Assembly: GCA_963819655.1 (NCBI GenBank) | Contig: CAWFXA010000002.1 | Span: 704,001 to 768,000, forward strand | Source of the DNA: an uncultured Chloroflexia bacterium | GTDB lineage: Bacteria; Chloroflexota; Limnocylindria; Limnocylindrales; CSP1-4 | Length of the DNA stretch: 64,000 bases | Direction: 5' to 3' | Shown: one piece after another, positions 1 through 64,000 of the stretch | How the letters are laid out: every line of letters starts with the position of its first letter | Position numbering within the stretch: the first letter of the stretch is position 1 | Notes under the pieces: model-generated | Seen by the model: the letters and a program-made list of their open reading frames with translations, nothing else | What the model was told of the DNA's origin: nothing | Database searches by the model: none | Program-made: the position numbers and the translations under genes

Positions 1-1152
1 GGGCAGCATGTGGCGGCTCGCGATCTCGGCGATCGCCGGACCGTCAGCCGGCCGGGCGGCCTCGGCGGAGAAAAGGTGGTCGGTCGTCGGGAAGAACGCC
101 TCACGGACGATCGGGTTCTCGAGGATGTAGAGGAGGTCCGCCGTATATCGCCACATCTCGTGCTGCGGAGCGTGGGCGACCTCCTCGCGGAGCTGGCGCC
201 AGGCCGCCGCACGATATCGCTTGGAACGCGCAGGATCGGACGCGCGGAGTAGAGCCGCGATCGACTCGCGAACCGTGTCGTGGATGACGAGACCGTCGTC
301 GCCGAGCTCCACGAACGGCAGCGTGCCCAGTCGGTCGAAGGCATCCTGTGGAGCGGTTTCCGGAAGCATCGCGGCGAGCAGTGACAGGGTCGGCCGACGG
401 ACGACTGACGCGGCATCAAGCGCCACGCGGGTCTTCGGGTCGAGGCCGCCGAGGTAGAGGTCGGTCAGGCCGTCCACGACGGCCTTGACAGCCACAGCCT
501 CGAGACTGACGCCCGGGCGTTCGATCAGCGCCGACGCGGCGAGCCGAAGCGACAGCGGGTGTCCGCGGGCGAGACGGTAGATGCGGTCCGCATCGCCCCC
601 ATCGACTCCGGCCCGCTTGAGAAGGTCCTCGGCTTCATCGCGACGAAGATTCTCGAGCGGGAGACCCCGAAAGAGTCCGCCCAGGGCGCTTGGCCAGCCG
701 GTCATCGGCGGCTCCCGACCCGACAGGACGATCCGGATCCTGTCGGACAGGACGGGCACGAACGCCTGGCGCAGCCATGGATCAAGCAGCCGAGCGAGTT
801 CATACGTGTCGAGGACGAGCACGACCCGTTCACCGAGCTTCCCCAGCCTGGCGGCGGCGGCGTCGGCGGTGATCAGCTCGCCGCCCGTCTTGCCTTCGAG
901 CGCGGCGAGGAAGCCTCGCTCGGTCGGCTCGATCGAGCGACAGTCCAGTCGGAGCACGGTCGCCCCGACGGCCCGTGCCTCGACGCCGAACGCCTCGACA
1001 AGAGCCGACTTGCCGATGCCGGCGATGCCATGGACGAACACCACGAGAGGGCCGTCCTCGCCGAGCAACCGGCGAAGGACGTCCATCTCGTCGTCGCGCC
1101 CGACCAGCCGGGTCGCCTGCTCATCGATCAGCTGGCGAATGGTCTGGGTCAT
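1..1152 (-). CDS. AAA-ATPase (STAND-like) domain transcriptional regulator, 3' part runs off the window
   Basis: Manual translation from ATG at 1152: MTQTIRQLIDEQATRLVGRDDEMDVLRRLL...VVFVHGIAGIGKS (Walker A); absent from the ORF track, consistent with no stop before position 1. Confidence 0.8.
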   Translation of the reverse strand, partial: MTQTIRQLIDEQATRLVGRDDEMDVLRRLLGEDGPLVVFVHGIAGIGKSALVEAFGVEARAVGATVLRLDCRSIEPTERGFLAALEGKTGGELITADAAAARLGKLGERVVLVLDTYELARLLDPWLRQAFVPVLSDRIRIVLSGREPPMTGWPSALGGLFRGLPLENLRRDEAEDLLKRAGVDGGDADRIYRLARGHPLSLRLAASALIERPGVSLEAVAVKAVVDGLTDLYLGGLDPKTRVALDAASVVRRPTLSLLAAMLPETAPQDAFDRLGTLPFVELGDDGLVIHDTVRESIAALLRASDPARSKRYRAAAWRQLREEVAHAPQHEMWRYTADLLYILENPIVREAFFPTTDHLFSAEAARPADGPAIAEIASRHMLP

Positions 1153-1177
1153 CGAGCGATTCTGCGCTCTGCGTCAA

Positions 1178-1495
1178 TCAGGCCGCGATCGCGATCGAAG
1201 CCCGGGTGATCTGGCTTGGGCCCTCGAGGATCCCGAAGACGCTCGAGGTGATATTCGCGAAGTTCGGATTGGTCGCGAACGCCTTGAAGAAGTCGCTTCG
1301 GGCGAAGGCGTCCATTGCCTGACGGTCGACCCACGTGTACACGCCGCCATACGTGTTCGAAGCTTCGTCGGCGAGCCAGACCTTCGAGAGGAGCCCGGGA
1401 ACCCGGGCGAGTTCCGGGGCAAGCCCGTCACATGCGCTTCGGTAATCGGCGTCGCTTAGGTCCTTGAGGTTGAAGTTGACGACCTGGATGATCAC
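1178..1495 (-). CDS. YdhR-family putative monooxygenase
   Basis: PGLLSKVWL...TYGGVYTW motif typical of YdhR; AAGGAG RBS upstream. Confidence 0.85.
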   Translation of the reverse strand: MIIQVVNFNLKDLSDADYRSACDGLAPELARVPGLLSKVWLADEASNTYGGVYTWVDRQAMDAFARSDFFKAFATNPNFANITSSVFGILEGPSQITRASIAIAA

Positions 1496-2072
1496 GGTCT
1501 TCGCTCCTTTCGTGAGTGGTCGCGGCGTTCGCTCGCGTTACTCTCGGCCGACGTCAGTCCTGCGGGGAGTAGGAGTAGGTCCTCCCAGTGCCTCCCCGTG
1601 TTTGTCTCGGTGACCGTACGGCGGTCCAGGCCCAATGGGCTGAGCCTTCCCTGAAAAGAATCTGAAGATGATCGGTGCGCACGGCACGGTGCCCTGGCTC
1701 GTCGGCGATGGTCGAGGTGGGCTCGCGGACTTACCGGCCGATCGAAGCCGTCTGCGATCGTCAGTTGGCGGTCGGTGCGCTCAACACCCCTACCAACAAC
1801 GCTGGACTGATCCGGAGGGTCGCCTCACCTACCCCTTGCTCCACCGCCGGTGCCGGCTTCCGTTCGGGCCGTGCGCGCTCGCCCAAACCGACTGCGTAGA
1901 AGACAGCTGATCTTCGAGGCGAATCCGCCACCATCTCGGTGCTCGCTAGCGCTCAGTTAGCAGGCCTCGATCTGGCCCTAACGTGGACTTCCATCGGAGG
2001 CGCCGTGAGTGCCCTCAGTTAGCAGGGCTTCGTTCCGCCCGCTCGCCGCATCTCGGCCGAAGAACCGGTCGG

Positions 2073-3938
2073 TCACCAATCCACCAGTTTCCAGATCTCG
2101 GGCTCGAACCCTCCTTCGCCAACTTCTGCGAAGGCGATGACCGACCGGACGAGCTCGTCCTCCGCCTCTACCCGCCGGCCCATTGCCTGGAGGAGGTCGG
2201 CCCGGTTGTTGCGAAGAGCCGCCTCGCGATGCCGATCTCCCAGGATCAGGCATCGTCGAAGCGCCTCGTCGGTCAGTGCGAGTGCGCTGTCGAGGTCACC
2301 GATGGCCCGCTCGAGCAGTGCCAGGTTGTTCAGGACCGCGACGCGAGCTGCCGGATCGCGGGCCAAGCCGGCCAGGTCGAGGCTCCGCTGCAGATGGCGG
2401 CGGGCGGCCTCGAGCTCGCCCGATCGTCTTGCGAGCAGGGCCAAGAGATTCTCCGCCTGCGATTCGACCTCCGGGTCGTTGATCCGCCGGGCTTCGCGCA
2501 AGGACGCCCGGGCGAGACGCTTGGCGGAGGTTGGATCGGCCCGTCGAACTGCAACGAGGCTCCGATCCGCGAGCACGCGTGCCCTCAGGGCGGAGGGCGC
2601 CGGATCAAGCCTCGCGAGCGCCGCCGCGAGGTGGAGGTCGGCCAGTCCGAACGCGCCGCGCCTGAGATGGAGGCTGCCAAGGCGGTGCTCGAGCTGAGCG
2701 AGGTGACCAGGGTCCGTGCGGGCGGCCGCGTACTCGTAGGCAGCCAGCGCTTCGCCATACCTCCCCTCCTGCGTCGCGACGTCTCCCAGCGCCTCGTGCA
2801 CCACCACCGCCGAATCCTCGCCCAAAGCGATCGCCAATCGGTACTGCTCCGCGGCGAGAGCGAGCGCGCCCGCCGCTCGCGCCGCGTCCCCTGCGCGAGC
2901 GTGGGCTGCTGCCGCGCGACGGGTGAGGGTGCGCCGGCGCGAGACGCCGAGACGTTCAAGGACGGTCCCCGGCCGCATGCCATCGGCAAATCGGAAGCGG
3001 TCCCCTCGTTCGCCCGGTCGGGGCTCGCGCAACAGCCCCTGTCCGACGAGCTGGTCGAGGCCGGCGGTCACCTCCGCTTCGGAGCGTCCACTTACGTCCC
3101 GCGCCAGGTCCGGATCGATCTCGTCTCCCAGGACCGCACTTGCCTCGAGCAGGTCGCGCGCGATGTGGTCGAGCAGAGGGTCGTTGGTCAGACCGTTGGC
3201 GGTCGCCCCGGGCGCGGCCGGTCCAGGGGCAGTGGACAGCAAGGCGTCCCGCAGGCCCGTCGTTTCGGGGCTCGGCGCGACACCGAGCTCGGCATCGAGC
3301 AGACGAACGACCTCGCGATACTGGCGCGCAACCGCGCCGCGATCCCCGCTCGCCGCGTGGAGCTGCATCAGTGATCGGTGAGCTGCCTCGTCGAGCGGAT
3401 CGAGCGTGAGCAGACGGCGGGCCGGCCCGACCGCCTGCTGCGGCCTGCCGTCGGCCGACTCGAGAGCCACGAGTCGTCGCAGCGCGTCGGCCAGCTCCGC
3501 GCGCAGTGCCTCCGCCTCGAGGAGCTGCCACTGATCGAACGACGCGCTGTCGCGAAGTGCGAAGCCCTCGAGGAAGTCGCCACGGTAGAGGGCCACCGCA
3601 TCGGCCAGGCTCGACCGGTCGCCGGAAGACGCCCGGATGCGGAACGAGGCGACGTCGACCTGCACGCCCTCGTGCGAGAGAGCTACCTGCCGCCGATCCA
3701 CATCCAGCCACGTCCCGCCAAGGCCGGAGCGGAGGGTGCTCAACGTCCTCCGCAGCGCACCCCTTCCGCCTTCAGGATCCGCGTCCGGCCAGAGCAGCTC
3801 CGCCAGCGAATCGCGGGCGATCGGTCGGTCGACCACGGCGACGTAGGCGAGCAGCGCGATCGCCTTGCGGGTGTCCACCACGAGTGGGTGGCCGTCGACG
3901 TCGACTCGTGGGGCCCCGAAGAGGTCGATCCGGAGCAT
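2073..3938 (-). CDS. SARP/BTAD-domain transcriptional activator with TPR repeats
   Basis: N-terminal wHTH (RKAIALLAY..RDSLAELLWP), BTAD (LYRGDFLEGF..DPLDEAAHRSLM), C-terminal TPR-like helices. Confidence 0.9.
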   Translation of the reverse strand: MLRIDLFGAPRVDVDGHPLVVDTRKAIALLAYVAVVDRPIARDSLAELLWPDADPEGGRGALRRTLSTLRSGLGGTWLDVDRRQVALSHEGVQVDVASFRIRASSGDRSSLADAVALYRGDFLEGFALRDSASFDQWQLLEAEALRAELADALRRLVALESADGRPQQAVGPARRLLTLDPLDEAAHRSLMQLHAASGDRGAVARQYREVVRLLDAELGVAPSPETTGLRDALLSTAPGPAAPGATANGLTNDPLLDHIARDLLEASAVLGDEIDPDLARDVSGRSEAEVTAGLDQLVGQGLLREPRPGERGDRFRFADGMRPGTVLERLGVSRRRTLTRRAAAAHARAGDAARAAGALALAAEQYRLAIALGEDSAVVVHEALGDVATQEGRYGEALAAYEYAAARTDPGHLAQLEHRLGSLHLRRGAFGLADLHLAAALARLDPAPSALRARVLADRSLVAVRRADPTSAKRLARASLREARRINDPEVESQAENLLALLARRSGELEAARRHLQRSLDLAGLARDPAARVAVLNNLALLERAIGDLDSALALTDEALRRCLILGDRHREAALRNNRADLLQAMGRRVEAEDELVRSVIAFAEVGEGGFEPEIWKLVDW

Positions 3939-3954
3939 CTTCGCGAATCTCTCC

Positions 3955-4060
3955 CGTACCGATTCCCGAAGTGATGATCGGGCCCGTTGGCGGAATGATG
4001 CAGCCAGGATGCCGCGAAATACCCCACCAACGTGCGAACCTTCGTAACGATTCCCGAACG
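3955..4060. promoter_or_regulatory. Repeated motif CGTA(A/C)CGATTCCCG(A/G)A in divergent promoter; third copy at 8795-8812
   Basis: CGTACCGATTCCCGAA 3955-3970, CGTAACGATTCCCGAACG 4043-4060, CGTAACGATTCCCGGACG 8795-8812; all lie just upstream of genes. Confidence 0.55.
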
Positions 4061-4083
4061 GTGCCGTGCGAGAACTACTACCG

Positions 4084-5658
4084 ATGACCGCTTTCAGCCA
4101 GGCCTTTCGCCGCGTCTACCGCCGTCGGACCACCCGATCCGCGGCCGGGAACGCGGTCCCAGGCTTCGTGCCGCAGGTCGACCGCACCGCGCACGTCGAG
4201 ATCGCCGAGAGCGACCCCCTCCTCCCCTTTCTCCAGGCCTCGCCCGGCGCCGTCGACCTCCAGGCACTGGAGCTCGAGTCCCCGGCCCTGCACGAGCTGC
4301 GGGCAGCCGGCGTCCGGATCGTGGTGCCCCTCGTCACCCACGGCGAACTCATCGGGACGCTCAATCTTGGGCCACGACTCAGCGAGCAGGAGTACTCGAC
4401 CGACGATCGGAAGCTGCTCGAGAACCTCGCCTCCCAGGCAGCGCCCGCGCTGCGCGTGGCGCAGCTTGTTCGCGAGCAGGAGGCGGAGGCACGCGAACGC
4501 GAGCGCCTCGACCAGGAACTGAGGGTGGCTCAGCTCATCCAGCAACACTTCCTGCCGCTGACTCTGCCGCAGCCGCCCGGCTGGACCATCCAGGCTCACT
4601 ACCGGCCGGCACGCGCCGTGGGCGGGGACTTCTACGACATGGTCGAGCGCCACGACGGAACGCTCGCGTTCGCCGTCGGCGACGTCACGGACAAGGGGGT
4701 GCCAGCGGCGATGGTCATGGCCGCCACGCGGTCATTCCTTCGCGCCGCCGGACAAGAACAGGCCTCGCCCGGCCTCGTCCTGGCACGTGTCAACGACCTG
4801 CTTCACCCGGACATGCCGCCCCGGATGTTCGTCACTTGCCTATACGGGATCCTCGATCCGTCGTCGGGCCGGGTCACGTTCGCGAATGCGGGTCACAACC
4901 TGCCCATCGTCTGCGGCATGGGCGCCACGCAGGAGCTCCGAGCGACTGGCATGCCATTGGGGCTCCTCCCGGGCATGCGCTATGAGGAGACTGAAGCTCA
5001 ATTGGAACGCGGCCAGCAGATGGTCCTCCATTCCGACGGCATTTCGGAGGCGCACGACCCGAATCGCGAGATGTTCGGGATTCCCCGGCTCCGCGAGGTG
5101 CTCGCCGGCGGCGAAGGCGGCGATCGGATGCTGGGCAGCGTCCTCCAGGAGCTCGAGCGATTCACCGGACCCGACTGGGAGCAGGAAGACGACATCACGC
5201 TCGTCTCGCTCGGTTGGCACGCCGGCGGGCTGCTGGCCGCGTTCGAGCTGCCCAGCGAGACGGGCCGCGAGCGCGAGGCGATGGAGCGCGTCGCGACCGC
5301 CGTCGGGTCGTTGGGCCTGGCTCCGGCGCGCATCGAGAAGCTCAAAACGGCCGTCGCCGAGGCGACCATGAATGCGATCGAGCACGGCAACAGGAATGAG
5401 CCGGAACGCCCGGTGAGAATCACAGCCGAAGTGACCGACGGCGACCTCGTCGTCCGGGTGCAGGACGAAGGAGCCGCCACGCCGATCCCGATCGTGGAGA
5501 CGCCCGACATCGGGGCGAAGTTGAGCGGTGAACAGAGCGCCCGCGGCTGGGGCCTGTTCCTGATCCAGGAAATGGTCGACCAGGTTCGGATCACCACCGA
5601 AGGACCCCATCACGTTGTCGAGCTCCTGCTCCACCTCGAGGAGGCATCCGATGCCTGA
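4084..5658 (+). CDS. Partial GAF + SpoIIE/PP2C phosphatase + anti-sigma (HATPase_c, RsbW-like) fusion
   Basis: VGGDFYD, GDVTDKGVPAA, SDGISEA, EDDITL (PP2C); EATMNAIEHGN and RGWGLFLI (RsbW-like kinase); start could be 4066. Confidence 0.9.
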   Translation: MTAFSQAFRRVYRRRTTRSAAGNAVPGFVPQVDRTAHVEIAESDPLLPFLQASPGAVDLQALELESPALHELRAAGVRIVVPLVTHGELIGTLNLGPRLSEQEYSTDDRKLLENLASQAAPALRVAQLVREQEAEARERERLDQELRVAQLIQQHFLPLTLPQPPGWTIQAHYRPARAVGGDFYDMVERHDGTLAFAVGDVTDKGVPAAMVMAATRSFLRAAGQEQASPGLVLARVNDLLHPDMPPRMFVTCLYGILDPSSGRVTFANAGHNLPIVCGMGATQELRATGMPLGLLPGMRYEETEAQLERGQQMVLHSDGISEAHDPNREMFGIPRLREVLAGGEGGDRMLGSVLQELERFTGPDWEQEDDITLVSLGWHAGGLLAAFELPSETGREREAMERVATAVGSLGLAPARIEKLKTAVAEATMNAIEHGNRNEPERPVRITAEVTDGDLVVRVQDEGAATPIPIVETPDIGAKLSGEQSARGWGLFLIQEMVDQVRITTEGPHHVVELLLHLEEASDA

Positions 5659-5986
5659 CCAATTCAATGTCGTCATTCGCGCTGAAGACGGCGTGCCCGT
5701 CATCGACCTGGAAGGCGAGATCGACGGCGAAGCCGAGGCCGCTTTGTTGGACGCCTACGACCGGGCCGCACGGGGCGTGAACCGCCTTGTCCTCAACTTC
5801 GGCCCGACGCACTACATCAACAGCACCGGTCTTGCCGTCATCGTCCAGATCCTTGCCCGTGCCCGTGCCGCGGGTGTCGCCGTCCACGGGTTCGGACTCA
5901 CCGACCATTACCGCCACATCTTTGAGATCACCCGACTCGCCGACTTCGTCGAGCTCCATGCCGACGAAGCCAGCGCAATCGCGTAG
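5651..5986 (+). CDS. STAS-domain anti-sigma factor antagonist
   Basis: YINSTGL phosphorylatable Ser motif; GGAGG RBS; overlaps upstream stop. Confidence 0.9.
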   Translation: MPDQFNVVIRAEDGVPVIDLEGEIDGEAEAALLDAYDRAARGVNRLVLNFGPTHYINSTGLAVIVQILARARAAGVAVHGFGLTDHYRHIFEITRLADFVELHADEASAIA

Positions 5987-6013
5987 GCCGTCACGACAGA
6001 GGAGGGAGGACCT

Positions 6014-6364
6014 ATGAATCAGACGCACTCACGGCTCGATGTCCGGCGGGCGTCCGAAGCCGCCGCCGTTATCGGCATCCGGGGCGAGTTGACCGGCGCG
6101 ACCGAGACGCCGTTGATGGACGCGTACGCGCGGGCGAGCGACCCGATGACGCGGACGATCATCCTCGACTTCACCGAGCTGGAGTACATGAACAGCACCG
6201 GCATCGGGTTGCTCGTGACGCTGCTTGTTCGCGCCCAGCGCCAGCGCCAGCGCGTCCTGGCTTTTGGGCTATCGGAGCACTACCGCCAGATCCTGTCGCT
6301 GACCCGCCTCGACGAGGCGATCGCCGTTGTCGGATCGGAGGCCGAGGCCATCGCCGCCGGCTGA
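6014..6364 (+). CDS. STAS-domain anti-sigma factor antagonist
   Basis: LDFTELEYMNSTGIGLLV motif; GGAGG RBS. Confidence 0.9.
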   Translation: MNQTHSRLDVRRASEAAAVIGIRGELTGATETPLMDAYARASDPMTRTIILDFTELEYMNSTGIGLLVTLLVRAQRQRQRVLAFGLSEHYRQILSLTRLDEAIAVVGSEAEAIAAG

Positions 6365-6391
6365 CGGCCGGCTCGGCGAGCTTCCGCGGCG

Positions 6392-7561
6392 ATGATCTCC
6401 CGGCGCTCGGCTCTGGCGGCGACGCTGATCGCGGTCTGCGGCCTGATCGGATTGGCCGCCATCGCGACCGCTCCATCGGCAGAGCTTCCGGTCTTCGCGC
6501 TGATGGCGCCGTCGTTCGTTGTCGCGCCGGCGGTGGGCGGTCTGATCCTGATAAGGCAGCCGGAGAATCGGGTCGGTTGGCTGTTCTGCTTCGTCGGTTT
6601 CGGTATCGCGGCCACCCTTGGTGTAGGGATCCTCGTGCAGACGAGCCTTTCGGTGCCTGCGGCATTGGCCCTCGTCGGCGGATGGATCGGACAATGGGTG
6701 TTCCTGCTCTTCGTCGTCCCCGCAGGGTTCCTGTTTCTGACCTTCCCGACCGGACGGCTTCCGTCCCGCAGATGGCGTCCCGCGGCCATCGCCCTCCTCT
6801 GCAGTGCCCTCGCCGCCGGCGTGGGCGCGGCCTTTGGACGCTCCGCGCTCTCCGGCAGCGAGCGGCTATTGGCCAATCCATTCGCGGCGCCGGAGATGAT
6901 CCGGCCGTACCTGCTCGTCCTGGGCGACGTAGGCGCGACCGCCCTTGGTCTAACGCTGATACCAGTCGCCGCCGCGATCGTGCTCCGCCTCCGCGGCGCT
7001 CAGGGGATCGAGCGTCTTCAGCTCAAGTGGTTCGCCTTTGCCGTCGTCGCGACGCTCGGCGTCGCCTTGTCACTCGGAGCCCTACCGTCGCCCTTCGCCG
7101 AATGGTCCTTCGGCGCGGTTGTCATCGGCTTCGGTGTGGGCTTGCCGGCGGCAGCGGGCGTCGCCATCCTCCGTTACCGGCTGTACGACATCGACGTCGT
7201 CATTCGCCGCACGCTCGTCTACGGCATGGTCGTCGCGATCCTGGGCGCCACATACGGCGCGCTCGTGCTCGGGTTGCAGGCTTTGCTGAGTGGGCTGACC
7301 GGGAGTGAGACCATTCCGGTCGCCCTCTCGACGGTGACGATCGCCGCCCTCTTCGGCCCGCTCCGGAGACGGGTCCGGGACGCCGTCGACCGACGGTTCT
7401 ACCGCTCGCGCTACGACACGCAACGGACCCTCGAGACGTTCTCCGCCAGGCTGCGCGACGAGGTCGTGCTCGACTCCGTGAGCATCGCGCTCGTGGATAC
7501 AGCGGGGCGAGCCGTCCGGCCGGCCTCCGCCGGCGTCTGGATCCGGGAGCGTCGCGCGTGA
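6392..7561 (+). CDS. Polytopic membrane protein resembling a sensor-kinase input module, without a catalytic domain
   Basis: Multiple TM segments; QLKWF, AILRYRLYDIDVVIRRTLVY and DRRFYRSRYD motifs; ends RPASAGVWIR. Confidence 0.8.
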   Translation: MISRRSALAATLIAVCGLIGLAAIATAPSAELPVFALMAPSFVVAPAVGGLILIRQPENRVGWLFCFVGFGIAATLGVGILVQTSLSVPAALALVGGWIGQWVFLLFVVPAGFLFLTFPTGRLPSRRWRPAAIALLCSALAAGVGAAFGRSALSGSERLLANPFAAPEMIRPYLLVLGDVGATALGLTLIPVAAAIVLRLRGAQGIERLQLKWFAFAVVATLGVALSLGALPSPFAEWSFGAVVIGFGVGLPAAAGVAILRYRLYDIDVVIRRTLVYGMVVAILGATYGALVLGLQALLSGLTGSETIPVALSTVTIAALFGPLRRRVRDAVDRRFYRSRYDTQRTLETFSARLRDEVVLDSVSIALVDTAGRAVRPASAGVWIRERRA

Positions 7562-8799
7562 CCGCCCATAGTGTGCTGGCCCGCATCGCCCTCCCGCTCG
7601 CCGCGGTAGTCGTCGTCGCGTGCGTCGCGATGTTGACGTTCGCGGTCGTGTCGCTCTTCCTCCCCGGCACCGAGCTCCTCCCCAACCGGCCGGGCATCGC
7701 GGACTTCCTCTCGCTCCTGGCGATCATCCTGGCGTTCCCGATCGTCGGGCTGGTGATCGCCTCCAGGCGGCCGAGCAATCCCGTGGGCTGGCTATTCCTC
7801 GTCGTCGGCGTGGTGATGGCGCTCGATATCTTCGCCGGCGAGTATTCCGGGCGGGTCGCTTTCGCGGGAGCCCCGCTGCCTGGCGGCGCGCTCCTGGCGT
7901 GGCTCTCAGACTCGTTCTGGATCCTCGGTCCAGCAGTCGCGCTGCCGTTGGCCATCGCGCTCTTCCCGGACGGCCGCTTGCCGGCCTCTCGCTGGCGCCC
8001 CGCGTTGATCGTTGCCGTCGCCTTGTCGGTGGTGGTGACAGCGCTGGGCGCTCTCGCCCCGGGCGACCTCCTGGGCTACGAGGGACACTTCGTCAACCCC
8101 TTCGGGGTCGGCGGTGAAATCGGACGGTTGGCCTCGTGGGCGTCGAGGTCCGGCGGGACCCTGCAACTGCTGCCGACCTTCATCGCGATCGCCGCCATCG
8201 CGGTACGCCTCCGGCGTGCTGAGGGCGCCGAGCGTCAGCAGCTGAAGTGGCTGCTGTTCCCGCTCGCCGTCTTCGTGCTGACGATCTCGACGGGGTTCGC
8301 CGTCGTCGTCTCAGTGCCGCCGGCGTCTGCCGATGACTTCGTATGGATCTTCACAGTCGCACTCGTGGCGCTGGGCGTCGTTCCGATCTCGGCCGGCATC
8401 GCGATCCTGCGCTACCGGCTGTATGACATCGACGTCGTGATCCGACGGACGGTGGTGTACGGCGCCGTCGTGGCGATCCTCGGCATCTCGTACATCGCTC
8501 TCGTCGTGGGACTCCAGAGCGCGCTCTCGCAGTTCAGCGGCAACGACACCCTGCCGGTCGCTCTTTCGACACTCATGATCGCGGCCCTCTTCGGGCCGGT
8601 CCGGACGCGAGTTCGCCAGATCGTCGACCGGCGGTTCTACCGATCGCGCTACGACGCCCAGCGCACGGTCGAGGCCTTCGCTGGCCACCTCCGCGATGAG
8701 GTCGAGCTGGACGCGGTCCGCCAGGCGCTCGCGACCTCGGTCGGCGACGCCGTCCGGCCGGCGTCGATCGGAGTATGGCTGCGGCCTCGGAGCCCGTAA
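7558..8799 (+). CDS. Paralogous polytopic membrane sensor-like protein
   Basis: Same motifs as the upstream gene (AILRYRLYDIDVVIRRT, DRRFYRSRYDAQRT); ends RPASIGVWLR; GTGA overlap. Confidence 0.8.
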   Translation: MTAHSVLARIALPLAAVVVVACVAMLTFAVVSLFLPGTELLPNRPGIADFLSLLAIILAFPIVGLVIASRRPSNPVGWLFLVVGVVMALDIFAGEYSGRVAFAGAPLPGGALLAWLSDSFWILGPAVALPLAIALFPDGRLPASRWRPALIVAVALSVVVTALGALAPGDLLGYEGHFVNPFGVGGEIGRLASWASRSGGTLQLLPTFIAIAAIAVRLRRAEGAERQQLKWLLFPLAVFVLTISTGFAVVVSVPPASADDFVWIFTVALVALGVVPISAGIAILRYRLYDIDVVIRRTVVYGAVVAILGISYIALVVGLQSALSQFSGNDTLPVALSTLMIAALFGPVRTRVRQIVDRRFYRSRYDAQRTVEAFAGHLRDEVELDAVRQALATSVGDAVRPASIGVWLRPRSP

Positions 8800-8856
8800 C
8801 GATTCCCGGACGCTTGGCGCCCACGATCCTCGCATCCGTTACCGAGGGATTCCGAC

Positions 8857-9612
8857 ATGACCGGCGATCAGGCCGAGCCTCCTATCGACGGAGCCGCGCC
8901 CCACAGCAACAGGGCTGGTTGGGCAGAGCCCATCGACCGTCTTACCCTCACCGATCCCGCCTCGGGCGGCGTCGCCTCGACCGTCGTTGGGAGGCGGGTG
9001 GCGGGCCCAATCCAAGGCTTCGGCCAGATGTGGCAGAAGACATTCCGCGTCCGCCTCTCGGCCGACCCCGAGCTCACCCCGGAACAGGTCGTCGCCACCT
9101 GGAAGGAGGAGTTCCCGACCTTCTGGCCTAAGGGCAATACGTTCTACGCTCCGCTCGCCGGCATCCAGCCCGGTGAGGTCGCGCTTCTCACGACGGGATT
9201 GGGCCCCGCCAAGTTACATACCGGTGTCCTCGTGGTCTATGCGGACGATGAGGCCTTCACGCTGATGACCCCCGAGGGGCACATACTGGCCGCCTGGATC
9301 ACGTTCAGCGCCTTCCGGGCGTCCGACGGGATCGTCGTCGCCCAGGCGCAGGCCCTGGAGCGGGCAAGCGATCCGCTGTTCGAGATGGGGCTCATGCTGG
9401 GTGGACACGGGGTGAACACCCGCTTCTGGACGGCGACGCTGGGTAACGTCGCCACCCGCTTTGGCAGCCCGCCCGATGTCGAAACCGAGGTCATCTGCGT
9501 GGACAAGCGCCGCCAGTGGCGCCAGGTCGGCAACGTCCGCCACAACGCGGGCTTCCGCTCGATGCTCCACCTGGCCGGCGCTCCGGTCCGCTGGGTCCGT
9601 CGTCGCCCCTGA
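8857..9612 (+). CDS. Conserved hypothetical protein (possibly SRPBCC/DUF1990-like fold)
   Basis: 251-aa ORF with globular composition (GPIQGFGQMWQKT..FTLMTPEGH). Confidence 0.65.
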   Translation: MTGDQAEPPIDGAAPHSNRAGWAEPIDRLTLTDPASGGVASTVVGRRVAGPIQGFGQMWQKTFRVRLSADPELTPEQVVATWKEEFPTFWPKGNTFYAPLAGIQPGEVALLTTGLGPAKLHTGVLVVYADDEAFTLMTPEGHILAAWITFSAFRASDGIVVAQAQALERASDPLFEMGLMLGGHGVNTRFWTATLGNVATRFGSPPDVETEVICVDKRRQWRQVGNVRHNAGFRSMLHLAGAPVRWVRRRP

Positions 9613-9670
9613 CGTCGGGACGTGGTGACGCGATGGCCCGGGTCCCCCTTCGGTCTCGAGTCGCGCCGCA

Positions 9671-10660
9671 CTACGCGGGAACGGCTGCCTCGAGCTCCGA
9701 CTCGGCGTGGGCGGCGAGCCCGATCTGGACGGCGATCTTGCCGCGCACGTGGCGGGTAGCCTGGAGCGCGACCGCGTCCTGGATGTGGTCGAAGGAGAAC
9801 GCCTGGATCGCAGGAATGCGGAGGCTACCCTCCGCGATCCGGACCGCGATCTCCGGGAACCGATGGTCAGCGGCGTAGCGGACCGTCATCTTGCCCTCGA
9901 TGCCATGATCGGCGACACCCTGCATCTCTGGCGGTAGCACCGTTGAGGTCACGCGGCCACCGGGCTTCAGGACGGATGCCACCCCGGCGAGCAAGTCCGG
10001 GATACCGACGAGATCGATCACCGCGTCGGCCCCGTCGGGGAATCGGGTCCGGAGCTCTTCGACGGGATCCTCGACGGTGTAGTCCACGACCCCTGCCGCC
10101 CCCATCGACTGCGCATAAACCGTGAACTCGGGTCGGGTGAGCGCGATCACCTCGACACCGCGCTCAGCGGCAAACTGCGTGGCATAGCTGCCGACGCCAC
10201 CCGTCCCGCCGAGCAGCACGAGCCGATCACCCCGGCGGAGCGCGACGTCCTCGACCGCCGCCGCGGCTGTGAGCGCCGAGTGGCCGACGACGGCGGCCTC
10301 TTCCCAGGTGATCGTGCGCGGCTTGTGGGTGAGGCCGCTGGTCCCGAGGGTGACGAGGTCGGCCATCGTCCCTTCGCCCATGACCTGCTTGCGGATGAAG
10401 CCGTAGACCTCATCGCCCTCGCGATAGGCCTCGACTCCGGCCCCGACCCGCTCGACGACCCCGGATGCATCGATTCCGATCACCAGCGGGAACCGGTGCT
10501 CGACGTAGTCCTTCATGAAGCCGGCCATGACGAAGATGTCGGTGGCGTTCATGCCCGCCACGTTGACCCGGACGAGCACCTCTCCGTCACCGGGCACCGG
10601 GGCGGGGATCTCGCGGATGCTTCCTTCCTCGCCGAATGCATCGATCGCGAACGCACGCAT
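9671..10660 (-). CDS. NADP-dependent oxidoreductase (MDR/quinone reductase family)
   Basis: GIDASGVVERVG, GGTGGVGS Rossmann motif, C-terminal RGKIAV; start at MRAFAID with GGAGG RBS. Confidence 0.9.
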   Translation of the reverse strand: MRAFAIDAFGEEGSIREIPAPVPGDGEVLVRVNVAGMNATDIFVMAGFMKDYVEHRFPLVIGIDASGVVERVGAGVEAYREGDEVYGFIRKQVMGEGTMADLVTLGTSGLTHKPRTITWEEAAVVGHSALTAAAAVEDVALRRGDRLVLLGGTGGVGSYATQFAAERGVEVIALTRPEFTVYAQSMGAAGVVDYTVEDPVEELRTRFPDGADAVIDLVGIPDLLAGVASVLKPGGRVTSTVLPPEMQGVADHGIEGKMTVRYAADHRFPEIAVRIAEGSLRIPAIQAFSFDHIQDAVALQATRHVRGKIAVQIGLAAHAESELEAAVPA

Positions 10661-11045
10661 ACGTGCCTCCATCCGCCACGTCGTTCTCAAGGGGCGCTGG
10701 CAGTCCACCGGCGGCGTTCGCGCACGGCCCCTCCGGGCGAGGCGATGCAGCATTGTCGCAGTCGCCCGTCTGGCCGGTGTCAATCGCACCACTCGCGCCC
10801 CGGCACCCATCAGGTGGAGACCTGCTGGTGCGGAAGACGGCGGGTCGGGCAGTTGGACATGAGGATCTAGGATCGATATCTGGCGCCTCGTCGGTAGGGG
10901 TGGGTGCTTGTCGCGGTCGCCCAAGGCCCAGATCGCCGAGCTCTGATCGAAAGGCAGGTCCTGAACCTGACGGCATGAACAAAACCGGCCGCCTCGACCC
11001 GGGCGGGTCTCGAACCTTGCGATCGACTGGGTGTATTCAGGGCTG

Positions 11046-12266
11046 ATGCACGTTCGTTCGGTCGACGGCGAGGAGCGGGTCACGCCGCTCGAGCTGTTCT
11101 TCGACCTCGTCTTCGTCTTCGCCTTCACCCAGGTCACCGGCTTCCTCGCCGCCAACGAGACCGGGGAAGGACTGCTGCGCGGGGCGCTACTGCTTGCCGC
11201 GCTGTGGTGGGCGTGGGGGACGTACGCCTGGCTGACGAACACCGTCGATCCCGAGGAGGGTGCCGTTCGATTGGCGGTCTTCGCCGCAGCGGCCGCCATG
11301 TTGATCGTGGCACTCGCGACGCCGGCGGCGTTCGGTTCGGAGGCCATCGTCTTCGGGATCGCGTACTTCCTCGTCCGAACGCTGCACCTCGTCTTGTTCG
11401 CGATCGCCGGCCGCGACGATCCGGAGCTCCGCCGCGCGGTCCTCCGATGGGCGCCCGGCGCCGTCCTCGGGCCGTCACTGCTGGTAGTCGCAAGCGTCTT
11501 CGATGGGTCGGTAGAGATCGCTCTGTGGGCCGCCGCGCTGACCGTCGACTACCTCAGTCCGCTGGTGGGGCGCGGACGAGGATGGCACCTCTCGCCAGCG
11601 CACTTCGTCGAGCGCCACGGGCTGATCATCATCATCGCTCTGGGAGAATCGATCGTCGCCATCGGCGTCGGTGCGGCGGGGCTGCCTCTCGATGTCCCCA
11701 GGATCGCGGCCGCGCTACTCGGCATGGTCGTCGCCGCGTCGCTCTGGTGGTCCTACTTCGACTGGGTCATCTACGTGTCGCAGGCCAAGCTCACCGACGC
11801 CATAGGTGCGGCGCGGGCGACGCTCGCGCGCGACCTATACACGTACCTCCACATGCCCATGGTCTTCGGCATCGTCCTGTTCGCCCTCGGCCTCAAGGAA
11901 ACGCTCAGCCATGTCGACGAGCCGCTCGGGATCATCCCGGCGATCGGCCTGTGCGGAGGCTTGGCGCTGTACATGGCCGCGCATGTTTCCATGCGACTCC
12001 GGATAAGCGGCACGTTGGGCCGTGGTCGGCCGACCGCAACCGTCGTGCTCGTCGTTCTGATCCCCGTGGCGACGCTGGTGCCGGCGCTCGCGGCGCTGGC
12101 GTTGGCGGCAGTCGTCTGCGCGACGCTGATCGCTTACGAGGCGATCCACTATCGCTACGCGCGCTCCTGGATCAGGAGCCACCGCGGCGAGTTCACCATC
12201 GAGGAGGTCTCGCGCATCGCTTCAGTCACTGGGGGCGCGCCCGCCGACCCATCGGGTGACCAGTAG
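11046..12266 (+). CDS. Low temperature requirement protein A (LtrA) family membrane protein
   Basis: VTPLELFFDLVFVFAFTQ and HFVERHGLIIIIALGES motifs. Confidence 0.9.
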   Translation: MHVRSVDGEERVTPLELFFDLVFVFAFTQVTGFLAANETGEGLLRGALLLAALWWAWGTYAWLTNTVDPEEGAVRLAVFAAAAAMLIVALATPAAFGSEAIVFGIAYFLVRTLHLVLFAIAGRDDPELRRAVLRWAPGAVLGPSLLVVASVFDGSVEIALWAAALTVDYLSPLVGRGRGWHLSPAHFVERHGLIIIIALGESIVAIGVGAAGLPLDVPRIAAALLGMVVAASLWWSYFDWVIYVSQAKLTDAIGAARATLARDLYTYLHMPMVFGIVLFALGLKETLSHVDEPLGIIPAIGLCGGLALYMAAHVSMRLRISGTLGRGRPTATVVLVVLIPVATLVPALAALALAAVVCATLIAYEAIHYRYARSWIRSHRGEFTIEEVSRIASVTGGAPADPSGDQ

Positions 12267-12473
12267 TAGTAGCCGAGGATCGCGATGCGCGCCCGGCGGG
12301 ATCGTCGTCCGACCCTGGCGAGTCGCATCATGCCGAACCGCGCCCCGGCCACGGGCCGCGAGAGGCCGAAGCGGCCTCCCCGCGACCGGGTAGACGGCCC
12401 GGTGCAGCATCCACAGGACCCGGACCAAGACGCGCTGCAGCGTTCGGAGCGTCTGCTCTCCTGCGGCCGTCAT
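12267..12473 (-). pseudogene. Truncated, frameshifted deazaflavin-dependent nitroreductase-family remnant
   Basis: LWMLHRAVY in one frame continues as RFGMMRLARVGRRSRRARIAILGYY in another, then abuts the ltrA 3' end. Confidence 0.55.
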
Positions 12474-13237
12474 GCCGCACCCGCCTTTGCCGTGGCCACC
12501 GGCCGTTGGATGGTTGCCCCGGCAGGACGGTTCCCAGCCCCGATGTCTGCGTTCGCGGCAATCGCGATCGGAGACGACGGGTTGAAACCCTTGAACGTCA
12601 TCCAGAGGCCGAGTGACAGCTCCCAGAAAAAGATCGGGACGATCGCGATCGCGGCCCACGCGGGCGCTGCCGTGGTGATGCCGAACATCGTTGCGATCGT
12701 GTAGGAGAGAAGTAGTGGGGCACCGATGAGGCCCAGCACCGGAATGGCCCTCGGGACGAGCCGCGATCGATACATCAGGGTGCCGAGCAGCAGGGCGTTC
12801 AACGCCGGCGCGAGGCCCGGTCCAAGGAGCTGGGTCCAGTCACGGACCGCGACCAACGATCGGCCCGCAGTGACCAGCGAGGCCCATTCGGCGCCGGTCG
12901 CGCCGTCCTGCCGCAGGGTGACGACCGCCAGCAGGCTGACGACGCCGATCATGATCACGGCTCCTTCGTAGATTCGCGTGGTGATGAAGCCGAGCGCAAA
13001 CCCTTCGTGCTGCCGCTTGACGACCGAGTACAGCGCGACCGCAGTGCCGATGCAGGCGAGCGCGTTGACGATGTCGAGGAGGGCTCCCCAGGTCACCTGG
13101 GTGTCCGAGCCTACGCCCACGATGTAGGTCGGGTCGCTCAGCACGGGTTCGAGCAGGAAGGACGAAGGGATCCCGGCGATGAAGGTAATCAGATAGAGGA
13201 CGCCCGCGACGAGCGCCGTCCTGCGTAGTGAAGTCAT
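12470..13237 (-). CDS. DUF4386-family membrane protein
   Basis: RRTALVAGVLYLITF, YRSRLVPR, FWELSLGLWMTFKGF motifs. Confidence 0.85.
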   Translation of the reverse strand: MTSLRRTALVAGVLYLITFIAGIPSSFLLEPVLSDPTYIVGVGSDTQVTWGALLDIVNALACIGTAVALYSVVKRQHEGFALGFITTRIYEGAVIMIGVVSLLAVVTLRQDGATGAEWASLVTAGRSLVAVRDWTQLLGPGLAPALNALLLGTLMYRSRLVPRAIPVLGLIGAPLLLSYTIATMFGITTAAPAWAAIAIVPIFFWELSLGLWMTFKGFNPSSPIAIAANADIGAGNRPAGATIQRPVATAKAGAA

Positions 13238-13276
13238 GAGAATGTCCTCGCAATCAGGGTGAGCAGCAAGATCGAG

Positions 13277-13963
13277 CTACACGGCTGCCGCGTGGTCGGG
13301 CTTGGGCGTCGCTCCACCGAGCACAGGTCGCTCGGCTGGCTCGCGCCGTTCCGACCAGAGGGCGTACCCCATCCAGGCGAGGCCCAGGCCGATCGGCACC
13401 GCTGCCAACCGCGGGGTTCCGACCAGGACAACCACAGGCCCGGACAGCAACAGCCCGAAGGCAAACAGGCCCGAGGCCACGCGGGGCAGGATGCCGGCGC
13501 GAAGCGTCGTGATCCCGAATAGCAGCGTGCCGGCCAGGAAGAGCGCACTCGACACGGACCACAGCGTTGGAAGCGCGCCAAGGTCGACCGTACTTGGATG
13601 CCCTTCGACGAGCCCCAGCAGCCCTTCGACGAAGCTCGGATGGCCGTTGGCCAGGACCGGTTCGACGGCGGCTTCGACGAACTGGAAGGCGGCCGTCAGC
13701 AGGAGCCCGAGGCTCAACACGACAAAGCCGGCCAGTCCCAGCCAACCGACCTGTTCCACCTGGCTGGCGTAGATGCCCGCAATGCCGATCACGAAGAGGA
13801 TCGCCATCGCGATGGACACGTAATGGACGATCGCCCAAGCGCCGGTCGTCACCGACGCGAGCGTGTCCGGTGGGTGGATCGCTTGGATGACCACGAAGAG
13901 CAGCCCTGCCACCACGGCGGACAGACCTGTCCCATGGATGAGTTTCGAGGCGGTTACTTTCAT
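13277..13963 (-). CDS. Membrane protein
   Basis: Starts MKVTASKL after AAGGAG RBS; about 6 TM segments. Confidence 0.75.
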   Translation of the reverse strand: MKVTASKLIHGTGLSAVVAGLLFVVIQAIHPPDTLASVTTGAWAIVHYVSIAMAILFVIGIAGIYASQVEQVGWLGLAGFVVLSLGLLLTAAFQFVEAAVEPVLANGHPSFVEGLLGLVEGHPSTVDLGALPTLWSVSSALFLAGTLLFGITTLRAGILPRVASGLFAFGLLLSGPVVVLVGTPRLAAVPIGLGLAWMGYALWSERREPAERPVLGGATPKPDHAAAV

Positions 13964-13992
13964 GTCAGTCTCCTTGTTGAGTTGGTCATCGC

Positions 13993-14268
13993 CTATCGAG
14001 GCTTGGTGGTGAGGTCTCGGGGCCGGTTGACGTCGATGCGGATGACCGAGACCAGCGGCACGCCGACGTCGCGCACCTTCTGGAGCAGGCCATGCAGCGC
14101 AGCCTGGTCGGCCACCGCGCCTTGGATGACGGTGCTGCCGTCGGTCTCGTGCCTGAAGGTCAAGCCGTCGAACCAGGCCGCCCATCGGCCATCGAGGTGG
14201 CCTTTGACACGGATTTCGTAACGTCCGGCTTGGCCGCGATCGTTGGTCGATTCGCGTCCTTCGCTCAT
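13993..14268 (-). CDS. Small conserved protein commonly adjacent to MalT-like regulators
   Basis: YEIRVKGHLDGRWAAWFDGL..DQAALHGLLQKVRD motif; AAGGAG RBS. Confidence 0.85.
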   Translation of the reverse strand: MSEGRESTNDRGQAGRYEIRVKGHLDGRWAAWFDGLTFRHETDGSTVIQGAVADQAALHGLLQKVRDVGVPLVSVIRIDVNRPRDLTTKPR

Positions 14269-14351
14269 CGCACTCCTTTCGTAGTTCCCGTCGGATCGCT
14301 GCTGCAGATCCCGACGTGCGTTGGTGTGTGATCCCAACGTGGAGGCGGACA

Positions 14352-14392
14352 TGGGGAGTGCGCATCCCCATCAGTGGGGACTGATGTGGGGA
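14352..14392. promoter_or_regulatory. Candidate operator for the MalT-like LuxR regulator
   Basis: TCCCCA-TCAG-TGGGGA palindrome 14365-14380 plus further TGGGGA copies at 14352 and 14387, upstream of the 14268 operon. Confidence 0.45.
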
Positions 14393-14634
14393 TTTTCTGC
14401 TTGGAGCGAGGAGGCGCCCGACGCACCGATCACCGCGCACGACCAGCCGTGCCGCGACTTCGCCAGCCGGCCCGTGGCCGTGCCCAGGCGTAGCGGGGCG
14501 TTGCGTCTGTCTAACGACGCGACGTGACTAGGTCGGCCCGTATATCGTCGCCTGTGGTCTCCAGGGCCAGTCGAAGGATGGCAAGAACGTTCGACTTGGG
14601 CCGGACCGCGCTTTGGCCGGGCCGCCGAAGCGCC

Positions 14635-17385
14635 TCAGGCGCGGTCGGCCTCGATGCGCCGCGGATGATTGTTGTCGGTACGCGCCAGCAGGTCCAGCTC
14701 CTCGGCGCGACGGACGGCGGCCCGGCGGCTGTTGACGCCGAGCTTGGAGTAGATGCTCTTGGTGTGTGTCCGCACCGTGCTCAGTGCGACCACCAGCTCG
14801 CGGGCAATGTCCGGGCCGTCGAGATCGGTTCCGAGCAGGCGAAGGACATCGAGCTCCCGATCGCTCAGGGGTTCGATCAGCCGCTGGCGGGCGATGGGTC
14901 GTCCATGCGCCGGGATCGCTTCGGCAAGCAGCCGCCGAAGGTAATCCGGAGCGGTCCTTCGCTTTGCAGCCAGCTTCAGGAGGGCGGCCATGGGCTGGCC
15001 TTCGTCGAGCAAGACGCGGACGTGACCGTCGGGCTCGGCCAATGCCACCGCGCGGTCGAGCCGCGCGATCGCGCCCGCCACGTCGCCGCCTGCGTGGCGG
15101 GCGAGCGCCTGGACAACGAGGACGTCGATGAGGCTGCCGTTGCGCCCGAGGTCGTCCGCCGCAGCAAGCAGGCGTTCGGTGAGCTGGATCGCTTCACGGA
15201 TGGTCTCCTGGGAGGCGTCATGGTTCCCCTGGGCCAGCAGCAGCCTGGCCAGCGTGGCGTGCTCGAACTCGTGCACATAGGCGAGGGTGCCGGCCGTCGA
15301 GATGTCGTGCGCGCGCGCCCATGCCCACGCGCGCGAGAGCTCGCCCTTGGCGATCCACACTCGGGCCTTCAGGGCCGTGATCGGCCGCACGTTGGGAGAG
15401 AACTCGGCGACGTACACGCTCTCGGCCTCATCGAGGAGCCGCAGCGCGCCTGCCGGATCCCCCTCGGCCTGATGGATCCGGGCCATGACGACGCGCGCGC
15501 GATACGGGGACTGCGGGAAGCCGTTCTGGTCGCCCAGACGCCTGGCTGCCTCGAGATGGCGTGTGGCCCCCGCCAGATCGTTCCGCTCGCGCAGGATCTC
15601 GCTGATCCCGACGTGCATGTCGGTGGCTCCCCGCAGGACGGTCCCTCCCGATCCCGTCGCAAGCGTCAGCCCGCGCTCGAGCGTCGCCAACGCCTCCGTG
15701 AGACGCCCTTGCGCGATCTGGATGTCGGCCTGGGTGACCGCGCCGCCGACGACATCGGACAGGTGCCCGGCCCGCCCCAGGCTCGCCATTCCGTCGGCGA
15801 ACCAGCGGTAGGCGGCGTCAAGGTCGCCAGTCGTCCAGTACGCGAGGCCGAGGAACGCCGCCGCTCCACCGCGTCCCAGGTGATCGCCCTCGTCGACGAG
15901 CTCGAGCGCCCGGCGGGCATGGTCCATCGTCGCGGGCACGTCGCCGCTGACCCGGGCCTGCGCCGTCCTGTACAGCGCGATCGCCCCCGGTAGACGATCG
16001 AACTCCGCGGCGTCCGCCACGACCATGCCCGCCGACGAGCGGTCGCTTGCCGGCGTCTCAAGCCACTGCTCCGCGGACTGCAGGAGCTCCTCGACTCGCC
16101 CGAATTCCCCCGTCGACATCAGGGCCCCAACGTAACCGACGCTCAGCACAGGTCGCGCCCTGACCAGGTCGCCAGGAATTGCGTCGAGCCAGCTGCGCAG
16201 CGTCATCTCCCGTCGAGCCTTGCGGATCTCCGGGATCGCGAGCTCGATCAGCTCCGCAGCGCGAGCGAAGTCGCGAGCGGCCATCGCGTGGCTGATCGCC
16301 TCTGAGCGCTCCCCGTTTCGTTCGAACCAATCACTTGCCCGCCGATGCAGCTCCGGGACCTCGTCAGATTGCTCGTCGAGCAGCCGTGCCCGAAGAACGT
16401 CGGCGAACAGTTGGTGATAGCGGTACCAGCGCCGCCGGTCGTCGAGCGCGACGAGGAAGAGGTTCGCCCGCTCGAGCACCTCGACCATTGCCCTGCCGTC
16501 GTTCCGCCCGGTGACGGCATCGCATAGCGGTCCGCTCATGCGGTCGAGCACCGCGGTCTTCATCAGGAAGTTGCGGATGTCCTCAGATTGACGGGCGAGG
16601 ACCTCATCGACGAGGTAATCGACGACGTAGCGGTCCTCGCCCGCGAACGATGCGATGAACGACGTCATGTCGCTGCGGCCCCGCATCGAGAGCGCAGCGA
16701 GCTGGAGCGCCGCGATCCAGCCCTCGGTCCGCGCCTCGAGGGCGGCGATGTCCGCCCCAGCCAACTCGAGGCCCATCGTCCCATTTAGGTATGCCGCGGC
16801 CTCGTCTGGTGTGAACCGAAGGTCCGCGGCGCGGATCTCGACGAGTTCCCCGCTCGCCCGCATGCGGGACAAAGGCAGCGGCGGATCGGCGCGGGTAGTG
16901 ATGACCATGTGCATCAATGGAGGCAGCTGGTCGAGGATGAAGGCAACGCCGTCGTGCACCTCGGGCCGATCGATGGCGTGGTAGTCGTCGAGGACGAGCA
17001 CGACGTCACTCGGCAGGTCGGCGAGGTCGTTGAGCAGTGCCCGCAAAGGAAACTCGGTCCGCGGTTGCGGCGACTCGAGAAGCGAGAGCGCGCTGGCGAC
17101 CACGTTGGGGACGGCGGTCTCCAACGCGGCGATGACGTAAGTCCAGAACGTCGAGGGCTCGTTGTCCTGCGCGTCGAGAGTCAGCCAGGCAGCCGTCATT
17201 CCAGAGGGCCGAGCCGCGATCCACTCACTTACCAGGGTCGACTTGCCGAAACCGGGTGGAGCCGAGACGAGCGTCAGCTTCGACTCGACGCCGTGCGATA
17301 TGCGATCCACGAGCCGTTGACGGACGACGGCGCCAGGGCGCGGTCGCGGCGCGTGCAGCTTCGTCTGGAGGAGTCGCGGATCCAC
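14635..17385 (-). CDS. MalT-like LuxR-family ATP-dependent transcriptional regulator
   Basis: LLQTKLHAP start, SAPPGFGKST Walker A, LVLDDYH Walker B, C-terminal LuxR HTH (LSDRELDVL..STVRTHTKSIYSKLGV). Confidence 0.93.
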   Translation of the reverse strand: MDPRLLQTKLHAPRPRPGAVVRQRLVDRISHGVESKLTLVSAPPGFGKSTLVSEWIAARPSGMTAAWLTLDAQDNEPSTFWTYVIAALETAVPNVVASALSLLESPQPRTEFPLRALLNDLADLPSDVVLVLDDYHAIDRPEVHDGVAFILDQLPPLMHMVITTRADPPLPLSRMRASGELVEIRAADLRFTPDEAAAYLNGTMGLELAGADIAALEARTEGWIAALQLAALSMRGRSDMTSFIASFAGEDRYVVDYLVDEVLARQSEDIRNFLMKTAVLDRMSGPLCDAVTGRNDGRAMVEVLERANLFLVALDDRRRWYRYHQLFADVLRARLLDEQSDEVPELHRRASDWFERNGERSEAISHAMAARDFARAAELIELAIPEIRKARREMTLRSWLDAIPGDLVRARPVLSVGYVGALMSTGEFGRVEELLQSAEQWLETPASDRSSAGMVVADAAEFDRLPGAIALYRTAQARVSGDVPATMDHARRALELVDEGDHLGRGGAAAFLGLAYWTTGDLDAAYRWFADGMASLGRAGHLSDVVGGAVTQADIQIAQGRLTEALATLERGLTLATGSGGTVLRGATDMHVGISEILRERNDLAGATRHLEAARRLGDQNGFPQSPYRARVVMARIHQAEGDPAGALRLLDEAESVYVAEFSPNVRPITALKARVWIAKGELSRAWAWARAHDISTAGTLAYVHEFEHATLARLLLAQGNHDASQETIREAIQLTERLLAAADDLGRNGSLIDVLVVQALARHAGGDVAGAIARLDRAVALAEPDGHVRVLLDEGQPMAALLKLAAKRRTAPDYLRRLLAEAIPAHGRPIARQRLIEPLSDRELDVLRLLGTDLDGPDIARELVVALSTVRTHTKSIYSKLGVNSRRAAVRRAEELDLLARTDNNHPRRIEADRA

Positions 17386-17868
17386 GTGAGTCGGATTGTG
17401 AGCCGTGCAACCAGATCGCTCCCGGCTCCGATATGGGAACGCTACTTGTGTTCCACCTGTTCCAGCCAGCGGAGGCGCTCATCGACCACGCGGGACGGGT
17501 ATCGCTCCGATGCTCGTAGGCGTCGCAATCGCCTCGTGGAGACGTCCCTTCTGTCCTGGACGGCTACACCTACGAGTGCCCTCACGGCGACGTGTCTTGG
17601 CGAGCAACAAGGGCGCCTGAGGCGTACCCAGGCGATCGAGTGGTCACCTTCGGCGTCCGACTCTCGAGCACCTGCTGTATCGAAAACAGCACGGCTTGAA
17701 AGCTTGGAGCAGCTTCGCCTAGGTCTTGAGACCTATCCAGAGCGGTGTGTGCGGCCCGCTGGAAAACGCTCAGTTAGCAGGTCTTCGAGCGTTGTGGCAA
17801 CCCCGCTCGGGCCTCTAATCGCCTCCGGGAGACAGTTTGCTGTTCTTCCTGAGCACGAAAAGAGGGGA

Positions 17869-17914
17869 GTGGAGCCGACACTCGGATTTGAACCGAGGAC
17901 CTGCTGTTTACGAA
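17869..17914 (-). repeat. att site (duplicated 3' half of tRNA-Thr)
   Basis: GTGGAGCCGACACTCGGATTTGAACCGAGGACCTGCTGTTTACGAA identical to 34678-34723; identity stops at the anticodon loop. Confidence 0.95.
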
Positions 17915-18020
17915 TTCGGAGGGCCGGTGTCCGCTGATGACCTCTACCGGCCACCCACTCGGGAAACGCATGAGGCCATTCTGCTACTTGCTATACACGG
18001 CTACCCGAGTTCGCGGGCGT

Positions 18021-18042
18021 AGGGGTCAGCACAGGGGTCAGC
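18021..18042 (+). repeat. Candidate integrase arm-type sites (left)
   Basis: AGGGGTCAGC at 18021 and 18033 (12-bp period); the same pair recurs at 34601/34613. Confidence 0.7.
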
Positions 18043-18165
18043 AAAGCCCGGTTGACCTTGTCACGCCTTCTTAGCCTCGCGTAACGCGGTTCCTCGGCCT
18101 TGAGAAAGGCGACACTCGGCTTCGTGACGCCGAGTGCCGCCACTAAATCTCTGGCTGCGGCTCCC

Positions 18166-19402
18166 ATGGTCGCTTGGCGAAACCGGATCGTCGGCCACGC
18201 CGATGTGCCGCCGGCCGACCTGGTGCCCAACCCGCGCAACTGGCGAAGCCATCCGCCCGAGCAGCAGCGTGCGCTGGCCGGAGCCCTGGCCGAGGTCGGC
18301 TGGGTGGCCGAGGTGCTGGTCAACCGGACGACCGGCAACGTGGTAGACGGTCACCTGCGCATCGAGCTCGCCCTGGCCCGTGACGAGCCGACCGTGCCGG
18401 TCACGTACGTCGAGCTGACCGAGGACGAGGAGCGGCTGGTGCTCGCCAGCCTCGATCCGCTGGCGGCGATGGCGACCGCCGAGCAGGAGCAGCTCGCCGC
18501 GCTGCTGGCCGGGCTCGAGCCCGCCGACGCCGCGCTCGGGGCGCTACTCGAGGATCTCGCCAGCGAGTACGAGATAGAGTCAGATCCGGTCGGGACTCGT
18601 CGACCCGGACGATGCGCCACCGGTGCCGGATGAGCCGTACGTCGAGGCCGGGGATCTCTATGCCCTCGGCGAGCACCGCCTGTTGTGCGGCGACGCCACG
18701 AGTGCAGTCGATGTGAGCAGGCTCCTCGGCGACGACGAGCACGTTGACCTGATGTGGACCGATCCACCGTATGGCGTGGCCTACCAGACCAAGCTATCGG
18801 TCGAGGAGGCCGTCGCCCGTCACCGGCGGACGGACGGGCTGGAGGTCCCCAACGACCAGCCCGACGACATCCCGGCACTGCTTACGTCCGCCTTCGGCCT
18901 CGCCCCGCTGCGGCCGGGCGGCTCGTTCTATGTCGCCTCGCCTTCGAGCGGCGACGCGCTGCCCGCCTTCTACGCGGCTTTGGCTGCCGCTGACATGCCC
19001 GTCCGGGAACAGCTGATCTGGGTCAAGGATGTGTTCGTGATGGGCCGACACGACTACCACTACCGACACGAGCCGATCCTCTACGGCTGGAAGGAAGGCG
19101 CCGCCCATGCGTTCGCCGGTGGGCGTGACCAGGACACGGTGTGGGAGATCCCGCGACCACGGCGCTCCGAGGAGCACCCGGTGATGAAGCCCGTTGAACT
19201 CGTCGCTCGCGCCCTCGCCAATAGCAGCCGCACGGGCGACCTCGTGTACGAGCCGTTCGCCGGTTCGGGCAGCACGATCATCGCGGCGGAGCAGACCGGG
19301 CGGCGCTGCGTAGCGCTCGAGATCGATCCGCGCTACGCCCAGGTCGCCGTAGAGCGCTGGCAGGCGTTCACTGGGGACACGGCGGTCAAAGTCGATGGCT
19401 AG
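18166..19402 (+). pseudogene. ParB-like domain + N4/N6 DNA methyltransferase fusion, split by a frameshift near 18580
   Basis: ParB-like PNPRNWRSHP..VVDGHLR in 18166-18633; MTase HRLLCGD, TDPPY, HPVMKP, EPFAGSGST in 18623-19402; linker GLVDPDDAPPVP reads in the second frame upstream of its GTG. Confidence 0.75.
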
Positions 19403-19459
19403 ACACGATCCTTCCATCGTGTCGCCCTACCATCGCCCACGCCGTACCGGAGCTAGCGC

Positions 19460-19861
19460 TTGGTAGGCCCGGCGTGCACGGCGCTGCGCAACGATGGCCG
19501 ACCATGTCGGGCGACGCCGATGCACGACGAACCGTTCTGCTTCTGGCACGCGCCGGAGACCGCCGAGGAGGCGGCCGAGGCGCGCCGGCTGGGCGGGCTG
19601 CACCGGCGCAAGAAGAAGTCGGTCGCCACGGTGTACGGCTTCGGCGGGCTGCGCACGATCGCCGACAACCAAGCCCTGCTCGAGACGGCGGCTATCGAGA
19701 CGCTGGCCATCGAGAACTCGATCTCGCGCAACCGGGCGCTGGCCTCGATGGCCGCCACCGGCGGCAAGCTCATCGAACTCGGCGACCTCGCCGAGCGCGT
19801 TGCCGCGCTGGAGGCGGCTGCCGCCCGCCCGATCCCGGCCGACGACCCGTTCATCGACTGA
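19460..19861 (+). CDS. Small Cys/His (Zn-binding) protein, phage/satellite-like
   Basis: CTALRNDGRPCRATP..FCFWH..ARRLGG pattern, C-terminal coiled segment LAERVAALE. Confidence 0.65.
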   Translation: MVGPACTALRNDGRPCRATPMHDEPFCFWHAPETAEEAAEARRLGGLHRRKKKSVATVYGFGGLRTIADNQALLETAAIETLAIENSISRNRALASMAATGGKLIELGDLAERVAALEAAAARPIPADDPFID

Positions 19862-19862
19862 G

Positions 19863-20615
19863 GTGACCGTCGCCAGGCGGCTCGCCGCGTTGGAGGGCGA
19901 GCTCCATCCAACCCAGCGGGTGATGGCCTGGCTCGCCGAGGCACACGCGTACGACAGGTTCGAGGCGTACCTGAATGCGGTCATCGACGCCGATCCGTCG
20001 CAGCTGCCGATGGATCGGCTGCCCAGGGAGGCGGCTGAAGCGGCCCGTCGTCAGCGGAACGGCACGTCAACTGACCGGGACGACATCGTCCACCGAGCCA
20101 TCCGCGATGTGGTCCTGCGCGTGCACCTCGTGCTGCGCATCGTCGACCTGACCGACTCCGTGATGCGACGCGAGGAGCTGGTCGTTGCGCTGCTGTCGGC
20201 GCACGTGTCGCTCACGTTGGCCAGCCAGAACGAGCCCGCCGGCTGCCTGTCGCTCGTCCAGCTTCGTGATCTCCTCCTCGGCCGGGTCGCCGAGCTGCTG
20301 GCCCAGGAGGAGGCCCGCAAACTCGTCGAGACTCGCTACCTCGGCGGACATGCGTCGATCTACCCGGCTACCATGCGTCGCTGGCAAGAGCTGATCCACG
20401 AGGCCCAGGAGGCGGCGGTGATGACCCTCCGGCTGGCCGAGCTCGACGGCGCCGAGCCGATCAATGAGGAGCGCCAGCTGGTCCCTGACCCGGCACGCAT
20501 CGAGGCGATCGCCGCCGACTTCGTCGAGGTCGCCCGAATCAAGACCCTCGACGACGTGGGCGAAGGGTATGCCGCCGTCGCTCGGCTTAGGCGCTGGCTC
20601 GCAAGCTCCGCGTAG
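19863..20615 (+). CDS. Hypothetical helical protein
   Basis: GTG directly after the upstream stop; VTVARRLAALEGEL..; 250 aa. Confidence 0.65.
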   Translation: MTVARRLAALEGELHPTQRVMAWLAEAHAYDRFEAYLNAVIDADPSQLPMDRLPREAAEAARRQRNGTSTDRDDIVHRAIRDVVLRVHLVLRIVDLTDSVMRREELVVALLSAHVSLTLASQNEPAGCLSLVQLRDLLLGRVAELLAQEEARKLVETRYLGGHASIYPATMRRWQELIHEAQEAAVMTLRLAELDGAEPINEERQLVPDPARIEAIAADFVEVARIKTLDDVGEGYAAVARLRRWLASSA

Positions 20616-20729
20616 CCCTTGACTCGAGCGAGGGCAGACACCAGCACCGATCCTGAAGCTCGTCACACGAGCAAGCATTGCGCACGTCAATCCTCTGGCG
20701 GCGACGTCGCGGATTGGGGACCTTTGACG

Positions 20730-20918
20730 ATGGACCTATCGGGCTGGGGATTCAACCTGGGCGTCCTAGTACTCCTGATCGGAGGGGCAGCGGGCCTCTT
20801 CCTGCTTCGAAGCCGGTGGCCTGGACTGACGCCGATCGCCATCGCTCTGGGCATGAGCGCAGTCCTTTGGATCGCCTTCAACGCCCTATGGATGCTCGCC
20901 TTCTGGGGCTGGGACTAG
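20730..20918 (+). CDS. Small membrane protein
   Basis: Two hydrophobic segments, 62 aa. Confidence 0.45.
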   Translation: MDLSGWGFNLGVLVLLIGGAAGLFLLRSRWPGLTPIAIALGMSAVLWIAFNALWMLAFWGWD

Positions 20919-20974
20919 TTGATGGGGCGGTCCTGGCGTCTGCAACCTGGGCCTTACACGATGACCAGATCGTG

Positions 20975-21277
20975 ATGATGGACCCGACGACCGTGTACTT
21001 CGTCGGCAACCGCCTGTGGTGGTCGGTGGCCCTCTTCTTGAGTCCGATCGCGGGAGCGATCGCCGGTCAGCCCGTGGTTGCGATCCTGGCTGCTGCCGTG
21101 CTGGTGCTGCCCTCGTTCGTGCTGTTCGACAGCGACCGCCCGTGGTGGCCGGATCAGGTCAAGGGTCTCCCGCAGGACCAAGCGCGAATGCGCTCAGAGA
21201 CACGCAAGCTCACCATCGCGAGCGGGGCTGCACTCATCGCTGGGCTAGGGGCCGCGCTGCTGTTGCCGTGGGGATAG
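20975..21277 (+). CDS. Small membrane protein
   Basis: MMDPTTVYFVG..; three hydrophobic segments. Confidence 0.5.
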   Translation: MMDPTTVYFVGNRLWWSVALFLSPIAGAIAGQPVVAILAAAVLVLPSFVLFDSDRPWWPDQVKGLPQDQARMRSETRKLTIASGAALIAGLGAALLLPWG

Positions 21278-21387
21278 CGCCGCTTTAGGACACCGTTCGT
21301 CCGGCTAGGAACGAGCTCCGGAAGCCATGGAGTCCCGTGAGCCCTGGATCGTGGGCGAGCGTCCCCGGATGCCACTCCCGCTCCTCC

Positions 21388-22143
21388 TCACAAACCCGGC
21401 CCCTCCCACCTGGCCTGCAACCACCTCGGGCTTCCGAAATGCCCCTCGATCAAGTTCTCGAGCCCCGGCGGGCCTTCATATCGGATGACGACGACGTTAT
21501 CGAGTTCCGCGATAACCGGGTCGACGAAGCGCGCGCCGGTCGACTCGATCCAGGCTTGCTCGGCCTTCACCTGTTCGAGGAAACCTTCGAGCTCCTTCAG
21601 GCTCCAGGTCGCTTGGCGGACTTCGACCGGCCCATCGAGCGGGAGTGCCACTAGTGCCGCCCGATGTCGCTCAAGGTTCGCCTTGAACTCGACCACGGCG
21701 CCCGATGCCTTCTGATTGATGTACGCCGTTGCGAAGTCGTCCGGGAACTCCTCCCCGTACGTGCGGAGCTGCACGATCAGGCTGTTCGGCCAGCGACGCG
21801 ACATGAGATCGGCCAGTTCGTCGGGCATGAACGGGATGCCATATTGCTCGGGGACTAGCGCGGCCGGGTCGTCGGCCACGGCTCGGACCCATGCCTCGTC
21901 GGCTCGCAGGCCATACTGCTCTCTTATCTCGATCGCCTCGGCGATGTCGGCCTCGAGAATCGCCGTCGGCGTCGGCTGCATGGTCGGAGTCGTCGCGGTG
22001 TCAGCGGCTGGCGAGGCCGGAGCATCTACGCAGGCGCTCGACACAGCGACCACGGCAAGCGAGAGAGCCGCGGCTGTAAGAGCAAAGCGATGCGATCGGA
22101 CCATCGAATCGTGAGATGTCGCCAGTGGTTGGATCCGCATCAT
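21388..22143 (-). CDS. Cassette gene: putative lipoprotein
   Basis: Signal peptide with lipobox-like VSSAC, followed by a Thr/Pro-rich linker; lies between repeats 21352 and 22184. Confidence 0.7.
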   Translation of the reverse strand: MMRIQPLATSHDSMVRSHRFALTAAALSLAVVAVSSACVDAPASPAADTATTPTMQPTPTAILEADIAEAIEIREQYGLRADEAWVRAVADDPAALVPEQYGIPFMPDELADLMSRRWPNSLIVQLRTYGEEFPDDFATAYINQKASGAVVEFKANLERHRAALVALPLDGPVEVRQATWSLKELEGFLEQVKAEQAWIESTGARFVDPVIAELDNVVVIRYEGPPGLENLIEGHFGSPRWLQARWEGPGL

Positions 22144-22252
22144 TCTCGCCTTGTCCGTGCTAGCACGGTACGGCGCCGTGCCTTGCCAAAAGGTCCGGGA
22201 ATGTCACCCGCTCAGCGATAGGCAGGGACCTACCACCAGGATGGGTCGATGC

Positions 22253-22861
22253 CTACCCATTTCGTGGTCGAACGCCAGTCCTTGCGTATGCGAGAAGACC
22301 GCCGAGAAGTCCCGCAAGAACTGCGGGGAATGTGACCCAAGACACCTCAGGGTTGGCGTCGGGCGGTGTCGTCGATGTGTCAGGCGGCCGTAGGCGGAAG
22401 AGTGCAAAGACCTCCGGCTCCGAGATGCGCTCGGCAAACGGAAAGGGCGGCCCGTCGATCCATGCCGCGGTATTTATCCGCTGCCCGAAGGCCGATATTC
22501 CGAGCGCGAGCGCGATCCGATCCCCTTTACGCGCCATGAGGATGTGGTCGGAGCATTCGAGGTATGCAAGGTCCCGAAGTGTCATGGTGCTCTCGAAAGG
22601 GCCCCGGACCGCGTGTTGAACACGTAGGGTGAAACGGCTGAAGGCACCCTGTTCGTCCCGCCATGGGGACCCGGCGTCGACTGCAGTGACTCTGCCGATG
22701 ACGACCCTATCCGCTGACGTCGCATGCTCACGGAACGACGGCACCGGGCCATCGCATTCAGCCAGCACGCCGGGCGCCGATAGGAGCGCGGCTGCCAGGG
22801 CCAGGGTTGCCGCGGTGCCGAGCGGGACGATCGATCGTGACCGCGGCATCCGGGGGGGCAT
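22253..22861 (-). CDS. Cassette gene: secreted, C-terminally anchored protein (TIMP/NTR-like)
   Basis: Signal peptide ending VLA-ECDG, ADRVVIGRV strand, PPDTST + TM + basic tail. Confidence 0.65.
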   Translation of the reverse strand: MPPRMPRSRSIVPLGTAATLALAAALLSAPGVLAECDGPVPSFREHATSADRVVIGRVTAVDAGSPWRDEQGAFSRFTLRVQHAVRGPFESTMTLRDLAYLECSDHILMARKGDRIALALGISAFGQRINTAAWIDGPPFPFAERISEPEVFALFRLRPPDTSTTPPDANPEVSWVTFPAVLAGLLGGLLAYARTGVRPRNG

Positions 22862-23049
22862 CGCACGGTTCCACAAACTTCGAATCGGCGATTCGAACGC
22901 GGGACTTTGCCGTCCCGTATCGGCGCTGCATGACACGACGTCTCGGCGGCGCTCGGTGTGTCAGGGTGCAGTGTTGACTCAGTGTCCGCCAATGTCACCT
23001 GGGCGATGGGGCCGACTCCGACCAGCGACGTCCGCTGGAAGTGTCTCAG

Positions 23050-23319
23050 TCAGTTTGAGTCGGATTCCCGTTTCGCGATGATCCGAGCCCGGAGGGCTCG
23101 CGCCTCCTCAGGCATGGGAGTCAGAGGGGCGCCGACCGCGAGCCACTGGAGAAAGACTTCACCGCAGGACTCGCAATCGAGCACCGCTTCGCATTTGACG
23201 CCTGGATAGGGCGATACGGCGGATGCGTATAGCAATTCACCAGGCCGCATTGGATTCCCGCTGTTTGGACAACTCCTGGGGCGCGGGACTCCGCTCTCTG
23301 TATCGTCCATCAACGGCAA
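23050..23319 (-). CDS. Cassette gene: small Cys-containing hypothetical protein
   Basis: Best ORF filling the interval between repeats 22975 and 23349; CESC motif; start uncertain. Confidence 0.5.
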   Translation of the reverse strand: MPLMDDTESGVPRPRSCPNSGNPMRPGELLYASAVSPYPGVKCEAVLDCESCGEVFLQWLAVGAPLTPMPEEARALRARIIAKRESDSN

Positions 23320-23395
23320 GTCAACGAGCGGGCGACAGCCCGTCGGTGTGGCTCAGTGTTCGGGAATGTCACCTGGATGGTTAGTCCCTGGTCCG

Positions 23396-24013
23396 CTAGG
23401 GCGTGAGGGATGGCAGCCTAAACGGAGGATCCGGCGCCATCGATGGATTCGGGTTGAAGCCCTCCTGTCCCGTCTCGGCGTTGGGACCGCCATAGCCCTC
23501 CGGGGCGAACGTCCAATGTTGGCCACCGATCACGACGCACACGGGGTTGTCCGCCCAATACCCGGCGTAGTCGATCCGCCCGGCAAGCTGCACGACCCAG
23601 GCAGGGGCGTCCGTTAGGAGCTCGGGCTCGGTCCCGAACATTCGCGCATAGCGCGGGACGTCGCGAGCGCGAGCGACCAGACCCATCCCCACGACGCTGT
23701 CGAGGCGGGGCGGTCTATCAACACCGCATGCCTTGAGCGCAGCGGCTGCCGCAGGATCGGGATGCGATCTCGAAACGGGCTCGATCGTCCCATCGATCGG
23801 AGCACTCGCTAGTGGCCGGACGGGTGGCGGCGTCGCGGAACCCGAAGCTCCAGGATCGTCGGTGGCGACCGCCTGCGATGCCGTGATCGACGCCGGTGAA
23901 GTCGATGCCACGTCACCCGAATCGACTGTCGTCGGACTTGTTCCTTCGAAAGGACCGGAGCAGCCGAAAACCGCAAGGGCAACCAGGACCGCAGCACCCC
24001 TTCGAACGATCAT
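23396..24013 (-). CDS. Cassette gene: putative lipoprotein
   Basis: MIVRRGAAVLVALAVFGC lipobox, Ser/Thr/Pro linker. Confidence 0.7.
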   Translation of the reverse strand: MIVRRGAAVLVALAVFGCSGPFEGTSPTTVDSGDVASTSPASITASQAVATDDPGASGSATPPPVRPLASAPIDGTIEPVSRSHPDPAAAAALKACGVDRPPRLDSVVGMGLVARARDVPRYARMFGTEPELLTDAPAWVVQLAGRIDYAGYWADNPVCVVIGGQHWTFAPEGYGGPNAETGQEGFNPNPSMAPDPPFRLPSLTP

Positions 24014-24091
24014 CCGGTCACCATCGTACCGGCGTTACAGGGCGTATCTAGACGGCCTGTTGGCTTAGTGTCCGGGAATGTCACCTCGTCA

Positions 24092-24502
24092 CTAGGCGAG
24101 AAGGACAAGCACCCGCGTCACATGGTCGACGGTGAACTTCGGATCGGCAAGCTCGAATACCAGCTTCGTCAACAACTCCACGGCGCTCGCGTACGCGGCC
24201 GAATCACTGCGTAGCAACCGCCCCGAATCCGGCCACACGATTGCGACCTTCTCCGTGTGCAGCTCGTGGAGACCCTCCCAGAGGGAGTCGCGTAAGGCGT
24301 CCCAGATGCCTCGATGGACGGGCGGGTCCAGCGGGAGCACCTGACGCACGGACCCGACGAAAGTGTCCCAGCTGTCGGGGGCCCCGGGAAGCGTGTACAC
24401 GGGCCAACCGTCCCGCGTCAAAGCCGCGACCAAGTCGGGTAGGGACACGCCTGTGCGTTCGTGGACACCGTACGCCGGGATAAGGAGGTCTCGTTCATCC
24501 AC
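24092..24502 (-). CDS. Cassette gene: barstar-family (RNase inhibitor/immunity) protein
   Basis: LPLDPP..WDALRDSLWEGL..KVAIVW barstar-like motif. Confidence 0.75.
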   Translation of the reverse strand: MDERDLLIPAYGVHERTGVSLPDLVAALTRDGWPVYTLPGAPDSWDTFVGSVRQVLPLDPPVHRGIWDALRDSLWEGLHELHTEKVAIVWPDSGRLLRSDSAAYASAVELLTKLVFELADPKFTVDHVTRVLVLLA

Positions 24503-24547
24503 CTGGCCAAAGTACAGCCCGGACGGTTGGCTTAGTGTCCGGGAATG

Positions 24548-24946
24548 TCACCCCGGAGAGGTTGCGGAAACGGCATCGATCAGGGCCGGTCGGCATCGTG
24601 CGATGAAGCCCTCGACCCTAGCCGCAGCTACGTCCGCATCGGCGAGCATTTTGAGCTGGTCGGACCGCGAGATGCCTGTCTCCTCGGCGATGAACGCGCC
24701 CTCAGGGCCGGTCGCATCAATGGTCCAATTCGGTTCAGGGTCGAGCTTGAGGGCGACGTCGACCACCAGAAGCTCGCCCATCGGCGCGGCTGGGTCGACG
24801 AAGACGAGCAACAAAGTGAGCGCGTAAACGCGGGAGGGCTTCTCCTCGATGTGAGAGTGGATTTTCGGTCGGGCCGTGCTGATGGATACGGCTGTGGCCT
24901 CGAGGACCGCTCGAATCCTGCTTCGATGGTGATCGAGGCTCGTCAC
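24548..24946 (-). CDS. Cassette gene: hypothetical protein whose stop codon lies inside the repeat
   Basis: GTG at 24946 preceded by TATCGT-N6; TGA supplied by GGTGAC of repeat 24528. Confidence 0.65.
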   Translation of the reverse strand: MTSLDHHRSRIRAVLEATAVSISTARPKIHSHIEEKPSRVYALTLLLVFVDPAAPMGELLVVDVALKLDPEPNWTIDATGPEGAFIAEETGISRSDQLKMLADADVAAARVEGFIARCRPALIDAVSATSPG

Positions 24947-25045
24947 GGGCTCACGATACAGGCCGTCGTCGTGGCAAAGTGTCCGGGAATGACACTTGAG
25001 GGCATGCGACTTCGGTTGCACCACGCGTAGCACTACGCTTAGCGC

Positions 25046-25324
25046 ATGGATGGAAGCCTGCAGTACAGATTGGGCGACCGAGTAATAGTCCGGCGCGATC
25101 GAGAGTTCGGACTTGGACCGTGGCCATCTGAGCCAAGCGGCACCATCGGGGAGCCCCCGGACTCGACAAATGCGCGGATCTGGCGACGGACGAAGACGAC
25201 CTCCGGGTGGCGGCGCTCTTACTGGATTCTGTTCGACGAGCCTCAGATCGATGCTGAAGGCGATGGGCCGTATGAGATGTCCGAGGTGCTTGACCTGTAC
25301 CTCGAGCGGGAACCCAGCGACTGA
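25046..25324 (+). CDS. Cassette gene (opposite orientation): small SH3-like hypothetical protein
   Basis: YRLGDRVIVRR..YWILFDEPQIDAEGDGPY; TACGCT-N6-ATG. Confidence 0.7.
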   Translation: MDGSLQYRLGDRVIVRRDREFGLGPWPSEPSGTIGEPPDSTNARIWRRTKTTSGWRRSYWILFDEPQIDAEGDGPYEMSEVLDLYLEREPSD

Positions 25325-25391
25325 CTACAGCACTTAGCCATGGCTTAGTGTCCGGGAATGTCACCTGAACCTTCCACCGGGAGAGTCCCCA

Positions 25392-26117
25392 TCAGAAGGC
25401 TTGGCATTCTCCTACCCAGACGCGCTCCCCATCCACGGTTCCGACTCCCACATGAACGACCCCCGAGTCCCACAGGTTCAGACCGACACGCTCCTCGCTG
25501 TCGATCTGGAAGCAGTACACCGGCGAGGCCGGGTGCTGGTTGTAGGGGGCCCAGAAGATTTCGCCCTGGACCAGGCGCGGCCAACCGCCGAGCTTGGTCC
25601 CGCTCGTCGCACTCCCGATGACCTCGTGCGCATCGCGGCTTCCGAGGAGACCTTGGAGGCTATCGAAGTCGACGGTGGCGACCAGATCGTCCCAGTCCGG
25701 GTAGTCCTCGACTACCTCCCAGTCGAGCTGCCTCGGCCGGATGCCATCGATGACCCGACCGTCGACCGCGTGGAGTTCGTCGAGCGAGCGGTAGGCGCGA
25801 ACGGCCCAACCATCGCCGTTGGGACGGTCGTTAGGTCGGTCGAGGAACCCGTTGTCGTCGGCGATCCAGAACGAGACTAGGGCGAAGCCCGCCAGTTCCG
25901 GAGGCACGAACCTGGCTTCGGTCAGGTTAATCTGGGCGAGGGAGGCCATCGCCCGTCCCTCAACAGTTGGCCAGTCCTCACCGCGCCCGATGACCGAGAC
26001 GCGCCCGAGGCACGAGCGATAGGGATCGTCGCTGGGTCTCCCGATGACTACTCGTCCGACCGACGCCGGGCGCCTAATCGCGTTCCGGATCGCGTCGATC
26101 GAGTCGGGGACGAGCAT
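25392..26117 (-). CDS. Cassette gene: YwqG/DUF1963-family protein
   Basis: WPTVEGRAM..LAQINL, TKLGGWPRLVQ, FQIDSE..WDSG motifs. Confidence 0.8.
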   Translation of the reverse strand: MLVPDSIDAIRNAIRRPASVGRVVIGRPSDDPYRSCLGRVSVIGRGEDWPTVEGRAMASLAQINLTEARFVPPELAGFALVSFWIADDNGFLDRPNDRPNGDGWAVRAYRSLDELHAVDGRVIDGIRPRQLDWEVVEDYPDWDDLVATVDFDSLQGLLGSRDAHEVIGSATSGTKLGGWPRLVQGEIFWAPYNQHPASPVYCFQIDSEERVGLNLWDSGVVHVGVGTVDGERVWVGECQAF

Positions 26118-26190
26118 CGATTGAGGGTAAGCGACCGTCGAGTGGCAAAGCGTTCGGGAATGTCACCAGAGATGGGACGAACGCTCAGGC

Positions 26191-26670
26191 CTAGAGCCTA
26201 GGGCCTTTGCCCCACTCCCAGTGAACGAGTCCGGCTATCGCGAGCCCGTCGATGATCCCCCAGAGTGGCTCGGGCACTTGGCCCTCGATGTCTATCGCGA
26301 CGAAGCCAGGCGATCGCCACTCATGTGGCCGATCGGAAGCCGCCAAAGCGCCGTGGAGCTCTTCGTGCCGATTCGGCTCAACGAACGCCACCCGCAATAC
26401 GAGTCGATCCGACGATTGGACGACGGGACCAAGCACCGAATCGAACCGGCCGGCAGCGCGTCGTAGACGGACGACGTCTCCTAGTGCATAGCCGTACGTG
26501 AAGAAAGGCAGGCAGCAAAGCTCGTACATACCTTCGCCCAGGTCGCGCGCCCACAGCTGCTCGTATCGGCCGGGAAAACCGTGGTCGGCGAGGTCAGCCT
26601 GCAGGATGGAATTCGCGCGGTCGCGCCAGACAGGAAGCTCATGCGTCGCGATCTCGTTGTCGCCTGCCAC
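26191..26670 (-). CDS. Cassette gene: DUF4265-family protein
   Basis: EQLWAR..YELCCLPFFTYGYALGDVV motif. Confidence 0.8.
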   Translation of the reverse strand: MAGDNEIATHELPVWRDRANSILQADLADHGFPGRYEQLWARDLGEGMYELCCLPFFTYGYALGDVVRLRRAAGRFDSVLGPVVQSSDRLVLRVAFVEPNRHEELHGALAASDRPHEWRSPGFVAIDIEGQVPEPLWGIIDGLAIAGLVHWEWGKGPRL

Positions 26671-26804
26671 GTCTTGAGACTAAGGCAGGGACAGCCCTTC
26701 GCCATGGCAATGCGCGATGTCACTCGGACCGTGACACTACGAGCAAATCGCGCAGACCATTGCGGCACGCGTACTGATCTGACGATGGTTCACCTGCCTG
26801 CCCC

Positions 26805-27188
26805 CTATAGCTGTGGCTTGCCGCCGCACGCCGGAAGTTCCGCTTCCTGCACCGGCCCTTCGATGATTCGCGGAAGGGCGTCCCCGCTGATGACGAACGT
26901 CATCGGCCGCGGAGCCCCATTCCGAGGCCCAGGGATGCCCCTGGTGAGCACAACTGCGTCCGCCGGGACCCACGAGTAGTCGCCTTCCATCGCGAGCTTT
27001 AAGAACGCTTCCCCGGCCGCGTCCAGTTCAGCCTTAGTGAAGGCGGAAGCGGAACAGGGACCGAGCTGAACATCGGGGGCGAGTGCGATGGGCACGTCCG
27101 ACCGGTTGACCAGCACATAGTCCGGAGTGGCCGCACATCCTCCGGCGAAAAGGACGATGGCACCAATGGCGCGGACGGCGGTCATCAT
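26805..27188 (-). CDS. Putative lipoprotein
   Basis: MMTAVRAIGAIVLFAGGC lipobox; CATACT-N6-ATG. Confidence 0.6.
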   Translation of the reverse strand: MMTAVRAIGAIVLFAGGCAATPDYVLVNRSDVPIALAPDVQLGPCSASAFTKAELDAAGEAFLKLAMEGDYSWVPADAVVLTRGIPGPRNGAPRPMTFVISGDALPRIIEGPVQEAELPACGGKPQL

Positions 27189-27342
27189 GCCGCGAGTATG
27201 CGGCGAGGCACGAGCGCCTCGACGTGGATGGCCGGGTTCGTCAAAAGCGTGCCGAGGAAGCTCTCGGATCGCGAGGTATCCTGTTGTTCGTCGGGGCCGT
27301 GATCGGGGTGGTGTGGCTGGTCCGCAAGCAACGGATGCGGCG

Positions 27343-27534
27343 TTGAGCTGGCTGTTAGTTCTCCTGCCCGCGTCCGGCGTCCTCATCGGCACCCTCATCG
27401 GATCCATGCGTCGAGGCGACCCTCCTACAGAGGTTCGCCGCCGCCTTGTGGAGGCCGCCGTCGGGGGTCTAATCGCGGTCGTGATCATCGTGGCCGTCAT
27501 CACCATTGCGGGCGGTCGGCTGGTCTGGCCGTAG
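27343..27534 (+). CDS. Small membrane protein
   Basis: Two hydrophobic segments; start uncertain. Confidence 0.35.
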   Translation: MSWLLVLLPASGVLIGTLIGSMRRGDPPTEVRRRLVEAAVGGLIAVVIIVAVITIAGGRLVWP

Positions 27535-27625
27535 TCCTCGTTTCGCATCCTGAAACTGACCCACTACCGGATCAGCCGGACAAAGCAGAAAACTGATTGT
27601 GGGCTGCGGCCGAGGGGAGACGCCT

Positions 27626-28576
27626 GTGGTGACGAACTACATCAGCGAAGAGCTCGGTCGGTTGATCTCGGCCGAGGGCGAACTCGTCGTTGGAACCCAC
27701 ATGAGCCCGCCGCGAGTAATCGGAGATTTAGATCCGCAACGCCCCCAAGACGCGTTCCGGATTGAGTGGGAGATCGCCGCCAGAGGATTAAGGGTGCTTG
27801 TGACCAGATCCGGCGGCCTGTTCGTGCGCCCTCCCGAGAACCTCGTGTCCTCGGGCTTCGAAGGGTTCGACGAGAAGTTCGCGTTCATGTCGGAAGCTGC
27901 GGCAGCAATCAATGTGGTCTTGTGTGAAGCGGCATTGACGGGCGCCGTGTCTAGCCCAGCGTCGCCAGTCCAGATGAGCAGCGGCAAGGTCGTCGATGAT
28001 CACGCGATCATCACCGGAGGCGGAGGCGGCCGCGAGGTCTATCTCGACAGAACCGCTGACATTTTGCTCGACGTGATCGGACTCAAGTGGATGACCTGGG
28101 TGCATGTCGAGCCAGCGTTGTTCGACATCGTGGCGTCTCTGCCGCGAGCACCTCGCCTCTTGGCCATGGCCTCGGCTCTGCCCGAGCTCGTTGTCGGAGC
28201 TTATTCGAACCTGTCACGCCACCACGCCCCAGAGGCAATCGTTGACGGTTGGGTGGTGATCGAGCAGTTGCTCGATGTGATGTGGCAGGAATTTGTCGCG
28301 GGCGTCAGCGAGCCGGGGCGAGCCGAGATCCTCAAGGACACGAGGTCCTTCACGGCTGCGGTCCGCGCCGACGTTCTGCTTACCGCGGGGAAGATCAGCC
28401 CCGATCTGTGGCGAAAGGTGACTAGGGCGCGGAAGTACCGGAACGAGCTGGCACACCGCGCCAGGGTGTCGATTGGCGCCGCCCAATCGGTCTGCTCCGC
28501 AATGCAAAGCACCGTTGAGCGAATCTTGGGGACCACGGTCGATCCGCCCCTCTATATGAGGCATCTGACGTGGTGA
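27626..28576 (+). CDS. Protein with C-terminal HEPN-like motif (possible RNase/defence protein)
   Basis: ARKYRNELAH fits the HEPN R-x4-H motif; preceding helix WVVIEQLL; visibly more A/T-rich codons than host genes. Confidence 0.6.
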   Translation: MVTNYISEELGRLISAEGELVVGTHMSPPRVIGDLDPQRPQDAFRIEWEIAARGLRVLVTRSGGLFVRPPENLVSSGFEGFDEKFAFMSEAAAAINVVLCEAALTGAVSSPASPVQMSSGKVVDDHAIITGGGGGREVYLDRTADILLDVIGLKWMTWVHVEPALFDIVASLPRAPRLLAMASALPELVVGAYSNLSRHHAPEAIVDGWVVIEQLLDVMWQEFVAGVSEPGRAEILKDTRSFTAAVRADVLLTAGKISPDLWRKVTRARKYRNELAHRARVSIGAAQSVCSAMQSTVERILGTTVDPPLYMRHLTW

Positions 28577-28938
28577 ACCAGGGCCCGCAAGCGTCGGGGG
28601 TGAGCTAGGCCCTGGGAGCCACCCGACGTTCCGGATCACTGGCGAACACGCCCGACCCGCCGTTCCTGGTCCGATCTCGGCAGCTCCTCCGTGACCGTCC
28701 TGGGATCTGGTCACTTGCGCCGGGTGTTGCCCTCCCGAGGTGATTAACCCACCGACACTATGAGCGGGAATTGGATTGGTGATCACCAGCCGACGACGAC
28801 TTTCGTACAACCTGGTACGCCTCAGGAGCTCTATCCTCACTGCCAGGTTTGCAGCAACAACCAGGGCCTTGAGGCAATCAATCTATTGAGGCGGGGGGAG
28901 AACCCGTACCCGTAACGCTGAGGGAACCGCGGCCAAGA

Positions 28939-29343
28939 ATGGAAGAGGCGAGCATGGAGACCGGCTTTCCCTGGGGAATCCTGCTGGTCTCAGACTCCAC
29001 ATCGAAGGAGCAGATACCTCCCTGGGAGTCCGAGGATCACCAGGTAGCGGTAAGCGGGTCGGCTCTGGTACTTCGCGTTCGTCATGAGCAAGAAGGCCCC
29101 GTTCAAGTTCACCTGTGGGCCAACACCTCACCGGAAGCTGGAAGCCCAGTCTTTGTCGGTTCGTTGGATGTGCCGAGCGGGGTATTGACTGTTGGGGACG
29201 CGCTTGGGCGGAGGCAGGTGTCTGCGCGCGTTGACCCTGGCCCGACGAGAATACAAATCCGCGCCGATCGTCCTCGCGAGCCTACGCGAGTAGACGTAAT
29301 TGTTCCTGATCGCGCAGAACCGGGTCATGGAGGAGGCAGCTGA
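28939..29343 (+). CDS. Hypothetical, immunity-protein-like beta-rich protein
   Basis: VRHEQEGPVQVHLW..VFVGSLDVPSGVLTVGD; start may be 28954. Confidence 0.55.
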   Translation: MEEASMETGFPWGILLVSDSTSKEQIPPWESEDHQVAVSGSALVLRVRHEQEGPVQVHLWANTSPEAGSPVFVGSLDVPSGVLTVGDALGRRQVSARVDPGPTRIQIRADRPREPTRVDVIVPDRAEPGHGGGS

Positions 29344-29425
29344 AGACGATCCCGGCATCGTGTTGCTTTTGGCCGCGACCTGAGTGACTGATGGCGGCGT
29401 CCAATCCGCTTACGGAGACGCCGCC

Positions 29426-30358
29426 ATGACTCCCCACTACCTCCCGGCCACCGCTTCGGACGACGTCCCTGGCTGGCAGCGAACGGTTCTCGCATTCCTG
29501 AGCGAAAAGGAACGCCGATCGGGCTCCCGGCGGACGATCGAGAGCTACGCTCGGATGCTCTGGCCGTTCCTCACGAGGGTGGGTGCGCCAAATCTGGTGA
29601 CGGCCGCCCACGTCCTGGCCTGGGCATATGGAGTGGGGGCGTCGGGGCGCGAACCGTCTTCCGCGACCGTCGGGGCACGAATCGCCTGCCTATCCTCCTA
29701 TTACCGGTTCCTGATCCGGATGAACGTGACGACCTCGAACCCGTGCGACGCGCTCGAGCGCCCGCGCACGACGCAGGCCGTGGCGCGGGGGCTGAGCGCG
29801 GAAGAGGTCCGTCGCCTGCTGGCGGTCGTGCCCGATACCGTGGCCGGCCGACGCGACCGGGCGCTACTGCTGTTCTTCGTCCTCACCGGTCGGCGCCGAT
29901 CGGAGGTCATCGGCCTGACCGCCGGCGACATCAGCGTCGAGGGGGACACCGCCTTCTACTCATACCGCGGCAAGGGGGGCAAGCGCGGCCGCCGTGAGCT
30001 TCCGCGGCCGGCATTCGAGGCGCTTTGTGTGACGTTATCGGACGCGAGTCTCTCCTTGGCCGAAATGGAGCCGGCGGCGTCGCTCTGGCAGGCGGCAGCG
30101 GGAGAGCGCGGCATCACCAGCTCCACCTTCTACAACCGGTTTCGACGCTACCTCCGGGCAGCGGACCTCGCTCCTACCGGGTTGCACATCCTCCGCCACA
30201 GCGCCGCGAAGCTGCGGCGTGATGCCGGGGCGTCGATCGAGTCAGTGAGCAGCTTTCTGGACCACAGCTCGCTCGCCGTCACAAGCGTCTACCTGCGGAG
30301 GCTCGAGGGCGAGGCGGATCGAACATGGCCGGACGTGGCGGTCGCGATCGGCGTCTGA
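29426..30358 (+). CDS. Tyrosine recombinase (XerC/D-like), candidate cassette recombinase
   Basis: Catalytic set: TGRRRSE (R), RGKGGK (K), HILRH (H-x-x-R), LDHSS (H), TSVY (Y); N-terminal SAM-like domain; no IntI insertion. Confidence 0.92.
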   Translation: MTPHYLPATASDDVPGWQRTVLAFLSEKERRSGSRRTIESYARMLWPFLTRVGAPNLVTAAHVLAWAYGVGASGREPSSATVGARIACLSSYYRFLIRMNVTTSNPCDALERPRTTQAVARGLSAEEVRRLLAVVPDTVAGRRDRALLLFFVLTGRRRSEVIGLTAGDISVEGDTAFYSYRGKGGKRGRRELPRPAFEALCVTLSDASLSLAEMEPAASLWQAAAGERGITSSTFYNRFRRYLRAADLAPTGLHILRHSAAKLRRDAGASIESVSSFLDHSSLAVTSVYLRRLEGEADRTWPDVAVAIGV

Positions 30359-30391
30359 CAGAGCCTCGGCGAGAACGCCGCTAGGGCTATG

Positions 30392-31993
30392 TCAAGACGG
30401 CCGTCTAGGGCTGACGATGTCGTCGCCGAAGATGCGCCACGCCTCCGCCATGAGGTCGATCTCCCCGGGATCCCTTCCGGTACGGCCATGGGGATCGCTG
30501 TCCCAGCTGTCCCCACCGTCCGGGCCGTCCGCGGGGTGGGACGGCGGGGACAGCGATTCCCGGATACGCACCAAGGAGATGATCCGGTCTGATCCATGGT
30601 GCGCTGGGAATCGAACGTCGATCTGTTCGACCTTGCGTAAGTCGGGTGCGAGCCGCCGCAACGCCGTGCCGAGCCCAGCCGCGTTCATCGGCCAATCCCG
30701 ACGCTTGCGGACGGACTCGTCGGCGTGCGGGTAGAGCGCCCGAAGCAACTGGGTGGCCGTACCGGACCAGCTATCACGGTCGCGCAGCAGCTCCACGATC
30801 GGCGCCGCCAGGGGACTCGCCTCGAGCGTCAGGGCATGGCTCTGCCTGCGATTGGTGCGATACGCGGCGACGAATGAGCCGGTCGGCCAACGGAGGGCGC
30901 CCTCGGCCGCGGTTACCCATCGTGTCGCATCGGCCATGCGCGGCAGGCGTCCGATCGCGACCTCCTCATGACGCGCGAACGACACGGAGACGGCGTCGAG
31001 CAACGCGCCCAGGATGGTAGGTCTGTCGGCCTCGAACGCGGGCCAGAACTCCTCCTCGGGACGACGGAGACGATCGGGGATGGTCGCGAGGTCGACGACG
31101 ATCGCCCGATCCATCAGGTCCGCCCGGGTGACGATGCCGCCGATCCCGTTCAGGATGACCGGTCGGGCGACATGGACCAGAAACTCCTCGTCGTCCGAAT
31201 ACAGCTGCCGCGTCGAGAAGCCCGCCCCGGTCGCCAGACGCGCGATCGCGTCGGACTGCCACGCGGCGAGGCTGGACACGTTGTCGAACGACGCGATCCA
31301 GCTGTTGCTGGCGGCGATCGCCAAGGAATGCTCGTCGCGGGGCTGACTCCGATCGCCGACCGCGTTGGGGTCGATGAGAAGTCGGAGCAGGCGTGCCGTC
31401 GTGCTCTTGGCGCTGTCCTGCTCGCCGCCGAGGAGGAGCACGATGTATGGGCCGCGCGGTCGGAACGCAGCCAACAGCCACCCGGCGAGGAGGCGGTACT
31501 GGTCGTCGTCCACGACATTGACGAAGGTCCGCAGCTCCTCGAGCGAGCCGCCCGCGCGGGGAGTCGGAAGGGCCTCGAGCCCGCGCGGCCGGCGGAAGGG
31601 GATCGGCGACCGGTCGAGGATGCGCCAGCCGGCGGTATCGATCTCGACGACCCGCCAGCGGTCATCACCGAGATCGAGGTACATCGCTCCGTGGTGCTCG
31701 GCGATCCTCAGGCCGACGCGACGATCGGGTCCATCGAAGTGGCCGATCGCGGCGAGGACGTCGGTCGCCTCGGTGAGCGCCTGGCCTCCCGCCGGTCGGC
31801 CAGTCGCTCGCCAGTGACAGCCCGACAGCCAGGTCCGGAACGCTCTCGATCGAACGCGAAGGACCTCGTGATGGGGCACCGGCTGCGTCGTCAGGACATC
31901 GGCGTACGCGGTGTCGCCATGGTGGAACAGTTCGCTCGCCTCCTGGGCGGCTAGCACGAGTTGAGCGGCCTGGGTCGCCATGCGCTCTGGCAT
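30392..31993 (-). CDS. Replication-associated P-loop ATPase/helicase of mobile elements
   Basis: GEQDSAKST Walker A, FDNVS Walker B, RQLYSD, DLMDRAI, PRMAD motifs. Confidence 0.8.
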   Translation of the reverse strand: MPERMATQAAQLVLAAQEASELFHHGDTAYADVLTTQPVPHHEVLRVRSRAFRTWLSGCHWRATGRPAGGQALTEATDVLAAIGHFDGPDRRVGLRIAEHHGAMYLDLGDDRWRVVEIDTAGWRILDRSPIPFRRPRGLEALPTPRAGGSLEELRTFVNVVDDDQYRLLAGWLLAAFRPRGPYIVLLLGGEQDSAKSTTARLLRLLIDPNAVGDRSQPRDEHSLAIAASNSWIASFDNVSSLAAWQSDAIARLATGAGFSTRQLYSDDEEFLVHVARPVILNGIGGIVTRADLMDRAIVVDLATIPDRLRRPEEEFWPAFEADRPTILGALLDAVSVSFARHEEVAIGRLPRMADATRWVTAAEGALRWPTGSFVAAYRTNRRQSHALTLEASPLAAPIVELLRDRDSWSGTATQLLRALYPHADESVRKRRDWPMNAAGLGTALRRLAPDLRKVEQIDVRFPAHHGSDRIISLVRIRESLSPPSHPADGPDGGDSWDSDPHGRTGRDPGEIDLMAEAWRIFGDDIVSPRRPS

Positions 31994-32005
31994 CGGTCGA
32001 GCGGA

Positions 32006-32218
32006 TCAGCGTCGAGCCGGGATGCCAGCCGCCTCGGCCTGCGCCCGCTCTTCGATCCAGGCCTCGAGTCGGCGACGGGGGATGCGCACCGCCTTGCCGA
32101 TGTGGACGGTCGGGAGTCGACCATCCCTGGCCATCTCGTAAGCCAACGACCGCGCGATCCCAAGCGTACGTGCCACCTCGGGGACGCGCAGGAGCAGCGG
32201 GGAATCGTTGTCGGCCAT
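32006..32218 (-). CDS. Excisionase-like HTH_17 DNA-binding protein
   Basis: LLRVPEVARTLGIARSLAYEMARDGRLPTVHIGKAVRIP; AAGGAG RBS. Confidence 0.88.
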   Translation of the reverse strand: MADNDSPLLLRVPEVARTLGIARSLAYEMARDGRLPTVHIGKAVRIPRRRLEAWIEERAQAEAAGIPARR

Positions 32219-32308
32219 CGGTGTCTCCTTGTGGATGCGGGACTTGCGTGTCGCAAACAGTGGCTCTAAAGTGACCACCGTGGACCAGTGTTTCGAGCTG
32301 AATAACCC

Positions 32309-33436
32309 GTGACTGCCTCTCCGCCCCTACCGGCCGTACCGCACTCCTGGTGGACGGTCGCGGAGACCGTCCTGGAGATCGAGCCCGGCGGGCCTGCCCT
32401 CTATTACCGTCGTGGCCTGCGCGCCCCCATCCGGGATGAGCACGGACGCTGGCGCCGCGACGCCGCCGGCCGAACGGCGCTCGAGGCTTTCGGCGCTCTG
32501 CCGATCGCGGACATGTATCGACGGCTCGGGAAGGCCGGTGAAACCGCCGTGCCGATGGGCACCGACGACCGACCGTGGCTGGGCATCTGGCCGGAGCTTC
32601 GCGATTTCGTGTTGACCTTCGGCCCACTGGGTTTCGAGTGGGCAAGGGCGTTCTACGTCGAGAACCCGGAGGCGGACCGGGCGCTGGGTCGCCGAGCCGG
32701 CAGACGCTGGCGGGTCGCCTTTCCCTCGCCTGGCTTCACCCGCGCGACGGTCCGACGAGCCGACCTCCCGCGAAAGGGATCGTGGGCGGATCGAGTGCTT
32801 GTCGGCGACACTACGCTGCCGCGCGACTTCCTCGGGCTTGGTGACGCGGGTCCGTTATGGAACCACCAGGACGACCTTCGGCGCGCCCTCGAGCTCGTGA
32901 AGGTGCTCGCGGAGGACGACCCGAGCCCGCATCGAATCCTGGCGGCGGCCGGTGGCCTGCCGAGGGTCGGCGGTTACGACATCGCGGATCACGAGCTACG
33001 CGACCCGGTCGATCGCCGCTGGCTCGATGCGATCCGACTCCCGCGCGCAACCGGCGCAGGTGAATGGTCGCCATTCGAGGCACACGTGACGCACGTCGAT
33101 TGGCCAGCCGCGGGACGCTTGATGCTCGCGGAGTACCTCTCAGAGCAGCTGGCGTGGACGAGGGTCGATGTCGGGCTCGACGAGCGGGGTCGCTTCCGGT
33201 CCCGATGGACGCCGCGGTCGCTGCTCGAGATCATCTATCTGCAGCTGCTCGAGCATGTCGAGCAGCGACTCCAGTTCGGCGTCGGCGAATGCCCCCTCTG
33301 CGGGGGTCCGATCCTGCGCACGCGAGCCAGTGAACGCACGCGCAACCGGGCGCACCACGGCTGCGCCAACGTGCTCCGCAAGCGTCGCCAGCGCGATCGC
33401 CAGCGGTGTGCGAGCGCCTCAGAGGCGCCGGCATGA
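32309..33436 (+). CDS. Hypothetical protein with C-terminal Zn-finger (CGNR-like), probable element regulator
   Basis: CPLCG..HHGCANVLRKRRQR; ATGA overlap with the integrase. Confidence 0.65.
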   Translation: MTASPPLPAVPHSWWTVAETVLEIEPGGPALYYRRGLRAPIRDEHGRWRRDAAGRTALEAFGALPIADMYRRLGKAGETAVPMGTDDRPWLGIWPELRDFVLTFGPLGFEWARAFYVENPEADRALGRRAGRRWRVAFPSPGFTRATVRRADLPRKGSWADRVLVGDTTLPRDFLGLGDAGPLWNHQDDLRRALELVKVLAEDDPSPHRILAAAGGLPRVGGYDIADHELRDPVDRRWLDAIRLPRATGAGEWSPFEAHVTHVDWPAAGRLMLAEYLSEQLAWTRVDVGLDERGRFRSRWTPRSLLEIIYLQLLEHVEQRLQFGVGECPLCGGPILRTRASERTRNRAHHGCANVLRKRRQRDRQRCASASEAPA

Positions 33437-34593
33437 CTCGGCGTGGCGCCAACGAGGGGACGATCCGCCAGCGCAAGGATGGTCGCTGGGAGGCTCGCGT
33501 GCCGCTGACCGGACCGGACGGGAGGCGAACGCGTCGGTCGCTCCTCGGGCGCAGCCGGGCCGATGTCCGCGACCGGCTGCAGCAGGCCCTCCGAACCGAA
33601 GCGGGGGGCATGCCATTGCCGTCCGGGCGGCTGACCGTCGGCGCCTTCCTCGACCTGTGGCTGCGAGAGACGGTCCGCCCGACCGTCCGTCCCTCCACGT
33701 ATCGGAGCTATGAGGGGATTGTCCGGGTCCACCTCAAGCCCGGTCTCGGCGGTTACGTGCTCGCGCAGCTCACGCCGCAGCACGTCCAACGGCTGCTCAA
33801 CGCCAAGGCGGCGACGAGCCTCTCGCCGCAGACGGTCGCGTACATCCGATCCGTGCTGCGGCATGCCCTTCGCCAGGCCGAGCGGTGGGGGATGGTCACA
33901 CGGAACGTCGCCAGCCTGGCGGCGCCACCACGGGTCCCGCGCCGCGAGATCCGCCCCCTCTCGCCCGAGGAGGCCCGCATCTTCGTCGAGGCCATCCGCG
34001 CAGACCGTCTCGAGGCGCTCTACCTGCTGGCCATCGGGACCGGTCTCCGCCAGGGCGAGATTCTGGGTCTGGGCTGGCAGGACGTCGACCTCTCGGCTGC
34101 GACCGTCACCGTGCGCCACGCGCTCCAACGCGTAGGCGGCCACCTCGAGCTCGTCCCACCGAAGTCATTGGCGAGCAGGCGTGTCGTTGCCCTGCCCGCG
34201 TTCGTCGTCGGCGCGTTGCATGCCCAGCGTTTGCGACAACGGCGCGATCGGCTCCTCGCCGGATCCCGTTGGCGCGCGGATGATCGCGGGCTCGTGTTCA
34301 CCACGACCGTCGGCACGCCCATGGATGGGATCGCCGTGACGCGACGCTTCCAGGCGGTCCTTCGAGAGGCCGGTCTGCCACACCAGCGGTTCCACGATCT
34401 CCGGCATGCCTGCGCCTCGCTCCTGCTCGCCCAAGGCGTCGCGCCGCGGGTGGTGATGGAGACGCTCGGTCACAGCCAGATCAGCCTGACCATGAACACA
34501 TACAGCCATGTCATCCCTGCCCTCGGGCGGGCTGCGGCGGACGAGATGGACGCCCTACTTGGGGCCGGATCGGGCAGGGGTGTCAGCGGCTGA
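33433..34593 (+). CDS. int: Phage-type tyrosine integrase
   Basis: N-terminal EGTIRQRKDGRWEAR arm-binding domain, TGLRQGE, FHDLRH, LGHS, TMNTYSH; adjacent to the att/tRNA. Confidence 0.95.
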   Translation: MTRRGANEGTIRQRKDGRWEARVPLTGPDGRRTRRSLLGRSRADVRDRLQQALRTEAGGMPLPSGRLTVGAFLDLWLRETVRPTVRPSTYRSYEGIVRVHLKPGLGGYVLAQLTPQHVQRLLNAKAATSLSPQTVAYIRSVLRHALRQAERWGMVTRNVASLAAPPRVPRREIRPLSPEEARIFVEAIRADRLEALYLLAIGTGLRQGEILGLGWQDVDLSAATVTVRHALQRVGGHLELVPPKSLASRRVVALPAFVVGALHAQRLRQRRDRLLAGSRWRADDRGLVFTTTVGTPMDGIAVTRRFQAVLREAGLPHQRFHDLRHACASLLLAQGVAPRVVMETLGHSQISLTMNTYSHVIPALGRAAADEMDALLGAGSGRGVSG

Positions 34594-34600
34594 TCGCCGC

Positions 34601-34622
34601 AGGGGTCAGCGCAGGGGTCAGA
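34601..34622 (+). repeat. Candidate integrase arm-type sites (right)
   Basis: AGGGGTCAGC 34601 and AGGGGTCAGA 34613. Confidence 0.7.
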
Positions 34623-34678
34623 CGCAGGTTCTCTGGGGCAAGCCCCGACCAGGGTGGACGAACCCACGCGTGAAAGGG

Positions 34679-34753
34679 TGGAGCCGACACTCGGATTTGA
34701 ACCGAGGACCTGCTGTTTACGAAACAGCTGCTCTACCGCTGAGCTATGTCGGC
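34679..34753 (-). tRNA. tRNA-Thr(CGT)
   Basis: GCCGACATAGCTCAGCGGTAGAGCAGCTGTTTCGTAAACAGCAGGTCCTCGGTTCAAATCCGAGTGTCGGCTCCA folds as a cloverleaf with anticodon CGT and encoded CCA; TATACT -10 at 34770-34765. Confidence 0.97.
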
Positions 34754-34987
34754 GCCGGACCGGGAGTATAGGTGATGACTTTGGGCAGCTGCTCTACGTG
34801 GTCGGCGAACCCCTCTTGAACGGACCCTTCGGTTGGTAGCCCAGCTGTGCGTTCCCGCTTTCGGGCGGCCCTGCCTACGGCCGCGTCGTAGTTTGAGCCG
34901 TCGAAGCGTTGGGGTCGCATGGCGACGTCGAGCCAGGCGGTCTTCAGGGGCTTGCGAACCAGCACACGGTGGTGCATACTGAACCGT

Positions 34988-35353
34988 ATGGTTCAGTATG
35001 CGAGCGGCCGACTCGATGCCTCGTTTGCCACGCTCTCAGACGCCACCCGACGCGGTGTTCTGGAGCAGCTCGGGCGTGCAGACGCTTCGATCACGGACCT
35101 TGCCGACAAGTTCCATATGACCCTAACGGGCATGAAGAAGCACGTCGGCGTCTTGGAGCAGGCGGGGCTCGTCACCACGGAGAAGGTCGGGCGCGTGCGG
35201 ACCTGCAAGCTCGGCCTGCGCCGACTGGATGAAGAGGCGGCATGGATCGAGAGGTACCGCCAGCTCTGGGATGCACGGTTCGACGAGCTGGACAAGGTTA
35301 TCGAAGAACAGAAACAGAAGGAGATGGTCGATGGAAGCAAGAGCAGAGACTGA
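34988..35353 (+). CDS. ArsR-family transcriptional regulator
   Basis: FATLSDATRRGVL..KHVGVLEQAGLV..GRVRTC. Confidence 0.9.
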   Translation: MVQYASGRLDASFATLSDATRRGVLEQLGRADASITDLADKFHMTLTGMKKHVGVLEQAGLVTTEKVGRVRTCKLGLRRLDEEAAWIERYRQLWDARFDELDKVIEEQKQKEMVDGSKSRD

Positions 35354-35855
35354 GCCCGCCCCCATGAAGAACCGCACGACAACGGAACGGAAGTCCGAGC
35401 GTGAGCTGGTCGTCACGCGAACCTTCAACGCTCCCGCGCGCATCGTGTTCGAGGCGTGGGCCAAGCCCGAGCTGTTCAAGCGGTGGTGGGTACCGAAATC
35501 GATGGGCATGTCCCTGCTCACCTGCGAGATGGATGTCCGTGTCGGGGGCAAGTACCGTTTCGTGTTCGGCGTCGGTGGCTCCAAGGTGATGGAGGTCTTC
35601 GGCAAGTACATCGAAGTGACCCCCCACTCGCGCCTCGTGTGGACCAATGAGGAAGGTGATGAGGGGGGACCCATCACCACGCTGACCTTCGAGGAAATGG
35701 GCGGCCAGACGCTGCTGGTCAAGCACGACCTCTATCCCTCGAAGGAAGCTCTCGACGGTGAGCTCGCCTCCGGGGCGGCGGATGGGATGCCCGAGCAGCT
35801 CGAACAACTGGACGAGCTTCTCCTCGCCCTGGGCGCGAGCGTGGGACAGTCATGA
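35331..35855 (+). CDS. SRPBCC (AHSA1-like) domain protein
   Basis: ERELVVTRTFNAPARIVFEAW..MDVRVGGKYR. Confidence 0.88.
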   Translation: MEARAETEPAPMKNRTTTERKSERELVVTRTFNAPARIVFEAWAKPELFKRWWVPKSMGMSLLTCEMDVRVGGKYRFVFGVGGSKVMEVFGKYIEVTPHSRLVWTNEEGDEGGPITTLTFEEMGGQTLLVKHDLYPSKEALDGELASGAADGMPEQLEQLDELLLALGASVGQS

Positions 35856-35995
35856 AGTCGTCGAGGATGCGTGCCAAGACCGACAAGGCCAAGACCGCCA
35901 CGAAACTGCTGATCTCCCTGACGGGCAAGGCAAGCCCCGCGAAGGCCGCGGAAGGCGACGAGCCCGTGTTCGCTTACATCGCCAGCTTTCCGTGA
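35852..35995 (+). pseudogene. Truncated DUF1801-like N-terminal remnant
   Basis: MKSSRMRAK..AKAAEGDEPVFAYIASFP* stops where the domain would begin. Confidence 0.45.
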
Positions 35996-36025
35996 ACGGA
36001 TCTCGACCGACCTTGTGTCATGGCC

Positions 36026-36454
36026 TCATGAGTCATCGGGCGTCGGCAACTTCCCGTACTTGTTCCTGTAGACCTTGCCCTTCTTGGGATGTGTGAACTT
36101 GATAGCCGACCAGATGTCATCGACCCGCAGGGCGGTGCTCTCCACGAGCCCGTACCTGTAGCCGATCTCGATGACCTTCGGCAGGGATAGGTCGGTGCCC
36201 TGCTTCTTGCCCTTGGGCCACGACAGCCAGAGCACTCCGGTCGACTTGAGATGACGCTTGAGCTTCGGGAAGCGCTCGGTCATCTCAGCCTGCGTCACGC
36301 AGAAGGAGTGAACATAGTCGAACTCGCCACGAAGGTCATCGCTGACCTCAAGGTCCGGCAGGTCGATCGCCCGTAGAACCGAGCGTGGAGCATTGTCGAA
36401 GAAGGCCCGGGATCCCTCTCTGATCCCCATTTTCGTGGCGACGGACCGAGTCAT
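36026..36454 (-). CDS. DUF3052-like hypothetical protein
   Basis: VATKMGIREG..LWLSWPK..WSAIKF; GGAGG RBS. Confidence 0.8.
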   Translation of the reverse strand: MTRSVATKMGIREGSRAFFDNAPRSVLRAIDLPDLEVSDDLRGEFDYVHSFCVTQAEMTERFPKLKRHLKSTGVLWLSWPKGKKQGTDLSLPKVIEIGYRYGLVESTALRVDDIWSAIKFTHPKKGKVYRNKYGKLPTPDDS

Positions 36455-36524
36455 CTGTTGTCCTCCTTCCAAGCGGCGAGCGGGTCGCAAGCCCCGCGCG
36501 TCCACCATCCGTGGAGCGCCGATC

Positions 36525-37778
36525 TCAGCGCACCATCCGGAAGAACTCGCGAACGTCGCCGATCAGGAGGTCCGGCGCCTCCATAGCGAGGAAGTGGCCT
36601 CCCCTGGTGAGCTCGGTCCAATGCACGACGTTGTGGTCGCGCTCCGCCCAGCGGCGGATGGTCACGTCGTGGGTGGAGACCAGCACACCGGTCGGCACCA
36701 TCCCGCCCTGCTCTGCTGCCCGGTCGTCTCCCTCACCCGGGCCCGGGCTGCCTCCGGTGCCGTCACCCCAGCCGGCGGTCCCGTCGCCAGCGTCAGCGCT
36801 CCAGGCGCTCGTCGAGATCTCCTCGTAGTAGACCTGCGCCGCCGATCCCGCCGTGCCGGTCAGCCAGTACAGCGTAACGTCCGTCAGGATGCGGTCGCGA
36901 TCGATGCTGTCCTCGGGTAGGCCATCCTCGGGATCCGTGAGCTCCTTGAACTTCTCGACGATCCAGGCAAGCTGGCCGACAGGTGAGTCGTGCAGCCCAT
37001 ACGTCACGGTCTGTGGCCGCTTGGAGTTGCATTGCAGATAGCCGTCGTTGAAGTCCTGCATCGCCTGCCAGCGTCGTCGCTCGACTTCGGTGAGACCGTC
37101 CATCTCGCCTTCCACGCCGATCGGGAACGTGAGCAAGGCGTTGAGATGGATGCCGAGGACACGATCCGGGTCCTGCTTGCCCATCTCCGGTGCGACCCAC
37201 GAGCCCGTGTCATAGCCCTGCACGCCGTAGCGCTCGTACCCGAGCTGGGACATCAGCTGAACGAGCAGACCGGCCATCCGTGCAGGACCCATGCCTGGCC
37301 CGGCCAAGGGGGTCGAGAACCCGAACCCGGGCAACGATGGGATGATCAGGTGGAACGCATCGGCCGGGTCGCCGCCGTGGGCGCCAGGATCCGACAGTGG
37401 CTCGATGACATCGAGGAAGTCCACGAGCCCACCCGGCCAGCCATGCAGCAACATCAGCGGTGTGGCATCGGGCTGCGGCGAGCGCACGTGCAGGAAGTGG
37501 ATGTTCTGGTCAGCGATGGCGGTGACGTACTGCGGGAACTCGTTGAGCGCCGCCTCCTGCATCCGCCAGTCAAAGCCGGTGCGCCAGTACTCGGCCAGAT
37601 CCTGCAGGTAGGCAAGCGGCACGCCCCGACTCCAGCCGACGCCGGGCAGCTCGTCGGGCCAGCGGGTTCGAGCCAGGCGATCACGCAGATCGACGAGGTC
37701 GGCCTCCGGGATGTCGATCCGGAATGGCCGGATCTGGGTCGTAGGCGCTGACTGAGGAATGGTGCTGGTGACAGCCAC
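36525..37778 (-). CDS. Epoxide hydrolase family protein
   Basis: [30 protein letters not shown]. Confidence 0.92.
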
Positions 37779-37862
37779 GACGTGCTCCTTTTGGTGCGAT
37801 TGCCACACTATCTGCCACAAAGGTGGACATCCACTGACCAGCTTTCGTGCGAGACTGGCCAC

Positions 37863-38810
37863 ATGCGAGCGGACCGCCTCGTCGCCACACTCCTTCTCTT
37901 GCAGGCTCGCGGGCGCGTGACTGCCGCCGACGTGGCGGCGGAGCTCGAGGTGTCGCACAAGACCGCGCGTCGTGATCTGGAGGCCCTCGCGATGGCCGGC
38001 CTGCCGGTCTACTCGCAGACGGGTCGAGGAGGCGGATGGCGATTGCTGGGCGGTGCACGCACCGACCTGAGCGGGCTTACCGCGGCCGAGGCGCGGGCGC
38101 TGTTTCTCGTAGCCGGGCCGTCATCGGCAGTCACGCCCGAGGCGAAGGCCGCGCTGCGCAAGCTCGTGCGTGCGCTGCCCGAGGCGTTCCGCCGCGACGC
38201 CGAAGCCGCTGCAGCGGCGATCGTTCTCGATCCCGACCGATGGGGCTCGATCGCGGCGCCTGTCTCGCCTCACATGCAAGACCTTCAGCGCGCGCTGATC
38301 GACGGGGTGCAGGTTCGGCTCGGATACGTGGATCAACGTGGCGCGAGCAGCGAGCGCGTCATCCATCCGCTCGGCCTCGTCGCCAAAGGCGGAGTCTGGT
38401 ATCTCGTCACCGACACCGCAGCCGGTCAGCGCACGTTCAGGGTCGGCCGCATCCGCTCAGTGGAACTCACCCATGTTCCGGCTCGCCGCCCAGAGGGCTT
38501 CGACCTGGCCGATGCCTGGCAGGCGATCGCGGCATCGATCGAGACGCGCCGTTACCGCGTACGAGCGATCGTCCAAGCGGACGGGGCCGCTGTCGCCGGC
38601 CTGCGAGAACAGTTCGGCGCGGGCCTGGAGGTCATCAGCCAGACGTCCTACGGCCGATCCGAAGTGGCGATCGGCGGCAGCTCGTGGCGGGTGGTCGCCG
38701 AACAACTTGCCGGATGGGGCAAGACCATCGACGTCGTCGGGCCGATCCAGGTCCGGCGGCGTCTTGCCAGGATCGGAGCGGAGTTGGTCGAAGCGTACGA
38801 GGGCGTCTAG
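37863..38810 (+). CDS. HTH-WYL (YafY-like) transcriptional regulator
   Basis: [17 protein letters not shown]; [24 protein letters not shown] domain. Confidence 0.92.
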
Positions 38811-38889
38811 CCGGCGACCCTCATGCGAGCGCCGATCTCCCGAGCCAGGCATCCCGACAAAGTGTCGGCGATCGCGCTGTCGAAGTATC

Positions 38890-39140
38890 TGTCAAAGCCA
38901 CGCGCCGACCGCGTCGACAAAGGCTTGAGGCGCCTCCCAAGGCGGCATGTGCCCGACGTCTTCGAAGGTGTGGAAGTCCCATCCGGGTGTCGACCGCTGA
39001 TCTGGTCGATCAGCGATCGGGGGATCACCCGGTCGCTCTCGCCCATAGGAGGAGTGTTGGCGCGGCGACTCGGTCGACCGCGCTCGCCACGGTCCGCTGT
39101 TCGAGCGTCATCAGCCTGATGGCGACGTGATCGCCGTGAT
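38890..39140 (-). pseudogene. Alpha/beta hydrolase C-terminal remnant
   Basis: Across frameshifts reads APTLLLW / ESDRVIP / FEDVGHMPPWEAPQAFVDAV; boundaries approximate. Confidence 0.5.
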
Positions 39141-39733
39141 AGCAGCGTCCGAGCGCGGTCTTGCCGGACCCACTACGACGTTACCCTCCCGCGCTCCTAT
39201 CGGACGGTAGCGATTGCGGTCGCGCCACGGACGATTCCGAGGGATGCCGCGTAACCGAGCGTCGCCGCGGCAGCCATGACGACAAGGCTCGTAACGAAGT
39301 CCGGCTTACCGACCATCAGGCCGACGATGCCGAGCGCCAGGCCGAGGCGAACCCATAGGGCTCGCCGCACTGTCGGAGCCTGTAGTCGCTCGCGAATGGT
39401 GCTGGAGAGCTGTGTCTGCTCGTCGGCGATCGCGCGGTCGAGCGCCATCGTCGTGCGGCCGGTGAAGAGTCCGCTACAGCGGCCGCCCGGCCACGGCGGC
39501 CCTGGCGCGCCTTGATCGGACTCGTTCCAGTAACGAATGTCGACGAGCGGTTCTCCGCCCAGCGCCGAGATGGCCCTTGGGTTCCGGTCACCTCGACGGA
39601 CAGGAGAGCATGATTGGTCGATAATGGCCACCGCTTCAGCCCGCGGTTGAAAGGTCCTTCCCGCGCTGTCGTCGCGCTCGACCTGATGCGAGCAGTCAGG
39701 GCCGGCGACACCCAAGCCCTGGTCGCCTCCCGC

Positions 39734-41029
39734 ATGCAGACCGAGAGCCAGCCCGCCACGAACGGTCGCGTCCGCCGCGTTGGCAACGCGCCTCTTCCCA
39801 CCCGCATCGGGACATTTGATGCCGTCGCCTTCTCAGATTTGCGCAGCGGCACCGAGCCGATCGCCCTCATTCACGGCGACGTCGCCGGGCGCGACGCACC
39901 GCTTGTCAGGCTCCACTCCGAGTGCTGGACGGGCGACGTCCTGGGCTCGCTTCGATGCGACTGCGGCGAGCAACTCGGCCGCGCGCTGACCGCCATCGTC
40001 GCCGAAGGCGCGGGCGTGCTCCTCTACCTCAGACAGGAGGGTCGGGGGATCGGGCTGGCGAACAAGCTGCGGGCGTATGCACTCCAGGACCGCGGGCTCG
40101 ACACTGTCGCCGCGAACGCCGCACTCGGACTCCCGGTCGACGCCCGCGAGTACGGTGCCGCCGCCGCGATCCTCGCCGACCTGGGGCTTTATCGGGTGCG
40201 GCTCATGACAAACAACCCCGGCAAGGCCGCGGCGCTCGAAGCCCACGGTATTCGCGTCAGCGAGCGCATCCCGCTCCCGGCGCTCCCGAACCCGATCAAC
40301 CGGCCGTATCTCGAGACGAAAGCCGCCCGCCTCGGACACGTACCGCCCGGCAAGGCCACCCGGCCATCGGTCACGGTGCACTACGCCCAGACGATCGACG
40401 GGCGTCTCGCGACGCGGACCGGCGATTCGCAGTGGATCAGCGGGCAGGAGTCCCTGGTGCTGGCGCACGCGTTGCGCGCGTCCCATGCGGCCGTGCTCGT
40501 CGGCGCGGGCACTGTGGCGGCCGACGATCCGCGGCTGACCGCCCGGCTCGTCGAAGGCCCCTCGCCGGTCCGCGTCGTCCTTGACAGCCAGCTGCGCCTG
40601 TCGCCACGCGCAAGCGTCGTGACCGACGGCGCCGCACCGACGATTCTGGCGACTACCGACCTGGCGCCCGATCACCGGCGCCGGGCGTTCGCGCGCCGCG
40701 CTGTCGAGGTACTCGTCCTCCCCTCCACGCCCGACGGTCGGGTCGATCTCGGGTCGCTCCTGGACGAGCTGGGGGACAGGGGCATGGCCACCCTCCTCGT
40801 GGAGGGAGGAGCCGGCGTGATCACGGCGATGATCCGCGAACGCCGGGTGAGTCGGCTGGTCGTGTCGATCGCGCCACTGGTCCTCGGCGCGGGGATCGAG
40901 GCCGTCGGTGACCTCGACATCCTGCGGCTGCGCGACGCGCTGTCATTTCGCCGCGCGTCGTTTTCTCAGCTAGGCCCGGATGTCATCTTCGACGGCGAGC
41001 TGGAGCCCCGGAGCGAAGGTGATGCCTGA
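39734..41029 (+). CDS. ribA: GTP cyclohydrolase II (RibA) fused to RibD-type reductase domain
   Basis: VRLHSECWTGDVLGSLRCDCGEQL, QEGRGIGL, MTNNP; then YAQTIDGR..DDPRLT..LLVEGG; start uncertain. Confidence 0.9.
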   Translation: MQTESQPATNGRVRRVGNAPLPTRIGTFDAVAFSDLRSGTEPIALIHGDVAGRDAPLVRLHSECWTGDVLGSLRCDCGEQLGRALTAIVAEGAGVLLYLRQEGRGIGLANKLRAYALQDRGLDTVAANAALGLPVDAREYGAAAAILADLGLYRVRLMTNNPGKAAALEAHGIRVSERIPLPALPNPINRPYLETKAARLGHVPPGKATRPSVTVHYAQTIDGRLATRTGDSQWISGQESLVLAHALRASHAAVLVGAGTVAADDPRLTARLVEGPSPVRVVLDSQLRLSPRASVVTDGAAPTILATTDLAPDHRRRAFARRAVEVLVLPSTPDGRVDLGSLLDELGDRGMATLLVEGGAGVITAMIRERRVSRLVVSIAPLVLGAGIEAVGDLDILRLRDALSFRRASFSQLGPDVIFDGELEPRSEGDA

Positions 41030-42026
41030 GGCCGTCTGGTTCGGCGGGCCGAAACGAGTGGAGATCCGGCAGGAACCCGGCGCGCCCGTCGGACCCGACG
41101 ACGTCCGGGTCCGCTCATTGGTCTCTGGGGTGAGTGCCGGGAGCGAGCTCCTCGTCTACCGCGGCAGCGCCCCGCGCGAGATACAGCCCGATCTCCCCAC
41201 CGTCCGCGGCGACTTCGGCTTCCCCATCAAGTTCGCCTACGCGAGCGTCGGCAGCGTGATCGAGGTCGGATCGCACGTCGCCCAGCTTGCGGTCGACGAC
41301 CTCGTCTTTGTGCACCACCCGCATCAGACCGAGTTCGTCGTGCCGGCCGACGCTCCGATCCGGCTGCCCGAAGGCCTCGCCGCCGACGTCGGGGTGTTCG
41401 CCGCGAACCTCGAGACTGCGGTCACGGTGGTGCTCGACGCCCACCCTCGCCTCGGAGACGCCGTGCTCGTGACCGGCCAGGGCGTCGTTGGCCTGCTGAT
41501 CACCATGCTCCTTCGGAGGGCCGGAGCGACCTTGATCGTGACCGCGGATCTGCACGAACGCCGTCGGGCCGCATCCGCCGCCGCGGGCGCCGACCACGCA
41601 CTCGGCGTGGACGTCGACCTCATTGACGCCGTCCTCGAACTGACCGACCGGCGCGGCGTGGATGTCGCGGTCGAGGTCAGCGGGAACCCGGCTGCTCTCC
41701 AGGCCTGCATCGACGCGGCGGCGTTCGCCGGGACCGTCGTCGTCGCGTCGTGGTACGGGACTCGCGACGTCAGCCTGAGCCTCGGTGGTCGCTTCCATCG
41801 CCGGCGCCTGCGGGTCGTCAGCTCGCAAGTTTCGACGCTCGATCCGGCCCTCGCGCCACGCTGGGATCGCACGCGACGTACGGCTCTCGTGTCAGCGCTG
41901 CTCAAGGAGCTACCGCTGAACGAGCTGATCACGCACCGGTTCCCGTTGGACCAGGCGGCCGAGGCGTACGAGCTCCTCGACCGCCGCCCCGGAGAGTGCC
42001 TGCAGGTGGTGCTGGACTATGTTTGA
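41022..42026 (+). CDS. Zinc-binding alcohol dehydrogenase family protein
   Basis: SGVSAGSELLVYRG, HPHQT, GQGVVG. Confidence 0.88.
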   Translation: MPEAVWFGGPKRVEIRQEPGAPVGPDDVRVRSLVSGVSAGSELLVYRGSAPREIQPDLPTVRGDFGFPIKFAYASVGSVIEVGSHVAQLAVDDLVFVHHPHQTEFVVPADAPIRLPEGLAADVGVFAANLETAVTVVLDAHPRLGDAVLVTGQGVVGLLITMLLRRAGATLIVTADLHERRRAASAAAGADHALGVDVDLIDAVLELTDRRGVDVAVEVSGNPAALQACIDAAAFAGTVVVASWYGTRDVSLSLGGRFHRRRLRVVSSQVSTLDPALAPRWDRTRRTALVSALLKELPLNELITHRFPLDQAAEAYELLDRRPGECLQVVLDYV

Positions 42027-42408
42027 GGTTGGCGTCGCACGGACGTTCCACGCGCTGCATCAGCTCGAGGCCGAGGACCCGACCGCCAGCCACGAGCACA
42101 GTCACGACTACCGCGCCGAGGTAGTCGCGCGGGGCGAACGCCTCGACGAGGACGCCATGCTGGTCGACCTCGACCTCCTCGGGGCGGCATTGTCGGACTG
42201 CCTCGCGGAGCTCGACTCGGTCGATCTCGGAAGTCTGGCCGAATTCGCGGGCCGGAATACGACGGTCGAGACGGTCGCCGAGCACATCTGGACCCATGTC
42301 CGGGACCGCCTGCCTCGCGCGTCGGCGCTCGCCGGTCTCCGCGTCACCGTCTACGAGTCAGCTGACGCCTGGGCGTCCGTCGACCGGCCCGTCCGGAATG
42401 GGTCGTGA
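42019..42408 (+). CDS. 6-pyruvoyl-tetrahydropterin synthase (QueD-like) family
   Basis: FHALH..HSHDY, NTTVETVAEHI, VYESADAWA. Confidence 0.85.
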   Translation: MFEVGVARTFHALHQLEAEDPTASHEHSHDYRAEVVARGERLDEDAMLVDLDLLGAALSDCLAELDSVDLGSLAEFAGRNTTVETVAEHIWTHVRDRLPRASALAGLRVTVYESADAWASVDRPVRNGS

Positions 42409-42442
42409 CTCGCGCGGTCATGGCCGGCACCTGGCGCGGCTG

Positions 42443-43573
42443 TCAGGGACCTGCCCCTGGTCGCGGAGCACGCTTTTGGTGCCCTGACAACACCTCGTGG
42501 ATGATCGCGAAGAAGCGTGCCGCCGTCTCATTCCACGTCGGACGCACCGCTGCGCGGACGTGGGCGGCGTGTCCCAGTCGCTTGCGAAGCGTTGGGTCGC
42601 GGGCCAGCCACTCGATCGCGCGGCCGAGCGCCGGGACGTCGCCCACGGGCACGAGCACGCCGTCGCGGCCGTGATCTGCCAGGAAGGGCAGGTTCCCGGC
42701 CTGCCAGCCGACCACCGGGAGCCCCGCCGCCATCGCCTCTCCCCAGACGGTTCCATACGGCTCCTCGAAGCTCGGCAGCACGAAGGCGTCCACAGTTCGG
42801 TACATCAGGTGCACCCCCGCGGGGCGGATGAGGCCGTGCACCACTACTCGGTCACGAAGGTCGGCGTGCCCGATCCGCTCGTGCACACGACCGGCATACC
42901 CGCCGCGCGTCGCCGTGTCGCCGACGAGGTGGAGGGTGACGACGTCGTCGGGCAGGCCCGCGATGGCCTCCAGGAGTTCGACGATCCCCTTCCGTGGCAG
43001 CCAGTTCGCTACGCAGACGGCGGCCGTGAGGCGACCTCTTCGGAGGCTGGCCCGATCGATGCCACCGATGTCATCCTCGCCGGTCGGACCGCCGGTCGCG
43101 ACGTCCAGATCCTTGCCGGGCGGGACCACCCGGAGTCGATCACTCGGCAGACCCGCTGCCACGAGCTCGGCCGCGAGCCACTCGCTGGCGACCATCAGGA
43201 CCTTGCAGGCGCGGTACGCGCGCCAGTCAAAAGGCCTTCGGAACCGACGCTGGAAGTGGGGCGCGTCGATCCCGCCGGGCGGCTGATGCAACATGCCGAC
43301 GACGGGCGCGCGGACAAAGCCGAGCCAGAGCGCGGCAGCGCTCGCCGCGATGCTGTCGAGCACGAGAACGTCGGCGCTCCGGGTCGCACGCGCGAGCAGC
43401 CACGCCGGCCCGGCCGCCGTCGCCCAAGGCAGCGGAAGGTCGGGGATCGAGACGAACCGCATCTCGGCGCCGTGGTCCGGCGCGCGCTCCGCGAGGCGCC
43501 GGTGAAACAAGTAGCCGCCTGTCACGCGGCTCGGATCGCCGACCGTTAGGAGCGTCACCCGGGTGCGTGTCAT
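42443..43573 (-). CDS. GT4 glycosyltransferase
   Basis: TGGYLFHRR, ANWLPRKG, FVLPSFEEPYGTVWGEAMAAGLPVV. Confidence 0.9.
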   Translation of the reverse strand: MTRTRVTLLTVGDPSRVTGGYLFHRRLAERAPDHGAEMRFVSIPDLPLPWATAAGPAWLLARATRSADVLVLDSIAASAAALWLGFVRAPVVGMLHQPPGGIDAPHFQRRFRRPFDWRAYRACKVLMVASEWLAAELVAAGLPSDRLRVVPPGKDLDVATGGPTGEDDIGGIDRASLRRGRLTAAVCVANWLPRKGIVELLEAIAGLPDDVVTLHLVGDTATRGGYAGRVHERIGHADLRDRVVVHGLIRPAGVHLMYRTVDAFVLPSFEEPYGTVWGEAMAAGLPVVGWQAGNLPFLADHGRDGVLVPVGDVPALGRAIEWLARDPTLRKRLGHAAHVRAAVRPTWNETAARFFAIIHEVLSGHQKRAPRPGAGP

Positions 43574-43640
43574 TCATGTCGCTCCCACTGCGTTTGGAAG
43601 GCAGGGCCTGTTTGGCGGCGGCGAGCGGTACCCACTTCGG
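43563..43640 (+). pseudogene. N-terminal remnant of a second GT4 glycosyltransferase
   Basis: MRVIHVAPTAFGRQGLFGGGERYP is a typical GT4 start; similarity is lost before the convergent VOC gene. Confidence 0.4.
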
Positions 43641-43703
43641 CAGCGGCTTCGTGCCGACCGAGTCGATGCCGGAGCCGCTCCGCACGTTTGCCGGGCTCGG
43701 ACG

Positions 43704-44114
43704 TCAATTCCCGCCGTCGGCATCGAGCGCGCGCCAGAAGCTCAGCCAGTTTCCATGCGGGTCTGCCACCGTGAATTCGCGCTGGCCCCATGGTCGGTCG
43801 GCGATGGGGTCGACGATTTCGATCCCACCCTTCTCCAGGCGTTCGTATTGGGCATCCAGGTCCGGCGACTCGATGTACATGGCCGTTGGCCCCGGAGCTC
43901 CCATCCGTTTGGCGATGGCTTCGTTGTATGACGCCGCGTAGTAATCGGTCGGCACGCTGTCCAGCATGATCCGGGCGTCACCGAACGAGAGCGCCACATT
44001 CCCGTCCGCGGGACCGCCTCGCTCGATTGTGAAGCCGAGCCGATCTCTGTAGAACTCGGTCGCGGCAGCCATATCCGGTACTCGGATCGCCGGGACCAGA
44101 CTCGATCCACTCAC
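43704..44114 (-). CDS. VOC/glyoxalase family protein
   Basis: FYRDRLGF..DRPWGQREFTVADPHGN. Confidence 0.9.
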   Translation of the reverse strand: MSGSSLVPAIRVPDMAAATEFYRDRLGFTIERGGPADGNVALSFGDARIMLDSVPTDYYAASYNEAIAKRMGAPGPTAMYIESPDLDAQYERLEKGGIEIVDPIADRPWGQREFTVADPHGNWLSFWRALDADGGN

Positions 44115-44346
44115 CCGACCCTCCTCCCATGTTGAAGCTCATTTCGGATCCGCTGGCCCCTCAGGGCCTAGCGCGAATCTTAGGCCGTGCAGTTGGGAAG
44201 CAGCGGCAGACGAAGCGAGTTCGCCCTTCGCCCCGCATCGGAGGCCGGAGTTGACTCGCGAATATCGGTGGGTCGAACGGTCACAGGCGTGAGCGCGACC
44301 CCGGTCTTGCTGGCGGCGGATCGACGCGCGGTCTAGGGTGGACGCG

Positions 44347-45291
44347 ATGCGCAGAGCCGTCGCGGTCATAGGCGCGCCCTCCAGCATCGGTCTTCGCCCC
44401 CATGACGAGACCGGTGCGCCCCAGGAAGTGAGTCGCGGGCCCGGTGTCCTCCGGGCGGTGCGGCATGATCGAGCGGCTGCATGCCACCGACCTCGGCGAT
44501 GTGCTGCCGCCGCCCTACGAGGACTTCACGCGGCCGCCCGGCAAGGCCCGGAACGAGGCCGGAGTCGCCTCGTACGCCCGGTCGCTCGGCGAACGAATCG
44601 CAGAAAGGCTCGACGACGATCGGTTCGTCGTCGTCCTCGGCGGCGACTGCAGCATCGTGCTCGGCTGCCTGCTCGGTGCCCGCGGCGCGCGCGGGACGGT
44701 GGCGAGCCCGAGCCGGGTCGGGCTGGTGTACGTCGACGCGCACGCCGACTTCGCGAGCCCCGAGGAGTCGATGACCGGATCGGTGGCCAGCATGGGGCTG
44801 GCGCTCGCCGTTGGGCGCGGTGACTCGCCGCTCGCGAGCCTGGCCGGTCAGGAGCCCCTCGTGCTCGGGAATGATGTCGCCCTGGTCGGGCGACGGGACC
44901 AGGGCCAGTCGTACGGCCACGAGGCGCTCGCGGTCTCGGGCATCCTCGACCTGACGTGGGCGACGATCGCGCCGGGCGGGGACGCCTTCCTCCCGAACGT
45001 GCTTGACGCAGCGACGTCGACGTTCTCGAGCGGGTGGCGAGGAGCGACCTGGACGGGTTCTGGATCCTCGTCGACGCCGACGTGCTCAACCCGGAGGTCA
45101 TGCCCGCGGTCGGGTCGCCCGAGCCAGGCGGTCCGTCGATCGACGAGCTCGCAGCCCTGCTCGCCCCGCTAGTCAGCCACCCGAAGGCGCGCGGCCTGGC
45201 GCTCACGCTGTACGACCCCTCGCTCGACCCTGACAGGTCGTCCGCGGCCAGGCTGGTGGAGCTGCTCGGCGCGTCACTCGTGGGCGGCTGA
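44347..45291 (+). pseudogene. Arginase-family protein with two frameshifts (near 44460 and 45020)
   Basis: VIGAPSSIG / LGGDCS, YVDAHADF / VDADVLNP..PGG, YDPSLD are spread over three frames. Confidence 0.75.
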
Positions 45292-45295
45292 CGAC

Positions 45296-46201
45296 ATGCC
45301 CCGCCACCTTGACATCGTCGGCGCCCCGAGCAGCGCCGGCGCGTATGCACCCGGCCAGGAGCGGGCGCCCCAGGCCTTGCGCGCCGCCGGACTTCTGGCT
45401 TTCCTCGAGGAGCGAGGCATCGCCGTCAACGATCGCGGCGACGTGCCCGGCTTCCGCTGGCGGATCGACCGGGAGAACTCGCGAGCCATGAACGCCGATG
45501 CGGCCGCCGACATCGCTCGCGCGGTCGCGGACCAGGTGGCGGAGTCCTTGGCAGAGGGCTCGGCGATCCTCGTCCTCGGCGGCGACTGCACGGTCGAGCT
45601 CGGCACGGTCGCCGGGGCCACTCGGGAAACGCCAGACGCGGGGCTGGTCTACATCGACTACGACACTGACATGAACACTCCCCTGAGCGTCGAGGACGGG
45701 GCGCTCGACTGGATGGGCGTCGCTCACCTGCTAGGCGTCCCGGACACGGTTCCGATCCTGGCCGGGGTCGGTCCGCGGACGCCGATGCTGCGCCCGGACC
45801 AGGTCCTCCTGTTCGCCAATGGCAGTTCGACCGCCTTCGAGCGACGGACGATCGACGAGCTCGGGATCGAAGAGGTCCCATTTGCCCAGGTGACGGCGGA
45901 TCCGACAGCTGAAGCGCGCGCGGTCGTCAAGGGCTGGGCTCGACGCTTCGAGCATTTGCTCGTCCACGTCGACGTTGACGTCCTGGACTTCCTCGACTTC
46001 CCGATCGCCGAGGAGACGCGCCGCAACCGCGGACTTCGCTTCGAGCAGCTCGTGGCCGCGCTGCGGGAGCTCGTCGCGGCACCGAACTGGGTGGCCCTGA
46101 CGATCTGCGAGATCAACCCCGACCACGACCCCGATGGCTCTTCGATGCGCAGGCTCAGCGAGGCGATCGCGGACGTCCTAGCTGGCGCCGCTATCGAATA
46201 G
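45296..46201 (+). CDS. Arginase-family protein
   Basis: GAPSSAGAYAPGQE, LGGDCT, HVDVDVLD, EINPDHD; DYDTD replaces the canonical DAHAD. Confidence 0.88.
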   Translation: MPRHLDIVGAPSSAGAYAPGQERAPQALRAAGLLAFLEERGIAVNDRGDVPGFRWRIDRENSRAMNADAAADIARAVADQVAESLAEGSAILVLGGDCTVELGTVAGATRETPDAGLVYIDYDTDMNTPLSVEDGALDWMGVAHLLGVPDTVPILAGVGPRTPMLRPDQVLLFANGSSTAFERRTIDELGIEEVPFAQVTADPTAEARAVVKGWARRFEHLLVHVDVDVLDFLDFPIAEETRRNRGLRFEQLVAALRELVAAPNWVALTICEINPDHDPDGSSMRRLSEAIADVLAGAAIE

Positions 46202-46405
46202 CTCTCCTGGGGATGGCTCGCCTGACACCCGCGGTTTCAGACGGCGCGAGGCGTCCGATCCGAAGTTGAACACACGGCCCGTGAACGTGAAACCGGGCCT
46301 GATACTGGCGAGTGGCCAGTCGGTAGGGAGGCGGCAGCTGGCCTGGACCCATCGCGGTGATGGCACAACAGAGTTATGTTCGGCCAGGCGTCAGCGGCCC
46401 ACAGG

Positions 46406-46957
46406 CTACTCGTCGGGCGGGTCCTTGAGAGCCGGCGGTAGACCGACGAACCAATCGGCGACGGCCCGCTCGTAGGCGATGCCAAACGCGAGCGTCGCCG
46501 CCCCGTACGGGTCGCGCCCGCCGTCCGCGACGGCTTGTTCAGCGGCGTCCTGCGTCTCGTAGACGTGGAGGCGCTCCGCGTGGGCCTCGCGATGCTGGCG
46601 GATGAACGCGGCCAGGCGGTCCCGTGGGACATGGCGCCCGAAGCTGATGGCCAGCAGCAGCGGATGGCGGATCGTCTCGGCGCCCGGCGGGCGGACGACC
46701 CACTCCGCGAACGCCGCTCGGCCAGGGTCTGCCACGGCATATGGTCGACGGTCCCGCGTCCCTCGCTCACCGGCCGTGACGAGTCCCGCTTCGGCCATCC
46801 ATGCGAGCTCGCGATAGACCTGACTCTGTGTCAGCGACCAGAAGTCGCCGATGACCCGCTGGGCCGTCGATGCCAGCTCGTAGCCGGTCATGGGGCCGTC
46901 GTGGAGGAACCCGAGTAGCGATGCAGCGGTGGCGTTCAGTGGCCGTCGGTCTGTCAC
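46406..46957 (-). CDS. PadR-family transcriptional regulator
   Basis: LLGFLHDGPMTGYEL..FWSLTQSQVYREL. Confidence 0.9.
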   Translation of the reverse strand: MTDRRPLNATAASLLGFLHDGPMTGYELASTAQRVIGDFWSLTQSQVYRELAWMAEAGLVTAGERGTRDRRPYAVADPGRAAFAEWVVRPPGAETIRHPLLLAISFGRHVPRDRLAAFIRQHREAHAERLHVYETQDAAEQAVADGGRDPYGAATLAFGIAYERAVADWFVGLPPALKDPPDE

Positions 46958-46971
46958 CGATCTTGCTCCCT

Positions 46972-47035
46972 CTTGACATAACACTGTGGTAGGTCAATAG
47001 TATCCCACAAACACATGCCACAGTAGCATATCAAG
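46972..47035. promoter_or_regulatory. Divergent promoter with 18-bp imperfect inverted repeat (candidate PadR operator)
   Basis: CTTGACATAACACTGTGG (46972-46989) and CCACAGTAGCATATCAAG (47018-47035) are 14/18 complementary; contains TTGACA. Confidence 0.55.
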
Positions 47036-47045
47036 GAGCCGTGGG

Positions 47046-47801
47046 ATGAAAATCGAAGCGACACGTGGATCCGACCGCTGGCTATTCCTGATCGGTGGCG
47101 TCGCGGCGATCGCTGGATCACTGATCGGGATGGTCGGCAACCTCATCCATCCTGACACCCCGATCGGCGACCCAACCGGCGTGGCTCGGGCGATCGCCCA
47201 GAGCGAGTCCTGGTTGCCGATCCACATGGCGATCGTCCTCGGGATCGTGCTGATGTTGTTTGGTCTGGTGGCGCTCGCCTACTCGGTCCGCGGCGACCTG
47301 GCTGTCGCACTCGCACGCTTCGCTCTCGCGACGGCGATCGCCGGCGTCGCAGTCGGTCTCGTCCTCGTCATCCTCGACGGGGTGGCGGCCCGCCAGCTGG
47401 CGGAGGACTGGGCGACGGCATCCGCAGCCGAACAGGCGACCGCCCTTCGCATCCTGGCCGCCAACGAGACGATCAACTTCGCGCTGGCCAGCCTCTTCAA
47501 CCTCCTGTTCGCAGGCGTCGCATTCATCCTGTTCGGGTTCGCGGTGGCCGCGAGCGACGGCTATCCGCGTTGGCTGGGCCTGCTCGTCGTGCTCGGTGGA
47601 TTGGAGTCGATCGGCGCCGGCCTCGTCCAGGCTGAAGCTGGTGAGCCGCTCGCTGCTTCGCGGGTCCTGACGATCATCGGCCCAACGGTCATCACCGTGT
47701 GGCTGCTTGTGATGGGGATCCTCCTCGTGCGAAAGGGTTGGCGCCTCGGCGCGGCGACGTACGCGGAGCGACTCCCGATCGCCGCGGAGTCGGTGTCGTG
47801 A
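47046..47801 (+). CDS. DUF4386-like membrane protein
   Basis: Six TM segments, LIHP and YPRWLG motifs; AAGGAG RBS. Confidence 0.75.
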   Translation: MKIEATRGSDRWLFLIGGVAAIAGSLIGMVGNLIHPDTPIGDPTGVARAIAQSESWLPIHMAIVLGIVLMLFGLVALAYSVRGDLAVALARFALATAIAGVAVGLVLVILDGVAARQLAEDWATASAAEQATALRILAANETINFALASLFNLLFAGVAFILFGFAVAASDGYPRWLGLLVVLGGLESIGAGLVQAEAGEPLAASRVLTIIGPTVITVWLLVMGILLVRKGWRLGAATYAERLPIAAESVS

Positions 47802-47863
47802 TGGCACCCGAGTCGCGGCGGCTGGCCGGCATCATCCTCAGTCCGGATAGGCCCGCCGGTCAG

Positions 47864-48238
47864 CTACAGGTCGACCTGGACCTCGCCGTTGGCGACGTGG
47901 AGGGGGTAGCTGCGCACGGGGTCCTCAGCCGGACCGCGCACGACCGCACCGCTCGTGACGTCGAAGCGGCTTCCGTGGCAGGCACACTGCACCGTAGACC
48001 CGTCGAGCTTCCCATCACCCAGAGAGCAACCCCTGTGGGTGCAGGTGTCGTCGATGGCAAAGAGCGTCCCTGCCACGTTTGCGAGGGTGATCCGCGTTCC
48101 CTTGGAGCGACCGGCCCCGATCGTCCTCAGGAGCGGGATCCGGCTCCGACCGACCGCTTCGGCGCCATGCTCACGGACCTCGAACGCCCGCACATGCCCG
48201 GGCTCGACGTCGGTCGTGCGCGCAATGGTTCTCAGCAT
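47864..48238 (-). CDS. Rieske [2Fe-2S] ferredoxin
   Basis: CTHRGC..CACHGSRFD. Confidence 0.88.
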   Translation of the reverse strand: MLRTIARTTDVEPGHVRAFEVREHGAEAVGRSRIPLLRTIGAGRSKGTRITLANVAGTLFAIDDTCTHRGCSLGDGKLDGSTVQCACHGSRFDVTSGAVVRGPAEDPVRSYPLHVANGEVQVDL

Positions 48239-48426
48239 CTCTGAACCTCCTCGAAGGACCACTTTGATCTCTCGTCAGGTGTCGTGTCCACATGGGCCTC
48301 AGGTCCCGACAAGGCCCGCGCGAGCGATGGCGTCGGATCGTGCGCAGTGCTGTCGGGACCCGCAAAGACGCCGCCGATCATCGCGACCCAGCCAAGGCTG
48401 CGTGAGACTATCTCGACCGAGGCGGT

Positions 48427-49074
48427 TCAGACCCCTGCCCGGGTGAACGTCACATGCGTGACGCCGCTCGGCGAGGTGGTCGACTCGATCTCGTAGTCCT
48501 TCTCGAGGCCTTCAAGTCCGTCCCAGAGGCGTTCGCCCCGGCCCAGCAGGATCGGGACCATCGCGATGTGCATGTGGTCGACGAGCCGCGCACCCACGAA
48601 CTCGCGGATCACGGTGACGCCCCCGCCGATGCGTACGTCCTGGCCGCCGGCAGCCTCGCGGGCCGTCTCGAGCGCTTCGGCAGGCGAAGCGTCGAGGAAA
48701 TGGAACGTCGTGCCGCCCTCCATCTCGATCGACGGGCGCGGGTCATGGGTGAGGACGAAGACCGGTGTATGGAACGGAGGGTTGGCACCCCACCAGCCCT
48801 TCCACTCCGGGTCCGCGTGCCATCCGGGCGGACCGAACTTCCCGGCACCCATGATCTCCGCGCCGATCCCCCGATCGTGCAGCCGCAAGAAGGTGTCGTC
48901 GAGGCCGCCGCTGCCGCCGGACTCGCCGACCCTCTGGCGCCACCACCGGGTGACGAACATCCACTCGTGCAGCCTCTCGCCGGCGTGGCCGAACGGTGCC
49001 TCGAGGCTCTGACCCTCGCCGGTGCCGAAACCGTCGAGCGAGATCGAGAAGAATTGGACGCGGGCGAGTGACAT
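48427..49074 (-). CDS. Dihydrofolate reductase-like (RibD C-terminal) protein
   Basis: SISLDGF, PPFHTPVFVLTH, IGGG, PILLGRG. Confidence 0.9.
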   Translation of the reverse strand: MSLARVQFFSISLDGFGTGEGQSLEAPFGHAGERLHEWMFVTRWWRQRVGESGGSGGLDDTFLRLHDRGIGAEIMGAGKFGPPGWHADPEWKGWWGANPPFHTPVFVLTHDPRPSIEMEGGTTFHFLDASPAEALETAREAAGGQDVRIGGGVTVIREFVGARLVDHMHIAMVPILLGRGERLWDGLEGLEKDYEIESTTSPSGVTHVTFTRAGV

Positions 49075-49086
49075 AACTGCTCGTCC

Positions 49087-49473
49087 TTACGCCAGCTGCA
49101 CGATCTGGATGAGGTTGCCGCAGGTGTCGTCGAAGACGGCCGTGGTGACGTCGCCCATCTCGGTCGGCTCCTGGGTGAATCTCACGCCCTTCGATCGAAG
49201 CCGATCGAACTCCGCCTGAACGTCGTCGACCGCGAATGACGTAGCCGGGATCCCGTCCTCGACCAGGGCATCTTTGAACGGCTTGACGGCTCGATGTTCG
49301 GATGGCTCGAGCAGAAGCTCGGTCCCATCTGGCTGCTCCGGCGACACGACGGTGAGCCACGAGGCATCGCCGAGAGGGATATCCGTCTTCTTCTGGAAGC
49401 CGAGGGTGTTGGTGTAGAACTCGAGTGCCTTCTTCTGGTCGTCGACCAAGACGCTCGTGACATAGATTCGCAT
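49087..49473 (-). CDS. VOC family protein
   Basis: VDDQKKALEFYTNTLGF..FDDTCGNLIQI. Confidence 0.92.
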   Translation of the reverse strand: MRIYVTSVLVDDQKKALEFYTNTLGFQKKTDIPLGDASWLTVVSPEQPDGTELLLEPSEHRAVKPFKDALVEDGIPATSFAVDDVQAEFDRLRSKGVRFTQEPTEMGDVTTAVFDDTCGNLIQIVQLA

Positions 49474-49486
49474 TCGAACGCTCCTT

Positions 49487-49750
49487 TCAGTCTGGAATCG
49501 GCCACCGTTCCGTGATCTGCTTGAGCGGCGCCCGGTCGAGGTAGTGGAACTTGTACCGGCCCTCGCGTCTGACCCGAACCAGGCCAGCGGCCTCGAGCAC
49601 CTCGAGGTGTTGCGAGATCGCCTGGCGCGTCGAGTCGATCCCGTGCTTCATCAACAGGCGAGTGCAGAGTTCGAACAAGGTCTGACCGTCGCGCTCGGTC
49701 AGCTCATCGAGGATGGTCCGCCTGGTGGGATCGGCAAGGGCCTTGAACAC
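49487..49750 (-). CDS. ArsR-family regulator
   Basis: FKALADPTRRTILDEL..RQAISQHLEVLE; start uncertain. Confidence 0.85.
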   Translation of the reverse strand: MFKALADPTRRTILDELTERDGQTLFELCTRLLMKHGIDSTRQAISQHLEVLEAAGLVRVRREGRYKFHYLDRAPLKQITERWPIPD

Positions 49751-49788
49751 GTCCAGGACGTCAGAATAGGCAAGGCGATACTTGCCTG

Positions 49789-50364
49789 TCAAGCTCGAGG
49801 AGGCCACCGCTCGTAGAAGAGGTAGGCGGTGTCTCCGTCAAGGGTCCGTACGTCGACGAGGCGCATCGCCTTCTTGGAGGTGGTCTCGCCGAAGAGCCCC
49901 TCGCCGGCGCCGAGCACGACCGGGAAGACCTTCAGCCGCAGCTCGTCGACAAGATCGTGCTCCAGCAGCGTGCGCACGATCCGGAAGCTCGCGGGGATCA
50001 CGATGTCCCCGGTGAACTCGCGCGTCAGCTTCGAGACCTCGTCGAGCAGGTCCCCCTTGACAACGGTCGAGTTGTTCCACTCGGGATCTTCGAGTGTCGA
50101 GGACACGACGAACTTAGGAAGGACGTTCAACCTGTCAGCAAGCGCGCCAGTCCGGGATGGCCACCGGGCGGCGAACCATTCGTATGTCCGCCGACCCATC
50201 AGCATGGCCTCGCAGCCGAGGGCCTCATCGAGCGCGAGCTGTGCTAGCTCTGGGCGGTCCTTGATCAGGCCGACCCAACCGCCCCGCGGGAAGCCTTCGT
50301 CTCCGGCCGGGTCCTGGATGACTCCGTCGAGTGAGACGTTGTCGCTCACGACGATCTTTCCCAC
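49789..50364 (-). CDS. Dihydrofolate reductase-like protein
   Basis: KIVVSDNVSLDGV, MGRRTYE, PVVLGAG; GGAGG RBS. Confidence 0.9.
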   Translation of the reverse strand: MGKIVVSDNVSLDGVIQDPAGDEGFPRGGWVGLIKDRPELAQLALDEALGCEAMLMGRRTYEWFAARWPSRTGALADRLNVLPKFVVSSTLEDPEWNNSTVVKGDLLDEVSKLTREFTGDIVIPASFRIVRTLLEHDLVDELRLKVFPVVLGAGEGLFGETTSKKAMRLVDVRTLDGDTAYLFYERWPPRA

Positions 50365-50483
50365 TTCACGTCCTCCTTCGGTTCCCCACGTAGCTCTGTG
50401 CCCCAACCGCCCAGACGCGGCGCCCGCGCGACCTCCCACATCGTGAGCCACGGTTCGGCGGGAGGTCCGCTCGCCATCACGGG

Positions 50484-50535
50484 TTGACGCAACCAGCCGG
50501 TTGCGATACCTTTGGTAGCAACCGAATGGTTGCTA
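50484..50535 (+). promoter_or_regulatory. Sigma70-type promoter overlapped by two palindromic operators (ArsR-type)
   Basis: TTGACG(50484)-N17-TACCTT(50507); CGCAACC-N4-GGTTGCG 50488-50505 and TAGCAACC-N4-GGTTGCTA 50516-50535. Confidence 0.75.
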
Positions 50536-50553
50536 TGTACGAAGGAGGCTGTC

Positions 50554-50991
50554 GTGGGTTTTCCCGATCAGATCGAGCGCACCGTCGAGCTCGCGCATCC
50601 GCCGGCCAGGGTGTGGTCGGCACTGACCACCGCCGAGGGCCTCGGCACGTGGTTCGGCAATGCAGCCACGATCGACCTGCGGCCCGGTGGCGCTGCCCAC
50701 ATGACCTGGACCGGCGGCGAGAAGGCGTCGATGCGCATCGAACGAGTCGAAGAGCCGACGGTATTCGGCTTCACCTGGGGCATCTACGGCCTTCCGGACG
50801 ACGATCCGCGCCACACCTACGTCGAGTTCACGCTCGAGCCGACGACCGCCGGCACCCGGTTGACCGTCGTGGAATCGGGCTTCGCGCAGTTGCCGGAGGA
50901 CCGCTACCGCACAGCCTTCGACGCCAACACCGACGGCTGGGCCAGCGAGTTGGGCGAGCTGGTCGAGTACCTCGATGCCACCGCGGCCTGA
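50554..50991 (+). CDS. SRPBCC domain protein
   Basis: IERTVELAHPPARVWSALT..TRLTVVESGF. Confidence 0.9.
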   Translation: MGFPDQIERTVELAHPPARVWSALTTAEGLGTWFGNAATIDLRPGGAAHMTWTGGEKASMRIERVEEPTVFGFTWGIYGLPDDDPRHTYVEFTLEPTTAGTRLTVVESGFAQLPEDRYRTAFDANTDGWASELGELVEYLDATAA

Positions 50992-51358
50992 CGCTGAGGC
51001 TGTTGCCGAAGAAGTCTTCACCGCCCTGGCCGACCCAAGCCGGCGGGCGATCCTTGCCGCGCTCGCGGCCGATGGTCCCGCCACTGCCACGGATCTGGCC
51101 ACGCGTCTGCCCATCACCCGTCAAGCCATCGCCAAACACCTGGTGCTGCTTTCCGAAGCCGGGCTGGTAGCGGCTGAATCGGGAGAGCGCCGCCGGGTCC
51201 GCTACCGGCTTCGCTCCGCCCCCATGCAGGTGGCGCAACAGTTCCTGGCCGCTCTGGCCCGGGACTGGGACCGCCAGCTCGATGCGCTCAAGGACCACCT
51301 CAACGCCGTCGTGGCCGTTCAGCCCACGCGAAGGAACAAGGGAAAGAAACAGTCATGA
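50975..51358 (+). CDS. ArsR-family regulator
   Basis: FTALADPSRRAIL..TRQAIAKHL. Confidence 0.9.
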   Translation: MPPRPDAEAVAEEVFTALADPSRRAILAALAADGPATATDLATRLPITRQAIAKHLVLLSEAGLVAAESGERRRVRYRLRSAPMQVAQQFLAALARDWDRQLDALKDHLNAVVAVQPTRRNKGKKQS

Positions 51359-52161
51359 GCAACGACGTTTCAACTGCCTGGATCCGTCCTCCGGAATGGC
51401 TGCCAGATCAGCATTCTGTGACCGATCACAGGATCGGAACGCGAGAAGAGTGGGCGGCCGAGCGCGAGGAGCTGCTCACCCGCGAGAAGGAGCACACCAG
51501 GCTGGGCGACGAGCTGGCGCGCCAGCGACGCGAGCTGCCGTGGGTCCGCGTCGAGAAGGACTACCGCCTTGACACCGACGACGGCCCACGCGCGTTTGCG
51601 GAGCTTTTTGATGGCCGCAGTCAGCTCCTCATCTACCACTTCATGTTCGGCCCGACCTACCAGGCCGGCTGCCCGATCAACTCGTCGATCGCGGACAGCG
51701 TCAATGGCCTCATCCCACACCTGAACGCGCGCGACGTGACGATGCTGTTCGTGTCGCAGGCTCCGCTCGAGAAGTTGCAGGCGTACAAGAGGCGCATGGG
51801 CTGGACCTTTCCGTGGGCGTCATCGGCCAACAACGACTTCAACCACGATCTCGGCTACTCGATCAGCGAGGAACAGGCCCGCGCATGGGTTGCGCAGAAC
51901 CTCGGGTCCCTGCCGCCGATCGTGGACCGCAATGCCAGCGCGAGCGGCACCGACGTCGCCGGCTACCTGACGGAGAGCCCCGGCTTCAGCGCCTTCGTCG
52001 TGGACGACGGGGTCGCATACCAGACCTACCAGACCTGGTGGCGTGGACTCGAGTTCCTGATGGGCTACTACCCGATCCTTGACCGGACCCCGAAAGGCCG
52101 TGACGAGGACGATGGGTTCCAGCTCTGGATCCGCCGCCATGACGAGTACGAGGGCCAGTGA
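51355..52161 (+). CDS. DUF899 (thioredoxin-like) family protein
   Basis: REKEHTR..RRELPW, LFDGRSQLLIYHFMFGP, LDRTPKGR. Confidence 0.9.
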   Translation: MSNDVSTAWIRPPEWLPDQHSVTDHRIGTREEWAAEREELLTREKEHTRLGDELARQRRELPWVRVEKDYRLDTDDGPRAFAELFDGRSQLLIYHFMFGPTYQAGCPINSSIADSVNGLIPHLNARDVTMLFVSQAPLEKLQAYKRRMGWTFPWASSANNDFNHDLGYSISEEQARAWVAQNLGSLPPIVDRNASASGTDVAGYLTESPGFSAFVVDDGVAYQTYQTWWRGLEFLMGYYPILDRTPKGRDEDDGFQLWIRRHDEYEGQ

Positions 52162-52345
52162 AAACCACGAGAACGCGCAAGGGAAAGAGGAAGATCGTCT
52201 CAGGGGCGGTGCGATACACCCGCTCCCTCGGTGCGCGCCGAGAACCGAGTGCTCGAGACCGTCGAGCCCACGACCAGCGCTGTCTGGATCCGCACCCTCG
52301 GCGAACGGACTACGGCCGGTAGTCTCCGACTCGGAGGTGGCCTCG

Positions 52346-52999
52346 ATGCCCGACGAGCCTACTGAGGAGCCGCGCGCCCCGATGGGCGAGCCACCCGGAT
52401 CTGACTGGGCCGCCTACTACCGGTCCACGATCGGGCGCGAGCCGCGCCCCCTGTTCGAGAAAGGCATAGCCGCGGTCAAGGCGGCCGGGGTCGCACCGGG
52501 GCAGGCGATCGAGATCGGATTCGGCGATGGGCGGGAGACGCTCGCCCTCCTGGAGGCTGGCTGGCGTGTACTGGCCATCGACCCCGCGCCGGCGGCGGCC
52601 GAGGTCCTGCAATCGCAGGTGCCGGCTCATGCCGCCGGTCGCCTCGAGATCCGATCCGTGCCGGCGCAGGACGCCGACCTGCTGCCGTTCGACCTCCTCT
52701 ACGCGGGGTACTCGCTCCCGTTCCTGGGTGCCGACGCGTTCGATCGGTTCTGGAACGCTGCCCGCGACCGGCTGCGTCCCGGCGGCATCCTCGTCGTCAA
52801 CTTCTTCGGCCCGCGCGATTCATGGGCCGGACGGGAGGGCATGCGCTTCATCGACATCGATGCCGTGCGCCGGCTTGTCGACGGCCTCGAGCTCCTCGCG
52901 CTCGACGAGGAGGACCAGGACGGGAATTCGTTCCTCGGCCCGAAGCATTGGCACGTCTTCGACGTCATCGTCCGGCGATCGCCAGAGCCGACCGGATGA
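52346..52999 (+). CDS. Class I SAM-dependent methyltransferase
   Basis: AIEIGFGDG motif I, LRPGG; GGAGG RBS. Confidence 0.85.
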   Translation: MPDEPTEEPRAPMGEPPGSDWAAYYRSTIGREPRPLFEKGIAAVKAAGVAPGQAIEIGFGDGRETLALLEAGWRVLAIDPAPAAAEVLQSQVPAHAAGRLEIRSVPAQDADLLPFDLLYAGYSLPFLGADAFDRFWNAARDRLRPGGILVVNFFGPRDSWAGREGMRFIDIDAVRRLVDGLELLALDEEDQDGNSFLGPKHWHVFDVIVRRSPEPTG

Positions 53000-53270
53000 G
53001 CGTCCCAACGACCAACGTGCGCGAACGCTCGAGCGGCTCGGTCGCGGCGGGTCCCTTTGATGGTGCGTTGAAGCCAGCGAAGCGGACGGAGCGATAATTC
53101 ATCCGAAACGGATGAGAACGCGGAGCGGCAGGCTGCGAGCATGGGTCGACTGCGGTACCCCGAGGAGCGTCCCCAGGGCCACGGCAACGCCGGAGCCCGC
53201 TAGGCTGACGAGCGAACAGCTCTCAGAGAAGGCAAGGCGCCATCTAAGCACGGACCGGAGGCGATGAAAG

Positions 53271-54869
53271 ATGTCCGAGGGTGCGAACGCCAGCGAGCAT
53301 GCAGAGGCACCGGGCACCAGTCTGCTCGCCATCTTGTTGGCGATGGCGATGTTCGTGCTGGTCGTCGACACGTCGATCATGAACGTCTCGATCTCGGCGG
53401 TGGTCGCCGATCTCGGCACCGACGTGAGCGCCATCCAGGCCGCGATCGCTCTCGAGGCCTTGGTATCGGCGGCATTCATCCTGATCGGCAGCAAGATCGG
53501 CGACCTCTTCGGACGCAAGCGGGCCTACGTCCTGGGCCTCCTCGCATACGCGATCGGCGCGCTGGCGATGGCCCTGGGCCAAAGCGTGACGGCCATCTTC
53601 ATCCTCTGGGCCGTGGTGGGTGGCCTCGGAGCGTCGCTCCTGCTGCCTGCGATGCAGTCGCTCATCCACGGCAACTTCGAAGGGGCGGCCCAGAAGGCGA
53701 CATACGCCCTCGTGGGCGCGGCCGCAGCTATCGCAGCCGCTGTGGGACCCCTGATCGGGGGCTTCATCACCACGTTCCTGTCCTACCGCGTCGCATTCCT
53801 GCTCGAGGTCGTGATCATCGCGATCGTGCTGTCGGGCATCAGACTCGTTCGTGACGCGCCCTACACGGGCCCGCGCCAGATCGACCTCGTCGGCTCCGTT
53901 CTCTCGGTCTTCGGCATGGGCGGCCTGGTGCTGAGCATCCTCGTGTGGCAGGAGGGTGGCGAAGCCGTCGGCCTCCTTCTGGCGATCGGCGCGATCTCCC
54001 TTGCCGGGCTCGCGTACTGGCTCACGCGCCGGAAGCGCGAGGGCAAGCCGACGTTGATCGATCCGGATCTGTTCATGTCAAAGCTGTTCAGGTTCGGGAT
54101 CTCCGGGCAGGGCCTCCAAAACATCGCGCTCGGTGGCATGATGATCACCATCCCGATCTACCTGCAGATGGTCCTGGAATACAACGCGCTGCAGGCGGGC
54201 CTGTCGCTGGCCCCGCTCTCGCTCAGCATGTTCGGGACGGCGATCGTCGCCGGCAGGCGGGCGGGAGCGCGGCGGCCAAGCAGCATCATCAGAGCCGGAT
54301 TCGTGCTCCTGCTGGTCGGGCTGCTCCTGTTGATCCCGATCGTGCCCCGCGCCGATGCCGGCTGGTATCTCGCGTTCCCGCTGGTGATCGCAGGGATCGG
54401 GCTGGGGCTGCTCGTCTCCCAGCTCAATAACTACACCCTCGCGCCGATCGACGAGGAGCGGGTCAGCGAAGCCGCCGGCGTGAACTCGGCGGCAGGCTCA
54501 TTCGGGCTGTCGTTCGGCTTGGCGTTCGCCGGCGCGATCATGCTGGCAGCTCTGGCATTCAACTTCACGGCCTTGGCGGAAGGGAGCACTGTGCTCTCCC
54601 CGGCTCAGCAGCAGCATGTCGCTGCTGCGCTGGAGCACGACGCTGAGGTGATGACGAACACCGATCTCGAACTGCTGCTCGTCGACCAACCACCGGCCGT
54701 CCAGGACGAGATCATCCGCATCAACACCGAGGCGCGACCGCTGGCGCTGCAGGTGGCGCTGCTCATCCCGATCCTGGCGAGTCTCCTCGGGCTGGTCGTG
54801 TCGTTCCGGATGATCCGTCTCCCGGACCCCGTGTCATCGGGCGCGGCCGAGGGGCTAGCGCTCGGCTAA
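53271..54869 (+). CDS. MFS transporter (DHA2-like, 14 TM)
   Basis: VDTSIMNVSI, KIGDLFGRKR, GPLIGG. Confidence 0.9.
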   Translation: MSEGANASEHAEAPGTSLLAILLAMAMFVLVVDTSIMNVSISAVVADLGTDVSAIQAAIALEALVSAAFILIGSKIGDLFGRKRAYVLGLLAYAIGALAMALGQSVTAIFILWAVVGGLGASLLLPAMQSLIHGNFEGAAQKATYALVGAAAAIAAAVGPLIGGFITTFLSYRVAFLLEVVIIAIVLSGIRLVRDAPYTGPRQIDLVGSVLSVFGMGGLVLSILVWQEGGEAVGLLLAIGAISLAGLAYWLTRRKREGKPTLIDPDLFMSKLFRFGISGQGLQNIALGGMMITIPIYLQMVLEYNALQAGLSLAPLSLSMFGTAIVAGRRAGARRPSSIIRAGFVLLLVGLLLLIPIVPRADAGWYLAFPLVIAGIGLGLLVSQLNNYTLAPIDEERVSEAAGVNSAAGSFGLSFGLAFAGAIMLAALAFNFTALAEGSTVLSPAQQQHVAAALEHDAEVMTNTDLELLLVDQPPAVQDEIIRINTEARPLALQVALLIPILASLLGLVVSFRMIRLPDPVSSGAAEGLALG

Positions 54870-56594
54870 GTCGGCGGCCGCGTGGCCCCCACTCCGTCTT
54901 GTCCCTCACGGAGGAACGCCTCGACACCCTCGGTCACGGATGCATACAGGTGGCCCTGGTCGATCGTCTCGAGCAGCCCGAAGCGCACGATCGTGTCCCT
55001 GACGCTCGTCGGGAGCTCCGCGAACGCGAGGTGGATCCCCTGCGCATTCAGCTCGAGATCGAGGTCCGTGAGCATCGTCGCGGCGGTCGTATCGATGTCG
55101 GTGATCGGCTCAGCGGCGACGAGGATCCACGTAGGCGGGGCGTCAGCGGCTTTGACGAGCTCGCGGATGCGGTCGCGGAACTGGTTCGCGTTCGCGAAGA
55201 AGAGCGGTGCGGACCAGCGGACGATGAGCAGCCCCGGAACCTGTTCCGTGTCGGGATAGTGCCGGATGTCGTGCCAGCCGGGGACGCCAGCTGGCTTCCC
55301 GAGGACCGTCGAGTACGGTGCCGCGACTCGCGCGAAGATGTAGACGGCCGACAGGGCCACGGCGATGACGATGCCGAGGAGGACGCCGAGGAACATGACC
55401 CCCAGGGCACACGCGACGGCGAGCCCGAACTCTGTTCGCTGCACCCGATACAGCCGGCGCAGCGCGGCGGCGTCGAACAGGCTGATCGATGCGGCGATGA
55501 CGACCGCCGCGAGGACCGGCTGCGGCATGGCCTGGACGAGGCCCGGCGCGAACAGGAGCATCCCCACGACGAGGGCCGCCGCGATCAGGCCGGTCAGCTG
55601 CGTCTTCGCCCCGGACTGGAACGCGACCGCGGTGCGCGATCCGCTCGTGCTCACGGGAAAGCCCGTGAACATCCCCGCCGCCAGGTTGGCCGACCCGATC
55701 CCGACGAGCTCCTGGTCGCCGTCCACCTCGTAGCCAGCGCGCCTGGAGAAGCCACCGGACGTCGAGATCGTGTCGCCCATGGCGACCAGCGAGATGCCGA
55801 GCGCCGACGCGAACAACAGCGGGAGGTCCGTCGCCTCGACAGCAGGGAATGCCGGCACGGGGAAGCCCTGGGGCAGGACGCCGATGACGTCGACGCCGCG
55901 CGCGGCGAGGTCGAGCACGACGGAGAACCCGATAGCGACGACGACGGCGACCAGGATTCCGGGCGTCTTGGGTGCCAGCCACTTGAGGCCAAGGATGAGG
56001 ACCAGGCTGAGCAGGCCGATCCCGAGCGCCCACGGGTTCGTCATCTCGAGATCGCCGAGGAACGCGCCCACCTCGCCGACGAGTCCGTCGGCATCGGTCG
56101 AGAAGCCGAAGAGCTTAGGCAGCTGGCTGATGAGGATGACCACCGCGAGACCGGCCAGGTACCCGGTCCGGACCGGATTCGAGAGGAGGTCGGCGACGAA
56201 CCCCAGCTTGAGAGCGCCGGCGCTGACGGTGACGGCGCCCACGAGGAGCGCGAGCATGCCCGGCGAGGGCGATCGCCTGTTCCGGGTCACCGGCGGCGAG
56301 CGGCAGGATCGTCGCGGCGATCATCGGACCCAGCGACGAGTCCGGCCCGAGGACCAGGATCGGCGACGGTCCGACGAGGGCGTACGCGATGAGGCACAGG
56401 ACCGTCGTGTAGAGCCCGGTGATGGCGGGCAGTCCGGCCAGCTCCGCGTACGCCATCCCCTGCGGGACGAGTAGCGTGACGAGGACGATCCCCGCGATCA
56501 GGTCACGGGACAGCCATGACCGTTCGTACGTCCGGATGACCCGGACGCCCGGCACCCACCGCTCGACCCGTGCACGCGCGGGGCTCGCCGTCAT
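54866..56594 (-). pseudogene. SulP-family anion transporter with STAS domain, frameshift near 56260
   Basis: N-terminal DLIAG..VPQGMAYAELAGLP..GLY (56594 to ~56260) continues in another frame as MLALLVG..SGSRT..PLFFAN..DIDTT. Confidence 0.8.
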
Positions 56595-56837
56595 GTCGGA
56601 CTCAACCCCAGTCCTGGCATCGCGCAGCGCTCTGTGCCGACGACCTACTCCGGCGTCGTTTTCGCGGATGCATCGGGATGCTAACTCCCGGATGATGTGA
56701 CACGACTTCCGATGTGTATCCTGATGGACGTAGTCCAATGGGGGTGATTTCGGGGCGTCTCCTGACCTCCAAACTTCACACCGTCGTGCGCGGCAGTCAC
56801 CGAGCGGATCGCGGACGCGGTCAGCTGGGGAGGATCC

Positions 56838-57839
56838 ATGGGGTACAACCTTCGGAATCGCAACTTCACGAAGTTGCTCGACTTCAGCCCGCGCGAGATC
56901 CACTACTTGCTGGACCTCTCCCGTGACCTGAAGCGGGCGAAGTACGGCGGGTACGAACAGCAGCACCTGCGCGGCAAGAACATCGCGATCATCTTCGAGA
57001 AGACCTCGACGCGGACGCGCGTGTCGTTCGAGGTCGCCGCGTACGACCAGGGTGCCCACGTCACCTACCTCGGCCCCGAGGGCTCGCAGATCGGCCACAA
57101 GGAGTCGATGAAAGACACGGCCCGCGTCCTGGGTCGCATCTTCGATGGGATCGAGTACCGGGGCTTCGGGCAAGAGATCGTCGAGGAGCTGGCCGACTAC
57201 GCGGGGGTCCCGGTGTGGAACGGCCTGACCGATGAGTTCCACCCGACGCAGATCCTCGCCGACGTCCTGACCATGACCGAGTTCTCAGACAAGCCGATGA
57301 CGGAGATCGCCTACTGCTACCTCGGCGACGCTCGCAACAACATGGGCGACTCCCTGCTTGTCGGCGGCGCCAAGCTCGGCATGGACGTCCGATTGTGCGC
57401 CCCCAAGGCGCTCTGGCCGGCCGACGACCTGCTGGCCACCTGCCGCACGATCGCCGAGGAGACTGGGGCGCGGATCACCCTTACGGAGGACACGGAGGAA
57501 GGCGTCAAGGGCGTCGACTACCTCTATACCGATGTCTGGGTGTCGATGGGCGAGGACAAGTCCGTCTGGGATGAGCGGGTGAAGCTGCTCCTGCCATACC
57601 AGATCAACGCCGAGCTCATTGCGAAGACCGGCAATCCCCAGGTGAAGTTCATGCACTGTCTGCCGGCATTCCACGACCGCCACACCAAGGTCGGCGAGGA
57701 GATGTTCGAGCGCTTCGGCCTTGACGGGATGGAGGTCACGAACGACGTCTTCGAGTCCGAGCGAGCGATCGTCTGGGACCAGGCCGAGAACCGGATGCAC
57801 ACGATCAAGGCCGTGATGGTCGCGACGATCGGCTTGTAG
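56838..57839 (+). CDS. arcB: Ornithine carbamoyltransferase (catabolic by context)
   Basis: [29 protein letters not shown]. Confidence 0.95.
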
Positions 57840-57861
57840 CGGCGGCAGCGAGGTCGGATCG

Positions 57862-58785
57862 ATGCGTATCGTCATCGCCCTCGGTGGCAACGCCCTGCTG
57901 AAGCGGGGCGAGCCGATGACCGCCGGGCATCAGCGGGCCAACGTCCGGGTCGGGGCCGAAGCCCTCGCCCGGGTCGCGCGCGAGCACGAGCTCGTCATCT
58001 CCCACGGCAACGGTCCGCAGGTCGGCCTGCTTGCCCTCCAGGGCGAGGCCTACAAAGAGGTCGAGAGCTATCCGCTCGACGTCCTCGGCGCGGAGACCCA
58101 AGGCATGATCGGCTACCTCGTCGAGCAGGAGGTCGGTAACCTGCTGCCCGAGGAGCGGCCGCTTGCCACGATCCTCACGATGGTCGAGGTCGACCCCGAC
58201 GACCCGGCCTTCACCGACCCGACGAAGTTCGTCGGGCCGATCTACGACGAGGCCCAGGCGACGGCGCTGGCCGCCGACAAGGGCTGGTCCGTCAAACCGG
58301 ACGGCGCGTACTGGCGGCGGGTCGTCCCGTCTCCCCGGCCAAAGCGGATCTTCGAGATCCGGCCGATGCGCTGGCTGCTCGAACAGGGCGCCGTCGTCAT
58401 CTGCGCCGGGGGCGGCGGTATCCCGACGATGTACGCTCGCGATCGGGAGCGCTACCTCGTCGGGATCGAGGCGGTCATCGACAAGGACCTCGCAAGCAGT
58501 CTGCTCGCCCGCGAGCTCGACGCCGACCTGTTCGTCATGGCCACTGACGTCGATGGGGTGTACACCGACTGGGGCACGCCCGCACAAGCGCGCATCGAAC
58601 GGGCGACGCCGGATCAGCTCAAGGCGATGGACCTGCCCGCCGGCTCGATGGGCCCGAAGGTCGACGCCGCCGTGGAGTTCGTGACGGCGACCGGGAAACG
58701 CTCCGCCATCGGGTCGCTCGAGGAGATCGACGGATTGGTGGAAGGGAGCGGCGGCACACAGGTCGTTGCGAAGGAGGAAGTCTGA
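57862..58785 (+). CDS. arcC: Carbamate kinase
   Basis: [34 protein letters not shown]. Confidence 0.96.
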
Positions 58786-60047
58786 TGGCGTCGTTCGGCG
58801 TGCACTCGGAGGTGGGCAAGCTCCGCACGGTCATCGTCCACCGGCCCGATCTCAGCCTCAAGCGGCTGACGCCGGGCAACCACGATGAGCTGCTGTTCGA
58901 CGACGTCCTATGGGTCGAGCGCGCTCAGTGGGAGCACGACCAGTTCGTCGCCCGCATGCGCGAGCGCGGCGTCGAGGTGCTCTACGTTCAGGACCTGCTG
59001 ACCGAGGCGCTCGCCACCGGCGAGGAGGTCCGTCGCCGGCTCATCGAGCTCGTCGCGTCCGAGGCGGTCGTCGGGCCCAGCCTCGTTGAGGCGGTAGGCG
59101 CCTGCCTGTCGAGCTTCCAGCCCGACGCGCTGGCCCGCCACCTGATCGGCGGGCTGACGGTGGCCGAGTCCGGCCTCGACCTCGGACGGCTCAAGGGCTC
59201 ATCGCTCATCTCGGCGGCCATCGACGACGACTCCACCTTCGTCCTGCCACCGCTGCCGAACTCCCTCTTCACCCGCGACTCGTCGTGCTGGATCTACGGC
59301 GGCGTCTCGATCAATCCCATGTATTGGCCGGCGCGTCGCCGCGAGGCTTACAACATGGGCGCGATCTACCGAGCGCATCCCAAGTTCCGGGACGCGTCGT
59401 TCGAATACTGGTATCCGCCGATGGGCGACGACGACCGCTTCCGGCTCGAGGACTTCGGCCGGGCGTCGCTCGAGGGCGGCGATGTCGAGATCATCGGCAA
59501 AGGGACGGTGGCGATCGGGATGTCGGAGCGGACGACCGGGCGGATGATCGAGCAGATCGCCCGGTCGCTCTTTGCCAAGGGGGGAGCGGAGCGAGTCATC
59601 GCCGCGGTCATGACGAAAGACCGCGCCCACATGCACCTCGACACGGTGTTCACGCTCCTCGACCGCGACAAAGCCACCGCATTCCCGCAGGTCGTTGCAG
59701 GGATCAGGGCGTTCAGTCTCAGACCGGGCCCCAAGCCCGGGACGCTGGACGTTCGCGAGGAAAAGGACTTCATCTCAGCGGTCGGGGACGCGCTGGGCGT
59801 CAAGAAGCTCCATGTCGTCGAGACCGGCGGCGATTCGTACCAGCAGGCCCGCGAGCAGTGGGACGACGGCAACAACGTCGTCGCTCTGGAGCCGGGCGTC
59901 GTCGTCGCGTATGAGCGCAACACGTTCACGATCTCGAAGATGCGCGAGGCGGGGGTCGAGGTCGTCACGATCGAGGGCTTCGAGTTGGGCAAGGGCCGTG
60001 GGGGTGGGCACTGCATGACCTGTCCGGTCGTGCGCGACCCGATCTGA
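58785..60047 (+). CDS. arcA: Arginine deiminase
   Basis: VHSEVGKL, LLFDD, FTRD, EGGD, MHLDTV, GRGGGHCMTCP. Confidence 0.96.
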   Translation: MASFGVHSEVGKLRTVIVHRPDLSLKRLTPGNHDELLFDDVLWVERAQWEHDQFVARMRERGVEVLYVQDLLTEALATGEEVRRRLIELVASEAVVGPSLVEAVGACLSSFQPDALARHLIGGLTVAESGLDLGRLKGSSLISAAIDDDSTFVLPPLPNSLFTRDSSCWIYGGVSINPMYWPARRREAYNMGAIYRAHPKFRDASFEYWYPPMGDDDRFRLEDFGRASLEGGDVEIIGKGTVAIGMSERTTGRMIEQIARSLFAKGGAERVIAAVMTKDRAHMHLDTVFTLLDRDKATAFPQVVAGIRAFSLRPGPKPGTLDVREEKDFISAVGDALGVKKLHVVETGGDSYQQAREQWDDGNNVVALEPGVVVAYERNTFTISKMREAGVEVVTIEGFELGKGRGGGHCMTCPVVRDPI

Positions 60048-60058
60048 GGGAGGACGCC

Positions 60059-60199
60059 ATGGACCGCTCGACCCGCTGGATCGTCGGCATCCTCGCCGTG
60101 GTGGGGATCGTGGCCCTTGTGGCGTTCGCGCGGGGAGGTGCGGAACGTGGCAACCCTGACGCATCTCCGCCGGCGGTGATCGTGCACATCACCGCCTGA
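60059..60199 (+). CDS. Small single-TM protein (46 aa) within the arc operon
   Basis: GGAGG RBS, MDRSTRWIVGILAVVGIVALVAFARG..; below the ORF-track size cut-off. Confidence 0.55.
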   Translation: MDRSTRWIVGILAVVGIVALVAFARGGAERGNPDASPPAVIVHITA

Positions 60200-60241
60200 T
60201 ACGGTGGCGAATGATCGGGGGCACCTGGGAGGGGCACGTCG

Positions 60242-61795
60242 ATGACTGACGACACCGGCGCCGGCAAGACGCCAGACGCGGCGCGTTTGCCGCGCGAGCC
60301 GTCCCTGCTGGACTCACTCATCCCGCTCGTCACGCTGATCGGGCTCATCGTCCTGACGATCGCCCTGTTCGGGACCGACGCGACGAGCGGGCCGTTGCAG
60401 GTCGCGCTGCTCACGAGTGCCGTGGTCGCCGGCCTGGTCGCATACAAGAATGGCTTCGCCGTCTCCCGCATCCGCGAGGCGGCGATCGGGGGCGTGTCCT
60501 CCGGGATGAGCGCCCTGTTCATCCTCCTCGCCGTCGGAGCGCTGATCGGAACATGGAACATGGCGGGCACGATCCCGACCGTGGTCTACGCTGGCCTCGG
60601 GCTGCTGAGCGCGACCTGGTTCTACCCCGCGACCGCGATCGTCTGCGGCCTTGTTGGGCTCGCCATCGGCAGCTCCTGGACGACGGCGGCGACGCTCGGT
60701 GTAGCTTTCGTCGCGCTCGCGCCGCTGGTCGGTGCCGATCCGGCCATCACGGCTGGGGCCGTCATCTCGGGTGCCTACTTCGGCGACAAGATGACGCCGG
60801 TCTCGGAGACGACGGTCCTCGTGCCGTCCATGGTCGGCGGCGTGACGACCAATGAGCACATCGGCGCGATGATCTGGACGTCCGGGCCGGCGGTCGTGAT
60901 CGCCATCATCCTGTTCGCCTTCCTTGGCCTCACGACTCCGGCCACGGGACCGGGGTTCAATTCGGCAAGCGCGCAAGCGACGCTCGCCGGCGAGTTCTCG
61001 ATCGGCATCCTCAACATGTTGCCGCTCATCCTGCTCGTCATCTTCTCGATCCGGCGGATCCCGCCGTTCCTGGCGATCTTCAGCTGCGCGCTGTTCGCGG
61101 GCGTATTGGCGTCGTTCACGCAGCCGGCACTCGTGGCGGCGTTCGTCAACCAGCCCGGCCAGGGACCGCTGCTCACCGGGATCGAGGCGATCTACGCGGC
61201 GATGGCGACCGGTTTCGTGTCCACCACCGGCGTCGAGTCGATCGACACTCTCTTCTCGCGCGGTGGGATGGCCGGCATGCTGACGACGATCTGGCTCATC
61301 CTCGGGGCGCTGAGCTTTGCCGCGATCATGGAGGAGGCAGGCTTCCTCGATCGGCTGATCAGGCCGATCGTGGCTCGAGCGAAGACGACCGGGCGACTCA
61401 TCGCGGCCGTCGTCGGCACGTGCGTCGGCCTGAACATCGTCGCCGGCGACCAGTACGTGGCGATCGTGATGCCCAGCCGGGTCTATCGCGCAGAGTTCGC
61501 CCGCCGGGGGATCGCGCCGCGGATGCTGTCGCGCGCGGTGGAGGACTCCGGCACGGTCACCTCTCCGCTCGTGCCATGGAACAGCTGCGGCGCCTACATG
61601 GCGGCCGCGCTAGGGGTCTCCACGTTGGCCTACCTGCCCTTCTGCTTCTTCAACCTGGCGAGCCCTCTCATCTCGCTCCTCTACGGCTTCACCGGGTTCC
61701 GGATCGAGCGCATCCAGCCGACCGGCGAGCCGCCCGCGTCCTCACCGGACATCGGCCCTATCGCGTCGCAGCCCCTGGAGGGAGGCCCAGCTTGA
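60242..61795 (+). CDS. nhaC: NhaC-family antiporter
   Basis: GSSWTT, GAYFGDKMTP, EDSGTVTSPLVPWNSCG. Confidence 0.9.
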   Translation: MTDDTGAGKTPDAARLPREPSLLDSLIPLVTLIGLIVLTIALFGTDATSGPLQVALLTSAVVAGLVAYKNGFAVSRIREAAIGGVSSGMSALFILLAVGALIGTWNMAGTIPTVVYAGLGLLSATWFYPATAIVCGLVGLAIGSSWTTAATLGVAFVALAPLVGADPAITAGAVISGAYFGDKMTPVSETTVLVPSMVGGVTTNEHIGAMIWTSGPAVVIAIILFAFLGLTTPATGPGFNSASAQATLAGEFSIGILNMLPLILLVIFSIRRIPPFLAIFSCALFAGVLASFTQPALVAAFVNQPGQGPLLTGIEAIYAAMATGFVSTTGVESIDTLFSRGGMAGMLTTIWLILGALSFAAIMEEAGFLDRLIRPIVARAKTTGRLIAAVVGTCVGLNIVAGDQYVAIVMPSRVYRAEFARRGIAPRMLSRAVEDSGTVTSPLVPWNSCGAYMAAALGVSTLAYLPFCFFNLASPLISLLYGFTGFRIERIQPTGEPPASSPDIGPIASQPLEGGPA

Positions 61796-63288
61796 CCGCA
61801 GCCACGAACGCGGAGAGTCCGAGCGGAGCGCGTCGCGGCTTCGCCTTGCCGTCGGCGTACACGATCCTGTTCATCCTCATCGTCATCACAGCGATCGCGA
61901 CGTGGATCATCCCGGCGGGAGCCTACGACCTCGACCCCGATGGCGAACCGATCCCCGGGACGTATCACCAGGTCGATCCGAACCCGCAGCGGATCGTCGT
62001 CGACTCGTTGATGGCCCCGATCAACGGGCTCTACGGCATCGAGGGCGAGGACGGGAGCATCAGCGTCTGGAACACGGGTGAGCTGTTCGGCGCGATCGAC
62101 GTCGCCCTGTTCATCCTTGTGATCGGCGGGTTCCTCGGGGTGACCATGTCGACCGGGGCTATCCAGGGCGGCATCGCGCGAATCGTCGCGCGGCTCAGGG
62201 GCCGTGAGGGGTTGCTGATCCCGATCCTGATGACCGTGTTCGCCATCGGCGGGACGACGTTCGGGATGGCCGAGGAGAGCCTGGCGTTCTACGCACTCGT
62301 GATCACGGTGATGATCGCGGCCGGCTACGACTCGCTGGTTGCCGCGTCGATGCTCCTGCTCGGTTGCGGCATCGGCGTCCTCGGCTCGACGATCAACCCG
62401 TTCGCGACCGGCATCGCCTCGGGCTTCGCTGGCGTGTCGATCGAGGAAGGCATCGTCGGGCGTCTCATCATCCTCGTCGTCGGCACGGCCATCGGGATCG
62501 TCTTCGTCATGCGCTACGCCGCGCGGGTCAAGGCCGACCCCGGCCAGTCGCTCGTGACCGACCAGAGAGCGGCGAACGAAGCCCAGTTCCGCACTGGTGC
62601 GGGCGACGACGGCGCTGCGTTGACCGGGGGCCAGAAGGCGGTTCTGATCCTGTTCGCCCTCGCCTTCGTCGTCATGATCTACGGCGTCATCCCGTGGGAG
62701 GACCTCGGCATCGGCCTGCCGACCCTGTGGTGGTGGTTCCCCGAGATGACGGCGTCATTCCTGTTGTTCGCGATCCTCATCGGGATCGTCGCGCGGATGT
62801 CGGAGACCAACTTCACGTCAACGTTCGTCGACGGCACCCGCGACCTGCTGGGCGTGGCGCTCATCATCGGCATCGCCCGCGGCATCACGGTCATCATGAA
62901 CAACGGCCTGATCACGGACACCGTGCTTAACGCGGCTGAGCAGGCGATGGGCGGGCTCGGCGGGGTGGCCTTCATCAACCTCATGTACTTCCTGTTCCTG
63001 CCGCTCTCGTTCCTCATCCCGTCATCGTCCGGCCTAGCGACCGTGGCGATGCCGATCATGGCGCCGCTGGCGAGCTTCGCCGACGTGCCAGCGCCACTCG
63101 TCGTGACCGCCTACCAGAGCGCGAACGGGCTGGTCAACCTCGTGACCCCGACCTCCGCGGTGGTCATGGGTGGGCTGGCTATCGCCCGCGTGGGCTATGG
63201 GACGTGGCTCCGCTTCGTCTGGCCGGTCCTGATCTTGTTGGCGATCCTGACGGTCGTCGTCCTGACGGGTGCGATGCTGCTGCAGTGA
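61792..63288 (+). CDS. YfcC-family (putative arginine/ornithine) transporter
   Basis: PSAYTILF..TWIIPAGAY, GMAEE, STINPFAT, IPSSSG, TPTS; TTG start overlaps the nhaC stop. Confidence 0.9.
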   Translation: MTAATNAESPSGARRGFALPSAYTILFILIVITAIATWIIPAGAYDLDPDGEPIPGTYHQVDPNPQRIVVDSLMAPINGLYGIEGEDGSISVWNTGELFGAIDVALFILVIGGFLGVTMSTGAIQGGIARIVARLRGREGLLIPILMTVFAIGGTTFGMAEESLAFYALVITVMIAAGYDSLVAASMLLLGCGIGVLGSTINPFATGIASGFAGVSIEEGIVGRLIILVVGTAIGIVFVMRYAARVKADPGQSLVTDQRAANEAQFRTGAGDDGAALTGGQKAVLILFALAFVVMIYGVIPWEDLGIGLPTLWWWFPEMTASFLLFAILIGIVARMSETNFTSTFVDGTRDLLGVALIIGIARGITVIMNNGLITDTVLNAAEQAMGGLGGVAFINLMYFLFLPLSFLIPSSSGLATVAMPIMAPLASFADVPAPLVVTAYQSANGLVNLVTPTSAVVMGGLAIARVGYGTWLRFVWPVLILLAILTVVVLTGAMLLQ

Positions 63289-63301
63289 TCGCGCGGAGAG
63301 G

Positions 63302-63937
63302 TCAGCTTCCCTCGATGCGGGCCACCTCAGCGAGCAGTTCAGCGGCGATGGCATCCACGTCGCGGGTGCCATCGAGCCGGATGAGTGGCAGATCCGCGCG
63401 AGCCCACACATCGATGACCGGCGCGACGCGGGTCTCGTAGTCGCTGACGCGGCGATCGAAGACGGCCGCGTCGCCATCATCCGTGCGTCGCTGGAGCTCC
63501 GTCCCGCAGCGGACGCAGATCGTGGTCGGCGTATGGTCCGACCAGCCGCAAGCCGGGCAGATCATGCGCCCGAGCATGCGGTCGCGGCTGACGGCCTCTG
63601 GCGTGTCGACGACGACCGCGATCCCGTGGTCGATCGGGGCCGCGAGCCACGCCTCGAGCTGCGCGATGTCGCGCGGGAAGCCGTCGAGGATCACTCCGGT
63701 CGTGTCCGACGGCAGGCCCTGGATGAACTCGCGCACGATCCGGACCGCCAGCTCGTCGGATCCGTACCCGCCGGCCGCCATCGTCTCGCGCAAGGCCCGC
63801 TGCTCATCCGAGGGTCCGGCGGCCCACTCGCGCATCGCTTGGCCGGTGGAAAGGGCCAGGTAGCCGGCCTCGGCCAATCGCTGGCCCACCGTGCCTTTGC
63901 CCGATGCGGGTCGCCCGAAGAGGACCAGCGTCGTCAT
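63302..63937 (-). CDS. Adenylate kinase family nucleoside monophosphate kinase
   Basis: GRPASGKGT P-loop, LSTG, ILDGFPR, Zn-lid CPAC..CVRC, RRTDD. Confidence 0.85.
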   Translation of the reverse strand: MTTLVLFGRPASGKGTVGQRLAEAGYLALSTGQAMREWAAGPSDEQRALRETMAAGGYGSDELAVRIVREFIQGLPSDTTGVILDGFPRDIAQLEAWLAAPIDHGIAVVVDTPEAVSRDRMLGRMICPACGWSDHTPTTICVRCGTELQRRTDDGDAAVFDRRVSDYETRVAPVIDVWARADLPLIRLDGTRDVDAIAAELLAEVARIEGS

Positions 63938-64000
63938 GTCGACCTCCCGGCGCCGAACCGCTCGGCGAGCACGCCATGGCGGAGCCCGAAATCGCTGACC

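Follow-up and report, generated by a model that had tools for sequence, protein, structure and literature searches.

Integron-like arrays of single-gene cassettes delimited by a 28-bp repeat in a family of Limnocylindrales

Integrons are the textbook system for the capture of single genes, and rAID-1 loci and SCC islands are rarer parallels. The attC sites of integrons are folded and span approximately 57–141 nt; integron arrays that have no integrase in cis are known as CALINs. SCC composite islands carry the large serine recombinase Ccr and replication genes at one end of a series of tandem elements, which are separated by short direct repeats and include many units without a recombinase of their own. 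Xer-dependent modules (pdif modules and IMEX elements) have dif-like sites in alternating inverted pairs. In rAID-1 as described, the genes are co-directional and lie downstream of the recombinase, close homologues of which are reported in Bacteroidales only (10.1101/471110). Assignment to rAID-1 calls for a XerD-like recombinase with more than 44% identity to the B. fragilis reference, directly followed by at least two genes in the same direction. Tycheposons combine a site-specific integrase (tyrosine, rarely large serine) with a replication module and cargo (10.1101/2020.12.28.424599). Among the papers searched, none describes the cassette system considered here.

The F array and its host element

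The window, a stretch of 64,000 nucleotides from a soil Chloroflexota genome, contains a 16.8-kb element integrated at a tRNA-Thr(CGT) gene (34678–34753, minus strand; tRNA search). The 3' part of this gene includes attR (34678–34723), whose 46 bp recur in direct orientation, with 100% identity, as attL (17869–17914). The integrase of the element, identified by profile search, adjoins the tRNA gene (33406–34593, plus strand). The element thus has the layout of a tRNA-integrated island: its integrase adjoins the tRNA gene, and the repeated tRNA 3' end marks its opposite boundary.

Within the element lies an array (21352–26730) in which a repeat, here named F, is present in eight strong copies and two degenerate ones, along with nine unrelated single-gene cassettes. 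The original prediction listed nine copies of a 25-bp motif, which is the core of the 28-bp F site. Eight of them are strong copies, recovered in register by a repeat search on the minus strand at 22184–22211 (28 bits), 22975–23002 (37 bits), 23349–23376 (39 bits), 24061–24088 (33 bits), 24528–24555 (matching both matrix and consensus), 24972–24999 (34 bits), 25341–25368 (39 bits) and 26143–26170 (38 bits); seven copies lie within three mismatches of the 25-bp consensus, with none expected from 100 shuffles. The weight matrix is 28 nt long and was trained on 156 copies, and the strong copies score 28–39 bits. The first listed copy (21352–21376, minus strand) is only a degenerate relative below the matrix threshold, agreeing by eye at about 17 of 25 consensus positions. 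Another degenerate copy, with a deletion of 2–3 nt, was read from the sequence at the array head (about 26706–26730, minus strand); the ungapped matrix gives it no score.

Read in the direction of the cassette genes, the F consensus is TCRG-GTGACATT-SS-CGNAC-RCTGWSYGA; the site is partly dyad-symmetric and its centre varies. As predicted, neither consensus nor matrix scans found another full copy in the window (no matrix matches of at least 10 bits in the 46 kb outside the element). The rest of this genome has just one additional good copy, at C3:189497, and two weak ones, paired at C1:421345/422064. Candidate functions as a promoter or terminator were rejected, with no promoter-like sites in 21000–30000 and two terminator-like sites, neither at F. 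Rejected as well were an attC-like hairpin (eight copies folded as 65-nt DNA gave z from +1.3 to −2.1 and no common structure) and an RNA family, the Rfam search returning tRNA and chance-level matches only.

Each of the eight intervals between the nine listed copies holds one ORF (minus strand in seven intervals, plus strand in one), and the nine cassette proteins have no pairwise similarity at E ≤ 0.01, in agreement with the claim of one unrelated gene per interval. Five minus-strand genes encode proteins of 251 aa with a lipoprotein-like N-terminus (21388–22143; no Pfam family), 227 aa with a signal-peptide-like N-terminus (22253–22936), 89 aa (23050–23319), 205 aa with a lipobox-like N-terminus (23396–24013) and about 132 aa (24548–24946), the last four with no family. 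The sole plus-strand cassette gene (25046–25324) encodes 92 aa and has no family either. The other three, all on the minus strand, encode a 136-aa protein with a weak Barstar-like match (24092–24502; 22.7 bits, narrowly short of the cutoff of 23.4), a 241-aa DUF1963 protein (25392–26117; E 2.9e-8, above cutoff) and a 159-aa DUF4265 protein (26191–26670; E 3.4e-18). We take these matches to represent immunity-type families, which would comprise three of the nine window cassettes, one of them below the cutoff. A 29% identical homologue of the 251-aa product is encoded at another recombinase locus (L017), after a diverged F-like site near the recombinase homologue.

Distribution of F and turnover of cassettes

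In the same Limnocylindrales family, 152 of the 401 genomes, representing 30 of 49 genera, have F, clustered in arrays; the total of 357 matches compares with about 17 in a reversed control (counted from the table). This tally takes in two unpublished genomes (G409 and G140), and locus L092 of G409 was included in the matrix, synteny, cassette and junction scans. G409 also entered the galK comparison, and none of the individual claims depends on either genome. Elsewhere in the phylum F occurs solely as single copies, in 11 of the 377 genomes, which is the chance level given eight control matches; the scan of related genomes proposed with the original prediction yields arrays in one family only. 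Individual genomes have several F-array loci. No recombinase or Rep was detected near 27 of 34 such loci, and two of the 34 have the Xer-like enzyme described below. Among 80 metagenome contigs with F, none has a tyrosine recombinase or a large serine recombinase (LSR), and one has Rep. Units between F sites are approximately 0.2–2.9 kb long and usually contain one gene. The cargo, surveyed as 132 cassette ORFs from many F arrays, is mixed and mostly without assigned family; it includes SUKH-1, SUFU, beta-lactamase, GNAT, methyltransferase and cyclase families. The F cassette layout is family-wide and integron-like, with a non-attC site.

The content of syntenic arrays is variable rather than fixed in gene order, as predicted. 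Two loci (L106 and L107) have flanks that are 94–96% identical and wholly different arrays, and homology on the right-hand side resumes at the last F; a second pair (L094 and L114) likewise has similar flanks and different arrays. In one genome, two loci (L099 and L105) have two F-bounded cassettes in common, 96.5–97.9% identical and in swapped order. The only difference between two metagenome contigs (L185 and L200) is a 1,463-bp cassette with a single F copy, located between two F sites. Contigs of four public runs carry single window cassettes, with matches ending at the F edges 22185, 22998, 23375, 24086 and 24553; the word shares of the window in public runs are small (0.06–0.12), and these matches bear only on those parts of the array that have contig coverage. 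At the level of sequence comparison, the differing syntenic arrays, the moved cassettes and the presence or absence of a unit between F sites show F to be the boundary of exchangeable, mostly single-gene cassettes in many genomes of one family. Together with the tRNA-Thr repeat, this turnover supports part of the original prediction: the tRNA-integrated element carries exchangeable cassettes of one gene each, in an array that uses neither attC nor IntI.

Two further candidates for exchange were set aside. A joint 22213>24528 on one contig (side 21) was probably a repeat matching twice, and the synteny of C3:189497 with locus L111 has a variable region wider than its F sites.

Homology across F is asymmetric. 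The left arm keeps to the upstream cassette (identity at 195 of 204 positions), the downstream cassette shows homology from +16 to +24 of F onwards, and the 7-nt centre (positions 8–14) often matches neither neighbour. Break points are scattered from +8 to +24, and no one-base break indicative of a single-nucleotide crossover was found in F. These data comprise two whole common cassettes among 166, plus 17 and 6 flank-sharing pairs, some of which are trivial (duplicate contigs or LSR-proximal sites). The pattern is closer to a tyrosine-recombinase overlap region than to the 2-bp crossover of a serine recombinase.

Candidate enzymes and rival readings

The sole recurrent conserved neighbour of F arrays is a module that pairs Rep, a rolling-circle initiator, with an LSR containing Resolvase, Recombinase and Zn-ribbon domains. 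An F array follows this module, in one fixed geometry, in 11 of 13 testable cases, those in which the sequence extends 1.5 kb or more past Rep; in the other two the LSR genes are degraded. None of seven distant LSRs without Rep has an F array, and an F-like palindromic block is common to all 16 LSR upstream regions. We infer that the LSR paired with Rep is the best candidate enzyme for F. A close LSR was found in just 24 of the 401 family genomes. Neither an LSR nor the Xer-like enzyme was found in G026 (91% complete), which has F arrays, or in G392 (80% complete), which has recent cassette shuffling. At galK, an LSR-Rep island takes the place of 9.8 kb of other genes, so a clean attB is not definable there. 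There is no LSR in the window, and this genome (G000) holds only a truncated LSR-Rep module (C2:977077–979133), approximately 240 kb from the array; the window F array is therefore probably static at present or mobilised in trans.

The recombinase adjacent to the array, P0001 (29384–30358, plus strand; Phage_integrase, E 6e-20), is intact and, as originally described, distinct from the integrase of the element; the ATG at 29426 is the start common to its homologues. The protein is Xer-like, with XerD (1a0p) as the closest solved structure, but scores only about 100 bits with XerC/XerD models, far under their cutoffs. Integron-integrase models give 38.9 bits (TIGR02249, cutoff 265) and 27.7 bits (PRK15417, cutoff 435). 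The gene is 3.2 kb from the last strong F, with 3–4 ORFs in between; these include a 325-aa ORF (27599–28576, plus strand) and a 134-aa ORF (28939–29343, plus strand), both with no family.

The homologues of this recombinase have a site of their own, termed X. The palindrome CACGAT-N6-ATCGTG is conserved 40–126 nt upstream of their genes, and DNA homology between the loci ends exactly at X. X arrays at these loci account for 72 matches upstream and three downstream, against one in a shuffled control; no conserved motif was seen past the recombinase stop codon in the homologue loci, the window row excluded. A motif scan of the window found three plus-strand X sites. Site 1 (19404–19421) is an exact palindrome. 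Site 2 (20957–20974) is the distal boundary of an X-delimited segment that holds the F array. Site 3 (29345–29362, one mismatch) is recombinase-proximal; the 134-aa ORF ends at it, and so does the homology that defines the conserved recombinase module. The F array is thus nested between two X sites. We infer that the Xer-like recombinase constitutes a second system, with its own palindrome and upstream arrays, and that the F array is a passenger between X sites.

The original prediction had this neighbouring recombinase (29426–30358) working F itself, on an integron-like platform with F as the attC equivalent, which we consider unlikely. Such a role would fit the placement of F at four loci (the window, L035, L046 and L030), where it lies upstream of the recombinase gene, always in the same divergent arrangement; this exceeds a chance expectation of about 1% (L035 and L046 are paralogous); L035 has 5–6 F sites, the nearest approximately 300 bp from the recombinase start. 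A diverged F-like pair upstream of the L017 homologue, and a hypervariable centre suited to a tyrosine-recombinase overlap region, point the same way. However, the enzyme family has X, where inter-locus homology stops, and its own X arrays; X and F have no convincing common arms. The expected linkage of recombinase homologues to arrays of this repeat did not hold either: F is present at just three of 44 homologue loci and missing at 41 (none in the first four examined), and the enzyme is missing at 32 of 34 F-array loci and on all 80 metagenome F contigs. The distance and intervening ORFs in the window also count against it, and the adjacent recombinase is probably not the F enzyme. It is similarly improbable that a recombinase acts in trans, either host XerC/XerD or another chromosomal tyrosine recombinase, with F as a dif-sized accessory site. 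The 28-bp length, partial symmetry and variable centre of F would suit such a site, and most F arrays lack a recombinase in cis. Genomes in which neither the LSR nor the Xer-like enzyme was found still retain differing arrays at conserved chromosomal locations, and this genome has two further Xer-like genes. Yet the only site of the ATAA-N6-TTAT form, a short motif chosen here to represent dif (C3:558492, a candidate dif), has just ATGTC in common with F, F is limited to one family although Xer is universal, and the LSR-Rep association would be left unexplained.

Least probable in our assessment is that F, instead of being a recombinase site, serves expression between cassettes and that cassette differences arise by homologous recombination or slippage between repeats. 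TGA stops occur in every frame of the family consensus, and GAGG, a Shine-Dalgarno-like tail, often comes next, ahead of the following start codon; one window gene terminates in the TGA of F, and the break points are spread rather than confined to one base. On the other hand, roughly one cassette in four (39 of 156 in a crude count) has an opposite-strand gene, no sigma-70-like promoter or terminator was found at F, F has neither a common fold nor an Rfam family, and a 28-bp repeat is poor for homologous exchange. The strict conservation of F over 30 genera, with an F-like palindrome before every LSR gene, points to recognition by a protein.

In the mechanism that we favour, a site-specific recombinase would bind F and release a circle made up of a cassette and one F, which would then insert at another F, much as integron or SCC arrays do. 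The LSR-Rep module that heads F arrays in other genomes would act on F, and the window array would be carried as a passenger between two X sites of the Xer-like system. From sequence data, we judge this whole reading, with F-delimited exchangeable cassettes, LSR-Rep as the best candidate enzyme and the Xer-like recombinase as a separate X system, about as likely to be right as wrong.

Comparison with known systems and significance

F arrays resemble integrons in their mostly promoterless, mostly co-oriented single-gene cassettes, in their mixed and mostly unassigned cargo, in content that differs between syntenic arrays and in the many arrays without a recombinase in cis. In contrast to integrons, the F array has no IntI, in line with the original observation that neither attC nor IntI is visible here, the F site is shorter than attC and has no common hairpin, and a serine recombinase paired with Rep is the leading candidate enzyme. 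The comparison with rAID, drawn in the original prediction, is a loose one. A XerD-like recombinase near an array with repetitive intergenic sequences is a common feature, as is some immunity-like cargo (Barstar-like, DUF1963, DUF4265, SUKH-1, SUFU). The F array differs in being upstream of, divergent from and 3.2 kb away from the recombinase, in Chloroflexota, in cargo that is not immunity-only but also has beta-lactamase, GNAT, methyltransferase and cyclase families, and in a recombinase with its own separate site X.

Similarly to SCC, an LSR and a replication gene head a repeat-separated series in which many units have no recombinase. Unlike SCC, the F units are small and usually of one gene, there are several array loci per genome, a conserved host target gene was not found for F arrays, and the window array has no LSR; in other genomes, 11 of the 13 testable LSR-Rep modules have an F array. 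With pdif modules and IMEX elements F shares a 28-bp site of two arms and a variable centre and needs no dedicated recombinase in cis, whereas F copies are direct and bear little resemblance to the candidate dif of this genome. Tycheposons likewise build variable islands from an integrase, a small replication module and cargo; they have tRNA targets and multi-kb cargo instead of rows of single genes with a 28-bp repeat.

We tentatively suggest that one Chloroflexota family may harbour two undescribed, nested gene-capture systems, a possibility that falls short of even chances: LSR-Rep F arrays, a serine-recombinase analogue of integrons, and X arrays served by a compact Xer-like module of approximately 1 kb that ends exactly at the palindromic X, X segments being able to carry whole F arrays. 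If true, a short unfolded site used with a serine recombinase and Rep would mean that the gene-capture layout evolved on more than one occasion from different enzymes. Both F and X are compact, and the systems are a possible source of new short-site recombinase tools. The F system would also provide a handle on the exchange of small accessory genes among abundant uncultured soil Chloroflexota, where the exchanged families include beta-lactamase, GNAT and aminoglycoside adenylyltransferase C-terminal domain annotations.

Organisation and distribution of the F site

The cassette array of the window (21352-26730) is built on F, a 28-bp site bounding single-gene cassettes. The repeat described in the original prediction is real: seven copies match the consensus with at most three mismatches, versus none in 100 shuffles, and the in-register alignment of eight copies spans 36 nt. 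The copy predicted first, at 21352, is a relative of F but a degenerate one; an additional degenerate copy is located at approximately 26706-26730. As claimed, each inter-repeat interval contains one ORF, on the minus strand in seven of eight cases, and the cassette genes are unrelated, with no mutual similarity among the nine cassette proteins at E ≤ 0.01. Three of the nine have lipoprotein- or signal-like N-termini. Pfam families include DUF1963, DUF4265 and a weakly Barstar-like domain (one protein each), and the others match no Pfam family.

The proposed tRNA-integrated element was recovered as a 16.8-kb segment that encloses the whole array region, is bounded on both sides by the tRNA-Thr 3' end as a direct repeat of 46 bp (17869-17914 and 34678-34723) and encodes its own integrase (33406-34593). 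The window is rich in G+C (63-72%), falling slightly to 62-66% between 21 and 30 kb. The element begins (18100-19402) with two overlapping genes, an ORF that has a ParB-like nuclease domain and a gene for an N6/N4 DNA methylase. An inverted repeat of 24 nt, with 88% complementarity and arms 24 nt apart, is located at 30490-30561 within a 533-aa ORF downstream of the Xer-like recombinase gene; its match to Rfam is at chance level only. Repeats spaced by 1238 bp (7154-7279 and 8392-8517; 7511-7562 and 8749-8800) indicate two neighbouring paralogous genes, 6392-7561 and 7558-8799.

The 28-nt consensus and matrix of F were derived from 156 copies; read in the same direction as the cassette genes, the consensus is TCRG-GTGACATT-SS-CGNAC-RCTGWSYGA. 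The 19-nt pattern of the repeat, scanned with up to two mismatches against a reversed control, was found in 152 of 401 genomes and 30 of 49 genera of one Limnocylindrales family (Chloroflexota). By our own count there are 357 matches versus about 17 in the control, clustered at 300-1500 bp spacing and frequently situated at contig ends. In a phylum-wide draw, the pattern was present in 7 of 23 genomes of the family; outside it, 11 of 377 genomes contained the pattern, only ever as a singleton, and the control gave 8 matches. By this distribution, F is a family-wide site. Outside the element the matrix has no match in 46 kb of the window, and the rest of this genome (G000) contains a single good copy that stands alone (C3:189497) and a weak pair (C1:421345/422064), at positions syntenic with arrays of relatives.

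Other readings of the F sequence were rejected. The eight window copies have no common fold (z-scores from +1.3 to -2.1), neither promoter-like nor terminator-like signals are present at F, and F matches no Rfam family.

Cassette turnover at F

Comparison of related arrays indicates that F marks cassette boundaries. In two species of the genus (L106 and L107), flanks that are 94-96% identical surround entirely different arrays of nine and six F sites, and the right-hand homology starts at the last F; L094 and L114 likewise share flanks around different arrays, in agreement with the variable cassette content anticipated originally. Two arrays of one genome (L099 and L105) have two common cassettes, 96.5-97.9% identical and in swapped order, whose homology ends inside F. 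Metagenome contigs L185 and L200 differ by a single 1,463-bp cassette together with one F. Two studies, with four public runs between them, yielded contigs that carry single window cassettes at 90-99% identity; these matches end at the F edges 22185, 22998, 23375, 24086 and 24553, past which the contigs carry different sequence, once a further F variant.

Within F, the left arm goes with the upstream cassette at 195 of 204 positions, the homology of the downstream cassette begins at +16 to +24, and the 7-nt centre (positions 8-14) often matches neither adjacent cassette. In these alignments the break is not confined to one base.

A segment of about 1.5 kb adjoining the array locus of L106 and L107 is inverted in G000 (C2:609061-610561), where no F site was found. 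Two F arrays in opposite orientation diverge around a 3.1-kb centre in L095 (G331:C4) and converge across 6.9 kb in L103 (G251:C24); no recombinase was found between the opposed arrays of either locus.

Candidate enzymes: site X and the LSR-Rep module

The Xer-like tyrosine recombinase next to the array (29384/29426-30358, plus strand) is not an integron integrase, as had been stated; its model score is 38.9 bits versus a cutoff of 265 bits. Of the 36 genomes searched within the genus, 5 contain close homologues (65-88% identity). Among species-representative genomes, 44 loci with close homologues were identified, often several per genome, and the expected linkage to F arrays is not supported: F is present at only L035, L046 (paralogous to L035 in the same genome) and L030. 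Alignment of the regions upstream of 29 recombinase genes revealed a conserved leader that ends in the palindrome CACGAT-N6-ATCGTG (site X), which lies 40-126 nt ahead of the start codon. When loci are compared pairwise at the DNA level, the homology covering the gene in most cases runs from the first base of X to just past the stop codon, so the recombinase and its leader constitute a self-contained unit about 1 kb long. X-like sites number 75 in 416 kb, 72 upstream of recombinase genes and three downstream, versus one in shuffled sequence. In L020-L050 and the window, they are arranged as direct arrays ahead of the Xer-like recombinase genes, and some of the same spacers are found at more than one locus.

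The window contains X sites at 19404-19421, 20957-20974 and 29345-29362, and the last two place the F array inside an X-delimited segment (20975-29344); the F array of L035 is nested in the same way. The conservation of X at recombinase genes and this nesting argue that the Xer-like recombinase acts on X rather than F. The array was recognised correctly in the original prediction, but the enzyme assigned to it there is probably not the right one and comes from a family that has its own site.

Two of the loci carry other sequences of note. Past the distal end of the L035 array, a fragment (1-850) contains a HAHH motif, which we take to be typical of AHH-type nuclease toxins. L017 (700-7300; G007) encodes, downstream of the recombinase homologue, repeats of the YD/RHS type in which a C-terminal segment is duplicated and, upstream, a homologue (29% identical) of window cassette 21388-22143 that follows a diverged F-like site.

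A survey of 34 F-array loci with four queries within the available flanks detected the Xer-like gene at two, a large serine recombinase (LSR; Resolvase, Recombinase and Zn-ribbon domains) with a divergent rolling-circle initiator (Rep) at five, Rep only at one, and none of them at 26. Within the family, 24 of 401 genomes encode a close LSR homologue, and LSRs of at least 54% identity are paired with Rep wherever the contig extends far enough. Of 13 modules with at least 1.5 kb past Rep, 11 are followed by an F array in a fixed geometry: LSR, Rep on the opposite strand, F array. Intact LSRs are encoded, for example, in the modules of L094, L114 and L133. Both exceptions have degraded LSR genes. 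One of them is the copy of G000 itself (C2:977077-979133), in which the LSR gene is truncated, its homology beginning at residue 156, and Rep is frameshifted. This copy is abutted by three X sites (C2:975255, 976510 and 977170) in direct order, and an X-linked event may have broken this LSR. Seven distant LSRs without Rep have no F array. Upstream of each of the 16 LSR genes lies a conserved imperfect palindrome, about 40 bp long, in which a right half resembling F is combined with a full-length variant of F in inverted orientation. At the galK island no clean attB was obtained.

These associations make the LSR the most likely enzyme for F, with about an even chance of being the right one. The LSR is absent from most F arrays and most array-bearing genomes. 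Neither it nor the Xer-like enzyme was found in G026 (91% complete), which has arrays, or in G392 (80% complete), which has arrays and recent shuffling. On 80 metagenome contigs with F, most of them short, Rep occurs in the module geometry once, and no LSR or tyrosine recombinase was found. The break pattern within F is closer to the overlap region of a tyrosine recombinase than to the 2-bp crossover of a serine enzyme, but one marker in L185/L200 places the exchange beyond +21. Action of the adjacent Xer-like enzyme on F is unlikely given its own site X, and a host tyrosine recombinase acting in trans appears equally improbable. The candidate chromosomal dif of G000 (C3:558492), its arms GATAA and TTATGTC forming the sole ATAA-N6-TTAT site of the 3.49-Mb genome, resembles F only weakly. 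A role of F unrelated to recombination ranks last and is quite doubtful.

Known systems and cassette cargo

Searches of one literature library retrieved no description of the F-cassette system. In its mode of working the system resembles integrons and SCC islands, yet it lacks the features that define either. What sets it apart from rAID-1 (10.1101/471110) is its geometry, cargo and phylum; tycheposons (10.1101/2020.12.28.424599) have a different unit size and target.

Across 156 cassettes, the median size is 560 bp; crude ORF calling assigns a forward gene to 98, an opposite one to 39 and no clear gene to 19. The majority of 132 cassette ORFs have no Pfam family. The families found are mixed, namely DUF4265, DUF6869, SUKH-1, SUFU, beta-lactamase, GNAT, AadA_C, pentapeptide, methyltransferases, cyclase and spermidine synthase, a profile closer to the cargo of environmental integrons than to a pure immunity array.
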